Translations under genes and position numbers: made by a program
Source of the DNA: an uncultured Coriobacteriales bacterium
GTDB taxonomy: Bacteria > Actinomycetota > Coriobacteriia > Coriobacteriales > UMGS124
Assembly: GCA_934636245.1 (NCBI GenBank)
Contig: CAKUAI010000006.1
Span: forward strand, 8,548-72,547
Reading direction: 5' to 3'
Length of the DNA: 64,000 bases
Notes under the pieces: generated by a model
What the model was told of the DNA's origin: nothing
Database searches by the model: none
Seen by the model: only the letters and a program-made list of their open reading frames with translations
Shown: piece by piece, positions 1 to 64,000 of the stretch
Numbering within the stretch: position 1 is the first letter of the stretch
Layout of the letters: each line of letters starts with the position of its first letter

Positions 1-249
1 CAGTTGCCATGACGGTCTCCTTTCATCTAGAAGGGGGCCGCACGCCGGCACCCCTCGGTGCTGCCACGCTTTGACGAACCCGTCGCCGAGCTTCACAGAA
101 CTCGGCACCCATAATTATACATCTATCGTCAATATAAGCCATAACCCGTGGTTATGCCGTGACTCGTGGTAATGTAAGCCAATCGCAAAATGTTGCATTG
201 CGCGCAAACGACGGGTTGCATTTCAGAAGGAAGGACGACAGCGGTGGGC

Positions 250-828
250 ATGATTGAACTCGAGGAGCGCATCAGGCGCGACGGTACGGTAAAGGCCGGC
301 AACGTGTTGAAGGTTGACGCCTTCCTCAACCACCAGTGCGACGTGGAGCTCTTCGACCACATGGGTGCCGCTTGGGCCGAGCATTTCGCAGGCAAGCCCG
401 TCGACAAGATCCTCACCATCGAGTCGTCCGGCATCGGCATCGCGTGCTGCGTCGCCCGTCACTTCGGCAACGTGCCCGTCATCTTCGCCAAGAAGACGCT
501 CTCCATCAACCTCGACGGCGAGCAGTACTGCACCAAGATCCATTCCTTCACCAAGCAGAAGGATTTCGATGTCATCGTGACGAAGCGCTACCTCAACGAG
601 GGCGACCGCGTGCTCATCATCGACGACTTCCTCGCCAACGGTTGCGCCCTGCGCGGCCTCATCGAGATTTGCGAGGAGGCCGGCGCCCAGGTCACGGGCA
701 TCGGCATCGCAATTGAGAAGGGCTTCCAGCCCGGCGGCCGCGAGCTGCGCGAGGACGGCTACGATCTCGACTCGCTGGCCATCGTCACGTCCATGAACCA
801 CGAGACCGGCGAGATCGTTTTCGCGTAA
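250..828 (+). CDS. xpt: xanthine phosphoribosyltransferase
   Basis: Frame of ORF 190..828. N-terminus [22 protein letters not shown] and the PRPP-binding [11 protein letters not shown] are typical of Xpt. Start set to ATG 250. Confidence 0.9.
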
Positions 829-846
829 GCCGCGCGGCCTCTCTTT

Positions 847-1461
847 TTATTTACGACCCGGCTTGTCATTTGGGCCTGGAACCCACTCACGGGGTTCCAG
901 GCCCAAATTTTCATTGTCCTGAGCAGGAGTAACGCACTCCCAACCCTTGAAAAACTCGCGAATTTGGGCGATGCTCACCGGACGGCAGTCATTTGCGTCG
1001 ACGCCCACGTCGTAGCGGCGATAGCCCTTCGTGCGCTGCAACTCGTTGTAATGGGAACCCGTGCTATGAATGTGGCCATGCACATGAATCACGCCACGGA
1101 AAATACCGTTCCAGGTCATGAACGGGTAATGGCTGGCAACCACGCGCGTCTTGTTGTATTTGATGTCGCGATAGTCGTCGATGCGCTCGAAAAAGTCCGT
1201 GTCGTCCCAATCGAGGTCGTGGTTGCCGCGCACAAGCTGCACGTGCTGGCAACGGATGCCGCGCAAAAGGCCGAGCACCTCGTCCTGCCTGCCCTTCATC
1301 GACAGGTCGCCCAGGATGCAGAGGGTGTCGCTCTCCCCCACGCACTCGTTGATGTTAGCGATGATGGCGTGCGCCATCTCGTCCACGGTGGCAAAGGGGC
1401 GCTGCGTAAAGGTCAGGATGTTCTCATGGCAAAGGTGCAAATCGCTGGTAAACCAAAGCAC
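847..1461 (-). CDS. metallophosphoesterase family protein
   Basis: Calcineurin-like motifs DLHLCH, GDLS, GNHD, HGHIH. Confidence 0.8.
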   Translation of the reverse strand: MLWFTSDLHLCHENILTFTQRPFATVDEMAHAIIANINECVGESDTLCILGDLSMKGRQDEVLGLLRGIRCQHVQLVRGNHDLDWDDTDFFERIDDYRDIKYNKTRVVASHYPFMTWNGIFRGVIHVHGHIHSTGSHYNELQRTKGYRRYDVGVDANDCRPVSIAQIREFFKGWECVTPAQDNENLGLEPREWVPGPNDKPGRK

Positions 1462-1648
1462 GGGCGCTCCTCACGGTAAAAGGCAAACGCAGGTGATTAT
1501 AACGCTTCGCAAGCCGTGGTTTGTGCTACCCTTCTCCCTTGACGGGGCCAAAGCAAATCGCAGGGGGTTGCTAAGGCAATGCGGAAGGCGAGCGTGCCTC
1601 CCGTATTCCCGCATGCGTATCAGGCAACCAAAAAGGAGGCATCGTCGG

Positions 1649-2338
1649 ATGGACGAGACCAAGGTCATTGAAGTCAAGCAATCGATTCTCTGGGAGAACA
1701 CCCAGGAGGCCGACCAGTGGCGCCAGAAGCTGGCTAAAGAAGGCACGTTCTTCCTCGACGTGATGGCTTCGCCCGGTGCCGGCAAGACCACGCTCATCCT
1801 GGCCCTTCTCAAGGAGCTCAAGGCCCGCGGCCTGGAGTGCGGCGTCATCGAGGCCGACCTCGAAAGCGACGTGGACGCGCTCAAGATCAAGGAGGCCGGC
1901 GTGGCTTCCGTCGAGCTCAACACCAAGGGCGTGTGCCATGTGGAGATGGGCATGGTCAAGCGCTCGTTCGCAGCGTTCGGCGACCACCACTTCGACTTCA
2001 TGGTGCTCGAGAACATCGGCAACCTCGTGTGCCCCGCCGATTTTGACACGGGAGCCCACACGCGCGTCATGCTCCTGTCAGTGCCCGAGGGCTACGACAA
2101 GGTGTACAAGTACCCGCCGATGTTTGCCGTCACCAACGCGCTCATCGTGACGAAGTGCGCGTACCTGCCGCTCAACCCCGATTTCGACATGGACGCCCTC
2201 AAGAAGCAGGCTCGCGCCCTCAACCCCACCACGCGCGTCTTTGAGACCGACGCGCGCAACGGCCAGGGCATCGCCGAGCTGGCCGACTGGTTGTGCGAAA
2301 TGCGCGACAAGACGCTCGCTGCCAGCGCCGCGCTCTAG
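1649..2338 (+). CDS. hypB: nickel-insertion GTPase HypB (G3E family)
   Basis: Frame of ORF 1181..2338. ATG 1649 follows AAAAGGAGG. P-loop SPGAGKTT, ENIGNLVCPA, TKCAYL. Confidence 0.9.
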   Translation: MDETKVIEVKQSILWENTQEADQWRQKLAKEGTFFLDVMASPGAGKTTLILALLKELKARGLECGVIEADLESDVDALKIKEAGVASVELNTKGVCHVEMGMVKRSFAAFGDHHFDFMVLENIGNLVCPADFDTGAHTRVMLLSVPEGYDKVYKYPPMFAVTNALIVTKCAYLPLNPDFDMDALKKQARALNPTTRVFETDARNGQGIAELADWLCEMRDKTLAASAAL

Positions 2339-2622
2339 GCGCCTACGTATCCCGCACGTCAAAACCAACCGCATACCAACGGCACGCACGAGGGGCCAGC
2401 TCGGAAATCCTCCGGGCCGGCCCCTCGTTCTGTATACGGATGCCAGTGGCCTCATTTAACAGTGTAGTAACTTTAACCCCCTAAAGGGGTGCTACTATCT
2501 GCCCAACAGCTTGAATCATAAGCAAGAGTGTTCTTGCTGTTTTATGCACAGGTAGGAATATTCTGTCTATTTTGTTTCATTTTTGTTTCACGTTTCGCCG
2601 TTCAAGGAAAAGGAGCGTACCC

Positions 2623-4236
2623 ATGGCTATCACCAACAATGTTTCCCGCCGTTCCTTCGTAGCAGCCGCAGCCGGCGCCTTCGCCGCCGCTGGCCTGGCC
2701 GGCACCTTCGCGAACACCGGCGCCAACGTCGCCAAGGCCGAGGAGCCCAAGCAGGGCGGCACCCTCACGGTGTCCCTGGCCTCTGCCCCCTCCAAGCTCG
2801 ACCCCATCCACTATTCCGGCACCTATGAGAGCCAGATCATCTGCGAGGTCACCGACCGCCTCATCGAGTACAACGACGACCTTTCCGAGTTCGTCCCCTC
2901 CCTGGCCACCAGCTGGGAGGTCTCCGACGACGGCATCACCTACGTCTTCCAGATTCGCGAGGGCGTCAACTTCACCGCCTCGGATTACCATGACGCACGC
3001 GCCCTCACCGCTGAGGACGTCGCCTACTCGCTGAACCGCTCCGGCCAGTACTCCGACAACGCGCGCCTCTCCATGCTCGACAAGGCCGAGGCCACCGGCG
3101 ACCTCGAGGTCACCTGCACCCTGACCAACGCCTGCGCCGCCTTCCTCACCGCCCTCACCGACGCCGGCAACTCCATCATTGCCCAGGAAGACGTCGAGGG
3201 CTACGGCGACAACTTCGGCAAGAACCTCTGCGGCACCGGCCCCTTCAAGCTCGTTGAGTTCTCCCTCGACGAGCGCGCCGTGCTCGAGGCCAACGACGCC
3301 TACTGGCTCGGCCGCCCCAACGTCGACACCCTTGTGATTCGCTTCATCACCGACCTGACCCAGAACGGCAACGCCGCCGTGACCGGCGAGGTCGATATCG
3401 CAACCGACATTCAGGGCGAGGCCATCGCCACCGTCGGCAACTCCGACGCCGTGGAGCTCTGGACCACCCAGGCCCTCCAGATCAACTACATCCGCCTCAA
3501 CTCCCGCGACGAGATCGAAGGCAGGCCCAACCCCCTGGCCGACGTCAACGTCCGCAAGGCCCTCGCCATGGCCGCCGACTGGGACGCCATCCGCGCCGCG
3601 CTCTACCAGTACGACGACGCCGTCCCCGGCTACCTGCCCATCCCCTTCGGCTCCTGGGCATACGACTCCAGCCTCGAGAGCCTCGCGCCCACGTACGATC
3701 TCGAGCAGGCCACGCAGCTCATGGCTGACGCCGGCTATGCCAGCGGTTTCGACATCTCGATGTACGTCACCAACAACCAGGCCCGCGTCGACCTGACCAC
3801 CATGCTCCAGGGTTACTGGGCCGCTCTGAACGTGAACGTGACCCCCGTCATCGGCGAGTGGGGCTCCTTCTCCGACGCCGTCTGCGGCGGCAAGGCCGAT
3901 GCGTACGCCATGTCCTGGTCCTGGTACCCCGACCCCTACTTCTTCCTCAACAACCTGTTCGCCTCGAACCAGACGACGGCGATTGGCAACGGCGCCGGCT
4001 ACGTCAACGCCGAGGTCGACGACCTGCTCCTCAAGGCCGTCCAGACCACTGACCAGGACGAGCGCGCCAAGTACTACCAGCAGGTCATCGAGATTGCGAT
4101 GAAGGACTACGTGGGCGTGTACTACGCCGTCCCCAACCTGTACTACGCCGTGAACCCCCGCGTCCATGGCTTCGTGCAGCGTCCCGACAGCACCTTGCGT
4201 TTCGTCACTCCCGACCGCAACACCTGGGTCGACTAG
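2623..4236 (+). CDS. ABC transporter substrate-binding protein, family 5 (peptide/nickel type), orphan copy
   Basis: ATG 2623 follows AAGGAG. Twin-arginine-like leader SRRSFVAAAAG. DppA/OppA/NikA-like length and sequence. Confidence 0.9.
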   Translation: MAITNNVSRRSFVAAAAGAFAAAGLAGTFANTGANVAKAEEPKQGGTLTVSLASAPSKLDPIHYSGTYESQIICEVTDRLIEYNDDLSEFVPSLATSWEVSDDGITYVFQIREGVNFTASDYHDARALTAEDVAYSLNRSGQYSDNARLSMLDKAEATGDLEVTCTLTNACAAFLTALTDAGNSIIAQEDVEGYGDNFGKNLCGTGPFKLVEFSLDERAVLEANDAYWLGRPNVDTLVIRFITDLTQNGNAAVTGEVDIATDIQGEAIATVGNSDAVELWTTQALQINYIRLNSRDEIEGRPNPLADVNVRKALAMAADWDAIRAALYQYDDAVPGYLPIPFGSWAYDSSLESLAPTYDLEQATQLMADAGYASGFDISMYVTNNQARVDLTTMLQGYWAALNVNVTPVIGEWGSFSDAVCGGKADAYAMSWSWYPDPYFFLNNLFASNQTTAIGNGAGYVNAEVDDLLLKAVQTTDQDERAKYYQQVIEIAMKDYVGVYYAVPNLYYAVNPRVHGFVQRPDSTLRFVTPDRNTWVD

Positions 4237-4268
4237 CAATCAGGCGCCTGGCATAGCGGCATGAAAAA

Positions 4269-4296
4269 GGGCTGGCTCGGATTTCCGGGCCAGCCC
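4269..4296. terminator. bidirectional hairpin between convergent genes
   Basis: GGGCTGGC..GCCAGCCC stem with an A-run upstream and TTTGTT downstream. Confidence 0.6.
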
Positions 4297-4360
4297 TTTG
4301 TTGTGGGCGTCAGTGCAAAGCGCTGAACTCACGCCCTACAAAAAACCGCAGGTACAACGC

Positions 4361-5680
4361 CTACCAGGCAGCTCCGTCAGCACCGTCGATGGCGATGTCC
4401 GCCTCGAAGAGCGCCTTAAGGGCCGCAATGCCGAAGGCCGTGTCCTTGACGCCACCCGTCTCGTAGCTCGAGTGCATGGCGAGCTGGGGCATGCCGATGT
4501 CCACGGCGTGCACGCTGACCTGCGTGTTGGACAGGTTGCCGAGCGTGGAGCCACCCGCGACGTCGCTGCGGTTGGCAAACGTCTGAAGCGGGACACCGGC
4601 CTTCTTGCACAGCGCGGTGAAGACCGCGCGGCTGAAGGCGTCGGTCGTGTACTTCTGGTTTGCGGCCTCCTTGATGACGGGGCCGCCGTTGAGCTTCGCC
4701 TTGTTGCAGTCGTCGGTCTTGCCCGGGATGTTGGGATGGACCGCATGGGCATTGTCGCAGCTCACGAGGAACGACTTGGCAACCGCGCGGTAGTAGTCCT
4801 GCTCGCCCTTGCCCAGCGCCGCGTTCATGCGCACGAGCACGTCATGCAGGAACGTCGACATCGCGCCCTGCTTGGTGTTGGAGCCGACCTCCTCGTTGTC
4901 GAAGAGGGCGACCACGTTCACGCAGGCGTCGTTGGGCGCAGCCTCGAGCAGGCCCTTGAGCGCCACAAAAGCGCACTGCAGGTCGTCGAGCTTGGGCGTG
5001 GAGACAAACTCCTTGTCGAAGCCCCAGACGCAGCCCTGCTGGCGGTTGACCAGGAAGAGGTCCTTGGCCAGGATGTCTCCGGCGGCGCAACCGAGGCGCT
5101 GGGCGACCATCTCGTCGAAGGCGCCGCGTGTGAGGCTGCCGGCGCTCATGAGGGGGCACAGGTCGACCTGGCGGTTGAAGGCCTTGCCGTCGTTGACCGA
5201 ACGGTCAAAGTGGATGCACATGTTCGGGATGATGAGCACGTCCTCGTCGATGTGCAGAAGGCGGCTCTCGATGTCGTTCGGGGTTTGGACGAGCACGCGG
5301 CCCGCCAAGCCGAGCGGCCGGTCGAGCCAGGTGGAGTCGATGGGGCCGCCGTACACCTCGACGTTCAGGCGCAGGTAGTCGCCGGGGCCCTCAAGCTCAG
5401 GCACAGCCTTGACCTTGAACGTAGGCGAGTCGGTGTGAGCGGCGGCAATCTGGAAGTGATAGTTCGACAGCTCGGAGCCCACCTTGAAGGCGATGAGGCT
5501 GGAGTTGTTGCGAACGGCGTAGTAGCTGCCGCCGGGCACGACGTTCCATTCGTCGCCCTCGCGCAGGCACTCGAAGCCGGCAGCGTCGAGATAGCGTCTG
5601 GCCGAAGCCACCGAGTGGAACATGCTGGGGCTCTGCTTGATGAACTCGATGAGCTCAAGCGAGGTCTCAATATCGCTCAT
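4361..5680 (-). CDS. M18 family aminopeptidase
   Basis: 439 aa. AAHTDSPTFKVK and overall M18 (aspartyl aminopeptidase-like) pattern. Confidence 0.85.
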   Translation of the reverse strand: MSDIETSLELIEFIKQSPSMFHSVASARRYLDAAGFECLREGDEWNVVPGGSYYAVRNNSSLIAFKVGSELSNYHFQIAAAHTDSPTFKVKAVPELEGPGDYLRLNVEVYGGPIDSTWLDRPLGLAGRVLVQTPNDIESRLLHIDEDVLIIPNMCIHFDRSVNDGKAFNRQVDLCPLMSAGSLTRGAFDEMVAQRLGCAAGDILAKDLFLVNRQQGCVWGFDKEFVSTPKLDDLQCAFVALKGLLEAAPNDACVNVVALFDNEEVGSNTKQGAMSTFLHDVLVRMNAALGKGEQDYYRAVAKSFLVSCDNAHAVHPNIPGKTDDCNKAKLNGGPVIKEAANQKYTTDAFSRAVFTALCKKAGVPLQTFANRSDVAGGSTLGNLSNTQVSVHAVDIGMPQLAMHSSYETGGVKDTAFGIAALKALFEADIAIDGADGAAW

Positions 5681-5708
5681 GCAGGTAAACGTCCTTTCAC
5701 GTGCGAGG

Positions 5709-6392
5709 TTAAACGAGAAGCTCGGTCAGGATGCGGGCCGCAAGGGTGCGGGGAAGCAGCACGGGCAGGCCGCTCGTCTCCTCCAGGGCCTCCTTCATGG
5801 CCGCCGAGTAGCCCATGCAGTCGGTGCACATGAAGGCGAGGTCCTTGTCGGCGAACTGCTTGCCCGCCTCCTTGACTGCCTCGAAGTCCAGGTAGGGGCT
5901 CGCGCTGGCCACGAACACGTCGACGCCGCTGCGGCCCCAGAACTCGTAGGCCTGCTCCACCTGGTCGGGCATGGGCACAAGGATGCCGATGCGCTTGCCG
6001 CCAGCCAGGTTGCGGGCCACCGCGTGCAGCAGGGGCTGCGGCTCAAGAAAGAGCTTCTCGTGGTGGAACTCGGGGAACACGCCGGTGCAGAAGAGGGCCA
6101 CGGCGTCGGCCCCCTCCCGCTCGGCCTGGTCGATCTTTGCTTGCACGAGAGGGTTCACGAACCTCTGGGTGAAGTGGGCCTGACGGCCGTCGCGCATGCG
6201 CGAGACGAGCATCTCGTCGCCGGGCTCGACCGTGACGGCCGCCTCGATCTGCTCGAGCGTGTAGTCGTCGAGCGCGCCGTACTCACGCACCTCGACATGC
6301 GCCGGCAGCATCGGGGCGATGTCGCCCATGATGTCGACGCGCGGCGCCTGTCCGATAGTGATCGCCGCAAGCACTTTTTTACCCGAAGCCAT
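5709..6392 (-). CDS. AroM family protein
   Basis: ITIGQAPRVD near the N-terminus and C-terminal PVLLPRTLAARILTELLV match E. coli AroM as I recall it. RBS GGGAGGG. Confidence 0.75.
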   Translation of the reverse strand: MASGKKVLAAITIGQAPRVDIMGDIAPMLPAHVEVREYGALDDYTLEQIEAAVTVEPGDEMLVSRMRDGRQAHFTQRFVNPLVQAKIDQAEREGADAVALFCTGVFPEFHHEKLFLEPQPLLHAVARNLAGGKRIGILVPMPDQVEQAYEFWGRSGVDVFVASASPYLDFEAVKEAGKQFADKDLAFMCTDCMGYSAAMKEALEETSGLPVLLPRTLAARILTELLV

Positions 6393-6433
6393 GAACCCTC
6401 CCTATCGTCTATTTCTTAAACTAGCAGGTAAAA

Positions 6434-7390
6434 CTAGTCGTTCTCGTTGACGGGCATGCCCTCGCCGAAGGTCTGGAAGCGGCTCATGGGACCATACAGC
6501 TTGATGAGGTGGTCGAACTCGCCCTGGCTGTAGAACTGGCACTTGCCGGCACCGTAGAACTTGGCGACCTCGACGGCATAGCGGGCAGCGGTCTCGACGT
6601 CAACGGGACGGCTGGCACCGGTGGCGCAGCCGGCGGTGGGCATCTCGGCCGTGATGGCGACGCCCACAACGGGGGCGTTGGTCACAACGGCAGGCTGCAG
6701 GATGGAGTTGATGTGGTGCAGGTCGTTGCCATAGGGCGTGATGTCCTGCTGGGCAAGCGGGAAGATGGCGGGCAGCTTGCCGGTCACCGTGGTGTAGATG
6801 TCCATAAGGTCGTTGGACACCTCGAGGATGTAGCCCTCCTTCACGGTGTTGGAGATGGCGATGCCGTTGAGGTTGATGACGCGGTTGCCCTTGGTGGTGT
6901 CGATGGAGAGGATGGCGTCCATGCGCTCGTCGACCTCGGCCATGTTGCACTGCACCATAGAGATGGGCGAACCCATGAAGGGCACGGGGAAGTGCTCCTG
7001 GGTGGGAGCGTCGGGGCAAATGTGGGTGGCCACGATGACGTCGCCCTCAAGGACGTCGCCGTTGCGGTGCATCTTGGCGAGCTTGAGGCCTGCGGCAAGG
7101 GCGGCAAGAGCGCCGTCGCCGTCGGAGACGAAGCCAATCATTGCAGGACGGGCGCCCAGGCCGCCCAGACGGCCGATGATGCCCAGCGTGGGGGCGGTGC
7201 CGCCGGAAGACTTGCCGTTGGAGCCCTTGATGAGAGCCTTGATGCAGTCGGTGGAACCCTTGGCGCCCTGAATGGTGGTAACGGTCACCTCGTCGGCGCC
7301 GTTCTCAAGCAGAAGCTGCTTGGCGGTCTCACCGCAAGCGGCGGGGGTATCAAGCAATTCGAACAAGTCAAGAACTTCTTTTAACAGCAT
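6434..7390 (-). CDS. DUF1177-type protein (function unknown)
   Basis: Recognised from memory as the family that usually neighbours AroM genes (IGRLGGLGARP, FVSDGDGA). RBS AAGAGG. Confidence 0.55.
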   Translation of the reverse strand: MLLKEVLDLFELLDTPAACGETAKQLLLENGADEVTVTTIQGAKGSTDCIKALIKGSNGKSSGGTAPTLGIIGRLGGLGARPAMIGFVSDGDGALAALAAGLKLAKMHRNGDVLEGDVIVATHICPDAPTQEHFPVPFMGSPISMVQCNMAEVDERMDAILSIDTTKGNRVINLNGIAISNTVKEGYILEVSNDLMDIYTTVTGKLPAIFPLAQQDITPYGNDLHHINSILQPAVVTNAPVVGVAITAEMPTAGCATGASRPVDVETAARYAVEVAKFYGAGKCQFYSQGEFDHLIKLYGPMSRFQTFGEGMPVNEND

Positions 7391-7549
7391 AGAAACCTCT
7401 TTTCCTCAGTAAAGTGATACCATTCATCGGTTGCCTTTGGTGCGTTAGCGAGTTTAATATCGCCATGTGATGCGGAAGGAAGTATATTCCTCTTCGTAAT
7501 CTATGTCCTGACGATTCGTGTTTTGCCGCTTAACGACAAGGAGAGCACC

Positions 7550-9163
7550 ATGGCTATCGACAGCAGCATTTCCCGTCGCTCCTTCATGGCAGCCGCAGCC
7601 GGCACCCTCGCCGCCGCTGGTCTCGCCGGCACCTTCGCAGGTACCAGCGCCAACGTCGCCAAGGCCGAGGAGCCCAAGCAGGGTGGCACCCTCACGGTGT
7701 CCCTCACCTCTGCCCCCTCCAAGCTCGACCCCATCCACTACTCGGGCGCTTACGAGGGTCAGATCATCTGCGCAGCCTGCGATCGCCTCATCGAATACAA
7801 CGACGAGCTCACCGAGTTCGTCCCCTCGCTGGCCACCAGCTGGGAGGTCTCCGACGACGGCATCACGTATGTTTTCCAGATTCGCGAGGGCGTCACGTTC
7901 AACCCTTCCGATTACCACGACAGGCGCCCTCTCACCGCTGAGGACGTCGCCTACTCGCTGAACCGCTCCGGCCAGTTCTCCGACAACGCGCGCCTCTCCA
8001 TGCTCGACAAGGCCGAGGCCACCGGCGACCTCGAGGTCACCTGCACCCTGACCAACGCCTGCGCCGCCTTCCTCACCGCCCTTACCGACGCCGGCAACTC
8101 CATCGTCTGCCAGGAGGACGTCGACGGCTACGGCGACAGCTTCAACAGGAACGTGTGCGGCACCGGCCCCTTCAAGCTCGTTGAGTTCTCCCTCGACGAG
8201 CGTGCCACGCTCGAGGCAAACGAGGAGTACTGGCTCACTCGCCCCAACGTCGACACCCTCGTGTTCCGCTTCATCACCGACCTGACCCAGAACGCCAACG
8301 CCGCCGTGACCGGCGAGGTCGACATCGCGACCGACCTCATGGGCGAGGCCATCGCCACCGTTCAGGCCTCCGACGCCGTCGAGGTTCTGACCACCCAGGC
8401 CCTCCAGATCAGCTACATCCGCTTCAACTCCCGCGACGAGATTGAAGGCAGGCCCAACCCCCTGGCCGACGTGAACGTCCGCAAGGCCCTCGCCATGGCC
8501 GCCGACTGGGACGCCATCCGCACGGCCCTCTTCAAGTACGACGACGCCGTGCCCGGCTACCTGCCCATCCCCTTCGGCTCCTGGGCATACGACCCCAGCC
8601 AGGAGAGCCTCGCTCCCAGCTACGACATCGAGCAGGCCATGCAGCTCATGGCTGACTCCGGTTATGCCAGCGGTTTCGACATCTCGATGTACGTCACCAA
8701 CAACCAGGCACGCGTCGACCTGGCCACCATGCTCCAGGCTTACTGGTCGGTCCTGGGCGTGAACCTGACCCCCGTCATCGGCGAGTGGGGCTCCTACTCC
8801 GACGCCGTCTGCGGCGGCAAGGCCGACACCTACGCCATGTCCTGGTCCTGGTACCCGGACCCCTACTTCTTCCTCAACAACCTGTTCGCCTCGAACCAGA
8901 CGACGGCAATCGGCAACGGCGCCGGCTACGTCAACGCCGAGGTCGACGACCTGCTCCTCAAGGCCGTCCAGACCACCGACCAGGACGAGCGCGCCAAGTA
9001 CTACCAGCAGGTCATCGAGATCGCGATGAACGACTGCGTGGGCGTGTACTATGCGGTTCCCAACGTGTTCTATGCCAAGAACCCCCGCGTCCACGACTTC
9101 GCGCAGCGCGCCGACTCCATGCTTCGCTTCGTCACGGCCAGCCGCAACACTTGGGTTGAGTAA
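7550..9163 (+). CDS. ABC transporter substrate-binding protein, family 5, first gene of the transporter operon
   Basis: ATG 7550 follows AAGGAGAG. Tat-like SRRSFMAAAAG. Most residues are identical to the 2623..4236 product. Confidence 0.9.
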   Translation: MAIDSSISRRSFMAAAAGTLAAAGLAGTFAGTSANVAKAEEPKQGGTLTVSLTSAPSKLDPIHYSGAYEGQIICAACDRLIEYNDELTEFVPSLATSWEVSDDGITYVFQIREGVTFNPSDYHDRRPLTAEDVAYSLNRSGQFSDNARLSMLDKAEATGDLEVTCTLTNACAAFLTALTDAGNSIVCQEDVDGYGDSFNRNVCGTGPFKLVEFSLDERATLEANEEYWLTRPNVDTLVFRFITDLTQNANAAVTGEVDIATDLMGEAIATVQASDAVEVLTTQALQISYIRFNSRDEIEGRPNPLADVNVRKALAMAADWDAIRTALFKYDDAVPGYLPIPFGSWAYDPSQESLAPSYDIEQAMQLMADSGYASGFDISMYVTNNQARVDLATMLQAYWSVLGVNLTPVIGEWGSYSDAVCGGKADTYAMSWSWYPDPYFFLNNLFASNQTTAIGNGAGYVNAEVDDLLLKAVQTTDQDERAKYYQQVIEIAMNDCVGVYYAVPNVFYAKNPRVHDFAQRADSMLRFVTASRNTWVE

Positions 9164-9188
9164 AGACGTTTATTTGATAGGTTCTGCC

Positions 9189-9227
9189 GCGGAGGCACGC
9201 GTACTTTCAGCGTACCTCCGCTTTTCT
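9189..9227 (+). terminator. intra-operon hairpin/attenuator after the binding-protein gene
   Basis: GCGGAGGCACG..CGTACCTCCGC stem followed by TTTTCTC. Confidence 0.5.
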
Positions 9228-9281
9228 CGTATTTGGGTGCTACCATAGCTTATTGGCCCTCGACAGCAAAAAACAACAACG

Positions 9282-10244
9282 GTGGTGAACCAGGTGCTAA
9301 AAACAATTCTGAAGCGCGTTCTGCAGGCGATACCGACCCTGCTGATTGTCGTGACGTTCACGTTCATCCTCACGCGCATGATTCCCGGCAACCCTGCCCA
9401 GACCATTCTTGGTCCGCAGGCAACGGCTGAGAGCATCGCGGCGATGGAGACGAAGCTCGGCCTCGACCAGCCCAAATGGGTCCAGTACATCGACTATGTC
9501 CTGTCGGTGCTTCAGGGCGACTTCGGCACGTCGTACTCCTACGACCAGCCCGTCACCGAGCTGATTGCCCAGCGCATCCCCGCTACCCTGCAGATCACCA
9601 TCATCGGCCTTCTCATCGCCATCATCATCGGTGTGTGCATCGGCATCTTCTCCGCGCTCAAGCAGTACTCCGCAGGCGACTACATCTTCATGGTGCTGGC
9701 CCTCGTGGGCGTCTCGATGCCCATCTTCTGGCTCGGCCTCATGATGGTCAAATACCTCGCAGTCGACCTGGGGTGGTTCCCCGTCTCGGGACGCGGTGAC
9801 GGATCGTTTGGCGACCTGGTCTACCACATGGTGCTGCCGTGCCTGTGCTTGGCCACCATCCCCACGGCGACCTTCGCCCGCATCACCCGCTCGAGCATGC
9901 TCGAGTCCATCCATGCCGACTCCATCAAGGCCCTGCGCGCCCGCGGCATCAAAGAGAAGGCCATCGTTTGGAAGCACGCTCTGAAGAACGCCCTGCCGCC
10001 CATCGTGACGGTGCTTGGCCTTCAGATTGCCGGTTGCTTCACCGGCGCCATCCTGACCGAGAGCATCTTCTCCTGGCCCGGCATGGGCACGCTCATCGTG
10101 AAGGCAATCACCAATCGTGACTACATGCTCATCCAAGGTGCGGTTCTGTTCTTTGCCATCGTGTTTATCGTCGTCAACCTCGTCGTCGACCTCGTGTACA
10201 TGATCATCAACCCGCGCGTGAGCTACGAGGGAGGTTCTAAATAG
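9282..10244 (+). CDS. ABC transporter permease (DppB/OppB-like)
   Basis: Multi-span hydrophobic protein with a typical N-terminus LKRVLQAIPTLLIVVTFTF. Confidence 0.9.
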   Translation: MVNQVLKTILKRVLQAIPTLLIVVTFTFILTRMIPGNPAQTILGPQATAESIAAMETKLGLDQPKWVQYIDYVLSVLQGDFGTSYSYDQPVTELIAQRIPATLQITIIGLLIAIIIGVCIGIFSALKQYSAGDYIFMVLALVGVSMPIFWLGLMMVKYLAVDLGWFPVSGRGDGSFGDLVYHMVLPCLCLATIPTATFARITRSSMLESIHADSIKALRARGIKEKAIVWKHALKNALPPIVTVLGLQIAGCFTGAILTESIFSWPGMGTLIVKAITNRDYMLIQGAVLFFAIVFIVVNLVVDLVYMIINPRVSYEGGSK

Positions 10245-10246
10245 CC

Positions 10247-11188
10247 ATGGCAAACAACACTGCTACCGCACAGGCCAAGGGTTTTGCGCCTGAGTACGAC
10301 GAGGAGCTGCTGAAGCGCGAGCGCAAGGCCAACAGCGCCTGGAGCAAGCTTCGCCGCAACAAGACCGCCATGGTCGGCCTCATCATCGTCGTCGTCATGA
10401 TTCTTCTTGCCGTGTGCGCACCTCTCTACACGCAGATCACCGGCTTCCAGTTCAACAAGATCGACCCCATCCACGGCTACCTTGAGCCCGGCACGGTCGT
10501 GAACGAGGGCGAGATGGCCCACATTCTCGGCACCGACAAGCTGGGCCGCGACCTTCTGTGCCGCCTGCTCTACGGAGCCCAGACCTCGCTCATCGTCGCC
10601 TTCGGCGGCACCATCGTCGCCGGCCTCATCGGCGCCCTGCTCGGCCTCATCGCCGGCTTCTTCGGCGGCTGGGTCGACTCGCTCATCATGCGCATTATGG
10701 ACGGCATGCTGTCCTTCCCCTTCATCCTTCTCGCCATCATCCTCATGACGGTGCTGGGATCGGGACTGTTCAACGTCATCTTGGCAATCGGTATCGGCAG
10801 CGTGCCCAACTTCGCACGCGTCCTGCGCGGTGAGGTCATCATCGTGAAGAACGCCGAGTACTGCAACGCCGCCCGCGTGCTGGGCGTTTCCAACGCTCGT
10901 ATGCTCTTCACCCACATCCTGCCCAACGCCATCTCGCCGCTCATCGTGTACGCCACGCTGGGCATCGCCGGCGCCATCATCTCCGAGGCGGCCCTTTCGT
11001 TCCTGGGCCTGGGCATCACCGAGCCCACTCCCTCCTGGGGCCAGATCCTCTACAGCGGCAAGGACGTCATGGGCAACCATCCCATCATCTCTACGGTATC
11101 GGGCATCTTCATCCTCGTCACCGTGCTCGGCTTCAACCTGCTGGGCGACGGTATCCGCGATGTTATGGATCCCAAGATGAAGAAGTAG
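10247..11188 (+). CDS. ABC transporter permease (DppC/OppC-like)
   Basis: Hydrophobic, with GTDKLGRDLL and the EAA-loop region typical of DppC. Confidence 0.9.
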   Translation: MANNTATAQAKGFAPEYDEELLKRERKANSAWSKLRRNKTAMVGLIIVVVMILLAVCAPLYTQITGFQFNKIDPIHGYLEPGTVVNEGEMAHILGTDKLGRDLLCRLLYGAQTSLIVAFGGTIVAGLIGALLGLIAGFFGGWVDSLIMRIMDGMLSFPFILLAIILMTVLGSGLFNVILAIGIGSVPNFARVLRGEVIIVKNAEYCNAARVLGVSNARMLFTHILPNAISPLIVYATLGIAGAIISEAALSFLGLGITEPTPSWGQILYSGKDVMGNHPIISTVSGIFILVTVLGFNLLGDGIRDVMDPKMKK

Positions 11189-11251
11189 GCCTGTCCCTTT
11201 TGGGACATGGCACGAACGACCCGACACGGCCGAGATCGAGGAGAACGACCA

Positions 11252-13278
<2,027 letters not shown>

Positions 13279-13379
13279 GACCGCACGCACGCGCTTCAAA
13301 CAACCAGTAAAATTGCGGGTCGCATCCTCGCCACGAGTTGCGGCCCGCACCGCGTTTGAAATCCTCAAAGGAGACGAAC

Positions 13380-14636
13380 ATGGGCATCACGAAGCAGCAA
13401 CTCCATCAGATGGTCCTGGACAACAAGGCCGAGCTCCTCGACCTGTGCTCCAAGCTCATCCAGATCAAGAACCAGAGCCCCATCGACGACCAGCTTCCCG
13501 CCATGAAGTTCGTGGCCGACTGGCTCGCCGCCAAGGGCATCGGCTCTGAGATGCTCGAGCCCAACCCCGAGTATCCGGTCCTTCTCGCCAAGATGGGCAA
13601 CGAGGATGGCTTCCGCGTCGTCCTGAACGGCCATGTGGACGTCGTGCCCGTGGGCGACCCCAGCGGCTGGGACTTCGACCCGTTCTGCGGCACCGTGACC
13701 GACACCAAGATCCTCGGTCGCGGCACCTCCGACATGAAGTGCGGCCTTGCCACCCTCATGTTCACCATGGGCCTTCTGAGCACCTCCGGCGCTGAGCTGG
13801 GCGGCGACATCAGGCTCCATGTCGTGTGCGACGAGGAGATCGCCGGCGGCGGCACCACGTGGCTCTGCGACAACGGTTATGCCGACGGCGCCGACGCCGT
13901 CATCATCGGCGAGCCCACCGGCCATGACACCATCGAGATCGGCCAGAAGGGCATCCTGCGCCTGACCCTCGTTGCCACCGGCGTCCCCGGCCACGGCAGC
14001 ACGGGCAACTACAAGGGCGAGAACGCCATCGAGAAGCTTGCCCAGGTCCTCCCCTACGTCCAGCGCCTCACGCAGGTCGCCGGCCACTACAAGCCCGAGC
14101 AGGCCACGGCCCTTGCCAACTCCAAGACCATCGCCGAGCGCTGCCTCCATGCTCCGGGCGTGGGCAACGTCATCGACCACGTGTCCACCAACATCGGCGT
14201 GATCGAGGGCGGCACCCGCGCCAACATCGTGCCCGACCGCGCCACGGCCCTCATCGACTGCCGCCTGCCTTGCGGCGTCGACCACGATGAGATCGTCGCC
14301 ACCGTCAACGCCCTCATCGCCGAGTCCGGTGCCAAGGACGTGACCGCCGAGTTCAACTGGATCTCCGAGGGCAACTACACCGACGACACCTGCCTGCTCG
14401 TCACCAGCTACAAGAAGAACATCGAGGGCGTCTGGAACGAGGAGTGCCTGCCAGCCTACCAGTGGGCCTCTTCCGACGCCCAGCACTACCGCGACCTGGG
14501 CTGCCCCACCATCCAGTTCGGTCCCGCCAACAACGACGGTATCCACGGCTACAACGAGGACGTCGACATCGAGGACGTCGTGCACGCCGCCGAGATCCAC
14601 ATGCTGTCGCTGTGCGACATGCTTGGCATCGAGTAG
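13380..14636 (+). CDS. M20 family metallopeptidase (ArgE/DapE/carbamoylase-like)
   Basis: ATG 13380 follows AAAGGAGA. NGHVDVVP, GRGTSDMK, CDEEIAGGG. Confidence 0.85.
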   Translation: MGITKQQLHQMVLDNKAELLDLCSKLIQIKNQSPIDDQLPAMKFVADWLAAKGIGSEMLEPNPEYPVLLAKMGNEDGFRVVLNGHVDVVPVGDPSGWDFDPFCGTVTDTKILGRGTSDMKCGLATLMFTMGLLSTSGAELGGDIRLHVVCDEEIAGGGTTWLCDNGYADGADAVIIGEPTGHDTIEIGQKGILRLTLVATGVPGHGSTGNYKGENAIEKLAQVLPYVQRLTQVAGHYKPEQATALANSKTIAERCLHAPGVGNVIDHVSTNIGVIEGGTRANIVPDRATALIDCRLPCGVDHDEIVATVNALIAESGAKDVTAEFNWISEGNYTDDTCLLVTSYKKNIEGVWNEECLPAYQWASSDAQHYRDLGCPTIQFGPANNDGIHGYNEDVDIEDVVHAAEIHMLSLCDMLGIE

Positions 14637-14686
14637 GGTCCACTCCCCTCTCTCTAGCCGTTCCACCTGCACCACCGTTATAGTAA

Positions 14687-14733
14687 GGCACCCCGGAGGC
14701 GCAAGCTTGAAAGCGTCTCCGGGGTGCCTTTTT
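14687..14733 (+). terminator. rho-independent terminator
   Basis: GGCACCCCGGAG..CTCCGGGGTGCC stem followed by TTTTT. Confidence 0.7.
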
Positions 14734-14782
14734 GATGCCGTGCTATATGCGGAAACACCGCAGGCGAGCTCAGCCAGTCTTC

Positions 14783-15484
14783 CTACTTCAGGCCGAACAG
14801 GTAGAACTGGTTGCCTGCATCCTCAAGGCCAGAGAACTCAAGCCAGCGCCTGAACTCGCTGCCCTCGGGATAATCGACGGTCCTGCGGCTCTTGCAGTCC
14901 TCGTGCAGGGTGTCGAGGGAGATATGCAAGATGTGGCCGTTCTCGACAACCTTGCCCTTGCGGCCCTCCTCGGTGTACTTGCCGGGAACCTGCGAGGGAT
15001 CGAGCACGATAGCGGTGTCGCCGTCCTCATCGATGCCCACAACAGCGACAAAGTGACCGCCGTGCGAAAGCAGGCCCACCCAGCCGTCCTCAGGACGGTC
15101 GCCGCCGACGTTCGCGATGCCCATGTAGCCAGCCAGAAGCAGCGAGCGCACAAGTTCCTTGTCCATGGTCACGACCAGGTCGAGGTCGAAGCGCTCGGCC
15201 AGGTAGGGGGCGTACTTGCCCATGTCGGTACCCGGGCTGTGGTTGGCGCCCACCGACATCGAGAGCTCCAGGGCGTCAGCCAGCGAGAAGTCCTCACCGG
15301 TGAGGTTGGTGATGGCCATGCTGGCCGAGCACACGCCGCAGCCGGCATCGCTAACCGAAGTCGTGGGGTTGTACAGCTCAGGGCAACCCGTGTTGGTGGG
15401 GTACAGCACGTGCGGGTAGTTCTTCTGGTTCACGTAGTACATTGGTTCAATCCCTTCTTCCGTCAACATATCGCTTGCCATCAT
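14783..15484 (-). CDS. putative papain-like (C39-like) cysteine peptidase
   Basis: Candidate Cys in DAGCGVCSASMA and His in SHGGHFVAVVG. ATGA overlap with the upstream CN-hydrolase stop suggests coupling. Confidence 0.5.
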   Translation of the reverse strand: MMASDMLTEEGIEPMYYVNQKNYPHVLYPTNTGCPELYNPTTSVSDAGCGVCSASMAITNLTGEDFSLADALELSMSVGANHSPGTDMGKYAPYLAERFDLDLVVTMDKELVRSLLLAGYMGIANVGGDRPEDGWVGLLSHGGHFVAVVGIDEDGDTAIVLDPSQVPGKYTEEGRKGKVVENGHILHISLDTLHEDCKSRRTVDYPEGSEFRRWLEFSGLEDAGNQFYLFGLK

Positions 15485-16290
15485 GCGTAAAACCTCTCAT
15501 ACAGGTCAGGGCGGACCCACTCAAGCCACTTCATGGCCTTATGGCGCTTGTCCACCTCATCCTTGAACAGAGTGCAGACAAAGTACGTGTCGGGCTTCTC
15601 AACAAGGTTGGCAATGATGAAGCCGTCGGGGTCGCAGCACATGGAACGGCCCACCTTCACCGGGCCGCGAGCCGTGGGGCCCGTGCGGTCGCACGACACG
15701 CAGTACACGCCATTCTCCGACGAGCGAGCGCGGTTGCAGATCTCCCACAGGTCGTCGTCGGGGTATGCCCAGCTGCTGGAAACGGCCAAGACGTCGCAAC
15801 CGTGCAGGGCATAGCCGCGTGCAAGCTCGGGGAAGCCGAAGTCGGCGCAAATCATGATGCCGACCTTCATGCCGTTGAGCTCGAACATCCCAAGCTCGTG
15901 GCCGGCCTCGATCGTGTCGCGTTCCTCGTTGTAGAGGTGAATCTTGCAGTAGTCGGCAAGAATCGAGCCGTCGGGGGCGAACACAGTCGCCATGTTGTAC
16001 AGCTTGCCGTCGGGACGGCGTTCAAGACGGCCGGCAAGGATGTTGATCCCCGTCTGCGCCGCCAGTCCTTTCCAAAACTCAAGGGCGCGCGCGGTCATAG
16101 CCTCGTCAACCTGCTCGAGCGGCACGCCGCCTTCCAGGCATCCCTCATGGAACAGCATGAGGTCGACGCCCTTCTCGTTTTCTGCCACTCGCAGCGCCAT
16201 GGCGCGAGCGTTGCTCATGTTCGCATCGAAGGCGTTGTCCTCAACGCTCACCTGGACAGATGCGACTTTGATGCTGGGACCTTGCGACAT
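15481..16290 (-). CDS. carbon-nitrogen hydrolase family amidohydrolase
   Basis: Nitrilase-superfamily Glu/Lys/Cys contexts (LFHEG, KIHLY, ICADFGFPE). ATG 16290 follows GGAGGG. Confidence 0.85.
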   Translation of the reverse strand: MSQGPSIKVASVQVSVEDNAFDANMSNARAMALRVAENEKGVDLMLFHEGCLEGGVPLEQVDEAMTARALEFWKGLAAQTGINILAGRLERRPDGKLYNMATVFAPDGSILADYCKIHLYNEERDTIEAGHELGMFELNGMKVGIMICADFGFPELARGYALHGCDVLAVSSSWAYPDDDLWEICNRARSSENGVYCVSCDRTGPTARGPVKVGRSMCCDPDGFIIANLVEKPDTYFVCTLFKDEVDKRHKAMKWLEWVRPDLYERFYA

Positions 16291-16440
16291 GGACAATCCC
16301 TCCAATCAACCTCACGGCCAGACAGCCACTTAAGCGCCCCGCGCCTCCCATGCGACAATGCGACAGGATGCACGGGGCGCCTTGCGACGTACCAGGCTCG
16401 TCAGCGCAGGCAACAAGCCCAACAAAACACAGGCTTTCCC

Positions 16441-17802
16441 CTACTTCACGCCCTTGTCGTCAAGATCGCCGCACATGGCGCGGTAGGCGACATCGGTGGA
16501 GTCGATGGCGGCGTCGCGCTCGAGAGAACGGGCGTAGGCGCGCTCCTTCATCAGCTCGCGATAGGCGGCTGCGGCGGCATCGTCGCGAGCGATCTTCTCG
16601 GCGCGGCGACGGGCGGCCTGGGCCCGCTCCTCCTCGCGAATCGCAGGGGCGGCGGCGCGCTCCTCGGCACGGATGGCGCGAATCTGCCTACGCTGGGCAT
16701 CCTGGGCCTCCATGTAGGCCTCCTGCATGTCGGCTTGAGCCACCTGATAAGACGTGAGCAGCTCGCGCTCACGGGTCTTCGCAGCCTCGACCTTGACGTT
16801 GCGCTCCTCGCGCATCGCCTCGCGGGCCTCGCGGGCCTGAGCCTTCTCGTCCTTGCGGCGGGCCTTCTCGGCGGCACGGGCAAGGCGGTACTCCACGTCG
16901 GCGGCGTCCTTGAGCCTGCGCCACTCCTCGCGAAGCATGGCCTCCTCGCTCACGCGGGCCTTGCCGGCTTCCGAACGAGCCTGCACGCGGGCGTCCTCTT
17001 CCTCCAGGCGAACCCTGCGGGTATCCGCGCAGAGGTTGTCGCGCACGGCACGCAGCTCGGCCTCGCGGTCTGCAAAAACCTTGAGTTGGTCGTCCGTCAC
17101 ACCGGCGCGCTTGGCGTCGCGAAGCTCCGCCAAAGCGATAGCGTGCTTCTTCGTGGCCTCTTCAATCGCCTCGGCGCGGGCGTCGTTGATCTTGGCACGC
17201 GCCTTGAGCTGCTCGTCAGACTCCTTGATGCGGCCGACCGTGCCCCTCGTGCGGGAACGGCGCAGCTCGCGCAGGGCCTTCTTGTACTCGCGGCGCGCCA
17301 GGACGGCGCGCTCGTTGGCCTCGACCCAAGCGGTGCGACCCTCGGCGCGGGTAAAGCCCTGCTCGACGGCAATCTCCCACGAACCGCGCTTGTAGGCGTC
17401 CTCGGCGTCGTTGCGCTCCTGGCGCACCTGCGCCAGGGCATGCTGGTGAGCGGGGCCCTCCTCCTTGCGGAAGGCGCGCTGCTCGGCGCGGGTCTCGCGG
17501 CGCAGCGTTGCGGCGTCCAGGCGGGCCTCGACCCACTCGGTGCGACCCTCGGCGCGGGCAAGCTCACGGTCGACGTTCATCTGCCATGCCTCGGCACGCG
17601 CGGCATCGTCGGCAGCCAGACGCTCCTCGCGCAGGCGCTTCACAACCTGCGCGTCGGCGGCGTCCTCCTGCGCGTACTGCTCGCGCTTGCGGTTCTTGAG
17701 CTCGCGCAAAGCGGCACGCTGCAAAGCCTTCGACACAGAGGGCTTGGGCGTCACGACCTGCGCGGCAGGCGTGACCTCTTCAATCTTCGTAGACTCCTTC
17801 AT
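16441..17802 (-). CDS. highly charged Ala/Arg/Glu-rich coiled-coil protein, function unknown
   Basis: Long clean ORF opposite only shadow ORFs. Internal repeat RAEGRT(E/A)WVEA. ATG 17802 follows GGGGAG. Confidence 0.6.
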   Translation of the reverse strand: MKESTKIEEVTPAAQVVTPKPSVSKALQRAALRELKNRKREQYAQEDAADAQVVKRLREERLAADDAARAEAWQMNVDRELARAEGRTEWVEARLDAATLRRETRAEQRAFRKEEGPAHQHALAQVRQERNDAEDAYKRGSWEIAVEQGFTRAEGRTAWVEANERAVLARREYKKALRELRRSRTRGTVGRIKESDEQLKARAKINDARAEAIEEATKKHAIALAELRDAKRAGVTDDQLKVFADREAELRAVRDNLCADTRRVRLEEEDARVQARSEAGKARVSEEAMLREEWRRLKDAADVEYRLARAAEKARRKDEKAQAREAREAMREERNVKVEAAKTRERELLTSYQVAQADMQEAYMEAQDAQRRQIRAIRAEERAAAPAIREEERAQAARRRAEKIARDDAAAAAYRELMKERAYARSLERDAAIDSTDVAYRAMCGDLDDKGVK

Positions 17803-17859
17803 GGCGAATCTCCCCATCAAGTCGGAAACGCATGTGGGTACGAGACGTGCCTTTTGGAG

Positions 17860-18753
17860 CTAGAGCAGCTCCTTGGGGCACGTGGTGATAACGACGGCAT
17901 TCTCGCCGGTGTAGGTGCCGATGACCGGGCCCATCCAGCTGGGCTCGGGATTGTAGGCGACGCCCGCGGCATCAAAAGCAGCCTTGAACGCGTCGACGCG
18001 ATCGAGGGCGTTGGAGTGGCTGAAGCGCACCTCGCACGGGCCCTGCTTCTCCTCGATGGACTTCACGTAGGCAGCGCAGTCCTTGAGCAGACCCTTCACG
18101 CCGCGCGACTTCGTGACCGTCTCGATGACGCCGTCGGGCTTATCGAGGGCAAGAATCGGCTTGAGGTTGAGCAGGCCCGCGGCCACGCCTGCGGCCTTGC
18201 CGATGCGGCCGCCCTTCACGAGGTTGTCGAGCTGGTTGAGGGCCACGACGGTCTGAATCTCCTGGGCCATGCGGCGCATGTGTGCGGCGGCCTCCTCGAG
18301 GGTAGCGCCCTCGTCGCGCATGCGGATGGCCTTCTCGCACATGAGCGAGTTGCCCTCCTGCACGGCAAGGGAGTCGATGACCTCGACTTTGATGCCGTCC
18401 TGGGCGCAGATGTCGGCCGCCATGCAGGCCGAGTGGTGCGTGTCGGACACACCGGAGCTCAGCGTGATGCAGATGACGCCCTCGCAGCCCTCGGCCGCGG
18501 CGCGGAACGCCTGCTCGAACTTGCCCGGCGCCGGGCACGACGTCTTGGGCAGGCCCTGGGGCAGGTACTCGGCCATGCGACGGAAGAACTCCTCAGGCAG
18601 CATGGTCTCGCCGTCGATGTACTCCTCCTCGCCGAAGCGCACGGTGAGGGGCACAACGGAGACGCCCTGCTCCTTCAGGCGCGGGGTAGGCGTGGCGCTC
18701 GTGGAATCAAGAACGATTGCGAACAAAGTAAGCTCCTCACTGAAGAGAGACAT
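17860..18753 (-). CDS. DegV family fatty-acid-binding protein
   Basis: Frame of ORF 17860..19218, start ATG 18753. FAIVLDSTS, TSCPAPG and a DegV-like C-terminal half. Confidence 0.85.
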   Translation of the reverse strand: MSLFSEELTLFAIVLDSTSATPTPRLKEQGVSVVPLTVRFGEEEYIDGETMLPEEFFRRMAEYLPQGLPKTSCPAPGKFEQAFRAAAEGCEGVICITLSSGVSDTHHSACMAADICAQDGIKVEVIDSLAVQEGNSLMCEKAIRMRDEGATLEEAAAHMRRMAQEIQTVVALNQLDNLVKGGRIGKAAGVAAGLLNLKPILALDKPDGVIETVTKSRGVKGLLKDCAAYVKSIEEKQGPCEVRFSHSNALDRVDAFKAAFDAAGVAYNPEPSWMGPVIGTYTGENAVVITTCPKELL

Positions 18754-18860
18754 TTTGCCGACAAGTATAACCCAAGTGCACGCCGGCTCATCGCGAGGCG
18801 GGCACGCGTGCCGCAAGCGGCTCGAATGGAATCGGGCGGCGACACCGTACGGCCCGCGCC

Positions 18861-20792
18861 CTACTCCCTGCCCGTGATGCAGTCCAGGAAGCGCTGGCCG
18901 AAGCGGGCGGCCTTGGCCTGGCCCACGCCCTGCACCTCGAGCAGCTCGTCGAGGTCGGCTGGGCGTTTGCGCGTCATGTCGGTAAGCGTTGCGTTGTTGC
19001 ACACGATATAGGCCGGCACGCCTTCCTCGCGGGCAATGTTCGCGCGCAGTGCACGCAAGCGCTCGAACAGCTCCTCGTCGATGTCGTCCGCCACAGCAGC
19101 GCCGCCGCGCCCGAACGTCGCGCCCTTGGAGCCCGTGACCTCCCGGTCGGGGGCGGCGTTGGCACGCATGCGCTTGGGCACCTTGAGCAGGTAGGGGGTC
19201 TTGTCGCGCAAGAGCCACTGCCGGCCCGCTTCGGTAACGTAGACCGTGGGATACTGCCCCGGCGTGACTGCAAGCAGGCCCGCCTCCTCAAGGGAGTCGA
19301 GCACGAAACGCACGCGCTGGGTACTCACGTCGGACATGATGCCCCAGGTAGAGAGACCGTCATAACCCGCCTCCATGATGCGCTGGGCATGCGATCCGCG
19401 CAGCACGTCGACGACGGTAGATTTGCCGGCCGTGCGGCCCAGCCCTGCGATGCGCAGCACGCAGCTCACGACCTTCTGCGCTTCCACGGTGGCGTCCTGC
19501 TCCTCCACGTCGGTCGAACAGTTGGAGCAATGCTCGCAGCGGAAGGGCGTGTCGGTCTGGCCGAAGTAGCGCAGCAGGTACGAGCGCAAACAGTCGGTCG
19601 TGGTGCAGTAGAGCGTCATCTTCTTGAGGCGTTCGCAGTCCCGCGCATACAGCAGGTCGGCCGTCTCGGGGTCGCAGCCGCCCGACTCAAGCTCGTCTCG
19701 GCTACGGTCGATGAGGAACTGACAGGTCTGCACGTCTTTCTTGTTGTAGATGAGGATGCAGTCGGCAGCCGAGCCGTCACGCCCCGCGCGGCCCGCCTCC
19801 TGATAGTAGCCTTCGAGGTCAGACGGCATGTTGTAATGGATGACAAAGCCGACGTTGGACTTGTCGATGCCCATGCCGAAGGCGTTGGTGGCCACCATCA
19901 CGTTTGCCCGGTCGTAGAGGAACTCCTCCTGATTGGCATGGCGCTCCTCCGAAGAGAGTCCCGCGTGGTAGCGCGTGGAGGCAAAGCCCTCCTGCCAGAG
20001 CAGCTCGCAGACGTGCTCCACGGCCTTGCGGGTGGAGCAGTACACGATGCCCGTCTGACCCGATTGGCCCGCCTGCCCTGCGGCATCGCGCTTTGCGGCG
20101 CGCGCCGCGACGAGGCGCAAAAGGGTGCGGTCCTTGTCGCGCGGCTCGGGGCGCTCGACGCCGAAGTAGAGGTTCGGCCTGTCGAATCCGCCCACAAGCA
20201 CAAAGGGGTCGCGCAGCTCGAGGGCGTCCACGATGTCGCAGCGCACCTCCTCGGTGGCAGTCGCCGTGAGGGCGGCCACCGCGGGACGGACAGGCAGGCT
20301 CTCCACAAACCCGGCGATGGCGCGGTAGTCGGGCCGGAAGTCCTGCCCCCACTGCGACACGCAGTGCGCCTCATCTACGGCCACGAGCGAAATGCGCGCG
20401 ACCTGGGCCAGCTCGGCCATGCGCGGCGTGGAGAGGCGCTCGGGCGCCACATAAAGCAGCTTCACGTCGCCCGACAGGGCACGCGAAAACGCGCGGGCCT
20501 GCTCGTCGACACTTTGGGTGCTGTTGACGCACGCGGCGGGAATCCCGGCTTGCTCCAAGCCCGCCACCTGGTCTTTCATAAGCGAGATGAGCGGGGACAC
20601 CACAAGCGTGAGCCCCGGCAGCAATAGCGCGGGTATCTGGTAGACCACCGACTTGCCGGCGCCGGTGGGCATGACGCCGAGCACGTCACGGCCAGCAAGC
20701 ACCTGCTCCACCAGGTCGCGCTGGTTGGGGCGGAAGTCGTCGTATCCGAACCGCTCCTTGAGGGCGGCGCGGGCATCTTGCATGGTGGGCAT
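18861..20792 (-). CDS. recQ: ATP-dependent DNA helicase RecQ
   Basis: FGYDDFRPNQ, MPTGAGKS, VDEAHCVSQWG, Zn-binding Cys cluster and an HRDC-like C-terminus. Confidence 0.95.
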   Translation of the reverse strand: MPTMQDARAALKERFGYDDFRPNQRDLVEQVLAGRDVLGVMPTGAGKSVVYQIPALLLPGLTLVVSPLISLMKDQVAGLEQAGIPAACVNSTQSVDEQARAFSRALSGDVKLLYVAPERLSTPRMAELAQVARISLVAVDEAHCVSQWGQDFRPDYRAIAGFVESLPVRPAVAALTATATEEVRCDIVDALELRDPFVLVGGFDRPNLYFGVERPEPRDKDRTLLRLVAARAAKRDAAGQAGQSGQTGIVYCSTRKAVEHVCELLWQEGFASTRYHAGLSSEERHANQEEFLYDRANVMVATNAFGMGIDKSNVGFVIHYNMPSDLEGYYQEAGRAGRDGSAADCILIYNKKDVQTCQFLIDRSRDELESGGCDPETADLLYARDCERLKKMTLYCTTTDCLRSYLLRYFGQTDTPFRCEHCSNCSTDVEEQDATVEAQKVVSCVLRIAGLGRTAGKSTVVDVLRGSHAQRIMEAGYDGLSTWGIMSDVSTQRVRFVLDSLEEAGLLAVTPGQYPTVYVTEAGRQWLLRDKTPYLLKVPKRMRANAAPDREVTGSKGATFGRGGAAVADDIDEELFERLRALRANIAREEGVPAYIVCNNATLTDMTRKRPADLDELLEVQGVGQAKAARFGQRFLDCITGRE

Positions 20793-20933
20793 CTAGGCTC
20801 CTTGAGACATTTTGCTGTATGGGGACGATTGTATGCCCGACACGGATAAAATGGATCCCACAAGACGCATCCCGCGCGACACGCGCCCCGCTGGATGCCG
20901 CACGCCATCAAGAGACAGGCAGGTACCGGCTTT

Positions 20934-21371
20934 ATGACCCCGTATATTCACCGCGTCGCCTATTACGAGACCGACCGCATGGGCATCACGCACCACTCCA
21001 ACTACATACGTTGGATGGAGGAGGCGCGCGTGGACTACCTGGACCAGATCGGCTGGAACTTCGCGCGGCTCGAGGACGAGGGCATCACCTCTCCCGTGTT
21101 GGGCGTGGAATGCTCGTACAAGAAGCCCACCACCTTCGAGGACCGCGTGTCCATCGTGGTGAGCCTTGCCGAATACACGGGCGTGCGCTCGACGTTTGCC
21201 TACGCCATGAGCAAGGTCGACCCTGAGACGGGACGCAGCCGCGTGGTGTTCACGGGCACCTCACAGCATTGCTTCGTGAACCCGCAGGGGCGCCCCATGC
21301 GGGTGGACAGGGAGCTGCCGGCCTTTGACGCGGCGCTCAAGGAAGAGTTGGCGAAGAACGAAGCCCGCTAG
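20934..21371 (+). CDS. acyl-CoA thioesterase (4HBT/YbgC hotdog family)
   Basis: VAYYETDRMGITHHSNY motif. Start ATG 20934. Confidence 0.8.
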   Translation: MTPYIHRVAYYETDRMGITHHSNYIRWMEEARVDYLDQIGWNFARLEDEGITSPVLGVECSYKKPTTFEDRVSIVVSLAEYTGVRSTFAYAMSKVDPETGRSRVVFTGTSQHCFVNPQGRPMRVDRELPAFDAALKEELAKNEAR

Positions 21372-21502
21372 GGCGGGGCAGGGCGCCCCGGGGACCCGAA
21401 CAGCGCGGCCGGCCCAGTCAAGCCAGACCAGCCGAGCCACGCGCAATACTCGGTCTTCAAATTTGTAACAAAATCGAAAGCACACTCCCGAAAGGAAGCA
21501 AA

Positions 21503-22216
21503 ATGGAGAACAAGCAGGTCAAGCTCGGTATCATCGGCGCCATGGACGTGGAGGTCGCCACCCTCATGGACCACACGCAAGACGCCGTACTCAGCGAGCG
21601 TGCGGGTATGCGCTTCTGCGAGGGCACGCTCGCCGGCATGCCGGTCGTCATTGCCAAGTGCGGCGTCGGCAAGGTGTCGGCCGGTATGTGTGTGCAGGCC
21701 ATGTGCGACCTGTACGGCGTAACGCACATCGTGAACACGGGCGTGGCAGGCTCGCTCGACGCGCAGATCGACATCGCCGACCTCGTGGTAAGCACCGACG
21801 CTCTCTACTATGACGTGGACGTCACGCCCTGGGGCTACGAGTCCGGCCAGCTCCCCGGCATGGACTGCCTGGCGTTCCCGGCCGACCCCACCCTGCGCGT
21901 CGCCATCGAACATGCCGCCGCGCTCGCCGCACCCGACGTGCGCGTGTTCGCGGGCCGCGTCGTCTCGGGCGACCAGTTCATCGCCTCCTCGCAGGCAAAG
22001 GAGCGCCTGGCCCAGGAGTTCGGAGGCATGTGCTGCGAGATGGAAGGCGCTGCCATCGCCCATGCGTGCCATGTGAACGGCGTGCCCTACGCCGTAGTGC
22101 GTGCCATCTCCGACAAGGCCGACGGCTCGGCCGAGATGACCGACCCCGAGTTCGAGACCTCCAGCGCCATGCGCTGCGCCGCCGTGGTTGAGGAGCTCTG
22201 CCGCGCAGGTCTGTAG
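21503..22216 (+). CDS. mtnN: 5'-methylthioadenosine/S-adenosylhomocysteine nucleosidase
   Basis: LGIIGAMDVEV, VNTGVAGS, CEMEGAAIAH, RAISD. Confidence 0.9.
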   Translation: MENKQVKLGIIGAMDVEVATLMDHTQDAVLSERAGMRFCEGTLAGMPVVIAKCGVGKVSAGMCVQAMCDLYGVTHIVNTGVAGSLDAQIDIADLVVSTDALYYDVDVTPWGYESGQLPGMDCLAFPADPTLRVAIEHAAALAAPDVRVFAGRVVSGDQFIASSQAKERLAQEFGGMCCEMEGAAIAHACHVNGVPYAVVRAISDKADGSAEMTDPEFETSSAMRCAAVVEELCRAGL

Positions 22217-22271
22217 CCTGCCAAAACGAGGCGCCCTGGGCGCGGGGCACATTCGTCGGCGAATCGCATCA

Positions 22272-22682
22272 TTACAGCAGGTCGAAAAGCGATCCCTGGC
22301 GCGAGGGGTCGATGCCGGTGTCCTGCGTCTTCTTCTTGCGCGGGGCGCGCGGCTTCTTGGGCTTGGCGGGAGCGGTGGGCGCTTCAGCTGCGACAGGTGC
22401 GGGCTGCTCCTCAAGGGCGAGACGCGCGGGCTGCGCCGCAGCCTGGACGGCCGCCTCAACGCGAGCGGCCACCTCGTCGGCGCGCACGAGCTCGATGCCT
22501 TGGGCCTTGAGGCTCAGGAACTCCTCGACCGCCTCACGCATGCTCTCAGGCACACGCATGACGACGGTCTTCTCGCCCCACTTGGCCTTGCGGCCGGCGC
22601 CGGGGCGCGCTCCTCCCCTGCCCTTGTGAGGTGCGCTGTCCTTATCTGCCTGGACTTTCTGCTCTTCGCCCACTGCTCGCAC
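22272..22682 (-). CDS. small basic hypothetical protein
   Basis: GRGGARPGAGRK N-terminal basic patch, Ala/Pro-rich linker, KKPRAPRKKK, C-terminal QGSLFDLL. Confidence 0.5.
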   Translation of the reverse strand: MRAVGEEQKVQADKDSAPHKGRGGARPGAGRKAKWGEKTVVMRVPESMREAVEEFLSLKAQGIELVRADEVAARVEAAVQAAAQPARLALEEQPAPVAAEAPTAPAKPKKPRAPRKKKTQDTGIDPSRQGSLFDLL

Positions 22683-22764
22683 TCCCGTCTCGCTGATTTC
22701 GTTACGGAAGTATATACGATGAGTGGGCGCTCCCTAAAAACTACCCATGGCCAAAGAACCAAGC

Positions 22765-24108
22765 TTATTTCACGCGGGCTGCGAACTCCTCAAAGAAGGC
22801 GCGCGGCTCACGGGTACCGATGACGTCGGACAAATCGCGGTGGAACACAAGGCCGGCAGTCCAGTCGCCCCACACGCGGAACTTGCGCTCCCAGCCAGGC
22901 AGGGCGAAGCCGTGGTACACGCGGTGGGCCATCCAGGCAAGCCAGCCATTGAAGCGAATCTTGGCACCGCCCTTGGTGAGGGTGCCGCTCGTGAAGGCAC
23001 CGTACGAGGTGCCCAGGCCCGCCACCATGCCGGCGTTCTCATGGCGATACTCGGCCATCTCGCCACCGCGCAGCCAGGTGAGCAGGTTCTTCGTGAGGAC
23101 CTTGCTCTGGCGCATGGAATGCTGGGCGGTGGGGGCGCAGGAGCCGTCGGGCAGGCCATGGCCCGTGAGGTCGGGCACGCAGCTGCAGTCGCCCACGGCG
23201 AAGATGCCCTCGAGCACCTCGCCGTCGCGACGGACGCGCAGGTCAGCGCCGCACACGACGCGGCCGCGCGGCTCAAGGGGCAGGTCGCTACTCTTGAGCA
23301 CGGGGTTGGCCATGGCGCCGGCGCACCACAGGATGGAGGCAGCGTCATAGCTGGCGCCGTCGGAGGTGACGACATGGCCGTCCTGGGCGCTCTCGACGCA
23401 GGTCTTGAGGTGAATGTGGGCACCGCGGGCCTCCAGATGGGCAACCGCCTTGCTCGACTGCGCCACGGTGAGCTCGGGGAAGACCTTCTCGGCAGCCTCG
23501 ATGAGGTGGAAGTTGAGCTCGGAGGGATCCAGACGCGCGTCCTTCTTGCAAATTTTGCAGGCGAGGTCAAAGAGCTCGGCGAAGCCCTCCATACCCGAGA
23601 AGCCACCGCCCACGGTGATGAGCGTCATGAGGCGCGTGCGCTCAGGCGAGCCCTTGGGGAGCTCGGCGGCGCAAGAGAGGTTCGCGATGAGGTTGTCGCG
23701 CAGGTAGACGGCCTCTTCGGTGGCCTTGAGGCCCACGGCGTTCTCGGCGATGCCGGGGATGGGGAACGTGCGCGTCACGGCGCCCAGGGTCACCACGATC
23801 GCGTCGGCATCGAGCTCGAAGGCGTTGCCGTGCGCGTCGGCAAGCGCCACGCGCTTCTCGGCGGCGTTGACGGCGGTGACGCGGGCGCGCACGATGCGCG
23901 TCTTCTTCAGGTGCATGGCAAAAGGCGTCTCGATGTGGCGGGGCTCGATGGCGCCCGAGGCGACCTCGGCCAAGAAGGGCTGGTAGACGCACGCCGAGCG
24001 CATGTCGACGAGCGTGACCTGGGCCTCCCCGTCTTGGAGCTTCTTCTCGAGGTCACGAGCGATGTAGAAGCCGCTCAGGCCGCCGCCGAGGATGAGGATG
24101 CGCTTCAC
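22765..24108 (-). CDS. NAD(P)/FAD-dependent oxidoreductase, type II NADH dehydrogenase-like
   Basis: GTG 24108 follows GGGAGA. Rossmann folds ILILGGGLSG and TVGGGFSG. Confidence 0.8.
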   Translation of the reverse strand: MKRILILGGGLSGFYIARDLEKKLQDGEAQVTLVDMRSACVYQPFLAEVASGAIEPRHIETPFAMHLKKTRIVRARVTAVNAAEKRVALADAHGNAFELDADAIVVTLGAVTRTFPIPGIAENAVGLKATEEAVYLRDNLIANLSCAAELPKGSPERTRLMTLITVGGGFSGMEGFAELFDLACKICKKDARLDPSELNFHLIEAAEKVFPELTVAQSSKAVAHLEARGAHIHLKTCVESAQDGHVVTSDGASYDAASILWCAGAMANPVLKSSDLPLEPRGRVVCGADLRVRRDGEVLEGIFAVGDCSCVPDLTGHGLPDGSCAPTAQHSMRQSKVLTKNLLTWLRGGEMAEYRHENAGMVAGLGTSYGAFTSGTLTKGGAKIRFNGWLAWMAHRVYHGFALPGWERKFRVWGDWTAGLVFHRDLSDVIGTREPRAFFEEFAARVK

Positions 24109-24293
24109 GTGGTTTCTCCCTAAGAGACGGGCGTGCACAGACGCCTATGCTGGTATATAGTCCTTGAAGCGTGTAGATTACACCTTTTCTGAATCCAGCT
24201 CGGCCCAGCAGGGTATAACAGCGTGTTCTCCAGCAATTACGCGCCAAGACGCACCGCCGCAACCCAGGCATGGCACGACAAGAAGGGAAACCC

Positions 24294-24740
24294 ATGGCAT
24301 ACGACATCCAGGTGAAGATCAAGAGGCTCGACCAGGAGCTGCCCCTGCCCCGCTACGCCAACCCCGGCGACGCGGGCCTGGACCTGTACAGCGCCGTCGA
24401 CGTCGTCATCGAGCCGATGCGCCGCGTCATGATCCCCACGGGCGTGGCCATCGCGCTTCCGGAGGGCTACGCAGGCTTTGTGCAGCCCCGCAGCGGCCTG
24501 GCCGCCAAGAAGGGCCTGTCCATCGTGAACACGCCCGGCCTGGTCGACTCGGGCTACCGCGGCGAGCTCAAGGTCATCGCCATCAACACCGACGCCGACG
24601 AGCCCATCGCCATCGCCCGCGGCGAGCGTGTGGCGCAGCTCGTGGTGCAGCGCGTGCCCGCCGTCGAGCTTGTGGAGGTCGACGAGCTCGACGCGACCGA
24701 GCGCGGCGAGGCGGGCTTCGGGTCGACCGGCCTGAGGTAG
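24294..24740 (+). CDS. dut: dUTP diphosphatase
   Basis: PRYANPGDAGLDL, GLVDSGYRGE, RGEAGFGSTG. Start ATG 24294. Confidence 0.95.
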   Translation: MAYDIQVKIKRLDQELPLPRYANPGDAGLDLYSAVDVVIEPMRRVMIPTGVAIALPEGYAGFVQPRSGLAAKKGLSIVNTPGLVDSGYRGELKVIAINTDADEPIAIARGERVAQLVVQRVPAVELVEVDELDATERGEAGFGSTGLR

Positions 24741-24836
24741 CGACCGGCGAAAGGACGCCGAGCGCTTGCCGCTCCCGACACGGAGGTGCGCGCGCAAGAG
24801 GCGCCCGCCCAGCACGCACGAAATAGAAATCGTTAC

Positions 24837-24882
24837 GAAAATCCCCGCCCCTCGGACACATGTCCGGAAGGCGGGGATTTTC
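24837..24882. terminator. bidirectional terminator between dut and the oleate hydratase gene
   Basis: GAAAATCCCCGCC..GGCGGGGATTTTC long stem. Confidence 0.7.
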
Positions 24883-24940
24883 TCATCGGGCCGGTGCCCC
24901 ACATCGCATCGGCCGATTGCGCGGCGCCTCATTCGACGAG

Positions 24941-26812
24941 CTAGATGGCATCAAACTCACGCAGGAGCTTGACGATGTCGGTATGGCCGAGCTTCTTCAG
25001 CAATATGTCGAGCGCAGCCCTGTCCTTGAGGGGAAGCGACATGTCGGTGATGGCCTTGCCGTCGCGCAGCTTCACGCTGCTCATCAGCAGGTCTCGCACG
25101 TCGAAGGTGCTGCCCCACACCTCGGGCACGCCGCGGTCCACGTCGCACAGGGTGTAGACCGCCTCCATGCCGGTGCGCATGGAGTACTCGGTGGTGAAGA
25201 TGGTGTCGCGCGGCGTCTCGGCGAACTGGCCGAGGAAGGCGAAGTTCACGGCGCCGTCGGGCACCACGTCGGGGCGGTCGCCCAGGGAACGCGGCATGAA
25301 GAACGCGGTGATGTAGGGCATCATCACGGGAACGGTGTTCGCATGGCTGTGCGCCAGCTCCTCGATCTGGGTCTCAGGTACGCCCAGGTGCCAGAGCCAT
25401 TCCTTGCAGATCTCCTCACCCGTGCACTGCGTCATGGGCTTCTTCACGTAGTCGCCCTCGTTGTCGGGGAAGAGGCCGTACACCCACACGCACAGCTCGT
25501 TGCTCGGCTGGTCGCGGAACTGCTGCTGACGGTTGATGGTCCAGCTCATGAGCCAACTGGAGTCGCGGCAGGTCACGATGCCGCCCGTCACCGTGTGGCC
25601 GCTGAACGGGTCGCGCTTGCAGATCTTCTCGATGTAGGGCGGGATGGCATTGTCGAGCGTGGTGACGGTGGCGCTCATCCACTTGGTCTTCTGCGGGTCG
25701 GCGCAGAAGACGTCGGGATGGCCGAAGCTGGGGTCCTGGCTGGCGATGCGACGCCACAGGTCCCAGCCGTTGCCCGGCTCAGTCTGCGGGCACCACGCCG
25801 CGGGCTGAGTCTGCGTGCCGATGGTGGCGCTCTCGACGCAACCGCCGTTGGTGATGAACACAAGGTCATCCTCAGTGAGGTCGATAACCGCTCGTTCGCC
25901 GTTCGTGCTGGTCACGATGCTGGTGGCGACCTTCTTCACCATCGTGCTGTCGGGGTTGCGCTTGAAATGCGCCTGCTGGATGCGCTGGATGGTGTCCTGC
26001 CCGGTACCGGTCACGGCGCGCTCGGGCCCGACGCCGCCGCCGATAGCAAAGCGGATGTCCTCCACCTTCGTGTTGAAGTGGAACTGCACGCCAGCCTTCT
26101 CAAGGTATGCCACCATGGGCAGAATCATAGACTCGTACTGGTTGTACCGCGTGAAGCGCAAGGCCGAGAAATCGGGCAGGCCGGCGATGTGGTGGATGTA
26201 GCGCTTGATGTACAGCTTCATCTCGAGGGCGGAATGCCAGTTCTCGAAGGCGAACATGGTGCGCCAGTACATCCAGAAGTTGGAGTTCAGCACCTCGTCG
26301 TCGAAGAAGTCGGTGATGGGCTTGTCATAGAGGTCCTCGTCAGGGGTGAAGAAGAGCCTCATTATCTCCATGGCCGCCTTGTCCGACAGGCCGAACTTGC
26401 CGTTGGTGTGGGCGTCCTGGCCGCGTTTCTCGGTGGCACGGCACAGCGAGTAGTTGGGGTCTTCCTTGTTGAGCCAGTAATACTCGTCGAGCACCGTGAC
26501 GCTGGAGTCCTCGATCGAGGGGATGGAGCGGAAGAGGTCCCACATGACCTCGAAGTGGTTGTCCATCTCGCGGCCGCCGCGCATCACGTAGCCGACGCCG
26601 GGGATGTTGGCGCCGTCGCACGCGCCGCCAGCGACGGGGTCCTTCTCAAGGATATGGATGTGGCTGCCAGGCATCTGCGCGTCGCGAACCAAATAGCAGG
26701 CCGCGCTCAGCGCCGCCAGGCCGGTGCCGATGATGTAGGCGCTCTTGTGGTCGATTCCCTCGGGCTTCTTGGGACGTGCAAAGGCTTCGTAGTTTCCGCT
26801 GGAGTAATACAT
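24941..26812 (-). CDS. ohyA: oleate hydratase (MCRA family)
   Basis: MYYSSGNYEAFARPKKP, FAD-binding GTGLAALSAACYL, GYVMRGGREM. Start ATG 26812. Confidence 0.9.
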   Translation of the reverse strand: MYYSSGNYEAFARPKKPEGIDHKSAYIIGTGLAALSAACYLVRDAQMPGSHIHILEKDPVAGGACDGANIPGVGYVMRGGREMDNHFEVMWDLFRSIPSIEDSSVTVLDEYYWLNKEDPNYSLCRATEKRGQDAHTNGKFGLSDKAAMEIMRLFFTPDEDLYDKPITDFFDDEVLNSNFWMYWRTMFAFENWHSALEMKLYIKRYIHHIAGLPDFSALRFTRYNQYESMILPMVAYLEKAGVQFHFNTKVEDIRFAIGGGVGPERAVTGTGQDTIQRIQQAHFKRNPDSTMVKKVATSIVTSTNGERAVIDLTEDDLVFITNGGCVESATIGTQTQPAAWCPQTEPGNGWDLWRRIASQDPSFGHPDVFCADPQKTKWMSATVTTLDNAIPPYIEKICKRDPFSGHTVTGGIVTCRDSSWLMSWTINRQQQFRDQPSNELCVWVYGLFPDNEGDYVKKPMTQCTGEEICKEWLWHLGVPETQIEELAHSHANTVPVMMPYITAFFMPRSLGDRPDVVPDGAVNFAFLGQFAETPRDTIFTTEYSMRTGMEAVYTLCDVDRGVPEVWGSTFDVRDLLMSSVKLRDGKAITDMSLPLKDRAALDILLKKLGHTDIVKLLREFDAI

Positions 26813-26959
26813 GAGTTCCCTCATTTCCGTGTCGCGCACCAATGGCTCGGAAGACAGGCCGCATGCGTTGCGCGCCTTTTTGAATCCCCCGCTGGGCTCT
26901 TTGCCCTTGCCCCCAGTGTGCCCGGGCATCGGAAACGTCATCCTTATCAGGGTTTTGGC

Positions 26960-26980
26960 TTTGATAAGAAACTTATCAAA
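26960..26980. promoter_or_regulatory. candidate TetR operator upstream of the oleate hydratase gene
   Basis: Perfect inverted repeat TTTGATAAG-AAA-CTTATCAAA. An extra CTTATCA half-site lies at 26943..26949. Confidence 0.45.
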
Positions 26981-27015
26981 GGGGGTCGATTGTAAGAAAA
27001 CCGACGATGAAAACC

Positions 27016-27576
27016 TTAGAGACTCGTAAAGCGAGAAAGTGCGGTGGAAACGGTGCCCTCCATGATGATGCCGGCGCGACGCTGCAGGAGCTCGGGTTTC
27101 TCGGCCATGCCGTCGCCAATCCAGTCAAGCGTGATCCCCGCCAAGGCATGCGCGTAAAAGTCGGCGATGAACGTGCGCTCGTGCTGCGGCACCCGCTCGC
27201 ACAAGGGGTCGTCGTTCACCACGCCGGAAATGAGCTTGCGCGTTGCAGGCAAAAGGAAGCGCTCCACGCGCTCGCGGCTCACCTCGCGGTAGATCGCATT
27301 GATGAACTGCCTGTTTTGGGCAAGCTCGTTGAGCACGCTCAGGTAGCCCTCCTGCCAGGTCGAGACAGTCTGGCACCCGGCGATGGCGCGCATGGCGTCT
27401 TCTTCAAGCGACCATTCCATGAGGTCGTAGATGTCTTTGAAATGGTAGTAGAACGTCATGCGACTGATGCCGCAGTCCTGGGCGATGTCGGCAATGGTGA
27501 TCTTGGAGAGCGGTTTTGTGGACAGCTGCCGCTTGAACGATTCTTCAAGGGCCCTTTTCGTGAGCTGGCTTGTCAT
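27016..27576 (-). CDS. TetR family transcriptional regulator
   Basis: HTH ITIADIAQDCGISRMTFYYHF. ATG 27576 follows GGGGAG. Confidence 0.85.
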   Translation of the reverse strand: MTSQLTKRALEESFKRQLSTKPLSKITIADIAQDCGISRMTFYYHFKDIYDLMEWSLEEDAMRAIAGCQTVSTWQEGYLSVLNELAQNRQFINAIYREVSRERVERFLLPATRKLISGVVNDDPLCERVPQHERTFIADFYAHALAGITLDWIGDGMAEKPELLQRRAGIIMEGTVSTALSRFTSL

Positions 27577-27704
27577 ACGTCTCCCCTGCGTTTGCGGCCG
27601 ACGCCGCAATTATCGCAGGTTTTGGCCCACAGCAGAAAAGGCAATTCGAAGTAGGGCAGCAAACGACAGAAAAAGGTACCGCATGCATCCCGCCCGGGCG
27701 CCGC

Positions 27705-28307
27705 CTACTTTCCAGCACGGGCGAGCAGCATCGGTCCGTGCTCCTTGAGCCAGGCGCGATGGAGGCGCTGGTCGGAGTCGTAACGGCTGACAAGGTCCCA
27801 GAAGCGTGCGGAGTGGTTCATCTCAAGGCGGTGGCACAGCTCGTGAATCACCACGTAGTCGAGCACCTCGGGCGGGGCAAGCATGAGCAGCACGTTGAAG
27901 TTGAGGTTGCCCGCCGTCGAGCAACTGCCCCAGCGCGTCTTCTGGCACCGCAGGGTAATGCGGCCATAGGACACGCCTATGCGCGCCGCGAAGTGCTCCA
28001 CACGAGCCGGAATTATCAGGCGAGCCTCGCGCGCAAGCGCCGCAAGGTCCTCTTGGGAGAGCAGGCCCTCCTGCTGGACGGCCTGCGCCTTCGCCTCCTG
28101 ACGGGCCTGCACGCGCGCAAGCGCCGCGGCGATCCATGCGCGATGGCTTTCCACAAACTCGCAAATCGACTTCTGCGAGGCGCGCATGGGGGCGCGCACG
28201 ATGACGCGGGCGGGAGCCTTCACCTCAAGGGCGAGCGTCTTGCGCCGTGAGCGCACGACCTCGATGCCCTCAAGGGTTGTCTGTTTTGCCGCCCGCGTCT
28301 CGCGCAT
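27705..28307 (-). CDS. YgjP-like (DUF45/M48-related) zinc metallohydrolase
   Basis: HELCHRLEMNHSARFW motif. Confidence 0.75.
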   Translation of the reverse strand: MRETRAAKQTTLEGIEVVRSRRKTLALEVKAPARVIVRAPMRASQKSICEFVESHRAWIAAALARVQARQEAKAQAVQQEGLLSQEDLAALAREARLIIPARVEHFAARIGVSYGRITLRCQKTRWGSCSTAGNLNFNVLLMLAPPEVLDYVVIHELCHRLEMNHSARFWDLVSRYDSDQRLHRAWLKEHGPMLLARAGK

Positions 28308-28322
28308 GCTATATCGAATCCC

Positions 28323-29099
28323 TTAGTCCTCGGAGTCGGGCAGAGGGGTCTTGGAGAAAGCCTGGATGAAGTCGACCATCCAGGCAGCCACGGTCTCCAT
28401 CATCTCGCGGCCCCACTCGGCGCTGGCCTTCTTGGGGTCGTCGGGGCCGATCCAGCCGTTCTCAGCATAATAGTTTGTGGGACGGGGCACGGTCACGCTC
28501 ACGCCCTTGTACTTCACCGTGTCGAAGTGGACGCTGGGCATGTCGTCGCCCAGGTCGTTGATGAGGCCCATGCCCTCCACGCTGTCGAGGTCCACCATGG
28601 TGGGATCGATGTAGAGGTTGGCGCTCGTCTCCTGGCCGCCGCCGTGGCCGCCGGCCCACTCCGGGTTGAAGTCGGCCACCATGCTCCACCAGTTGAGCAA
28701 TGCCGCACGGCAGCCCTTCTGGGCAAGGTCGAGCTGGCACTCGGTGAGCGCCTTGGAGTTGCCGCCGTGGCCGTTCAAGAACACGAAGTGACGGAAGCCT
28801 TGGTCGTAGAGGTTCTCGCAAAGCTTCTTCACCACGGCAAGGTAGAGCTGGTCGCCCAAGTTGAACGTGCCGGGGAACTCGACGAAGCGAGGCGAGGAAC
28901 CGAAGGGCAGGATAGGTGCGATGAGAAGCCCGGGCAGGTCCTTCTCGATGAGTTCGGAGAGCTTTTGCGGGGCAAACGAGTCGGTGCCCAACGGATTGTG
29001 CTTGCCGTGCTGCTCGGTGGAGCCAAAGAGCATGAGCACGGTGTCATTACCTTCAAGGTAAGCCTCTACTTGAGGGTACGTGCTACGTTCAAGACGCAT
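28323..29099 (-). CDS. creatininase family amidohydrolase
   Basis: GSTEQHGKHNPLGTD, LNGHGGN. ATG 29099 follows AAAGGAAG. Confidence 0.8.
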   Translation of the reverse strand: MRLERSTYPQVEAYLEGNDTVLMLFGSTEQHGKHNPLGTDSFAPQKLSELIEKDLPGLLIAPILPFGSSPRFVEFPGTFNLGDQLYLAVVKKLCENLYDQGFRHFVFLNGHGGNSKALTECQLDLAQKGCRAALLNWWSMVADFNPEWAGGHGGGQETSANLYIDPTMVDLDSVEGMGLINDLGDDMPSVHFDTVKYKGVSVTVPRPTNYYAENGWIGPDDPKKASAEWGREMMETVAAWMVDFIQAFSKTPLPDSED

Positions 29100-29179
29100 A
29101 GTCTTCTTCCTTTCAAACAAGGCTCTGAACTGCAACCTTTAGGGTTTACGCTCAACCTTAAACCATACAGCACGCACTG

Positions 29180-30022
29180 TTACTTGCCAGCCTTGAGACC
29201 TTCGATGTACGCCAGGCCCTTGGCGGTCTCGTCCTCGTAGCACAGCGGTTCGGGCAGCTCCACGTCGCGCAGGTTGCGCACAAAGCGGGCGATGTAGTCG
29301 GCCGTGCCCTCGAGCATGGCCTGGCCCAGCTCCGCGCTGGCGGCCTCGGGCGGGTTGTCGTGGCCCTCGGCCACCCAGCCGTTGGAGGCCATGCGCACGA
29401 GCGGGCGGGGCATGTCGACCGACACGCCGTCCCACTCCACGCTCACCCAGCCCGTCGTCTTGAGCGAGGGGCCGAAGTCGTCGCGCAGCGCCTCGGGGGC
29501 AAGCGCCGACAGGTCCACGCTCTCGGGGTCGATGGCGAGGTTGGCGCTCGTCTCCATGCCGTCGCCGTGGCCGCCGCCCCATGCGGGGTTGAGCTGCGGG
29601 GCCATCTTCCACCAGTTCATGAGGACGGCGATGCAACCCTGCTCGTTGAGGGCCGAGCACACCGTGGCGATGGACTTGACGTTGCCGCCGTGGCCGTTCA
29701 CAAAGACGAAGCGGCGCGCGCCGTAGGCATACAGCGAGTCGACGATGCTCATGAGCACGTCGATGAGGCCCTGCACGCCCAGCGACACGGTGCCGGGGAA
29801 GCCCATGAGATCGTCGGTGGCACCGTAGGGCACGGTGGGGGCGATGAGCACGCCGGGCTCGCGGGCCTCGATGAGGTCCATGAGGTAGTCGGGCGCCATG
29901 GTGTCGGTGCCGAGCGGGTTGTGCAGGCCATGGCACTCGATGGAACCCACGCCGATGAGCACGGTGTCGTTGTCCTTGAAGTAAGCCTGGCACTGAGGCC
30001 AAGTGATACGAGCCAGACGCAT
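29180..30022 (-). CDS. creatininase family amidohydrolase (paralog)
   Basis: GSIECHGLHNPLGTD, VNGHGGN. ATG 30022 follows AAAGGGGA. Confidence 0.8.
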   Translation of the reverse strand: MRLARITWPQCQAYFKDNDTVLIGVGSIECHGLHNPLGTDTMAPDYLMDLIEAREPGVLIAPTVPYGATDDLMGFPGTVSLGVQGLIDVLMSIVDSLYAYGARRFVFVNGHGGNVKSIATVCSALNEQGCIAVLMNWWKMAPQLNPAWGGGHGDGMETSANLAIDPESVDLSALAPEALRDDFGPSLKTTGWVSVEWDGVSVDMPRPLVRMASNGWVAEGHDNPPEAASAELGQAMLEGTADYIARFVRNLRDVELPEPLCYEDETAKGLAYIEGLKAGK

Positions 30023-30308
30023 GGCGCTCCCCTTTCGTTTGCGCGGCCGACACGATGTCGGTCGCCCGAATTGAACGAGCGCCATTCTAGCCTCCAAAGT
30101 TTACGTCTTGTGAACGGAGGCACAACTCTCCTCAATCGCCAGACCGCACCGGGGCGCTTCGCCGCCCTTGCATTGCGTGGCCGTTTTGAACTGAATGGTC
30201 CCCAATGTTTCCCCGACGGCACAAGCGGGCTATGATGCGTGCGAACCGATCACCCAGCGCGAGCCGCCCCGTGCGGCCCGACATGCCAAACGAAAGGGGA
30301 TTTGCTCC

Positions 30309-31421
30309 ATGACCTGCTCCAGCATCGATGCCGCAAGCATTGCCTTCGAGGACGCCGAAGTCGTCAACCTCATGGGCAAGCTTTCCAACGCCAAGAGCCC
30401 CTCGGGCTTCGAGGAAGAGACCCTCGCGGTCGTCAAGGAGTTCTGCGAGCCCTTCGCCGACTTCGAGCGCAACTCGCTCATGTGCGGCTTCATCAAGCCC
30501 AAGAACTTCTCGGGCACCAAGCCCGTCGTCATGCTCGACGCCCACGGCGACGAGGTGGGCCTCATGGTGAAGTCCATCCATGCCGACGGCACCCTCACCT
30601 TCATCAACCTGGGCGGTTTCTCCAAGGGCAGCACCATCGGCATGGAGGTGCTCGTGCGCACCACCGAGGGCAACTGGGTACGCGGCGTCGTTGGCGCGAA
30701 GCCCCCGCACTTCATGACGCCCGCCGAGCGCGAGGCGGGCCTTGCCGGCATGGAGCTCAAGATCGACGTGGGCGCCACGAGCAAGCAGGAGACCATCGAG
30801 AAGTTCCACATGGGCGTCGGCGAGCCCGTGTGCCCGGCCACCACGTTCCACTACCAGCCCGAGCAGCGCATGATGTTCGGCAAGGCCTTCGACTGCCGCG
30901 CCGGCGTGGCCGCCATGCTGCTGGCCATCCGCGAGCTCTCCAAGCTCGACCTGCCCTTCGACGTTGTCGCCTCGGTGAGCGCCCAGGAAGAGGTCGGCGA
31001 GCGCGGCGTGGCGAGCGCCGTGCGCCACTTCAACCCCAGCGTCTGCTTCATGTTCGAGGGCGCCCCGGCCGACGACACGTTCGGCAACCCCGACGACGCG
31101 CAGTGCTGCGTCAACCAGGGCCCGATGCTGCGCTACGCCGACTGCTGCATGATCACGCACCCCCGCTACCAGCGCTTCGTGCTCAACGCGGCCAAGCAGG
31201 CGGGCCTGCCCGCCCAGGGCGCGGTGCGCGTGGGCGGCGGCACCGACGGCGGCATCGCGCACCTCATGGACAACGGCATCCCCTGCGTGGTGGCCGGCGT
31301 CCCCTGCCGCTACATCCACTCGAACTGCGCCATCGCCAGCATCGACGACGTGATGAACACAGCGCGCGTGGCCGTGGCAAGCGTGGCCGCGCTCACCCCC
31401 GAGGTCGTCGCCGAGTTCTAA
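30309..31421 (+). CDS. M42 family metallopeptidase (FrvX/glutamyl aminopeptidase-like)
   Basis: ATG 30309. SPSGFEEE, MLDAHGDEVGLMV, and a C-terminal half typical of M42. Confidence 0.8.
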   Translation: MTCSSIDAASIAFEDAEVVNLMGKLSNAKSPSGFEEETLAVVKEFCEPFADFERNSLMCGFIKPKNFSGTKPVVMLDAHGDEVGLMVKSIHADGTLTFINLGGFSKGSTIGMEVLVRTTEGNWVRGVVGAKPPHFMTPAEREAGLAGMELKIDVGATSKQETIEKFHMGVGEPVCPATTFHYQPEQRMMFGKAFDCRAGVAAMLLAIRELSKLDLPFDVVASVSAQEEVGERGVASAVRHFNPSVCFMFEGAPADDTFGNPDDAQCCVNQGPMLRYADCCMITHPRYQRFVLNAAKQAGLPAQGAVRVGGGTDGGIAHLMDNGIPCVVAGVPCRYIHSNCAIASIDDVMNTARVAVASVAALTPEVVAEF

Positions 31422-31528
31422 GACCGCTGAGGGTCGGCAATGCGACCGCTCGTCGGCCCTCAGCGCTCCCCTGTGGAGAATTTAACCTCCCGTTCATGCG
31501 CGCAAATTAACATAAGACTCTAGCGATA

Positions 31529-31572
31529 GGCCCTTGACCAGCATTTTTAAGCTGGCCGAGGGCCTTTTGTTT
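31529..31572 (+). terminator. rho-independent terminator
   Basis: GGCCCTTGACCAGC..GCTGGCCGAGGGCC stem followed by TTTTGTTT. Confidence 0.6.
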
Positions 31573-31731
31573 CCAAGTGTGGAAATCTGCGCCGTTTGCG
31601 TCCCCCTTCGATTTTCCCGCTGTCACAATGCAAATCACGGTGTCGGAGCCAACCGGTACAGACCGGCGGCTCCGGCATAAGGGCACGGCCCGGCCTCAGC
31701 CAGAGGGCGGGTATACGAAAGGGAGACACAC

Positions 31732-33279
31732 ATGGACCTTCAGCTTAGCCGCCGCAATTTCCTGCTCAGCTCTGCTGCCCTGGGCACCCTGGCCGCCTTC
31801 GGTGGCGTCAACGTCGCCAGCGCCGACCCAGCCGAGAAGATCATCGTCGGCCGCGCCGTCGACTCCGACGACCTCGACCCTGTGACCTGCACCGGCAACC
31901 AGAACATCTTCATCTTCAACCTCATCCTCGACGGCCTGCTGAAGAGCTCCGACGACGGCTCCTCCATCGAGCCCTGCCTGGCCACCGACATGCCCGAGGT
32001 CTCCGAGGACGGCAAGGTCTACACCTTCCACGTGCAGGAGGGCCTGCTCTTCTCCGACGGCTCCCCCGTCACCGCCGAGGACTGGGAGTGGACCTTCACC
32101 CGCGCCATCGAGACCGAGGACTCCAGCTGGCATATGTGCGTCGAGAACCTCGACCACGTCGAGTGCCCCGACGACACCACCGTCATCGTCTACACCAAGG
32201 AAGAGGCTGCCTCCACGCTGGCCAACCTCTGCATCTTCACCCTGGGCGTTCAGAGCAAGGCCTACTTCGAGAAGGTCGGCGCCGACGAATACCACAACGG
32301 CATCCTCGGCACTGGCCCCTATGCCGTCTCCGAGTGGAAGAAGGGCGAGTACCTCACGCTTGAGGCCAACCCCAACTACCGCGTCGAGGGTAAGCCCCTC
32401 ACCAAGACCGTCGAGTTCAAGATTGTCTCCGACGACGCGGCCCGCATCATCCAGCTGCAGGGCGGCGACATCGACATCGCTACCGACCTGTCCTTCTCCG
32501 GCCTGATGCAGCTCGAGGGCGACCCCAACATCAACGTCGAGGCCGACCCCTCCACCATGGTGTACTGGCTGTCGCTGAACAGCAAGAGCGAGAAGCTCGC
32601 TGACCCCAAGGTGCGCGAGGCCCTCTACCTGGCCACCAACTCCCAGGAGTTCGTGGACACCATCACCTTCGGCTACGCCACGCCCGCCAGCTCCATCATC
32701 AACCCCACCTCTGAGTTCTACTATGCCTCCGACCAGCCCTCCGGCGACATCGAGAAGGCAAAGGCCCTGCTTGCCGAGGCCGGCGTCGGCCCGTTCGATC
32801 TCACCCTGCTGATGCGCGAGGGCAACGAGACTTATCAGCAGATCGGCATGATCCTCATGAAGCAGTGGGCGCAGATCGGCGTCACCGTGAACTTCAACCA
32901 GATTGAGGCCACGGCTTACTCCGCCGCCCGCAAGGACCTTTCCAACTACGACCTCATCATCTCCGGCTGGAACGACGACGTCACCGACCCCGCTGAGATG
33001 ATGCAGTTCGTGTTCGACTACAGCGTCACCTGCGGCTACTACTCCGGCATGGAGTTCGACGACGAGATGCAGCAGCTCAACTCTGCCGCCCTCATCGAGC
33101 TCGACGAGGAGAAGCGCAAGGACCTCTACGCCCAGATCCAGCAGAAGCTGCGCGAGCTGGCCATCTACGTGCCGCTCATGGTCACCCCTTGGTGCAACGC
33201 CATGAACAAGGCTGTCACCGGCTGGGTCCAGACCCCGCTTGGCAACTACCGCCTCGAGGACCTTGCCCGCGAGGCCTAA
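31732..33279 (+). CDS. ABC transporter substrate-binding protein, family 5
   Basis: Tat-like leader SRRNFLLSSAALG. DppA/OppA-like. Confidence 0.9.
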   Translation: MDLQLSRRNFLLSSAALGTLAAFGGVNVASADPAEKIIVGRAVDSDDLDPVTCTGNQNIFIFNLILDGLLKSSDDGSSIEPCLATDMPEVSEDGKVYTFHVQEGLLFSDGSPVTAEDWEWTFTRAIETEDSSWHMCVENLDHVECPDDTTVIVYTKEEAASTLANLCIFTLGVQSKAYFEKVGADEYHNGILGTGPYAVSEWKKGEYLTLEANPNYRVEGKPLTKTVEFKIVSDDAARIIQLQGGDIDIATDLSFSGLMQLEGDPNINVEADPSTMVYWLSLNSKSEKLADPKVREALYLATNSQEFVDTITFGYATPASSIINPTSEFYYASDQPSGDIEKAKALLAEAGVGPFDLTLLMREGNETYQQIGMILMKQWAQIGVTVNFNQIEATAYSAARKDLSNYDLIISGWNDDVTDPAEMMQFVFDYSVTCGYYSGMEFDDEMQQLNSAALIELDEEKRKDLYAQIQQKLRELAIYVPLMVTPWCNAMNKAVTGWVQTPLGNYRLEDLAREA

Positions 33280-33489
33280 TCCTCACGCGATGGCCGAGCT
33301 TTACTGGGCGCGCGCTTAAGGCGTAACAACGCAAATATCCGGGGGCTGCGGTGGAAAAATCCATCGCGGCCCCATTTGATGTAGTTACGAGTAAAAAAGC
33401 GTGTATGCTTAGCAATTCGTGTATGGAAGACGTGTGCATATACAGTTCTGTATTCGCACGCAAAGAGAGGAAAGGAAGGAGGGGAAGGC

Positions 33490-34440
33490 GTGGAAACATT
33501 CCGTTACATCGTGAAACGTGTATTGCAGATGATCCCCGTGCTCATCATTGCAGTCATCGCGATATTCCTGCTTATGCGCCTTCTGCCTGGCGACGCGGCC
33601 CTCGCAACGCTGGGCGACAAGATCGACCCCAAGGTGTATGAGGCGCTCAAAGAGCAGATGGGCCTCAACGCATCGCTGTGGACTCAGTTCACCGTGTACG
33701 TGAGCAACCTCGTGCAGGGCGATTTGGGCTCGTCCACCATCTACAAGATGCCCGTCTCGCAGCTCATCGCCTCGCGCATGCAGGTGACCCTGTGCCTGGC
33801 TCTCACGGCCACGATCTTCACCGTCATCGTGGCGCTGCCCCTGGGCTACATGGCCGGCGTGAAGAAGGACAAGCTGCCCGACATCCTCACGCGCATCTTT
33901 GCCCTGATCGGCCTGGCTGCCCCTTCGTTCTGGGTCGGCTTGGTGCTGCTCATCGTCTTCGGCGTGAACCTGGGAATCTTCCCCACCTCCGGCTGGGGCA
34001 AGACCTGGCCCGAGCACTTCGAGGCGCTCATCCTTCCTGGCTTCACCCTGGCCTTCTCCTCCATCGCCGTCGTCATTCGTAACGTGCGCAACAACGTCGT
34101 TGACGTGCGCAACGCCGACTACGTGGACTTCGGCCGCTCCAAGGGCCTCTCTAGCTGGGTGATCTCCACGGGCTACGTGCTTCGCAACGCCCTCATCCCC
34201 ACGGCCACGCTGCTGTCGATGCGCATCATCGGCATGCTGTCCGGCTCGGTCATCATCGAGAACATCTTCGGCCTGCCGGGCATCGGCGCCCTGCTCGTGC
34301 AGTCGGTCACGGGCCGCGACTACGCCACCGTCCAGGCCTGCGTCATGGTGTTCGTCATCATCACGCTCGTCGTGAACCTCGTCACCGACATTCTCTACTC
34401 GGTGCTCGACCACCGTATCAAGTTGGGAGATGAGAAATAA
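33490..34440 (+). CDS. ABC transporter permease
   Basis: DppB-like hydrophobic protein. Confidence 0.9.
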   Translation: METFRYIVKRVLQMIPVLIIAVIAIFLLMRLLPGDAALATLGDKIDPKVYEALKEQMGLNASLWTQFTVYVSNLVQGDLGSSTIYKMPVSQLIASRMQVTLCLALTATIFTVIVALPLGYMAGVKKDKLPDILTRIFALIGLAAPSFWVGLVLLIVFGVNLGIFPTSGWGKTWPEHFEALILPGFTLAFSSIAVVIRNVRNNVVDVRNADYVDFGRSKGLSSWVISTGYVLRNALIPTATLLSMRIIGMLSGSVIIENIFGLPGIGALLVQSVTGRDYATVQACVMVFVIITLVVNLVTDILYSVLDHRIKLGDEK

Positions 34441-35315
34441 TGGCAGACACTGCAGCACTCGCTCCCAAGCGCACCAAGATCAAGAAGATCCCGATTTGGC
34501 GCCGCAGCCCCAGCCTTGTCATCGGCGCCATCATCGTAGCTCTGGCGTTTGTCGTGGCGGCATTCCCCACGCTCTTCGCCCCCGACGCCGCCAAGCCCGT
34601 TACCGACCTCATGGACTTCACCGCCATGCTCCAGGCGCCCAGCGCCGAGCACTGGTTCGGCACCGACAACTACGGCCGCGACATCTACACCATGGTCATC
34701 GCCGCCACGCGTCTCGACCTGCTCATCGGCCTGGGTTCGGTGGCCCTGCCCTTCGTGGTGGGCACGCTTCTGGGCCTTATCTGCGGCTACTACGGCGGCA
34801 AGCTCGACACCATCATCATGCGCATCCTCGACATCTTCGTGGCGTTCCCGTTCATGGTCCTCGCCATCGCCATCGTGGCCATCCTGGGCAACGGCGTCAT
34901 GAACCTGCTCATCGCCATGTGGATCGTGAGCTGGCCTCCCTACACGCGTCTCGTGCGCTCCGAGGTCCTCATCGCCAAGAACTCCGAGTATGTGCAGGCC
35001 GCCAAGACCCTGGGCTACTCCGACGCGAAGATCATCTTCCGCCACATCCTGCCCAACGTCATCTCCAGCTCCGTGGTGTACGCGGCCTCCGACATCGTCA
35101 TGTGCATCATGACCGCCGCCTCCATGAGCTTCCTGGGCCTGGGCGTGGACGCCGCCACCCTTGAATGGGGCTCCATCATCTCCAGCGGCAAGAGCTACCT
35201 GTTGGGCGGCTATTGGTGGATCTCCTCCATGCCCGGCATCGTCATGGCGATCGTTGGCCTTGGCTTCTCGCTCTTCGGCGACGGCCTCAACGACCTGCTC
35301 AGGACCAAGGACTAG
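34440..35315 (+). CDS. ABC transporter permease
   Basis: DppC-like. GTDNYGRDI. Confidence 0.9.
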   Translation: MADTAALAPKRTKIKKIPIWRRSPSLVIGAIIVALAFVVAAFPTLFAPDAAKPVTDLMDFTAMLQAPSAEHWFGTDNYGRDIYTMVIAATRLDLLIGLGSVALPFVVGTLLGLICGYYGGKLDTIIMRILDIFVAFPFMVLAIAIVAILGNGVMNLLIAMWIVSWPPYTRLVRSEVLIAKNSEYVQAAKTLGYSDAKIIFRHILPNVISSSVVYAASDIVMCIMTAASMSFLGLGVDAATLEWGSIISSGKSYLLGGYWWISSMPGIVMAIVGLGFSLFGDGLNDLLRTKD

Positions 35316-35330
35316 AAGGGGGCCTGAGAC

Positions 35331-36439
35331 ATGGCAAACATCCTCGAGGTCGACGACCTCTCAATGCACTACATAACCAAGAGCTCCACGGTGCGCGCCG
35401 TGGAGAAGGTCACGTTCTCCATCGCCGAGGGCGAGACGTTCGGCCTGGTAGGCGAGTCTGGTTGCGGCAAGTCCACCACCGCACGTTCGCTGGTGCGCCT
35501 GCTGCCCGAGGTGGGCAAGATCGTGGGCGGCTCCGTGCGCTACAAGGGCCAGGAGCTCACCACGATGAGCGACCGCGAGATTCGAGGCCTGCGCGGCAAG
35601 GAGATCGGCATGATCTTCCAGGACCCGATGACCTCGCTCAACCCGGTCACCACCGTGCGCAAGCAGTTCTTCGAGTCCCTCAAGCGCGAGGGCCTGAGCA
35701 AGAAGGAGATGGAGGAGCGCGCCGTCGAGCTGTTGCGCCTCGTGGGCATCCCCGAGCCGGCCAACCGCATGGGCAACTACGTCCACGAGATGTCGGGCGG
35801 CATGCGTCAGCGCGTGATGATTGCCATCGCCCTGGCAAGCCAGCCTCGCCTGCTGCTCGCAGACGAGCCCACCACCGCGCTCGACGTGACCATCCAGGAC
35901 CAGATCATCTGCCTGCTCAACGACCTGCGCGAGAAGCTCGGCATGTCCATCCTGCTCGTGACGCACGACCTGGGCGTCGTGAACGAGATGTGCCACCACG
36001 TGGGCGTCATGTACGCCGGCCGCATCGTCGAGATCGCCGACACGCGCAACCTGCTGCACCACCCCAAGCACCCCTACACCGTGGGCCTCATCAACTCGCT
36101 GCCCGCCGAGAACGACACGCGCGCACGCCTGGAGCCCATCCACGGCGCGCCGCCGAACCTGGCGCACGAGATTGTGGGCTGTGCCTTCGCGCCGCGCTGC
36201 CCCTTCGCCGACGAGATGTGCCGCACCAAGGCCCCCAACATGCAGACGCTTGTGGGCGGCCACCGCGTGCGCTGCCACCACGCCGACCCCTACGACCGTA
36301 CCCGCGTGACCGACCAGGACCGCGACTTCGCTGAAGAGCTCATTGCCTCCGGCTCTGAGCAGGGCGCCAACGCCGACAAGGACGCGGCCGATGCCCTCAC
36401 GCCCGACATCACGCCCAAGAAGAAGGGAGGCGTTGCATA

Positions 36440-36440
<1 letters not shown>
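35331..36440 (+). CDS. ABC transporter ATP-binding protein
   Basis: [25 protein letters not shown]. Confidence 0.9.
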
Positions 36441-37474
<1,034 letters not shown>

Positions 37475-37518
37475 GAGTACGGCAAGGCGAGACGCAACAC
37501 TGCGATTGCTTGCTTACG

Positions 37519-37559
37519 AAAATCCCCCAGTCCACATGGCGTGGGCTGGGGGATTTTTT
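37519..37559. terminator. bidirectional terminator
   Basis: AAAATCCCCCAG..CTGGGGGATTTTTT. Confidence 0.7.
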
Positions 37560-37595
37560 CGTGGCCGGATTTGCGCAGGGCGCCTCGGGTGGTCC

Positions 37596-38585
37596 CTACC
37601 TGCCCAGGCTTGCGTCGTGCTTGGCACGGGCCTCGGCGGAGTAGCGCTGCTGGTAGCGCACGTCCACGAGCTCGGCGACGATGGCGATGGCGAGCTCTGC
37701 GGGAGTCTTGGCGCCAAACTTGAGGCCGATGGGGCGCTTGACGCGCTGCCAGTCGAGCTCGGTGCCACCCTGGGCAAGCACAAGGTTGTGCACAGTGTCA
37801 TTCTTGCCCTTGCAGCCCATCATGCCCACGTAGTGCGCGTGCTGGCGCGTACCCCACACGCAGCCCTGCGGGTCGAACATGTGACCGCGGGTAAGGACGC
37901 ACACGTAGTCCTCGGGAGCGCACTCGATGTCGTCGATGCCGACAAAGCCGGGGCCAGGCAGCAGGATGCGCTCAGAAGTGGGGAAGCGCTCCTCGCTGAT
38001 GTAGGCGGGATCGTAGTCCACAACCGTCACGCGGAAGCCCACATGCTCGGCAAGGGTAGCCGTCTCGGCGGCGGCGTCGGAAGCACCGAGCAGCCACACG
38101 TGAACCTTGTCGAAGAGCGGGGCGCTCATCCAGGTAAGGCCTGCGAACTGGTCGTTGTGCATGCCCGGGCCACGGGTGATGTCCTTCATCTGGAACAGGT
38201 CGCGCGGCGAATACTCGCGGCTGGCCACGACCTCCTTGGCGTCGCTGCAGAAGAAGACGAGCGGCTCACCGTCGGCAGAGCCCCGCTCGCCGTACTTCTT
38301 GGTGACTTCGTTGTCCACATTGGACTGGGCAGCCTGGGGGTCAAACACGAGCTTGAAGCCGATCCAGGCAAGCTCGCCGGCGTCCATGGCGGCGATGGCA
38401 CGCTCGAAAACAGGCACGTCGGCCACAGTGATGCCGTTGACGAGAGCATCGAGCACGACAGGCGTCACGTTCTCCTTGCCCGCAAGAGCCTCCGGCTCGA
38501 AGCAGGGGAAGTCCTCCGCAGGGAAAACCGGCGTCTTGCCCTCCTTGAGGGCCTCGACAATGACAACGAGCGTTTCCTTCTTCAT
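37596..38585 (-). CDS. XdhC/CoxI family accessory protein
   Basis: Two-domain XdhC pattern: Rossmann-like VWLLGASDAAAE, LTRGHMFD, GLKFGAKTPAELAIAIVAE. Confidence 0.75.
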   Translation of the reverse strand: MKKETLVVIVEALKEGKTPVFPAEDFPCFEPEALAGKENVTPVVLDALVNGITVADVPVFERAIAAMDAGELAWIGFKLVFDPQAAQSNVDNEVTKKYGERGSADGEPLVFFCSDAKEVVASREYSPRDLFQMKDITRGPGMHNDQFAGLTWMSAPLFDKVHVWLLGASDAAAETATLAEHVGFRVTVVDYDPAYISEERFPTSERILLPGPGFVGIDDIECAPEDYVCVLTRGHMFDPQGCVWGTRQHAHYVGMMGCKGKNDTVHNLVLAQGGTELDWQRVKRPIGLKFGAKTPAELAIAIVAELVDVRYQQRYSAEARAKHDASLGR

Positions 38586-38785
38586 GCAAACATCCTCTCC
38601 TTAGCAAAGCACACGGATGCAGTCCAGTATAGTCGCTTTACACGCAGGGACGGTTGCATTTGCAACGAAGAGAGCCTGCGTGCCATTGGGTGCCAGCGAG
38701 AACAGCGCGCGCAGCATGGCGCATGACCAGGCATACCGTCCCAAAATGGCGTATTGCACGCACCTTAAATCGCCATTCCTTTTCG

Positions 38786-41248
38786 TCATTGCCAGGAAAG
38801 GACGCGGGCGCGCATGGTTTCGATGTCGAGCACGCCATGGGCGAAACCCTTGCGCACGAGGCTTTCGGGGACGAACTCGTCATACTTGTCGAAGATGGGC
38901 ACTTCCTCGGGATACACGAGCTCCATGGGGTCGGCGAGGGCAAGCGCTTCTTGCTGCACTGCTTGCAGGAAGTCGTCTCGCTCGGCCGGCATACGGAACT
39001 GGATGTAGTAGGGCCGCGCCGAGTCGATGCCCTTGATGCCCAGGCGAGGCGCGCACTTGATCTTGATGAGACGCTCGAGCGCCAGGAACGCATACGTGCC
39101 CAACCAGGGGAAAAGCGCCCAGGTATCGCCACCCAGGTTGATAAGCCAATCGCCCTCGGCCAAAGAGGCAGCGGCAGCATAGGGGAACTCGCCTGCGTCA
39201 GAGCCGCGCATGAGCGCCTCGTTGCCACGCACGCCCCCAGGACCGGCGACGCCCGCATCCTGCCAGTCAGTTGGATCTTCCCCCCACACGGCACCTTGCG
39301 CCGCTTGACGAGGCAAACGCGCTGCCCCCGCAGGCAGAGCCCCCGCCGGGCAGGCCGGCCCCGCAACAAGCCCCGAGGCACGTGCAACATGGCGTGCCTC
39401 CTCCAAGCGAGCCTGGGCGTTGCCCATGAGGTACATGTACTGCGTGTCCTCGGCCAGCACGCGCTGCATGCGTTCGAGCACGTGAGTGTGGATGTCGCCC
39501 GCAACCTCGCCAAAGTAGGCCGGCACCTTACCCTTCACCTGCGTGCAGTACACCACGTGGCGCTTGTGGTCGACCTCCTCGACAATCCACACATGGCCGG
39601 CGATGGCAATCTTCTCACCCGGGGGCGGCGGCTGCACAATCGTGCCCAGCTCCATAGACTCGCTGCGGCAGGTGTACTCCTCGTTGTCCTGGAACGTCGC
39701 GTAGAACTTGTAGGAGCTCGTGACGCGCTCACCGGCGAGGCCCACGATGAGACCGCCCTCATCGGTGCGCTCGATGTGGTCGATGTCCACGAGATGACGC
39801 AGGAGCACCCGATAGTCGTCGGGCGAGATGTTGTCGAAGCACGACAGATTGAGCACCTGGTTGGCCAGCTGAGCGGCACTCATCTCGCCGCACGAGGCAA
39901 GCGTCGCCATGGTCTGGTGATAGAGCAGGCTGAAAGGCATACGTCCCGTGCGCGGCGGCTCGACCCAGCGTTCCTCCAGGTACACCTGCACAAGGGCGAT
40001 GCCCTGCACGAGCTTCCAGGGGATGCACTCGGGCATGAGGGCGCGCGCCTCGGGCTCCTCCTCGCGCATGACAAACCACATCTCGCAAGGCCTCTCACGC
40101 CTGCCGGTGCGACCCATGCGCTGCAGGAAGCTGCTCACCGTGAACGGCGCGTCTATCTGGAAGGCTCGCTCAAGTCTGCCGATGTCGATGCCGAGCTCGA
40201 GAGTGGCGGTGGTCACCGTCGTGAACACGCGGTCATCGTCGCGCATGGCGTCCTCGGCGCTTTCGCGCAGCGACGAGGAGAGGTTGCCGTGGTGGATGAG
40301 GAAGCGGTCGGGCTGCCCTGTGGCCTCGCAGTACTGGCGCAGGCTCGTGGTGACAGCCTCGGCCTCCTCGCGCGAGTTGACAAAGACCAGGCACTTGGCG
40401 TCTTTGGTGTGCTCAAAGATGTAGGCGATGCCAGGGTCGGCGTGCTCGGGCGCCACGTCGCTGGCGGGCTCAAGCGCGGGTCCTGCGGCTCGGGCAGGCT
40501 CGCTTATCTGTGTGCGGGGATGGGGCCCGCGCTGCACTGCCTGGGGACCGCTCACGAAGAAATGCTCCATGGAGAGACGCCAGGTGCGGCCCTGCTCTTT
40601 GACCTGCGGGATGACGCAGCCCCGGCCCGTGCCGCGCGAGAGAATCTCGCCCGTGAGCTCGGGGTCGCCGATGGTGGCCGACAGACCAATGCGGCGGGGG
40701 TTGACCCCCGCCATGCGCGAGAGGCGCTCGATGCAGCACAGGGTCTGCCCGCCGCGGTCACCACGCAGAAGCGAATGCACCTCGTCGATCACCACAAAGC
40801 GCAGGTCGCTGAAAAGCCTGGCCACAGCCGAATGCTTGTGCATAAGCAACGCTTCGAGCGACTCGGGCGTAATCTGCAGGATACCCGAGGGATTCTTGAG
40901 CATGCGCGCCTTGTGGGAGGCGCTCACGTCGCCGTGCCAGTGCCACACGGGGATGCCGGCCTCGGCGCAGAGGTCGTTGAGACGATAGAACTGGTCGTTG
41001 ATGAGCGCCTTGAGCGGGCCTACGTAGATGGCGCCCACCGATGCCGGCGGGTTCTCGTCAAAGAGCGTGAGAATTGGAAAGAACGCCGCCTCAGTCTTGC
41101 CCGAGGCTGTGGAAGCCGCCAGGAGCACGTTGTCGTCGGTGTTGAAGATGGCGTCGCCGGCAGCCACCTGGATGCCGCGCAGCGACTCCCAGCCGTGCGA
41201 ATAGATGAAATCCTGGACAAAAGGCGCATAGCGGTCGAAGACGTTCAA
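38786..41248 (-). CDS. sngC: DEAD/DEAH-box (Lhr-like) helicase, Shango SngC-type
   Basis: Motif I AASTASGKTEAAF, motif II VVIDEVH, QRMGRTGRR. Third gene of the triad. TTG start 10 nt after the upstream stop. Confidence 0.75.
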   Translation of the reverse strand: MNVFDRYAPFVQDFIYSHGWESLRGIQVAAGDAIFNTDDNVLLAASTASGKTEAAFFPILTLFDENPPASVGAIYVGPLKALINDQFYRLNDLCAEAGIPVWHWHGDVSASHKARMLKNPSGILQITPESLEALLMHKHSAVARLFSDLRFVVIDEVHSLLRGDRGGQTLCCIERLSRMAGVNPRRIGLSATIGDPELTGEILSRGTGRGCVIPQVKEQGRTWRLSMEHFFVSGPQAVQRGPHPRTQISEPARAAGPALEPASDVAPEHADPGIAYIFEHTKDAKCLVFVNSREEAEAVTTSLRQYCEATGQPDRFLIHHGNLSSSLRESAEDAMRDDDRVFTTVTTATLELGIDIGRLERAFQIDAPFTVSSFLQRMGRTGRRERPCEMWFVMREEEPEARALMPECIPWKLVQGIALVQVYLEERWVEPPRTGRMPFSLLYHQTMATLASCGEMSAAQLANQVLNLSCFDNISPDDYRVLLRHLVDIDHIERTDEGGLIVGLAGERVTSSYKFYATFQDNEEYTCRSESMELGTIVQPPPPGEKIAIAGHVWIVEEVDHKRHVVYCTQVKGKVPAYFGEVAGDIHTHVLERMQRVLAEDTQYMYLMGNAQARLEEARHVARASGLVAGPACPAGALPAGAARLPRQAAQGAVWGEDPTDWQDAGVAGPGGVRGNEALMRGSDAGEFPYAAAASLAEGDWLINLGGDTWALFPWLGTYAFLALERLIKIKCAPRLGIKGIDSARPYYIQFRMPAERDDFLQAVQQEALALADPMELVYPEEVPIFDKYDEFVPESLVRKGFAHGVLDIETMRARVLSWQ

Positions 41249-41257
41249 GAGAGCCGC

Positions 41258-42856
41258 CTAGATGGTGAACTCGGCGAACGTGCGCGGTGCCGCAACCGGC
41301 TCGGCCGCCACGCGCTGGGTGCCAGGTGCCTCGGGGGCAGCCGACTGGATCACCTCGTCATACAGCGAGTTACCCTGCTGTGGGGCAGATGCTTGACCAA
41401 GGCCCGAAGCCACGTCACCCGCAGCAAAAGAGGGCGACGAGGCAGCCTGTTGCGCGGCGTAGCGACCGGAACCGGCCCGCCCAAGACCCGCTGCCGGCGC
41501 AGCGCTAGGCACGCTGCCCTCACCCTCCTCACACGGCAGGGTGGCCGGGCGCTGGGAGAACGCGGGATCGTTCACGAGCTCCTCAAGGGTGAGCGCAGGA
41601 TTCTGATAGAGGATGTCGAGCAGTTCCACGAAGTCGCGGATGATCTCACGCGGCGTGATATGGCTGTCGGCGCCCACGCGCGCGAGCTCTACCTGCAAGA
41701 AGGCCACCAGGTCCTCCTCGCGCAGAACGCGCTCATAGCCAAAGAAGCCCGCGTGGATGTCGGCGAGCTTCTCCACAAGCACGAACAGCTCCTCAGGGGT
41801 CAGCGGCTGGAGCCGGATGACGGGGGCAAGCATGTCCACATGGCCCTCGCTGGCAAAGCGCCCCTGAGCCAAGCGGCTGCGCAGCGCCTCGTAGCTGTAG
41901 AGGCCACGACGGCGGTCCTCCACGCATTGGGGCGTACCGCTCATGATGATGCCCAGGTAGCTCGCGCGACCCTGAAGCGTGTCATTGTACATGGTGAGAA
42001 TCTTCTCGTAGTTGTACTGGCGCGCCACGGCGTTGGGGATCTTGTACAGGTTCACGAGCTCGTCGACAAGCACAACAAGGCCCGCATAGCCCGCGCCCTT
42101 GAGGAAGCTTGCAAACAGCTTGATGTAGTCGTACCAGTCGTCATCTCCGATGACGATGTTCACGCCCAGGTCGGCCTTGGCCTCGGCACGGGTGCGATAC
42201 TCGCCGCGGAACCACCGTACGACATTGGCCTTTGTCTCGTCGTCGGACTCCACGTAAGCGCGGAAATACATGGCGAGCAGGCGGGCGAAGTCGTATCCGT
42301 GCACCATGTCCTGCAGCTGGCGAATGACCACGTAGATGCGTTTCTCGACCTCGGCGGCAAACGCGGGGTCGGCAGGATTTGCCAGGTCAAAGCCGCCCTC
42401 GCCGGCCACCTCCATCTGCACGTTGGAAATCCAACGGTCGAGAATGAGCGTGAGCGCGCCGCCCTCGGGGCGCGTCTTGGTAGAAAGGTTGCTGATGAGC
42501 TCGCGATAGGTGGCCAGGCCCTGGCCCTTCGTGCCCTGCAGGCGACGCTCGGGCGACAAGTCGGCGTCAGCTACGACGAAGCCCTTGCCCATGGCGTGGT
42601 TGCGGATGGTCTGCAGCAAGAAGCTCTTGCCCGATCCGTAGCGGCCCACGAGGAAGCGGAACGACGCGCCGCCCTCCCCCACGAGCTCGAGATCGTGCAG
42701 GAGCGCCTCAATCTCGGCTTGACGACCCACGGTGATGTACGGCAAGCCCACGCGCGGCACGACACCGCCCTTGAGGGAGTTGATGATGACCGAGGCGATG
42801 CGACGGGGCACCTTGGGGGCGTCGGCGGCGCTGGCGGCATTTGCTTTGGCGTTCAT
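41258..42856 (-). CDS. sngB: DUF2791/BrxD-like P-loop ATPase, Shango SngB-type
   Basis: N-terminal LKGGVVPRVGLPYITVGR, Walker A GRYGSGKSF. Confidence 0.75.
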   Translation of the reverse strand: MNAKANAASAADAPKVPRRIASVIINSLKGGVVPRVGLPYITVGRQAEIEALLHDLELVGEGGASFRFLVGRYGSGKSFLLQTIRNHAMGKGFVVADADLSPERRLQGTKGQGLATYRELISNLSTKTRPEGGALTLILDRWISNVQMEVAGEGGFDLANPADPAFAAEVEKRIYVVIRQLQDMVHGYDFARLLAMYFRAYVESDDETKANVVRWFRGEYRTRAEAKADLGVNIVIGDDDWYDYIKLFASFLKGAGYAGLVVLVDELVNLYKIPNAVARQYNYEKILTMYNDTLQGRASYLGIIMSGTPQCVEDRRRGLYSYEALRSRLAQGRFASEGHVDMLAPVIRLQPLTPEELFVLVEKLADIHAGFFGYERVLREEDLVAFLQVELARVGADSHITPREIIRDFVELLDILYQNPALTLEELVNDPAFSQRPATLPCEEGEGSVPSAAPAAGLGRAGSGRYAAQQAASSPSFAAGDVASGLGQASAPQQGNSLYDEVIQSAAPEAPGTQRVAAEPVAAPRTFAEFTI

Positions 42857-42982
42857 CGGGCAACCTTTCTGCAGGCAGGCATCTCAGCCCACCGATAAGC
42901 TCAATCGCAGATAGGATACCAAGCGCAGCGGACAAAAAGCCCCCGCGGGCCAAGTCAACACAGCACGCAAGGCAAGCGAACC

Positions 42983-44989
42983 TTACGAGAGAAGCTCTTC
43001 CACGTCGGGGCGGTAGTCTTCCACAAGTTGCGGAGTGTCGCCGTCGAACTCGATAGCGGCGTCACCAATCTCGTCGTAGAGCTTCTCGTTCACCGCATCC
43101 ACCATGAGGCTCGCCATGCCGGCGCCCACAGCCGCTTTCGCGCCCGCCACATCACCGGCAAGCAGAGCCTGAAGAAATACCAGCTCAGAGATAGTGAGAC
43201 CGCAGGGCGCACCTAGCGCAGCGCAATCCACGCCCAAAGCAAAATCCACGGCTTCTTTGCCCGCTGTAGGACGTACATTCAACCCAGGCGCCGCATTCAA
43301 AGCGGAAGCCATAGTCGACTCACCCGCCGCGAGAACCACGCCTGGAACAGCCTCCGTGCCTGATGGGGCAATCACGCCAGAAGCGAAAGCCGCAGGTGCC
43401 TTGCCTGCCGAGAAGACTGCGCTCGAATCAGCGGCCGCACCCGCCGCAGGAACCGCGCACGAACCAGGAGTCGCATGTGTCCTACCCGCTTGGGACATCG
43501 CATACAGACCGGCCTCCTCGCGCAGTGTGCCCAGGGCAGTCGTAACCGGGGACACCGCAGGCGCGACTCCCGAGTGCGGCGCAGCGCCCACGCCCGCCAC
43601 CGTAGGCTCCTCGGCTCGCTCCTCATCTACCAGGAGCGACTCGCGCGTCTTGACGGCGGCCGTGCGAATGCCGCGCAGAAGCGAACGGTCGATATGAATC
43701 TTGGGGGTCTGCGCCGCAAGCCAGGCCTCATGGGCGGCCGTGGCCTCCTTGGTGACAAAGCCCTCGAGGTAGCGGGGCACCTCGTAGGCGCGCACCTGCT
43801 TGGGATACTCCCATATGCGGCGCATCTCGTGATCCACCGTGTGCATCAAAAGCCCCAGGTCGCGGCTGCGCGTCTCCTCCGCACAGGGCACCCGGCGCCG
43901 CCATGTGCCGTCGCGGCAGATGTACGCCTCAGAATCGCTCACGCGGTACGTGGCATCGGGATGGGTCTGCGGGGCATAGAACACGGCGCCGTAAAACATG
44001 GGATGGGCACGGCGCTGCTCGGCACCAAACAGCCCGTCGACATAGCCCACTTTGCGGCGATGGGCACAATGCTGAACCAGGCGCGCAAAGACACCGCAGG
44101 TCACAGCCTGCGTCTCGGCCGGATAGTCCTTGAAGAACTTTGAGCCAGTGAGGCGAAACGACGACGCCAGGCACATGGCGTCAAACGTTTTCTGCGCCAT
44201 GTCACCCACAAGTGAACCCCCGGCAAGCACAAGCGCCTCGGCCTCGCGCAGCACGGGAACGGCGGCGTACACATCAACGACATCGCGCTGGGAGGCGGGG
44301 CCGCTCACGCGTTCGAGAAGAGATCGGTCGAGGCCATGGTACACGATGTAGTCGCGCAGCCAAATGTGCAGGTAGAAGTCGAGCAAGCCGACATCTGTCG
44401 CGGCCTGCTTCTTCCATGCAACCCAAAAGGACGTCAGTGCCGCAAGCGCAGGCAGACCCTCCTGCGTTCCCACGCCCATGAGCAGCTCATAGATATAGAC
44501 GAACGCATAGCTCGCCGTGGAGGCGGCAATGACACCCTTGCGGGCCTGGGCGCGCCACGCCAAGTACGACGAAAGTTGACGGTCGTTCATGGCCTGGTAG
44601 GTGGGGAAATATGACTTGAAGGGCACTGTGGGGTCGCCTGTGCCGTCGAAGTCGGCAAGGGCGCGCGCCTGCTCGTAGAACACCCTCGCCACGGGGGCGT
44701 ACCTCAAGTCCTCGCGCTGTGCAAGCTGATGGATGAGCTGGTAGGGTCGCGACGACTCCGTGTCGCGGCGAAACTGGCTCCCCGTGCGCAGGATAGGCTC
44801 GTCCTCGTACACAGAACTCGAGAATCGGCTCGATTGGAAGGCCTGCGACGAGGCGATGCGGTCAAGCGCCGCTCGGGCGTCGCCCGGCTTGAGATGCCTG
44901 TCAAACTGTGCCTGAGCCATGTCCATCACCCCGCTTGTACCGCGCGTCACGACACGTCCGATGCGCCGCAACCCCTTTGAGACCCCCAC
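42983..44989 (-). CDS. sngA: TerB-N/TerB-C domain protein, Shango SngA-type
   Basis: TerB-N-like FKSYFPTYQAMNDRQLSSYLAWR. TerB-C-like C-terminus LMVDAVNEKLYDEIGD. Start uncertain (alternative ATG 44926). Confidence 0.7.
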   Translation of the reverse strand: MGVSKGLRRIGRVVTRGTSGVMDMAQAQFDRHLKPGDARAALDRIASSQAFQSSRFSSSVYEDEPILRTGSQFRRDTESSRPYQLIHQLAQREDLRYAPVARVFYEQARALADFDGTGDPTVPFKSYFPTYQAMNDRQLSSYLAWRAQARKGVIAASTASYAFVYIYELLMGVGTQEGLPALAALTSFWVAWKKQAATDVGLLDFYLHIWLRDYIVYHGLDRSLLERVSGPASQRDVVDVYAAVPVLREAEALVLAGGSLVGDMAQKTFDAMCLASSFRLTGSKFFKDYPAETQAVTCGVFARLVQHCAHRRKVGYVDGLFGAEQRRAHPMFYGAVFYAPQTHPDATYRVSDSEAYICRDGTWRRRVPCAEETRSRDLGLLMHTVDHEMRRIWEYPKQVRAYEVPRYLEGFVTKEATAAHEAWLAAQTPKIHIDRSLLRGIRTAAVKTRESLLVDEERAEEPTVAGVGAAPHSGVAPAVSPVTTALGTLREEAGLYAMSQAGRTHATPGSCAVPAAGAAADSSAVFSAGKAPAAFASGVIAPSGTEAVPGVVLAAGESTMASALNAAPGLNVRPTAGKEAVDFALGVDCAALGAPCGLTISELVFLQALLAGDVAGAKAAVGAGMASLMVDAVNEKLYDEIGDAAIEFDGDTPQLVEDYRPDVEELLS

Positions 44990-45078
44990 TTAAACACAAA
45001 GCGGGACCCGCACCATCCTGGAACGGGCCCCGACAGAAAAGAAGCGAAATGCAAGCAACCGTGATGCCGACGGACAGT

Positions 45079-45747
45079 CTACTCACCCAAGATGAGACGG
45101 GCCAGCTCGGCGGGGTTGTCAACAATGAAGTCGGCACCCGCCTCGACAAGCTCGGCACGGGGACGGAAGCCCCAGGTAACGCCGCAGGCTGCGATTCCCG
45201 CGTTGGTGCCGCACGCAATGTCGACCGACGTGTCCCCCACCATGAGAGTCAACTCGGGGTCGGCCCCCAACGCCTTCATGAGCGCGTGCGTCATGGGGGC
45301 GGCGGGTTTGGCGGGCAGCGTGTCGAGCCTGCCCTGCACAGCATCGAAAAGGCCCGGGAAGAACTTCTCGACAAGCGGGATGGCTTGCTCATGGTTCTTG
45401 TTCGTAAGCACGCCCACATGCACGCCGGCGGCCCTCAGGTGCTCCACGCAGGCGACGATGCCCTTATAGGGACCCGTCGTGTCTTCCTTGTGGGCGCTAT
45501 AGAGCTCGACAAACTCCTGGTAGGCAGCCTCAAGCGCATCGGGGTCGGCCGCAACGTCTTCAGGAACGAAACGCCTCACGAGCACGCGCTGGCCGTCGCC
45601 CACCATGCGCTTGAACGAATCGATGCAATGCGTGGGCCAGCCGTGCGCCTTGCACACGAGGTTGCCCGCGCAGGCCAGGTCGCCGATGGTGTTGAGCAGC
45701 GTGCCGTCACAGTCGAACAGCACGTACGAAAAACGAGGTTGGGTCAT
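45079..45747 (-). CDS. HAD family hydrolase (phosphoglycolate phosphatase-like)
   Basis: LFDCDGTLL motif I, GVLTNK, VGDTSVD. Confidence 0.85.
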   Translation of the reverse strand: MTQPRFSYVLFDCDGTLLNTIGDLACAGNLVCKAHGWPTHCIDSFKRMVGDGQRVLVRRFVPEDVAADPDALEAAYQEFVELYSAHKEDTTGPYKGIVACVEHLRAAGVHVGVLTNKNHEQAIPLVEKFFPGLFDAVQGRLDTLPAKPAAPMTHALMKALGADPELTLMVGDTSVDIACGTNAGIAACGVTWGFRPRAELVEAGADFIVDNPAELARLILGE

Positions 45748-45750
45748 AGA

Positions 45751-46854
45751 CTAGCGTGCCTCCACGTAACCCGTGCCGACAAGGGAAGTCATGATGTCAG
45801 ACAAGGTAGCGCAGTCGTCAAGCGTGGCCACTGCATCGGTCAGCGCGAACACAACGACAAGACCGCCGTCATCGGAGGGCATCATGATGAGCTCGTAGAA
45901 GCAGGGACGCTCTTCGGAAGCCTTGAGGTAGCCCAGGTCGAAGATGGGCGTACCGTCTTCGAGGCTTGCGCACCCCGCGCTGAACACGGAACTTTCCGTC
46001 TCGAGGTAGACGAGCTTGGATTCGTCAGCCATGGTCTGCGCTATGTCATACCCGGCACCGCCCAGGGCCTCGGGCGTAAGCTGGGCGCAGATAAGACCGG
46101 CAGAGCTCGTGTCGTTGGTGGCGATATAGGCATCGCTCACGATATCCTCGGCGTTGTCGAGCTCAAACGCCGCGGCAATCTCTTCGGGAGTCAGCTGCTG
46201 AAACGCGTAGTCGCCCGGAATGAGCATCGAGGTGCCGCCGAGGGTAAGCTGCTGGGCAGTGGGGTCGTCAGCCAGATAAGGCTCCCCGCTGTAGAGCACG
46301 GCATCCTCAACGATAAAGTTGTTCTCGGTCAGGAAGGTATCCGCGGCGTCGATCAGGTCGACGAGGGAATTGACGGCCTCGTTCGCCACGGCATTGAAGG
46401 CTTCCTTGACCTGAGCAGTCGTAAGGTTCGCCTCGGCAAGACTCTGGGAGGCCTCGTCGATGGCAGCCTGAGTGTCTGCGTCAATGGTATCGCCCAGAGC
46501 GTTGGTCACGATGGAGAGGTCGCCGGAAAGAATCTGATCGAGCGCGGCATCGTCAAGACCAAGCATCTCCATGACCAGGGCCGCATAGTCTGCATCGGAA
46601 TCTACGAGGAAATCCGGGTCGACGTCATCGGGATCGTCGGGCATGGTGGCCTGACTCGTATCCGGAGCGGGCTCGGCAATGGGAGACGCAATGGGAGTCT
46701 CGGTCGAAGACTGGCCCGAGAAACCAGAACCAAACACCGAGTTGGAAGCGGCATAAGCAGGAGCGGCAAAACAGGTGCCCGCAAGCGCCAGCGAGGCAAC
46801 GGCGGCGGAGATGCCCTGGATACGATTCCTCTTCATAAGAGCGACCCTTCTCAT
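45751..46854 (-). CDS. secreted acidic hypothetical protein
   Basis: Signal peptide MRRVALMKRNRIQGISAAVASLALAGTCFAAPAYA. Asp/Ala-rich mature part. Alternative start 46836. Confidence 0.6.
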   Translation of the reverse strand: MRRVALMKRNRIQGISAAVASLALAGTCFAAPAYAASNSVFGSGFSGQSSTETPIASPIAEPAPDTSQATMPDDPDDVDPDFLVDSDADYAALVMEMLGLDDAALDQILSGDLSIVTNALGDTIDADTQAAIDEASQSLAEANLTTAQVKEAFNAVANEAVNSLVDLIDAADTFLTENNFIVEDAVLYSGEPYLADDPTAQQLTLGGTSMLIPGDYAFQQLTPEEIAAAFELDNAEDIVSDAYIATNDTSSAGLICAQLTPEALGGAGYDIAQTMADESKLVYLETESSVFSAGCASLEDGTPIFDLGYLKASEERPCFYELIMMPSDDGGLVVVFALTDAVATLDDCATLSDIMTSLVGTGYVEAR

Positions 46855-47059
46855 AGCGTGTGCCCCGCTCGTTGACGGCGAGCACATCCGGTCCAACGTA
46901 TGGCGCAAAGCCTACCACACGCACGTTTCAAAACCGCGTTGCGCATGTCATATGTTTCGCAGCCTCAGCCTTAATCTGGCTCATATGTGTGCTGTTTATG
47001 AATCGGATGTTTTGACTAGCCAAGAGGAGACATAGCGCGTATAGTTACTTCTCGCACAT

Positions 47060-47135
47060 GCGGACTTGGCTCAGTTGGTAGAGCACAACCTTGCCAAGGT
47101 TGGGGTCGCGGGTTCGAGTCCCGTAGTCCGCTCCA
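47060..47135 (+). tRNA. tRNA-Gly (GCC)
   Basis: Cloverleaf folded by hand: acceptor GCGGACT/AGTCCGC, anticodon loop TTGCCAA, TTCGAGT T-loop, encoded CCA. Confidence 0.9.
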
Positions 47136-47149
47136 GTGATTATTCAAGA

Positions 47150-47173
47150 GGCCAGCGCAAGCTGGCCTTTTTT
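47150..47173 (+). terminator. terminator after tRNA-Gly
   Basis: GGCCAGC-GCAA-GCTGGCC followed by TTTTTT. Confidence 0.8.
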
Positions 47174-47755
47174 CGTTTAGCTGGTAGTTCTCTGCCGTGG
47201 CAGTAGATTTGACATGGACAGTACGGCCCCAGAAGCTTGCCCGTATACGTTTCTTGATGAAGCGTCGCGTGTTTGCACGCCCCTTTGGGTAGCCCGACCG
47301 TACACATGACTCGTTCGAAGGCGCCGCTCGCGGCACATGCCCGACTTCTGTCGTTTCCCCCATCCCCACCTGAAATAATCCGAACGCTCACGTGTCATCG
47401 AGACAGAGGTTTACTGGACCCCACCACCACGATCCGACACGGACGCCACTTCCGCGCATTGAAATCGAGAGATAGTGCCGCAAAAGTGGGGTTCTCCAGC
47501 CGCGTTCGTGGCTGCCAATGCACAACTAATTATTGAGCGCGCCGGACATTAAATACTGGCCAGCCTATGAGCAGGCATTTTGTTGTGAGGACGCTCAAGT
47601 GATCCCAGCGCACCGCCTTCGTTGGCTGTCCCCACTCGTCTTTGGCGGCTGGAGAACCGGGGTTTTGCGGAAACACTTCGCGCAAACACGTTGCAAATTC
47701 GCAGGAAGGGCTTTGGGAAATGACAAAGTTAGCAACAACCCATATGCCCGATAAC

Positions 47756-47780
47756 AAAAAAAGGGACCCCGCAGGGTCCC
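47756..47780 (-). terminator. terminator after tRNA-Leu
   Basis: GGGACCC/GGGTCCC stem followed on the minus strand by a T-run. Confidence 0.8.
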
Positions 47781-47794
47781 TTAGGCATTTCAAA

Positions 47795-47882
47795 TGGTGT
47801 CGGAGGCGGGACTTGAACCCGCAAGACCGTAAAGGTCACTAGCACCTCAAGCTAGCGCGTCTGCCTATTCCGCCACTCCGAC
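47795..47882 (-). tRNA. tRNA-Leu (GAG)
   Basis: Acceptor GTCGGAG/CTCCGAC, anticodon stem CTAGC/GCTAG with loop TTGAGGT, long variable arm, encoded CCA. Confidence 0.85.
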
Positions 47883-48008
47883 AACGCGGGGGATATAATG
47901 ACACAACTTGGTGCGAATCGCATCGCGATACTTCATGACTTCGGATAATTCACAAGTTGTCGACAACTCGCGTCTGAAGCCCCGTGCCACCGCTCCCCTC
48001 GGCAAAAC

Positions 48009-48431
48009 TTAGACCAGCATGCCCTTGGTGTGATCGATGGCGTGCTGAATGGCCTGAGCGGTGAAGCCGGAGTACTTCTTCACGCGAGAGAGCATCTTGC
48101 CGTTCTGCTCCTCCTGATAGGCCACGCGGATGAGCTGGTAACGAGTGGAGGTGCTCTCCTCGTCGAGGCTCAGGCAGCCCTCAGTGGCCTCGAAGGGCCC
48201 CATGAACTGAATGAGCTTGGGGTTGTACATGACATGGACCTTGTTGTTGTCGTCGGCAAAGGCGATGATGGCCTTGTTGTAGCCGATCTGGTTGGCAGCA
48301 AGGCAGGCGCAGCTCTCGGACAGGTGATTCATGGTGTCGACAAGGTCGGTGGCAACCTGGGCGTCCTCGATGGTTGCAGGCTCGCTGACCTGGGCAAGGA
48401 ATTCCTGGTCCTTGACAATCTCTTTGATCAT
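48009..48431 (-). CDS. peptide deformylase-like protein with a variant active site
   Basis: EGCLS motif present. Motif 1 reads CACLAANQ instead of GxGxAAxQ. Motif 3 reads QHAIDH instead of QHExDH. Confidence 0.7.
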   Translation of the reverse strand: MIKEIVKDQEFLAQVSEPATIEDAQVATDLVDTMNHLSESCACLAANQIGYNKAIIAFADDNNKVHVMYNPKLIQFMGPFEATEGCLSLDEESTSTRYQLIRVAYQEEQNGKMLSRVKKYSGFTAQAIQHAIDHTKGMLV

Positions 48432-48648
48432 GGTTCTCCCTCGAAGGTGGATAGGATACGTGAGTCGCTAGATTAGCAGGTACGCGCGATGATTTGCACG
48501 CGGATACGCAACCAGACGAAGATAGCGGAATTGTGTAGAAAATGAGTTCGTTCCCCATATTTGAAAATCATCGTTGCCAAAGACTCTCTGGAGGTGCAAT
48601 ATATCTAAGTCCTGCAGCGAGCACCACGCAAGACGCTGACAACTGCAT

Positions 48649-48723
48649 TCCCCGATAGCTCAATGGTAGAGCACTCGGCTGTTAACCGAGTTGTTGCAGG
48701 TTCGAGCCCTGCTCGGGGAGCCA
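48649..48723 (+). tRNA. tRNA-Asn (GTT)
   Basis: Acceptor TCCCCGA/TCGGGGA, anticodon loop CTGTTAA, TTCGAGC T-loop, encoded CCA. Confidence 0.9.
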
Positions 48724-50157
48724 TTCGCTATTCTTACGAACCAGTTCGATACGAGCTGGTTCGTTTTTTTGTGCCTGTTGGTGGTCCCAGTTGAGGGTCA
48801 CGACAGCCGCGTCATTGTCCAAGACAACAGACCACACGAAGCAGTCGATGATCTGCCTGTCGCTCATCGAGGTGCCGGAGAGCAAGAACTCCGTGAACTC
48901 CTCGACGGTGACGGTGGTCTCCTGCACCATGGCGAGCTCGGCCTCGGCGTGCGCCTTGGCGGCCTGCAGCTCGTCCATCCTCTCCCTCATGGCGGGCGTG
49001 TACAGCCCCTCCTCGATGGCGCGGACAAGGTTGCGCATGGCGTCGTCCGCCTTGCGTATGTCGGCCTGGATGCCGGCGCGCCTGCGCTCCACGGCGGCGC
49101 CGGTCTTGGATGCCACGACCATCTCTGCGATGTGCTCGGCCTCGGCGCGGTCGGACAGCATGGCGCGGATGCCCTGCACCACGGCGCGCTCGAGCCACTG
49201 CGCGCGGGTCCTCCGGATATGGTTGCGCGCGCCGCCGGCGCTGCAGGTGTAGTAGTCGTACCGCACGCTGCCCCTGCCGTGTGCGGACTCGCCCGATAGC
49301 CCGTGGCCGCATACGGCGCAGATGGCCTTGCCGACGAGCGGGTACTCCCTGTAGTCCTGCCTCTCGCGGTCGCGGCTCCTGGCGGCGACCTTCTCGTTTG
49401 CGGACTCCCACAGCGCCTCATCCACGATGGCGTCGAAGGCGTTCGGGGTCACGACCGTGCCCCACCGGTACTCCCCCACATACCGGCGCGACCTGATGAT
49501 CTTCCCGACAACCTGGTCCCTCATCGGCCTGCCTTGCGCGTTGACCACCCCGCGCGCGGCAAGGTCTGCGGCGATGCGGTGGTTCGTCTCACCGGCGGCG
49601 CGGCGCTCGAAGATCTCGCGCACAACGGCGGCCTCGGCCTCGTCCACAATGTATTTCCCGCCGACGTTGCGGTACCCGTACGGCCTGGGGCCGCCGTTCG
49701 GCATCGCCTTGAGGGCATTGCCCTCCATCCCTCGCCTCGTGCGCACGGAGGTCTTGCGGCTCTCGCAGGCGGCCAGCCCCTCGAGGAGCTTCTCGTAGAT
49801 GATGCCCTCCGGCGACTCGGGGATGCGCTCGAGCGCGGAGACCAGCTGCACGCCGTGGCGCTGAAGCTCGCGCTTGTATATCGGCGCGTCGAACTCGCTC
49901 CTTGAGAACCTGTCCATCATGTACACGACGACGAGGTCGGACTCCCCCGCCGAGGAGATCATACGCTGGAACTCCGGTCGCTCGTCAGTACGGCCCGACA
50001 CGGCGTGGTCGCAGTACTCCCGCACGACCTCGATGCCCTCGCGTGCGCACCACGCGCGGCACTCGCGCAGCTGGTCGTCGATGGACGCCTCGCGCTGCTT
50101 CGAGCAGCTGAAGCGCGCGTAGATGACGGCCGTCCTCGCCTTGCCCTGCATGTCCAC
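48682..50157 (-). CDS. large serine recombinase
   Basis: Resolvase domain AVIYARFSCSKQ, MMDRFSRS. Recombinase and zinc-ribbon domains (CAVCGH..YYTC). The last ~28 codons run through the tRNA-Asn terminator and tRNA 3' half. Confidence 0.9.
   Translation of the reverse strand: MDMQGKARTAVIYARFSCSKQREASIDDQLRECRAWCAREGIEVVREYCDHAVSGRTDERPEFQRMISSAGESDLVVVYMMDRFSRSEFDAPIYKRELQRHGVQLVSALERIPESPEGIIYEKLLEGLAACESRKTSVRTRRGMEGNALKAMPNGGPRPYGYRNVGGKYIVDEAEAAVVREIFERRAAGETNHRIAADLAARGVVNAQGRPMRDQVVGKIIRSRRYVGEYRWGTVVTPNAFDAIVDEALWESANEKVAARSRDRERQDYREYPLVGKAICAVCGHGLSGESAHGRGSVRYDYYTCSAGGARNHIRRTRAQWLERAVVQGIRAMLSDRAEAEHIAEMVVASKTGAAVERRRAGIQADIRKADDAMRNLVRAIEEGLYTPAMRERMDELQAAKAHAEAELAMVQETTVTVEEFTEFLLSGTSMSDRQIIDCFVWSVVLDNDAAVVTLNWDHQQAQKNEPARIELVRKNSEWLPEQGSNLQQLG
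48736..48770 (+). terminator. terminator after tRNA-Asn
   Basis: ACGAACCAG..CTGGTTCGT perfect 9-bp stem followed by TTTTTTT. Confidence 0.8.
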
Positions 50158-50211
50158 GGATGCCTCCTACTCCTAAATACTCAATTCGAAAATCAGTAAT
50201 AATCCGCTACG

Positions 50212-51141
50212 CTAAACTTGCGCCTCGCCGAAGCCGGGTATCTCGGGCGTCACGGTCGGCGGGATCACGTCGTGCACCTTGGTGATCACGTAGCTGTCGG
50301 CCTTGTCGATGAAGATGTTCAGCCTGCGGTCGAAGGCCTGCACCTTCTTGAGGTCGACGACCATGACGGTGCCCATGGTGAAGCTCAGCGACGGCAGCGC
50401 GTCGAGGAAGCCCTTGTCCGCGATGCTTGCCGATATCGACGCGCCCGCGCTGTTGACGAAGCCCCACTTGCGGTCGGCGGACATGACGAAGTTGGTCTTC
50501 ACGACGGAGAGCGACACGGCCTTCTCGACCGCCTCGCGCGTGCGCTCGCCCTCGCTCACGGGGGACGCGGCGATCGGGCCGAAGTCGTCGCGACCGACGA
50601 GCACCTCGCCCGGCGTCGACGCGCCGATGCTGAGCGACTCGACAGCCTCGTCGCCATCGAGGCTCGAGAAGGTTTCGCCCACCGCCTTGCCCGCCTTGGG
50701 GCTGTTGACGTAGAGGTTGTACGTGTTGCAGCCGACCGTGACGTTGGAGCCGTTGCCGGCAGTGACGATGACCGAGCCGTCGCCGGTCTGCCGTATCTCC
50801 TTGACGCCGCCGCCGCGCGCCACGTCGCGCCTGAAGCGGTAGAACTCGGCGGCCGTGGCCACGACGTCGGGGGCGATGGGGGCCATGCAGGCCACGACGT
50901 TTCGCAGGGCGTCCATGAGGCCCATCACCACGTCGACGTCCACCGAGACGCAGCCCGGCCGCACCGCCCGCACGTTGACGTCGACCGCCACGCGCGGGTT
51001 GATGAGCCTGGCCGCCTCCTGCACGACGGTCGCGTAGCCGAACAGCGTCGCCGTAAAGGCCCCGATGCCGACCTCCTCGGTCGGGCCCCCGAACTCGATT
51101 GTGACCCTCTCTCGTTCCATCTTCCTTCTCACTCTCAGCAT
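50212..51141 (-). CDS. orphan prophage cassette protein A (paralog of B and C)
   Basis: Shares leader and first codons MLRVRRKMERERV with C, and a C-terminal ~95-aa module with B and C. Alternative start ATG 51120. No family recognised. Confidence 0.7.
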   Translation of the reverse strand: MLRVRRKMERERVTIEFGGPTEEVGIGAFTATLFGYATVVQEAARLINPRVAVDVNVRAVRPGCVSVDVDVVMGLMDALRNVVACMAPIAPDVVATAAEFYRFRRDVARGGGVKEIRQTGDGSVIVTAGNGSNVTVGCNTYNLYVNSPKAGKAVGETFSSLDGDEAVESLSIGASTPGEVLVGRDDFGPIAASPVSEGERTREAVEKAVSLSVVKTNFVMSADRKWGFVNSAGASISASIADKGFLDALPSLSFTMGTVMVVDLKKVQAFDRRLNIFIDKADSYVITKVHDVIPPTVTPEIPGFGEAQV

Positions 51142-51171
51142 GCGCGCCTCCTCGGCGCGATTGTAGGGCGC
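51104..51171 (-). promoter_or_regulatory. repeated promoter/leader module, copy A
   Basis: Minus strand reads GCGCCC-TACAAT-CGCGCC-GAGGA-GGCGCG-C-ATG..GAGAAGGAAG-ATG. Identical by eye to 53842..53909. Confidence 0.6.
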
Positions 51172-51176
51172 GACGG

Positions 51177-51202
51177 TCATTTTGCCGAAGTCGGTAAAAT
51201 GA
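51177..51202. repeat. cassette-junction palindrome A
   Basis: TCATTTTGCCGA-AG-TCGGTAAAATGA (one G/A mismatch), 30 nt after the Abi stop. Confidence 0.8.
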
Positions 51203-51231
51203 TTCCCAGCCTGTCTCTCGGCGCCGCGCGC

Positions 51232-52206
51232 CTACGCCCGTCCTTGCTGGCCGCCCGTGAGATAGTGTCGCTCAAGATCGGCGACTTTATCGATTAGCTT
51301 CGGAAAGCCAACCTCGACAAAAAGCGACGTGAACCCAGGACACTCAAGCTTGTATCTCGAATACAGGGAATTGATGCCTTTTATAAGGCGAATCAGCTCC
51401 AGAGGCGGGAGGAAGCGTTCGAGATGGGAAATCATCTCGATGTACCCGACGTTTTTTCGGGCTCCGACCTTTGCGCAATAAAACCTCTCGTCATGGGCGC
51501 AGATATTCCTGAACCTGACCAGTATCTCAAGGCTTATGCTCGCCTTTTTGGGAGAGAAGAAGCCGAGGTACCTGTCTCCCAGAAGCGAGTTTGAGACCGC
51601 GATCATCTTGCACACCGATGACCTGTCGCTGTCCGTCATAAGGTTGAACATGTGCTCGAGATTTCCGAACGTCATGTTGTTTGAGAGCACCCAGAGCGGT
51701 ATATGGGTGTGGTTCTTTTTGTAATGCTTGACGAATGGTGCATCCCTTTTGTTCTCTGCCACGTCGAACGCCAACATGAGCTTGCGCATCTCATCGGCGT
51801 ATTCCCGCCTATTTGATGATTTGCGGGACAGATACTCTGATTCGGCCGCATAGTTCGAAACGTCTTTGTATGCAGCATGGCCGCGATGCTTTTCCGAGAA
51901 GCAATACGAGATCGCTGTCCTCGTGCATGCCTCGGCCTTTATCAGATAGCCGAATGTTAGATTCCGCAGCTCTCTATCAAACCTGTACAGGTCGTAGATA
52001 TTGCTGAATGTGGCGCCATCGATGTATCTGTCGTCACCGGCGCTTACGGTGGCGGCCCTGTCGATAAACGGCGTTTTATATCCATTGATTATGGAGTAAT
52101 AGCCTTCGCGCATGAGTATGCGCTCTGTCTCTGAGTCAGTGTGCAGCCCCCGCCTTTTTAACAGGGCCATTTGCTCGTCGATGGTGAGGAACGGCTTGTC
52201 ATCCAT
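51232..52206 (-). CDS. Abi_2 (AbiD/AbiF-like) abortive infection protein
   Basis: KPFLTIDEQMALLKRRGL..YYSIINGY N-terminus typical of Abi_2. Visibly lower GC than the flanks. ATG 52206 follows GGAGGG. Confidence 0.85.
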   Translation of the reverse strand: MDDKPFLTIDEQMALLKRRGLHTDSETERILMREGYYSIINGYKTPFIDRAATVSAGDDRYIDGATFSNIYDLYRFDRELRNLTFGYLIKAEACTRTAISYCFSEKHRGHAAYKDVSNYAAESEYLSRKSSNRREYADEMRKLMLAFDVAENKRDAPFVKHYKKNHTHIPLWVLSNNMTFGNLEHMFNLMTDSDRSSVCKMIAVSNSLLGDRYLGFFSPKKASISLEILVRFRNICAHDERFYCAKVGARKNVGYIEMISHLERFLPPLELIRLIKGINSLYSRYKLECPGFTSLFVEVGFPKLIDKVADLERHYLTGGQQGRA

Positions 52207-52210
52207 TTTG

Positions 52211-52257
52211 CCCTCCAAAACCAAACAAGCGGCTACCCCGTAAGGCAGCCGCTTGTT
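52211..52257 (-). terminator. terminator-like hairpin inside the Abi leader
   Basis: Perfect 11-bp stem AACAAGCGGCT/AGCCGCTTGTT followed on the minus strand by TGGTTTTGG, which runs into the RBS. Confidence 0.6.
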
Positions 52258-52304
52258 GGTGGACCCGGGGCCCGTAGGCTACCCGAATCAATACCGCTGC
52301 CAGT

Positions 52305-52332
52305 AATATATCAACACGCACTTTAAAGTCAA
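52305..52332 (-). promoter_or_regulatory. sigma70-like promoter for the Abi leader
   Basis: Minus strand TTGACT, 16 nt, TATATT. Confidence 0.5.
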
Positions 52333-52390
52333 CAACTAAACCCATAGATTCATCCAACACGCCACAGCGCCTCGGCTCACCTACTGGAAT

Positions 52391-52414
52391 CATTTTCGCG
52401 AGCTCGCGAAAATG
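52391..52414. repeat. cassette-junction palindrome D
   Basis: CATTTTCGCGAG/CTCGCGAAAATG perfect palindrome, 28 nt after the stop of B. Confidence 0.85.
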
Positions 52415-52441
52415 GAAGCTTCCAGGGCTTTCGGCTCCGCG

Positions 52442-52798
52442 CTACGCCTCGCTGTCGAAGAGCGTCCGCTGCTCCTGCGTCGGCAGCTTCACGTACTCGA
52501 GCACGCGCTCTATGGCGTAGGACGTCGTGAGTCTGTTGTTCCTCCCGACGGACTGCTCGGTGCGCAGGTCGACCCGCAGCATGTCGCCGCCGCCGAGGCG
52601 GACGTCGCCGGAGGCGACCTTTGCGAGGAACTCCTCGTCCTCGATGGTGACGTGGCGGTAGACCGCGCCCGAGTCGCCGGGCGTGGTGAACGAGTAGCCG
52701 GACCTCCCGCCGTGGTACGACCCGGAGTCCGGGCACAGGTACATGCCATGCGTCCTGAAGACAATGCTCTTTGACATCTTCCTTCTCACTCTCAGCAT
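52442..52798 (-). CDS. orphan prophage cassette protein B (stand-alone shared module)
   Basis: Aligns over its whole length with the C-terminus of C. Same leader. Alternative start ATG 52777. Confidence 0.7.
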   Translation of the reverse strand: MLRVRRKMSKSIVFRTHGMYLCPDSGSYHGGRSGYSFTTPGDSGAVYRHVTIEDEEFLAKVASGDVRLGGGDMLRVDLRTEQSVGRNNRLTTSYAIERVLEYVKLPTQEQRTLFDSEA

Positions 52799-52828
52799 GC
52801 GCGCCTCCTCGGCGCGATTGTAGGGCGC
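52775..52828 (-). promoter_or_regulatory. repeated promoter/leader module, copy B
   Basis: 54 nt identical by eye to the distal part of copies A and C. Identity ends exactly at the second ATG. Confidence 0.6.
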
Positions 52829-52835
52829 ACGGGGA

Positions 52836-52861
52836 CCATTTTCGTGACCTCACGAAAATGG
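52836..52861. repeat. cassette-junction palindrome B
   Basis: CCATTTTCGTGA-CC-TCACGAAAATGG perfect palindrome, 32 nt after the stop of C. Confidence 0.85.
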
Positions 52862-52892
52862 GGGCTGCCTGGACTTTCGGCGGCGTGGCGGC

Positions 52893-53879
52893 CTATATGC
52901 CCAGGCCCTCCTGCTGGCACGGTCTGTACGGCTCGTACGAGTGCACCTTGTCGATCGTGTAGGCCCACGTCACCGCACCCATCTTGGACACCCTTTGCAC
53001 GGCCGTCATGTCGACCCTGAGCGTGTCCTTTGCGAAGAGCCTCACCTCGGCGCGCTCGAGCCTCTCACGGAACTCCTCGTCCGCTATCGCGACCTTCCTG
53101 TACGTGGTCGCGTCCGCGCCGTCGCCCGTGGTGAAGGTGTAGCCGCGCTCCGCGCCGTCGTAGGAGCCCGACGCGGGGTGGAGGATCACGCCGTGCATCT
53201 CAAAGCTCGTCTTCTCCGAGGTGACCTCGTCGAGCATGTCGGAGTTGCCAGTCGCCACCTTGCGGTAGGTCGCCAAAGGCTCCCCGTCCTCCTGCGTGAA
53301 CGTCGCCGGGTACCCCGCCGCCGGAGGTGTGTGCGGGTCGCCGACGTATATCTGGACGCTCTGGGCGTTTATGCTGCCCACGATCGGCCCCATGGCGGCC
53401 GTGGTGTACTGCTCGGCCACCTTCTGGGACTGCACGACCCTGTGCGTGTCCTCGTCGACCGTGACGGCGTCGTCGCCCGACCCATAGGTGTACGACCCGT
53501 CGCCGTTGTCGGAGAAACGGTCGACGCGGCCCCTCACCTTTCGGACGATGGCGGGCAGCGTGGCCGACCCACCGCCCAGGAAACCGAGAATCGCGAGGCC
53601 GGTGCTCAGCGCCCCACCTTCGCTGGACGAGAGGAACCCGAGCAGGCCGCTGGCGACCTCGGTGGCAAACTCGACTATGAACGACCCCTCGCGGAAGGGC
53701 CGCACCTTGATGGACACCTCGTCCTGGCACCCGAGCACCGTGACGGTCTCGCGCACGAGGCCGCTGAAGCTGGACAGCACCTTCGCCAGCTCCTGGGCAC
53801 CGACCCCGGTCTCAGGGTCGACGCCGCAAATCCTGTAGACAACCCTCTCTCGTTCCATCTTCCTTCTCACTCTCAGCAT
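52893..53879 (-). CDS. orphan prophage cassette protein C (paralog of A and B)
   Basis: MLRVRRKMERERV start shared with A. C-terminal ~105 aa align with B. Alternative start ATG 53858. No family recognised. Confidence 0.7.
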   Translation of the reverse strand: MLRVRRKMERERVVYRICGVDPETGVGAQELAKVLSSFSGLVRETVTVLGCQDEVSIKVRPFREGSFIVEFATEVASGLLGFLSSSEGGALSTGLAILGFLGGGSATLPAIVRKVRGRVDRFSDNGDGSYTYGSGDDAVTVDEDTHRVVQSQKVAEQYTTAAMGPIVGSINAQSVQIYVGDPHTPPAAGYPATFTQEDGEPLATYRKVATGNSDMLDEVTSEKTSFEMHGVILHPASGSYDGAERGYTFTTGDGADATTYRKVAIADEEFRERLERAEVRLFAKDTLRVDMTAVQRVSKMGAVTWAYTIDKVHSYEPYRPCQQEGLGI

Positions 53880-53909
53880 GCGCGCCTCCTCGGCGCGATT
53901 GTAGGGCGC
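53842..53909 (-). promoter_or_regulatory. repeated promoter/leader module, copy C
   Basis: Identical by eye to 51104..51171. Confidence 0.6.
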
Positions 53910-53912
53910 ATT

Positions 53913-53946
53913 GGAACCATTTTATTGAGGTCAACAAAATGGTTCC
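53913..53946. repeat. cassette-junction palindrome C
   Basis: GGAACCATTTT-ATTGAGGTCAAC-AAAATGGTTCC with 11-bp perfect outer arms and a partly symmetric centre. Confidence 0.85.
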
Positions 53947-53957
53947 GAACTGGGGCA

Positions 53958-54064
53958 TCACTTACGCGACGTCGCGGGACGGAACGCGATCACGTGCGTC
54001 CCCCGGGCGGTTTTCGGGAAGCGCGCACAGGCCCTTGGCCATGGTGGCGAGGGACTCCCGGCCG
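53958..54064 (-). pseudogene. remnant copy of a repressor gene 3' end (direct repeat of 54711..54816)
   Basis: Minus-strand translation GRESLATMAKGLCALPENRPGDAR.. versus GRESLAGVAKGLSALPENRPGDAR.. at the end of the intact repressor. Confidence 0.7.
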
Positions 54065-54074
54065 TCAACGCCGT

Positions 54075-54646
54075 TCAGCTCCGTTCATGCCCCGTGAGTT
54101 TCCCGAGCTGCTTCTCGAAATCGTTCTTGTACGTGGCGTCCTGGCACTTGCTGAACTCGCGGAACCTCTCGCGTGCAATCGAGTCGGCAGTCTTTTTTGT
54201 GCGGCTGCCGTGGCCCTCAAGCACGTCGCGACCGTTGAACTTCAGGAAGCCGTCGAGCAGCTCCTCGCAGTCCCTCATGCTGAGCAGCACATGCCTCTCT
54301 GCCCTGTCCTCCGCGGCGTCGAGGAACATCGTCACGAGCCGGAGTAGACGGGCGGCCGCCCACTCAATCTACTTCTTTCGGAAAAATCGAAAGAAGTGGT
54401 TGAGCTGGTCTTTTCCAGCTCGCCGCTCTTGAATATGTTGTTTAAATGCTCGGAGATCGTCGGCAGGCCGACACCAAACAGCTCGGCGATGGCCTTCTGC
54501 CTCATCCAGAACGTCTCGTCTGAGTACATGACCTCGACCGAGACGTTAGCCCCGTCGGACTGGTAGAGGACGATCCCGGTCTCGATGCCCGGCTTCGTCT
54601 TGTCCTCGCCTTCTTCGTTGTTTTCAGTCTGTCCGTTACTGTTCAT
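54075..54646 (-). pseudogene. rhuM-family gene, disrupted (frameshift and internal deletion)
   Basis: N-terminal fragment (VLYQSDGANVSVEV..FWMRQKAIAELFGV..HLNNIFKSGELE) and C-terminal fragment (AEDRAERHVLLSMRDCEELLDGFLKFNGRDVL) lie in different frames. The middle of the family is missing. Confidence 0.6.
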
Positions 54647-54714
54647 GGCTCCTCCTCGGTTGAACCTGATGGGCAATGGCCGTTTCGGAATCGCACGCCC
54701 CGACCACCCCTCAC

Positions 54715-55110
54715 CTACGCGACACCCTGGGCCTGAAGGGAAGGACGTGCGTCCCCCGGGCGGTTTTCGGGAAGGGCGCTCAGGCCCTTGGCCACGCCGG
54801 CGAGGGACTCGCGGCCCGCCTGCGTCATCGAGTCGTAGGCGTCCACGACCTGCCGCTTGAGGGGGTCGTCGGGGCGGCACGCGGCCTCGGGCGCGGCGTC
54901 GTCCCCATCGTCCCACCCGCACAGGTCGTTCGGCGTGCAGCCCAGCGCCTTCGCGCAGTCCACGGCGTCGGAGAGGGACATAGCCGTATCCTCTCTCTCC
55001 CAGCAGCCGACAATTCTTTCCGTAACACCAATCATTGAAGCCAAATCGCCCTGAGTGATCTTTTTCGCTTTTCGAATCTCTCTCAGGCGCAAGGTGTACT
55101 CCTTATCCAT
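54715..55110 (-). CDS. XRE-family (cI-like) repressor
   Basis: HTH KITQGDLASMIGVTERIVGCWE. ATG 55110 follows AGGAGG. Divergent from the cro-like gene. Confidence 0.85.
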   Translation of the reverse strand: MDKEYTLRLREIRKAKKITQGDLASMIGVTERIVGCWEREDTAMSLSDAVDCAKALGCTPNDLCGWDDGDDAAPEAACRPDDPLKRQVVDAYDSMTQAGRESLAGVAKGLSALPENRPGDARPSLQAQGVA

Positions 55111-55119
55111 GGGCTTCAC

Positions 55120-55257
55120 CTCCTATGGCGAGAAATCTACCAAAACTGTGTATTCAAATCAACAAAATTGGTAGAAAACTGTTGACACAGACAAAATCTG
55201 TCTCTATTCTGCTTTTACGACGTACAGAAACTGTCTGTTTTAATTAGGAGGGTACAG
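55120..55257. promoter_or_regulatory. divergent promoter/operator region of the immunity switch
   Basis: Rightward TTGACA (55182..55187), 17 nt, TATTCT. Leftward TTGATT, 17 nt, TAGATT. ACAG-Nx-CTGT palindromes at 55187..55201 and 55224..55234. Four AAAACTGT-like repeats. Confidence 0.6.
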
Positions 55258-55620
55258 ATGCAGTCTCTTGAAGAGATTTTCCCGAGTCGCCTGAAGGCAT
55301 ACATGGACCTCTCGGGCATGGGCGCCGAGCGCCTGGCGCGCGAGACGGGCTGCTCCGTCGACGCGATTCGCAAGTACATGAGCGGCGCGATGCTGCCGCA
55401 GTTCAAGACCGCGTTCCGCCTTGCGCAGGCCCTTGGCTGCACGCCCAACGACCTGTGCGGCATCTCCCTGGACGCGCCGTCCCGACGCGACCCGCGCACG
55501 GTCGGCGACGCTGCTCAGTCTGCCGCCGCCAATGCCGCCGCCTCCCCCTACGCCGAGTCCGACCACTACACCGTCGCCGCCAAGCACGTCGCCGTCTCCC
55601 CCTTCGCCCCGGCAGTCTAA
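55258..55620 (+). CDS. XRE-family (Cro-like) regulator
   Basis: HTH GAERLARETGCSVDAIRKYMSG. RBS AGGAGGG. Confidence 0.8.
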   Translation: MQSLEEIFPSRLKAYMDLSGMGAERLARETGCSVDAIRKYMSGAMLPQFKTAFRLAQALGCTPNDLCGISLDAPSRRDPRTVGDAAQSAAANAAASPYAESDHYTVAAKHVAVSPFAPAV

Positions 55621-55631
55621 GGAGGCACGCG

Positions 55632-56093
55632 ATGTTCAACCGACCCACTGACACGACCCCCGGCTACCTGCGCATCGGCAACGCCGAGTACCCCCTCACC
55701 AGGGACGGCATGCGCGAGGCTTTCGCCTCCCAGCTCGACGACCAAGCCCACCTGAACGAGGACGACGTGCACATGCTCGCCATGCTGGTGGGCGAGGAGC
55801 TGTGCCGCCACAACCTCAAGGACGTCGACGGCAAGACGTCGGCCTGCAGGATGTCGCTGCGCGGAGTGTACATCCCAGACACCTGCGACGAGCAAGCCAG
55901 CGCCTACGTCCGCGTCGACGGCCCCTACTTCAAGGACCGCGAGGGGATCAGCTTCGAGCCGAACGGCTTTATCGGCTTCGCGGGGTGGGCGGACTCGCGC
56001 AACGAGCGCCCGTTCCTCGTCGCCTTCGCGCGCTGGCTCGACGAGTGGCTCCTCTCGCCCGACATGCGCGACCTCGGCGGGGAGGGGGAGTAG
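55632..56093 (+). CDS. hypothetical phage early protein
   Basis: ATG follows AAGGAGG. Paralogous to the next gene. Confidence 0.65.
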   Translation: MFNRPTDTTPGYLRIGNAEYPLTRDGMREAFASQLDDQAHLNEDDVHMLAMLVGEELCRHNLKDVDGKTSACRMSLRGVYIPDTCDEQASAYVRVDGPYFKDREGISFEPNGFIGFAGWADSRNERPFLVAFARWLDEWLLSPDMRDLGGEGE

Positions 56094-56095
56094 CC

Positions 56096-56527
56096 ATGCA
56101 CACGAGGGAACTGGGTCTGACGCGCGAGGGGGTGCGGGACGGGTTCGCCCGCGCGATAGGCACGTACGACGGGCTCACCAAGAACGACGTCTGCCAGCTC
56201 GCGCACATGGTGGGCGTGGAGCTGTGCCGCCGCAACAGGCGCATCGCGGGCGGGAGGGCGAAGAGCGCGCAGATGGAGGTGGGCGCGGTCAGCGTCAGCT
56301 GCTACGAGGGCTGCGTCGAGTCCGCCCTCATCCGCGTCGACTGCTCGGACCACGTGACCCGCGAGGCGGTCGCCCTCAACCGCGACTGCTCCCTGGACAT
56401 CGCCGAGTGGGCGGGCGAGAGGGACGTGATGCCGTTCCTGCGCGCGCTCGACGCCTGGATGGACGAGGTCAAGGACGAGCTGTTCTGGCAGCGCATGCAC
56501 GCGGATGGGGGCGGTAGGGATGATTAG
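56096..56527 (+). CDS. hypothetical phage early protein (paralog of 55632..56093)
   Basis: Shared pattern: LTR(D/E)G(M/V)R(E/D)(A/G)FA, MVG(E/V)ELCR.N, FL.A...WLDE. Confidence 0.65.
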   Translation: MHTRELGLTREGVRDGFARAIGTYDGLTKNDVCQLAHMVGVELCRRNRRIAGGRAKSAQMEVGAVSVSCYEGCVESALIRVDCSDHVTREAVALNRDCSLDIAEWAGERDVMPFLRALDAWMDEVKDELFWQRMHADGGGRDD

Positions 56528-57014
56528 CGATCCTGGAAGCCCGCTCAACGAGCTGGGAGGGATGCCGAGCCCGCTCACGACGGGCGAGCGCGCCCGCATC
56601 GAGGAGCTGGGCGAACTCTCGAGGTTCCTGCGCGAGGTGGCCGCGTCGGAGGACGCCATCGACCCCGACTACCTCAGGTTCAATGCCGCCGCCCTCGACT
56701 TCAGGGCCGAGCTCATCGTCGAGGACGCGCGGAGGCTCATGCGCAAGGGGCCCGCGCAGATTGTCGACGGTACCAGGGTGCGCCTGAGCGTCTTCGGTGG
56801 TGCGCGCCTCGGGCCCATGGGCGCGGGCGAGGTCGAGGGCCCATGCCGCGCGCTGGAGGGCGCCGCCGTGGACGTCGTGCGCGCCGTCAACGACCTGCGC
56901 GGCCAGCAGGCGTTCAGGTACAGCGATGGCCTGGCGCTGCTCGCCAACCAGCTCCTCTCGGCAGCCCGTTACATGCGGAAGATGTCGGAAGAGATGGAGG
57001 CCGGCGATGAGTGA
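56520..57014 (+). CDS. hypothetical phage protein
   Basis: ORF 56505..57014. ATG 56520 overlaps the upstream stop. Confidence 0.55.
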   Translation: MISDPGSPLNELGGMPSPLTTGERARIEELGELSRFLREVAASEDAIDPDYLRFNAAALDFRAELIVEDARRLMRKGPAQIVDGTRVRLSVFGGARLGPMGAGEVEGPCRALEGAAVDVVRAVNDLRGQQAFRYSDGLALLANQLLSAARYMRKMSEEMEAGDE

Positions 57015-57348
57015 CGAGGGAGTGCCTTGCTACAGGCGCATGTCGGCGCCGTCGAGCGCCGAGGAGCTTGAGGGGGCCGCAGGGCTCTTGCGAGACGCGG
57101 CCGCGTGCATCGACAGCGCGGCCGAGCGGATGCACTGGATGGAGGCGCACCAGTTCGGCAGCGCGCTCCTGTGGTGCAAGCAGGCGCTTTCGACCGTGTC
57201 GGCGCGGCTCGGCGAGCGCGCCGAGAGGGTCAGGGACCAGGCCAGGCGCGAGGAGCGGTTCGAGCTGGGGTATGTCGACGCGCCCGACATCGACGCGGGA
57301 ATCTTCGCGCGGGCGAACCCAGGCTTTTCGGATGGGGGGCGATCTTGA
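57007..57348 (+). CDS. hypothetical phage protein
   Basis: ATGA overlap with the upstream stop. Frame of ORF 56797..57348. Confidence 0.55.
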   Translation: MSDEGVPCYRRMSAPSSAEELEGAAGLLRDAAACIDSAAERMHWMEAHQFGSALLWCKQALSTVSARLGERAERVRDQARREERFELGYVDAPDIDAGIFARANPGFSDGGRS

Positions 57349-57494
57349 TGGAGACCGCAAAGGAGCATCGCATACCGCCCGAGAGCGTGAGGGCGACAGT
57401 GATGGCAAACGCGCTGTGGCCGATTTTCATGGCGTGGCGCGAGAAAAAGTCAGGCGAGACGGCCGCAAAGCGCCAGGCGGCCGCGGCGAATTAG
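57348..57494 (+). CDS. small hypothetical phage protein
   Basis: ATG overlaps the upstream TGA. 48 codons. Confidence 0.35.
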   Translation: METAKEHRIPPESVRATVMANALWPIFMAWREKKSGETAAKRQAAAAN

Positions 57495-57508
57495 GAGAGG
57501 TGGGAGAC

Positions 57509-57808
57509 ATGAAGGTATCGACCGAATGCGCGAGGTGCGGCCGCGCGGTGGCCATGCACAGCATAGAGGTCCCCGGCGGCAAGAAGGTGTACACGGAGAG
57601 CGACACGGGCTTCGTCGAGGCGCTCGCCATCGTCGCCGTCGACGGCACCGGCGCGTGGGCCTTCGACCTCGAGGCGGGCCCCGGCACGGGCGTGTACGCG
57701 CCACTGTGCCAAGGGTGCCTCATGGACCTCGGCAGGTGGCTGCGAGACGGCCGCGCCGGTGCGGGCAGGCATGACGTCGTGCCGCACACGGAGGACGTGG
57801 ACTTTTAG
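57509..57808 (+). CDS. hypothetical zinc-ribbon protein
   Basis: ATG follows GGAGAGGTGGGAG. CxxC..CxxC (CARCG, CQGC). Confidence 0.55.
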   Translation: MKVSTECARCGRAVAMHSIEVPGGKKVYTESDTGFVEALAIVAVDGTGAWAFDLEAGPGTGVYAPLCQGCLMDLGRWLRDGRAGAGRHDVVPHTEDVDF

Positions 57809-58014
57809 GAAGCATGCCCCCGGCGCGGCCCGCCGGCACTTCGGGCCCGCGCCAATACTCTCGCGAGCCCGTCGAAACGCCGCGGCCTTGGCACCGGCGC
57901 CCACCGAGGCGGTGTGACGGCCGGCGGCCCGCGCCGGGGGCATGCGGGAAACGAAAGCGGCCCCGCGCGAGGTTGCAGCTCGCCGGGGCCATGGTCGACC
58001 GGAAGGTGACGGAA

Positions 58015-58242
58015 ATGGATTCTAACCCAAGCATCGCGGATTTTGAAGAGGAAGACGACGGGCGCGACGGCCCGCTCGACAGGCTCTGCCTCGTGGTCGC
58101 GGCGCTCTCGATACCGGGCGTCCTGCCGGCCCTCGCGATCGCGGCCGCGCCCGTCGTGGCCGACGCGCTCGGCCCGTGGCTGCTGCCGCTCCTCGCGGCG
58201 CCCGCGGTCTACGGGTTCCTGTGGTTCATGACACGCAATTAA
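58015..58242 (+). CDS. small membrane protein
   Basis: Acidic N-terminus followed by two hydrophobic segments. Alternative start 57991. Confidence 0.45.
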   Translation: MDSNPSIADFEEEDDGRDGPLDRLCLVVAALSIPGVLPALAIAAAPVVADALGPWLLPLLAAPAVYGFLWFMTRN

Positions 58243-58312
58243 TCGGTAAGCCTTAGCCGCCCCGCCCGGCCTTGGACCAGGCGGGGCGCACTGTTGAGAT
58301 TGGAGCACATGT

Positions 58313-58621
58313 ATGACGAGGGGATCTGCAAGGATGAGGAAGAAGGCGGCTCCCGCCGCCTATGCGGCACGCGCCGACGCGGCCGCCTGCAGCGCCGCCA
58401 AGGCGCTCGTGATCGCCGAGGACGCAGCGGAGGACGTGCGCCGCATGAAGGGCGACCTCGCGGTCATGGAGCGCTCGCTGGAGGTCGCGACCGACGGCGT
58501 GGACATTCTCTTCCGCATCGTCGAGGACGTGGAGCGGTCCTGTATGAAGATCGGGACCACCCTCTTCGTCGCGGCCATCGTGAGCTTCGTGCTCATGGTC
58601 TGCGCGGCCGTGCTCCAATAG
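58313..58621 (+). CDS. small C-terminally membrane-anchored protein
   Basis: GGAG lies 7 nt upstream. C-terminal TM segment LFVAAIVSFVLMVCAAVL. Confidence 0.5.
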   Translation: MTRGSARMRKKAAPAAYAARADAAACSAAKALVIAEDAAEDVRRMKGDLAVMERSLEVATDGVDILFRIVEDVERSCMKIGTTLFVAAIVSFVLMVCAAVLQ

Positions 58622-58659
58622 CGGCCGGTCTCCCCTACTGAGCGTTGATGTGGAGATTT

Positions 58660-59064
58660 ATGGGCGATGCCAAGAAAGGTGCATCGAGAAGATGCAAGCG
58701 GTGGAGCAGCGCGGAGGTCGACTACATGAGGTCGCACGCGGCCGACGGCCCGGACCTCGTCGCGGCGCACCTCGGCCGCACGGCGTCGTCGGTCAAGTCC
58801 AAGGCCCAGGAGCTCGGCGTGTCCCTCTGCCGCGTCCCATGGGCCGCCGACGGCGACCTCTGCCCCCGGTGCGGCGCGCGCCCGGTCAGGAAGGGCGCCC
58901 CGGGATGGCGCGAGGGCCTGTGCGAGGCGTGCCACTTCTCCGTCCTCTCCGAGAGGACGGACGAGAGGGCGGCCGCCGAGCGCGAGCGCCGCAGGTACGA
59001 CTTGGCCCGGCGGAACTTGTCGAACGAGAGGAAAAAGAGGATGACAGATGGCGCAAAAGACTAA
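58660..59064 (+). CDS. hypothetical protein with zinc ribbon
   Basis: ATG 58660 follows GGAG. CPRCG..CEAC. Confidence 0.5.
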   Translation: MGDAKKGASRRCKRWSSAEVDYMRSHAADGPDLVAAHLGRTASSVKSKAQELGVSLCRVPWAADGDLCPRCGARPVRKGAPGWREGLCEACHFSVLSERTDERAAAERERRRYDLARRNLSNERKKRMTDGAKD

Positions 59065-59410
59065 CTGGGTCTGCCCCAAGTGCCACGCGCTCGTCGCGCG
59101 CGGCTGCGACTGCCCTCGGTGCGGTGGCGCGAGGAGGGACGACGGCAGGTACGCGTACAGGCGCGGCTACAAGGGCGCGTACGACTCGGCGAGGCAGACG
59201 GTGTGCGCCGCCCAGCACGGGGCGTGCGCGCTCTGCGGGGCACACGCCGCCGACTGCAGGGGCGGTAGGTGGTACACGCGCGGGCTCGGCGAGGTGCACC
59301 ACAGGGTGCCGCTCTCGCAGGGCGGCGGGTCGGGGTGCGACAACCTCGTGCTGCTCTGCCTGTCGTGCCACGCGGCGCTCGACGGCAAGACCGGCAAGGG
59401 GGCGGTGTAG
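59048..59410 (+). CDS. HNH endonuclease
   Basis: VHHRVPLSQGG..NLVLLCLSCH, plus N-terminal CxxC pairs. Confidence 0.8.
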   Translation: MAQKTNWVCPKCHALVARGCDCPRCGGARRDDGRYAYRRGYKGAYDSARQTVCAAQHGACALCGAHAADCRGGRWYTRGLGEVHHRVPLSQGGGSGCDNLVLLCLSCHAALDGKTGKGAV

Positions 59411-59824
59411 GTGGACGTCAACGTCGTCGCGTTGTCCGGCAGGGTGACGAGGGACCCGGAGCTCAGGGCGTCGGCTTCAGGCGCGTCGTTCCTGTCTTTC
59501 TGCGTCGCCTCGAACGAGCGCCGCAAGGTTGGCGCGGAGTGGCGCGACGTGCCGAACTACGTGCGGTGCACGGTCTTCGGGCCGCGCGCCGACTCGCTCG
59601 GCAGGCTGCTCGCGAAGGGCAGGCAGGTCTTCGTGACCGGCCGCCTGCGCTACTCGAGCTGGGAGGGCGCGGGTGGAGAGCGGCACAGCTCGCTCGACGT
59701 CGTGGTCTCCGACCTGTCCCTGGGCGCCGTCCCCGGAGCCGCGGGGCAGCGCCAGGCCGACGCCGCGCCGGCGGCGGGGGCGTGCGAGCCCGCGTCCGTG
59801 TACGACGACGAGATCCCCTTCTAG
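59411..59824 (+). CDS. ssb: single-stranded DNA-binding protein
   Basis: OB-fold pattern LSGRVTRDPELR..VTGRL, acidic tail DDEIPF. GTG start directly after the HNH stop. Confidence 0.85.
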   Translation: MDVNVVALSGRVTRDPELRASASGASFLSFCVASNERRKVGAEWRDVPNYVRCTVFGPRADSLGRLLAKGRQVFVTGRLRYSSWEGAGGERHSSLDVVVSDLSLGAVPGAAGQRQADAAPAAGACEPASVYDDEIPF

Positions 59825-59833
59825 GAGGCCGAC

Positions 59834-60574
59834 ATGGAGATATTCGACTCGTTCGTCGAGGCTGGCCGCCAGATGGCCAAGAAGGACAGGGGCGCGTACT
59901 ACGAGGCGCTCATCGACTTCATTGCCTACGGGGAGGAGCCCGAGGGGCTCACGGGCGCACCGGCGGCCGTCATGTGCGCGATCATGCCCGTGCTGCGCAA
60001 CTCCCGCGCACGCGCTGAGGCAGGCGCACGCGGTGGGCGCTCGCGCAAGGCCAAGGCGCAAGCAACTGACGAAGCAAACACGCAAGCAAACACGCAAGCA
60101 AAAGCGGAAGCAAAACCGCAAGCAAAGGCAAAGGCAAAGCGGGAAACAAACACGGTACCTAATAGTAATAGTAATAGTAATACCAAAACATCAAAGAACG
60201 ATGTTTCGGTATTACTGGAAGCAAACCCCGAAGCACCACTCCCCGCTCCCCCGCTCATGATCGCCGCGATGGCCGCCGCACCCTTCGAGCCGCCGACGCC
60301 TGCGCAGGTGCGGGACTACGCCCAGGCGAGCGGCATGCGCGGCTTCGACTACGCCGCCTTCGTCGACCACTACGCCGCGCAGGGGTGGCGCCGCGCGAAC
60401 GGCCTGCCCGTCGCCGACTGGAAGCCGCTGTGCCGCAGCTGGGCCGCGAGGCAGGCGGAGTACGACGCCCGCGACGGAAGGGCCGCAGCCGACGAGCGCG
60501 AGCGCACCGTGTCGCGCCTCGACGCCGAGCACGGCATCGACTGGTCGGGCATGGCGGCGGGGGTGGCGAAGTGA
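59834..60574 (+). CDS. hypothetical replication-module protein with a low-complexity linker
   Basis: ATG follows AGGAGG. Central ANTQANTQAKAEAKPQAKAKAK and NSNSNSN tracts. Confidence 0.6.
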   Translation: MEIFDSFVEAGRQMAKKDRGAYYEALIDFIAYGEEPEGLTGAPAAVMCAIMPVLRNSRARAEAGARGGRSRKAKAQATDEANTQANTQAKAEAKPQAKAKAKRETNTVPNSNSNSNTKTSKNDVSVLLEANPEAPLPAPPLMIAAMAAAPFEPPTPAQVRDYAQASGMRGFDYAAFVDHYAAQGWRRANGLPVADWKPLCRSWAARQAEYDARDGRAAADERERTVSRLDAEHGIDWSGMAAGVAK

Positions 60575-61191
60575 GCGCCGCCAGGGACGAGGAGGCGGCC
60601 GCCCGCGCGAGGGACGAGGCCGACGTCGCGGCCCTCACCGAGCGCTACCTGGCATGGAGGCGGCGCAGGGACTGCGGCGTGACGTCGGTGCCGCCCACGG
60701 AGTGCGAGGCGCTCGCAAGGCGCGTGCTGTCGGGCATGGCGGCCTCGCCGGGCCGCGGGGCGTACATCTTCGGCCCCGCCGGGCGCGGCAAGACCGAGAC
60801 GGCCAAGGCCATCCTCGCCATGTCCGGGCACGGGATGTTCGTGCGCGAGACCGACCTGCGCAACGAGGTGCGGGCGACCTTCTCCACGGGCGGGTACGAC
60901 GCGGTCGTCGGGCCGCTCAGGAGCGCCAGGCTCCTCGTCATCGACGACGTGGGCAAGGCCTGCGACAAGGGTGCCTACGCCGACTGGTACGCCTCGACGC
61001 TCTACGACGTGGTGGACGCGCGCTGGTCGGCGAAGCTGCCGACCGTCTTCACCTCGCAGCACGACGGCGGCGCGCTCATCAGGCTCGTCGCCTCGCAGGG
61101 CATGCAGGAGGCCCTCTACTCGCGCATGTTCGGCAACTGCGAGATCGTGCCGGTCTCAGGCTCCGACAGAAGGTTCGGGGGCTCGCGGTGA
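60571..61191 (+). CDS. DnaC/IstB-like AAA+ helicase-loader ATPase
   Basis: GTG 60571 overlaps the upstream stop. Walker A GPAGRGKT, Walker B LLVIDDVG. Confidence 0.7.
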   Translation: MSAARDEEAAARARDEADVAALTERYLAWRRRRDCGVTSVPPTECEALARRVLSGMAASPGRGAYIFGPAGRGKTETAKAILAMSGHGMFVRETDLRNEVRATFSTGGYDAVVGPLRSARLLVIDDVGKACDKGAYADWYASTLYDVVDARWSAKLPTVFTSQHDGGALIRLVASQGMQEALYSRMFGNCEIVPVSGSDRRFGGSR

Positions 61192-61193
61192 CG

Positions 61194-62360
61194 ATGGTGC
61201 TCAGGGACCTCGGCGGCGGCGTGTGGCAGGCCCGCGCCTACGTCGGGCGCGACCCGGCGACGGGGCGCAAGATGCGGCCGTCGCACAAGTTCGCGGCCGC
61301 GAGCGAGGAGCAGGCCAGGGAGACGGCCCGCGAGTGGCTGCGCACGGTCGAGCCGCGCAAGGCGGGCGTGCCCGCCGCGCTGGGGCGCATGCTCGATGAC
61401 TGGGTGCGCGGCCTGGAGGAGCGCGGCGCCAAGGGCAACACCGTCGCGGCGCACCGGCAGTCGCTGGCCCGCGTGAGGCGCACGGGGCTCGCCGCCATGC
61501 CCTACCTCGCGGTCACGTCGGCCGACGTGGCGAGGGCCATGGACGCGCTGGCCGCGCGGGGGTCGGCCGCAGGCGGGCCGCTCGCGCCCTCGACCGTGAA
61601 GGCGACGCTCACCACCCTGGCGGCCGCGTACCGCGACTGGGTCGAGTGCGGCTGGGCAGACGCGAACCCCGCGCGGGGCGTGAGGGTGCCGTCGGGCCGG
61701 GCGAGCTCGCCGCGCGCGAGGTCGCTGCAGCAGATGGAGCTCGCCGCCATGCAGTCCGCACTCGCCCGCGAGGCCGCCGGTGACGGCCGTGGCGCGGCAC
61801 TCGCACGGCCGCTGCTGCTCGTGCTCAACTCGGGCATGCGCCTGAACGAGGCGCTCGCCCTGCGGCTCGCCGACGTGGACGTGTCGGAGTCGGGCGTGAG
61901 CGTGAGCGTGTCGGCCACCATGGTCACGAAGCCCAGGCTCTCAAGGCAGCCCGCGGCCAAGACACTCTCCGGCGAGCGGAGGGTCGCGGTGTCGGCGGGC
62001 GCAGGCCTTGAGGCCGCCGTGCGCGCGAGGCTCGCAGACGGGGCCTCGCCCGGCGACCCGCTCTTCCCCTCGCCTGCGGGCGGGTGGATGAGCGCCGACA
62101 TCGTGTGGCCCTGGTTCGCGAGGTGGCGCGCGGAGCACGGCCTGCCCGCGTGGGCGACGCCGCACGTCCTGCGGCACACCTACGCCTCGCAGGCGCTGGC
62201 AGCCGGGCAGAGCCCGGTGTCTGTGCAGATGCAGCTCGGCCACGCGAGCTGGTCGACCACGCTGGCGGTCTACGGGCACGAGATCAAGGGGCAGCAGCGC
62301 GCCCTCGCGGACGCGATGGACAGGAAGTACAGGGAGGCATTGGAGGTGTTCGGGGAATGA
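61194..62360 (+). CDS. tyrosine recombinase (phage integrase family)
   Basis: GMRLNEALAL, HVLRHTYAS, LGHASWSTTLAVYGH (R..H-x-x-R..Y pattern). Confidence 0.9.
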   Translation: MVLRDLGGGVWQARAYVGRDPATGRKMRPSHKFAAASEEQARETAREWLRTVEPRKAGVPAALGRMLDDWVRGLEERGAKGNTVAAHRQSLARVRRTGLAAMPYLAVTSADVARAMDALAARGSAAGGPLAPSTVKATLTTLAAAYRDWVECGWADANPARGVRVPSGRASSPRARSLQQMELAAMQSALAREAAGDGRGAALARPLLLVLNSGMRLNEALALRLADVDVSESGVSVSVSATMVTKPRLSRQPAAKTLSGERRVAVSAGAGLEAAVRARLADGASPGDPLFPSPAGGWMSADIVWPWFARWRAEHGLPAWATPHVLRHTYASQALAAGQSPVSVQMQLGHASWSTTLAVYGHEIKGQQRALADAMDRKYREALEVFGE

Positions 62361-62548
62361 GCAGGGCGACGGCCGCGAGGCCCGTGGGATTCGTCTTCGG
62401 GACGGAGCCCGGCGAGAGGTACAGGCTCACCGGCGAGATGGCGAGCGCCCTCGTCGGCATGGCGGACAGGGCGACCAGGGCCGCGACCGAGGCGCTTGCG
62501 GCGGCGAGGGCCGCGGAGAGGCGGGCCGCAGGCGATCGGGGACGATGA
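62357..62548 (+). CDS. small hypothetical protein
   Basis: ATGA overlap with the recombinase stop. 63 codons. Confidence 0.4.
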   Translation: MSRATAARPVGFVFGTEPGERYRLTGEMASALVGMADRATRAATEALAAARAAERRAAGDRGR

Positions 62549-62571
62549 CGAAGCAACGAGGGCGCGGAGCG

Positions 62572-62608
62572 GGGCCCGTCGGGTAAGGCATTCCCGGCGG
62601 GCCCTTTT
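62572..62608 (+). terminator. rho-independent terminator closing the early operon
   Basis: GGGCCCGTCGGG..CCCGGCGGGCCC stem followed by TTTT. Confidence 0.7.
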
Positions 62609-62620
62609 CCATGCATTGCG

Positions 62621-62642
62621 GCGGTGGATTCGCGGTGGATTC
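62621..62642. repeat. tandem 11-mer GCGGTGGATTC x2
   Basis: Read directly. A third partial unit (GCGACGG) follows. Confidence 0.8.
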
Positions 62643-62794
62643 GCGACGGGTCGGCCGAGGGAAAGACGCGCCGCGCTGCCAGGCCTTCGCGTGCGCCGCC
62701 CGCCCTGGACTTCGTATATCAGGTAAATATCAAGACAGAGGGATTTTATAGGTGTACTATATATGCCAAAACGCGACCATCGGAGGCTATTCGC

Positions 62795-62977
62795 ATGGCT
62801 CAGTCAAAAGCGCAGTCGAAGGCGACCACGAAGTACCAGAAGGAGCACACCAAGACGTACGTATTCCGGGCGAACCTGGACACGGACGCCGACCTCATCG
62901 AGCACCTCTCGAAGGTCGGGAACGTGGCCGGCTACCTCAAGGAACTCGTGCGCGCCGACATGGCAAAGAATATATAG
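62795..62977 (+). CDS. putative ribbon-helix-helix DNA-binding protein
   Basis: 60 aa. Strand-helix-helix pattern KTYVFRANL / DADLIEHL / VAGYLKELVRADM. RBS GGAGG. Confidence 0.5.
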   Translation: MAQSKAQSKATTKYQKEHTKTYVFRANLDTDADLIEHLSKVGNVAGYLKELVRADMAKNI

Positions 62978-63000
62978 TGCACTATTGCATGCCTGATAAC

Positions 63001-63018
63001 TATATAGTATACTATATA
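63001..63018. promoter_or_regulatory. perfect 18-bp AT-rich palindrome
   Basis: TATATAGTATACTATATA. Its half-site ACTATATA recurs at 62756..62763 and, inverted, at 62971..62978. Confidence 0.6.
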
Positions 63019-63061
63019 TTGTCAGGCGGCAGCACAAGGCTACCGTCGAGAGGAGAAGGGC

Positions 63062-63199
63062 ATGGAAGAGATGACGAAGGAAGAGATGCAGAGGTTCCTC
63101 ATCAAGGAGGCTCAGCGGGGCAGCGGCGAGTTGGAGGCCTACCGCAACCTCATGGAGGTGCTTGGCATCGAGTACCCGGCCGAGAAAAAGGCCGAGTAA
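63062..63199 (+). CDS. small hypothetical protein (45 aa)
   Basis: ATG follows GAGAGGAGAAGGG. MEEMTKEEMQRFLIKEAQRG... Followed directly by a strong terminator. Confidence 0.45.
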   Translation: MEEMTKEEMQRFLIKEAQRGSGELEAYRNLMEVLGIEYPAEKKAE

Positions 63200-63203
63200 C
63201 GGG

Positions 63204-63243
63204 AAGGCCCCGGGGACGCGACCCCCGGGGCCTTCTTTCTTTC
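63204..63243 (+). terminator. rho-independent terminator
   Basis: Perfect 12-bp stem AAGGCCCCGGGG/CCCCGGGGCCTT followed by CTTTCTTTC. Confidence 0.75.
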
Positions 63244-63474
63244 AGTGCCCCGGCATGGAAGGGACGACGGCATAATACCACGTAGAACGGCATCCTGCCC
63301 GCAGGGGGAGGGTGGGTGGAAGGACGTGGGCGACCGCCCCAGGGACCAGCGAGGGGGTCTTTTTTTCTTTTCCACGAAATTGGGGGCCTGTTACGCCCGG
63401 TAACGCATCCCGCATTACGTTACATTGTGACGCGCGGGCTATCCTCGCCGCCTGAATAAGGAGGCGCGGGAAAA

Positions 63475-63774
63475 ATGTCCGAAGAAGTGAAGACGTGCAG
63501 CTGGTGCGGCAAAAGTTACGTATCACAGAGGCCCAGCTCGAGGTTCTGCTCGCCGGCGTGCAGGGTCGCGTCGCACAGGTCCTCGGCGGGCGGGAAGGCC
63601 GTGCAGGCGGAGCCGACCATAGGCCAGGACGAGCTTGCGGCGGCGATAGTGCAACTGAAGGGCGCCGTGGCCACCCTCTCGGCCGCGTCGACGAGGGGCC
63701 CGGCCGCGATGCGGCACGCGTGCGGCGCCGTGGCGCTCGTGACCGCAAGCGCCCTGAAGGCCGAGGGGCTGTGA
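63475..63774 (+). CDS. hypothetical zinc-binding phage protein
   Basis: CSWCG..CSPAC motif. Sits directly upstream of the terminase-like gene. Confidence 0.55.
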   Translation: MSEEVKTCSWCGKSYVSQRPSSRFCSPACRVASHRSSAGGKAVQAEPTIGQDELAAAIVQLKGAVATLSAASTRGPAAMRHACGAVALVTASALKAEGL

Positions 63775-64000
63775 GGGGCCGGAAGCCCTCCGCGACCGCC
63801 GTGCGCAGGGGCGGGAGCGGCGCGCCCGCCGCGACGCCCGTGGAGGCGTGCGTCGTCTTCCCCGCGCACGCAGAGCCGACCCCGCTCGTCATGCGCGACG
63901 AGAGGGTGCTCGACGCGTGGCGCGACCTCTTCGGCGACGGCTCGGCCTACCACCCGTCCGACTCGCCGATCATGGGGCAGCTCGCGTACTGGGTCGCCGT
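63772..64000 (+). CDS. possible terminase small subunit (5' part, truncated by the window end)
   Basis: GTG overlaps the upstream stop. The N-terminus GRKPSATAVRRGG resembles P27-type small terminase starts. Confidence 0.4.

Follow-up and report, generated by a model that had tools for sequence, protein, structure and literature searches.

Three co-directional open reading frames lie next to one another on the minus strand of the window, the 64-kb stretch of DNA analysed here, in the order sngA, sngB, sngC. By longest-ORF bounds they occupy 42983-44989, 41258-42856 and 38786-41248, so that the three minus-strand genes that the first-pass annotation had placed at 38786-44989 are all present, and the measured gaps of 126 nt (sngA-sngB) and 9 nt (sngB-sngC) agree with its figure of 10-130 nt. 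The host is an uncultured human-gut member of the Eggerthellaceae, class Coriobacteriia, in line with the Coriobacteriia-type origin proposed earlier, and the locus is chromosomal. The main elements are:

45005..45035, minus strand: G+C-rich hairpin with a T-rich stretch after it, separating sngA from the HAD-hydrolase gene upstream (read by eye, GGGGCCCG...CGGGTCCC GCTTTGTGTTT)
42983..44926, minus strand: sngA, 647 aa, ATG at 44926; Pfam TerB_N and TerB_C, PADLOC SngA; proposed sensor/regulator
42857..42982, minus strand: sngA-sngB spacer, 126 nt, with a weak terminator-like hairpin at 42938-42951
41258..42856, minus strand: sngB, 532 aa, BrxD-like ATPase of PF10923 (Pfam PF10923, PADLOC SngB)
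38786..41248, minus strand: sngC, 820 aa, Lhr/BrxHI-like SF2 DEVH helicase, with a TTG start 9 nt past the sngB stop

The longest sngA frame opens with GTG at 44989 (668 aa), but the ATG at 44926 is the likely true start because a GGGGTG Shine-Dalgarno-like run precedes it and it is the start chosen in the gene calls of five independent metagenome contigs. The hairpin at 45005..45035, which a strict terminator-type scan did not return, probably marks the 5' boundary of the transcription unit.

We consider it highly probable that these genes form a complete A-B-C type Shango (SngABC) anti-phage operon, chromosomally encoded. The assignment rests on the PADLOC HMM library, Pfam and gene contiguity. 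The best PADLOC model for each protein is the matching Sng component, with the next family far behind: SngA at 7.2e-61 (205 bits, residues 60-667 covered, its sole PADLOC match), SngB at 4.4e-189 (627 bits, against 175 bits and 8.5e-52 for BrxD) and SngC at 6.1e-268 (889 bits, residues 3-813, with BrxHI second at 395 bits and 1.3e-118). Pfam assigns TerB_N (8e-24) and TerB_C (2.6e-11) to SngA, PF10923 (1.1e-168) to SngB, and DEAD (6e-26) and Helicase_C (5e-16) to SngC, and these predicted domains are far above chance. The TerB protein/ATPase/helicase triad named in the first-pass annotation is thus borne out, as are the TerB_N, TerB_C and DUF2791 domains (the last now PF10923) for which it had suggested HMM searches, and every peptide that it quoted was located in the translations. 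All three mandatory components are contiguous, and the one-strand A-B-C order, correctly read as that of Shango, recurs in Shango-type loci on annotated Clostridium, Phaeobacter and Bacillus plasmids (three phyla) and in loci L086 and L087. The copy is apparently functional. Shango is an already known system, and its identification here is correct but fairly ordinary. The suggestion that this would be a distant representative does not survive the very high HMM scores and the more than 8000 database proteins that match SngC at E<=1e-20, many of them 65-76% identical and from gut Coriobacteriia and Firmicutes; together these make the locus part of a large, well-populated Gram-positive gut subfamily.

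SngA carries FKSYFPTYQAMNDRQLSSYLAWR at aa 103-125 and LMVDAVNEKLYDEIGD at aa 607-622, and has three recognizable regions:

44270..44692, minus strand: TerB_N domain (Pfam), aa 79-219 (100-240 in 668-aa numbering), with the invariant YFPTY...W-R motif
43214..43615, minus strand: disordered Ala/Gly/Pro-rich linker, 134 residues, aa 438-571, pLDDT <50
42986..43213, minus strand: TerB_C domain (Pfam), aa 572-647, pLDDT 81-97

In a 41-sequence alignment, F83, Q86, Y106, P108, Y110, W124, R125, R129 and E147 are invariant in TerB_N, and N613, D622, D637 and Y638 in TerB_C. An AF2 model is confident (pLDDT >90) over about aa 60-410 and drops to 78-85 until aa 437; a Foldseek search of the PDB with its folded part gave no match at E<1. 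The linker (at least 65% A/G/P/S/T/Q) is indel-rich and the most variable part of the locus, with nucleotide identity of 78-86%; among close relatives it is 57% identical, against 93-99% for the folded domains. Pfam at E<=0.01 returned only TerB_N and TerB_C, with no TerB core (PF05099), and we found no transmembrane segment, the highest 19-residue hydropathy (1.56) falling within a confidently folded TerB_C helix. Phaeobacter (alphaproteobacterial) SngA has a TerB core (PF05099, 1.2e-08) where this SngA has its disordered linker, and a Bacillus homologue bears a TM2 membrane domain. The window SngA is a minimal, probably soluble form.

In SngB, the first-pass peptide GRYGSGKSF lies at aa 71-79, and the following elements were located:

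42623-42646, minus strand: Walker A GRYGSGKS, aa 71-78 (located in translation)
42053-42079, minus strand: Walker B LVVLVDELV, aa 260-268 (located in translation)
41261..41548, minus strand: low-complexity, disordered C-terminal tail, about aa 437-532, varying in length and sequence
41345-41368, minus strand: SLYDEVIQ motif in the tail, kept in Eggerthellaceae loci (P/TLYDEVIQ in L086/L087)
41261-41278, minus strand: FAEFTI motif at the C-terminal end, identical in the window, L006-L008, L086, L087 and the Olsenella locus L089

SLYDEVIQ is missing from the Olsenella SngB in this locus comparison.

SngC carries ASTASGKTEAAF at aa 45-56 and VIDEVH at aa 153-158. Its helicase motifs, all located in the translation, are:

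41081-41116, minus strand: motif I, ASTASGKT
40775-40792, minus strand: motif II, VIDEVH (DEVH)
40667-40687, minus strand: motif III, SAT
40097-40123, minus strand: motif VI, QRMGRTGRR

The nearest PDB sequences are Lhr (5v9x/7lhl, 1e-28) and MrfA (8e-24), and there is a weak Pfam match to the Lhr winged-helix. The structure model is poor (pLDDT 50.6), leaving the C-terminal domains unclear, and its top Foldseek match is Lhr. None of the Lhr-type NCBIfam cut-offs is reached (TIGR04121, 196.8 of 850; PRK13767, 157.8 of 849; PRK09751, 79.8 of 1496), the top match being a ligase-associated DNA-damage-response helicase. By these scores SngC resembles Lhr without being an orthologue of it. Compared with its closest solved relatives by sequence, Lhr of M. 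smegmatis (PDB 5v9x/7lhl) and MrfA/YprA (6znp), SngC differs in a C-terminal third peculiar to its own family and in always being accompanied by SngA and SngB.

Phage protection by Shango has been demonstrated in E. coli (Millman et al. 2022) and P. aeruginosa PA14 (Johnson et al. 2023). Those systems match the window operon gene for gene, a TerB_N/TerB_C protein being followed by a PF10923 ATPase and then by a DEAD/DEAH helicase. In the literature searched, we found no report of anti-phage activity either for this operon or for a Gram-positive homologue. The window system differs from the proteobacterial ones in its host, a Gram-positive, high-GC gut anaerobe; in its minimal SngA, which has a 134-aa disordered linker and no TerB core or transmembrane segment; and in being chromosomally fixed outside a variable hotspot. 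Its proteins (647, 532 and 820 aa) exceed the PADLOC Sng profile lengths (528, 439 and 720) because of low-complexity insertions, and its 126-nt sngA-sngB spacer contrasts with the overlapping sngA and sngB of the Clostridium, Phaeobacter and Bacillus plasmid loci. Bunzi (BnzA) and Dionysus (DinB) likewise link a Ter-family domain to phage defence, but in them the partners of the TerB domain are membrane or pore-forming proteins, whereas the window SngA has only TerB_N and TerB_C and is partnered by an ATPase and a helicase; the PADLOC HMM search of SngA, SngB and SngC gave no Bunzi or Dionysus match.

The surroundings of sngABC are housekeeping in character (an oligopeptide transporter, xdhC, an HAD hydrolase, def and tRNAs), and sngC lies directly upstream of xdhC in seven of seven species-level relatives (XdhC identity at least 85%). 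Synonymous divergence of sngABC (dS 0.27-0.37) is slightly above that of adjacent genes (0.19-0.27). Shango is stably and vertically inherited in this genus-level clade, and all three genes are under purifying selection, with dN/dS of 0.03 for SngC, 0.10-0.16 for SngB and 0.17-0.19 for SngA. SngA is the fastest-evolving component: between lineages with 79-80% identity in SngB and SngC, identity in SngA falls to 54-62%, and identities between the window and Olsenella are 38% (SngA), 65% (SngB) and 68% (SngC).

The literature still lists the mechanism of Shango as unknown, as the first-pass annotation had said, and we tentatively propose one, rating it as possible although somewhat short of an even chance. 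SngB, whose BrxD-like family is classed as ORC/Cdc6-type AAA+ in the literature, would assemble on DNA and load or activate SngC. SngC would then act as an Lhr/BrxHI-like translocase, with 3'-to-5' polarity assumed from Lhr, on phage DNA or replication intermediates, blocking phage replication and not killing the cell; no effector domain (nuclease, toxin or similar) is recognizable in SngA, SngB or SngC. In favour of a motor pair are the closeness of SngC to the DNA helicases Lhr and MrfA and the PADLOC homology of SngB and SngC to BrxD and BrxHI, the adjacent, tightly linked ATPase and Lhr-like helicase dyad of type-2 BREX (Pgl), in which loading or activation of the helicase has been proposed as the role of BrxD (PMC12839542). 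Shango and BrxD-BrxHI probably share this loader-and-motor logic. SngA, which has no recognizable enzymatic fold, would gate the motor pair as a sensor or regulator. Its greater divergence between lineages and the lack of a Foldseek match in the PDB point to it as the specificity component. We further infer that the long flexible linker tethers the folded N-terminal core of SngA to TerB_C, and that the complex uses the tethered C-terminal FAEFTI peptide of SngB as a docking element.

A broader proposal, which we regard as something of a long shot, is that in this Eggerthellaceae clade Shango has settled as a chromosomal module, fixed and passed on vertically, whose SngA is pared down and soluble, with neither TerB core nor membrane anchor. 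If so, Shango in its minimal functional form would be a complex that senses nucleic acids in the cytoplasm and is joined through short tethered motifs (TerB_C on its 134-aa linker and the SngB tail with FAEFTI). The published idea of 'membrane surveillance' would then not hold for this large Gram-positive subfamily, at least, and the module might serve genome maintenance besides defence.

That published speculation, made for Shango and Bunzi from the membrane association of TerB, underlies the reading in which SngA marks a tellurite-resistance (Ter) type membrane stress system and acts at the membrane. The TM2 domain of the Bacillus homologue and the TerB core of the Phaeobacter one are compatible with it, but the window SngA lacks both the TerB core and any transmembrane segment, its partners are two nucleic-acid motors, and no TerC/TerD/TerZ-type genes occur among the genes screened, which cover part of the window. 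We regard membrane action as very improbable, and rejected the tellurite-resistance reading for want of the TerB core domain. More improbable still, to the point of being negligible, is that the locus is a fragment of a BREX system of type 2 or type 6, with SngB and SngC as its BrxD/BrxHI accessories. PF10923 does carry the name BrxC_BrxD, and alongside the PADLOC matches to BrxD and BrxHI, NCBIfam BrxD (NF033438) matches SngB at 1.6e-51. However, that match (175.7 bits) falls below the cut-off of 350, the Sng models are far ahead for both proteins, and the operon is headed by a TerB_N/TerB_C gene, which defines Shango and not BREX. In type-2 BREX, by contrast, PglX methyltransferase, PglZ, BrxC and PglW would be expected; no ORF of fitting size for any of them exists in the window, and the large genes screened gave no PADLOC match to the BREX core, the largest encoding 666 aa (no PADLOC match) and 643 aa (RecQ). 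The BREX reading was rejected on this absence of core genes.

The Shango assignment has also to be weighed against the view that the triad has been domesticated into a housekeeping or stress-response module (an Lhr-like repair helicase, an AAA+ partner and a TerB-N/C scaffold) that acts mainly in genome maintenance in this clade. Such a role is in line with the original comparative-genomics prediction for Ter-associated genes, a 2012 prediction of DNA processing cited by Millman et al., and the closest solved relatives of SngC are DNA-repair helicases, as is its best, below-cut-off NCBIfam match in the DNA-damage response. The housekeeping flanks, the fixation beside xdhC and a synonymous divergence near that of the flanks match the usual picture of mobile defence islands less well and would fit this role too, as would the very strong selection on SngC. 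We nevertheless consider it unlikely. Family members in E. coli and P. aeruginosa protect against phages, and SngA diverges much faster than SngB and SngC, as expected of a phage-facing component. Like most defence genes, Shango is patchy at the family level, since no copy turned up closer than 10 kb to xdhC in the other genera of Eggerthellaceae retrieved. Homologues are often plasmid-borne, with relaxase or integrase genes as well as further defence genes for neighbours, and in the window itself an AbiD-bearing, tRNA-linked element lies 3.7 kb from the operon.

The three minus-strand genes at window positions 38786–44989 constitute a bona fide Shango operon. The first-pass annotation, which had proposed a Shango-type triad of a TerB protein, a DUF2791-like ATPase and an Lhr-like helicase, was correct in both observation and interpretation: all three genes were found where it placed them, and every peptide it quoted is present in the translations. 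The layout is as follows.

42983–44989, minus strand: sngA ORF (ATG start at 44926, giving 647 amino acids)
41258–42856, minus strand: sngB ORF
38786–41248, minus strand: sngC ORF
Left of the operon: xdhC and an oligopeptide ABC transporter operon
Right of the operon: a HAD hydrolase gene, a 361-amino-acid gene without assigned function, tRNA-Gly, tRNA-Leu, def and then tRNA-Asn

The ORFs are co-directional, with intergenic gaps of 126 nt (sngA–sngB) and 9 nt (sngB–sngC). The sngA ORF does extend to 44989, where a GTG could serve as a start, but we moved the start to the ATG at 44926, which is preceded by a GGGGTG run and is the start in the gene calls of five independent metagenome contigs. 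Whereas sngA and sngB overlap in the plasmid Shango loci of Clostridium, Phaeobacter and Bacillus, the 126-nt spacer here contains a weak hairpin.

For each of the three proteins, the matching Sng model is the best PADLOC-DB match. The SngA model (7e-61) is the sole match of SngA; SngB matches its own model at 4e-189 and BrxD next at 8.5e-52, and SngC matches its own at 6e-268 and BrxHI next at 1.3e-118. The Pfam domains by which the identification could be checked were all detected, with TerB_N (8e-24) and TerB_C (2.6e-11) in SngA and PF10923, formerly DUF2791 and now BrxC_BrxD, in SngB (1.1e-168). SngC has DEAD (6e-26) and Helicase_C (5e-16) domains and a weak match to the Lhr winged helix. 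Catalytic motifs are present in SngB (Walker A, GRYGSGKS; Walker B, LVVLVDELV) and in SngC (I, ASTASGKT; II, DEVH; III, SAT; VI, QRMGRTGRR). The solved structures nearest to SngC by sequence are those of two DNA helicases, Lhr (5v9x and 7lhl; 1e-28) and MrfA (8e-24). A sequence search of the PDB returned no relatives of SngA or SngB, and thus no Shango structure appears to have been deposited.

Because BrxD and BrxHI, the ATPase–helicase pair of type 2 BREX, are homologues of SngB and SngC, we examined whether the locus might be a BREX system. SngB scores 175.7 bits against the NCBIfam BrxD equivalog, for which the cut-off is 350; the window has no gene of the size of PglX, PglZ or BrxC, and those large genes that were screened gave no BREX-core matches. 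A tellurite-resistance (Ter) reading fails because SngA lacks the TerB core domain.

The locus is not the distant representative that had been anticipated. It lies at no great distance from the family profiles, and a search with SngC returns more than 8,000 proteins at E ≤ 1e-20, many of them 65–76% identical and from gut Coriobacteriia and Firmicutes; the SngB of a Clostridium estertheticum plasmid is 65% identical to that of the window. The operon is no new kind of system but one more annotated defence system in gut Eggerthellaceae, and it shows the existence of a highly conserved Shango subfamily in Gram-positive gut bacteria.

An AlphaFold2 model of SngA built from a 41-sequence alignment is confident at approximately residues 60–437 and at residues 572–647 (the TerB_C domain), and residues 438–571 are disordered. 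Foldseek found nothing at E < 1 against the PDB, only chance-level winged-helix-like matches; the fold, as modelled, is confidently predicted and without a detectable PDB relative. Whereas a TerB core separates TerB_N from TerB_C in a Phaeobacter SngA, and a Bacillus SngA carries a TM2 domain at its N terminus, the window protein has neither a TerB core nor a transmembrane segment. It has the simplest architecture among those compared, being composed of TerB_N and TerB_C only and apparently soluble. ‘Membrane surveillance’ has been suggested in the literature as a role of Shango; given these absences, the domain content of this SngA subfamily does not support it.

Sequence comparisons also indicate that SngA is the fastest evolving of the three. 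Between lineages that share 79–80% identity in SngB and SngC, SngA is 54–62% identical, and the corresponding values for Olsenella are 65% (SngB), 68% (SngC) and 38% (SngA). Among close relatives, the folded domains of SngA are 93–99% identical and only the linker varies.

SngB ends in a disordered, low-complexity tail of approximately 95 residues and variable length (window positions 41261–41548), with FAEFTI at its C-terminal end. This hexapeptide is identical in the window, in three further loci compared for the tail (L006–L008), in the related Eggerthellaceae loci L086 and L087 and in the Olsenella locus L089; the C termini of the Clostridium and Phaeobacter proteins are related and hydrophobic. 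A second tail motif, SLYDEVIQ, is kept in the Eggerthellaceae loci (as P/TLYDEVIQ in L086 and L087) and is missing from Olsenella L089. Both are candidate short linear docking motifs. The AlphaFold2 model of SngC, built from 24 close homologues, is poor (pLDDT of 50.6), and the Foldseek matches of this low-confidence model (Lhr, MrfA, Brr2 and RecQ) only repeat the sequence result.

A protein identical to SngB occurs on human-gut metagenome contigs, including those of Hadza samples, and the adjacent xdhC is 98% identical to that of several metagenome-assembled genomes, which places the organism among uncultured Eggerthellaceae. The gene sngC is immediately upstream of xdhC in each of the seven species-level relatives whose XdhC is at least 85% identical; Shango was absent within 10 kb of xdhC from every more distant Eggerthellaceae locus retrieved. 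In the other genera retrieved (L013–L085, at approximately 5000–10000 in each locus), xdhC most often follows a purF–purM–purN block, with variable genes sometimes inserted just upstream of it. None of purF, purM and purN is present in the 64-kb window, so the Shango–xdhC junction coincides with a lineage-specific rearrangement.

Nucleotide identity of the operon to three sister species is approximately 93–95%, the same as that of its flanks, and falls only in the low-complexity segments, to 78–86% with indels. Pairwise Nei–Gojobori estimates of dS are 0.27–0.37 for the Shango genes and 0.19–0.27 for adjacent genes, and dN/dS is 0.03 for SngC, 0.10–0.16 for SngB and 0.17–0.19 for SngA. Together with the synteny, these values indicate that the operon is functional and under purifying selection, that it has been inherited vertically within the clade and that it is not a recent arrival. 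Recent horizontal acquisition was rejected on the flank-like identity and on a GC3 only slightly below that of the neighbours; no clean insertion boundary of the operon could be defined.

We also considered whether neighbouring genes belong to the system. The HAD hydrolase and 361-amino-acid genes came into question as accessory genes because Ter operons can contain HAD phosphatases; they were rejected, being absent from the related Shango loci L086 and L087 and separated from sngA by a hairpin. xdhC, which follows sngC in three lineages, was rejected as a fourth component; it has its own ribosome-binding site, and orthologues exist without Shango in other genera. In a related lineage, sngA is immediately preceded by an 84-amino-acid gene without assigned function (L087, 7537–7791; L088, 967–1221). 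The window lacks such a gene, the distance between sngA and the HAD gene being only 152 nt. Olsenella sp. An293 (L089/L090, 8001–16400) has a ‘split’ Shango, comprising sngA, MupG, sngB, three opposite-strand genes and then sngC; in L090, one of the three genes before sngC encodes a PIN_3 protein. Eggerthellaceae-type xdhC was also found on two contigs filed under other organisms, CAVJGP010000123.1 (L012; Alistipes onderdonkii) and CAVGWX010000109.1 (L074; Prevotella sp. CAG:279). The former also carries sngC, its xdhC and sngC being 85% and 81% identical to those of the window, and both contigs are probably mis-binned.

Shango systems of Escherichia coli and Pseudomonas aeruginosa protect against phages, and the tested systems are all proteobacterial. 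How they do so is still called ‘unclear’ or ‘unknown’ in a 2025 preprint and a 2026 review, in agreement with the first-pass annotation. [quoted passage not shown] Because SngB–SngC is the same module and SngC is Lhr-like, we tentatively favour, as the likeliest scheme, an ATPase-loaded translocase gated by SngA. The SngB ATPase would load the SngC translocase, which would act on phage DNA or replication intermediates; the fast-evolving SngA would gate this motor pair, and the disordered SngA linker and the FAEFTI tail of SngB may be tethers or docking elements. No recognizable nuclease or toxin is present in SngA, SngB or SngC. The main rival is a housekeeping role in DNA processing, for which the fixed position, synteny and strong constraint of the locus argue. 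However, the experimental phage-defence data for the family argue against housekeeping, as do its patchy distribution at the family level, the frequency with which plasmids carry homologues and the speed at which SngA diverges.

The value of the locus is modest, and lies in its minimal SngA, a confidently modelled core without a Foldseek match in the PDB and a clear link to the BrxD/BrxHI module. With this simple SngA, its unmatched fold and the BrxD–BrxHI module, the subfamily offers a clean minimal system for biochemistry, and it argues that a general Shango mechanism cannot depend on the TerB core or on membrane anchoring. The locus also adds to the poorly studied phage–host biology of gut Eggerthellaceae.

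Elsewhere in the window, a large serine recombinase gene (48682–50157, minus strand) extends with its 3′ end over approximately 42 nt of tRNA-Asn (48649–48723, plus strand). Behind the recombinase, in the stretch 48649–54000, are an AbiD/Abi_2 gene (51232–52224) and PDC-S42-like paralogues (50212–51180 and 52893–53879). The whole looks like an integrative defence element at the tRNA, for which we found no attachment-site repeats of at least 16 nt; strain L002 has HicA/HTH_17 genes in its place, with Shango and its immediate neighbours the same. An identical sequence of approximately 55 nt occurs there in three copies (51118–51204, 52775–52861 and 53856–53942), each with, on the minus strand, a TACAAT box, a ribosome-binding site (GAGGAGG) and codons 1–8 (MLRVRRKM). 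The copies precede three different genes, at 50212–51180, 52377–52853 and 52893–53879, which look like paralogous cassettes that have a 5′ region in common and lie beside the recombinase. An Rfam search returned only three tRNAs. The 643-amino-acid minus-strand helicase at 18861–20792 matches the PADLOC models DpdF (5e-191) and PsyrT (4e-104); its Pfam domains (DEAD, Helicase_C, RecQ_Zn_bind, RQC and HRDC) are those of a canonical RecQ, and it is a likely false positive if PADLOC HMM matches are read without the system rules. Positions 56001–62000 have a G+C content of 0.70–0.72, compared with approximately 0.62–0.65 elsewhere, and many ORFs that overlap on both strands.
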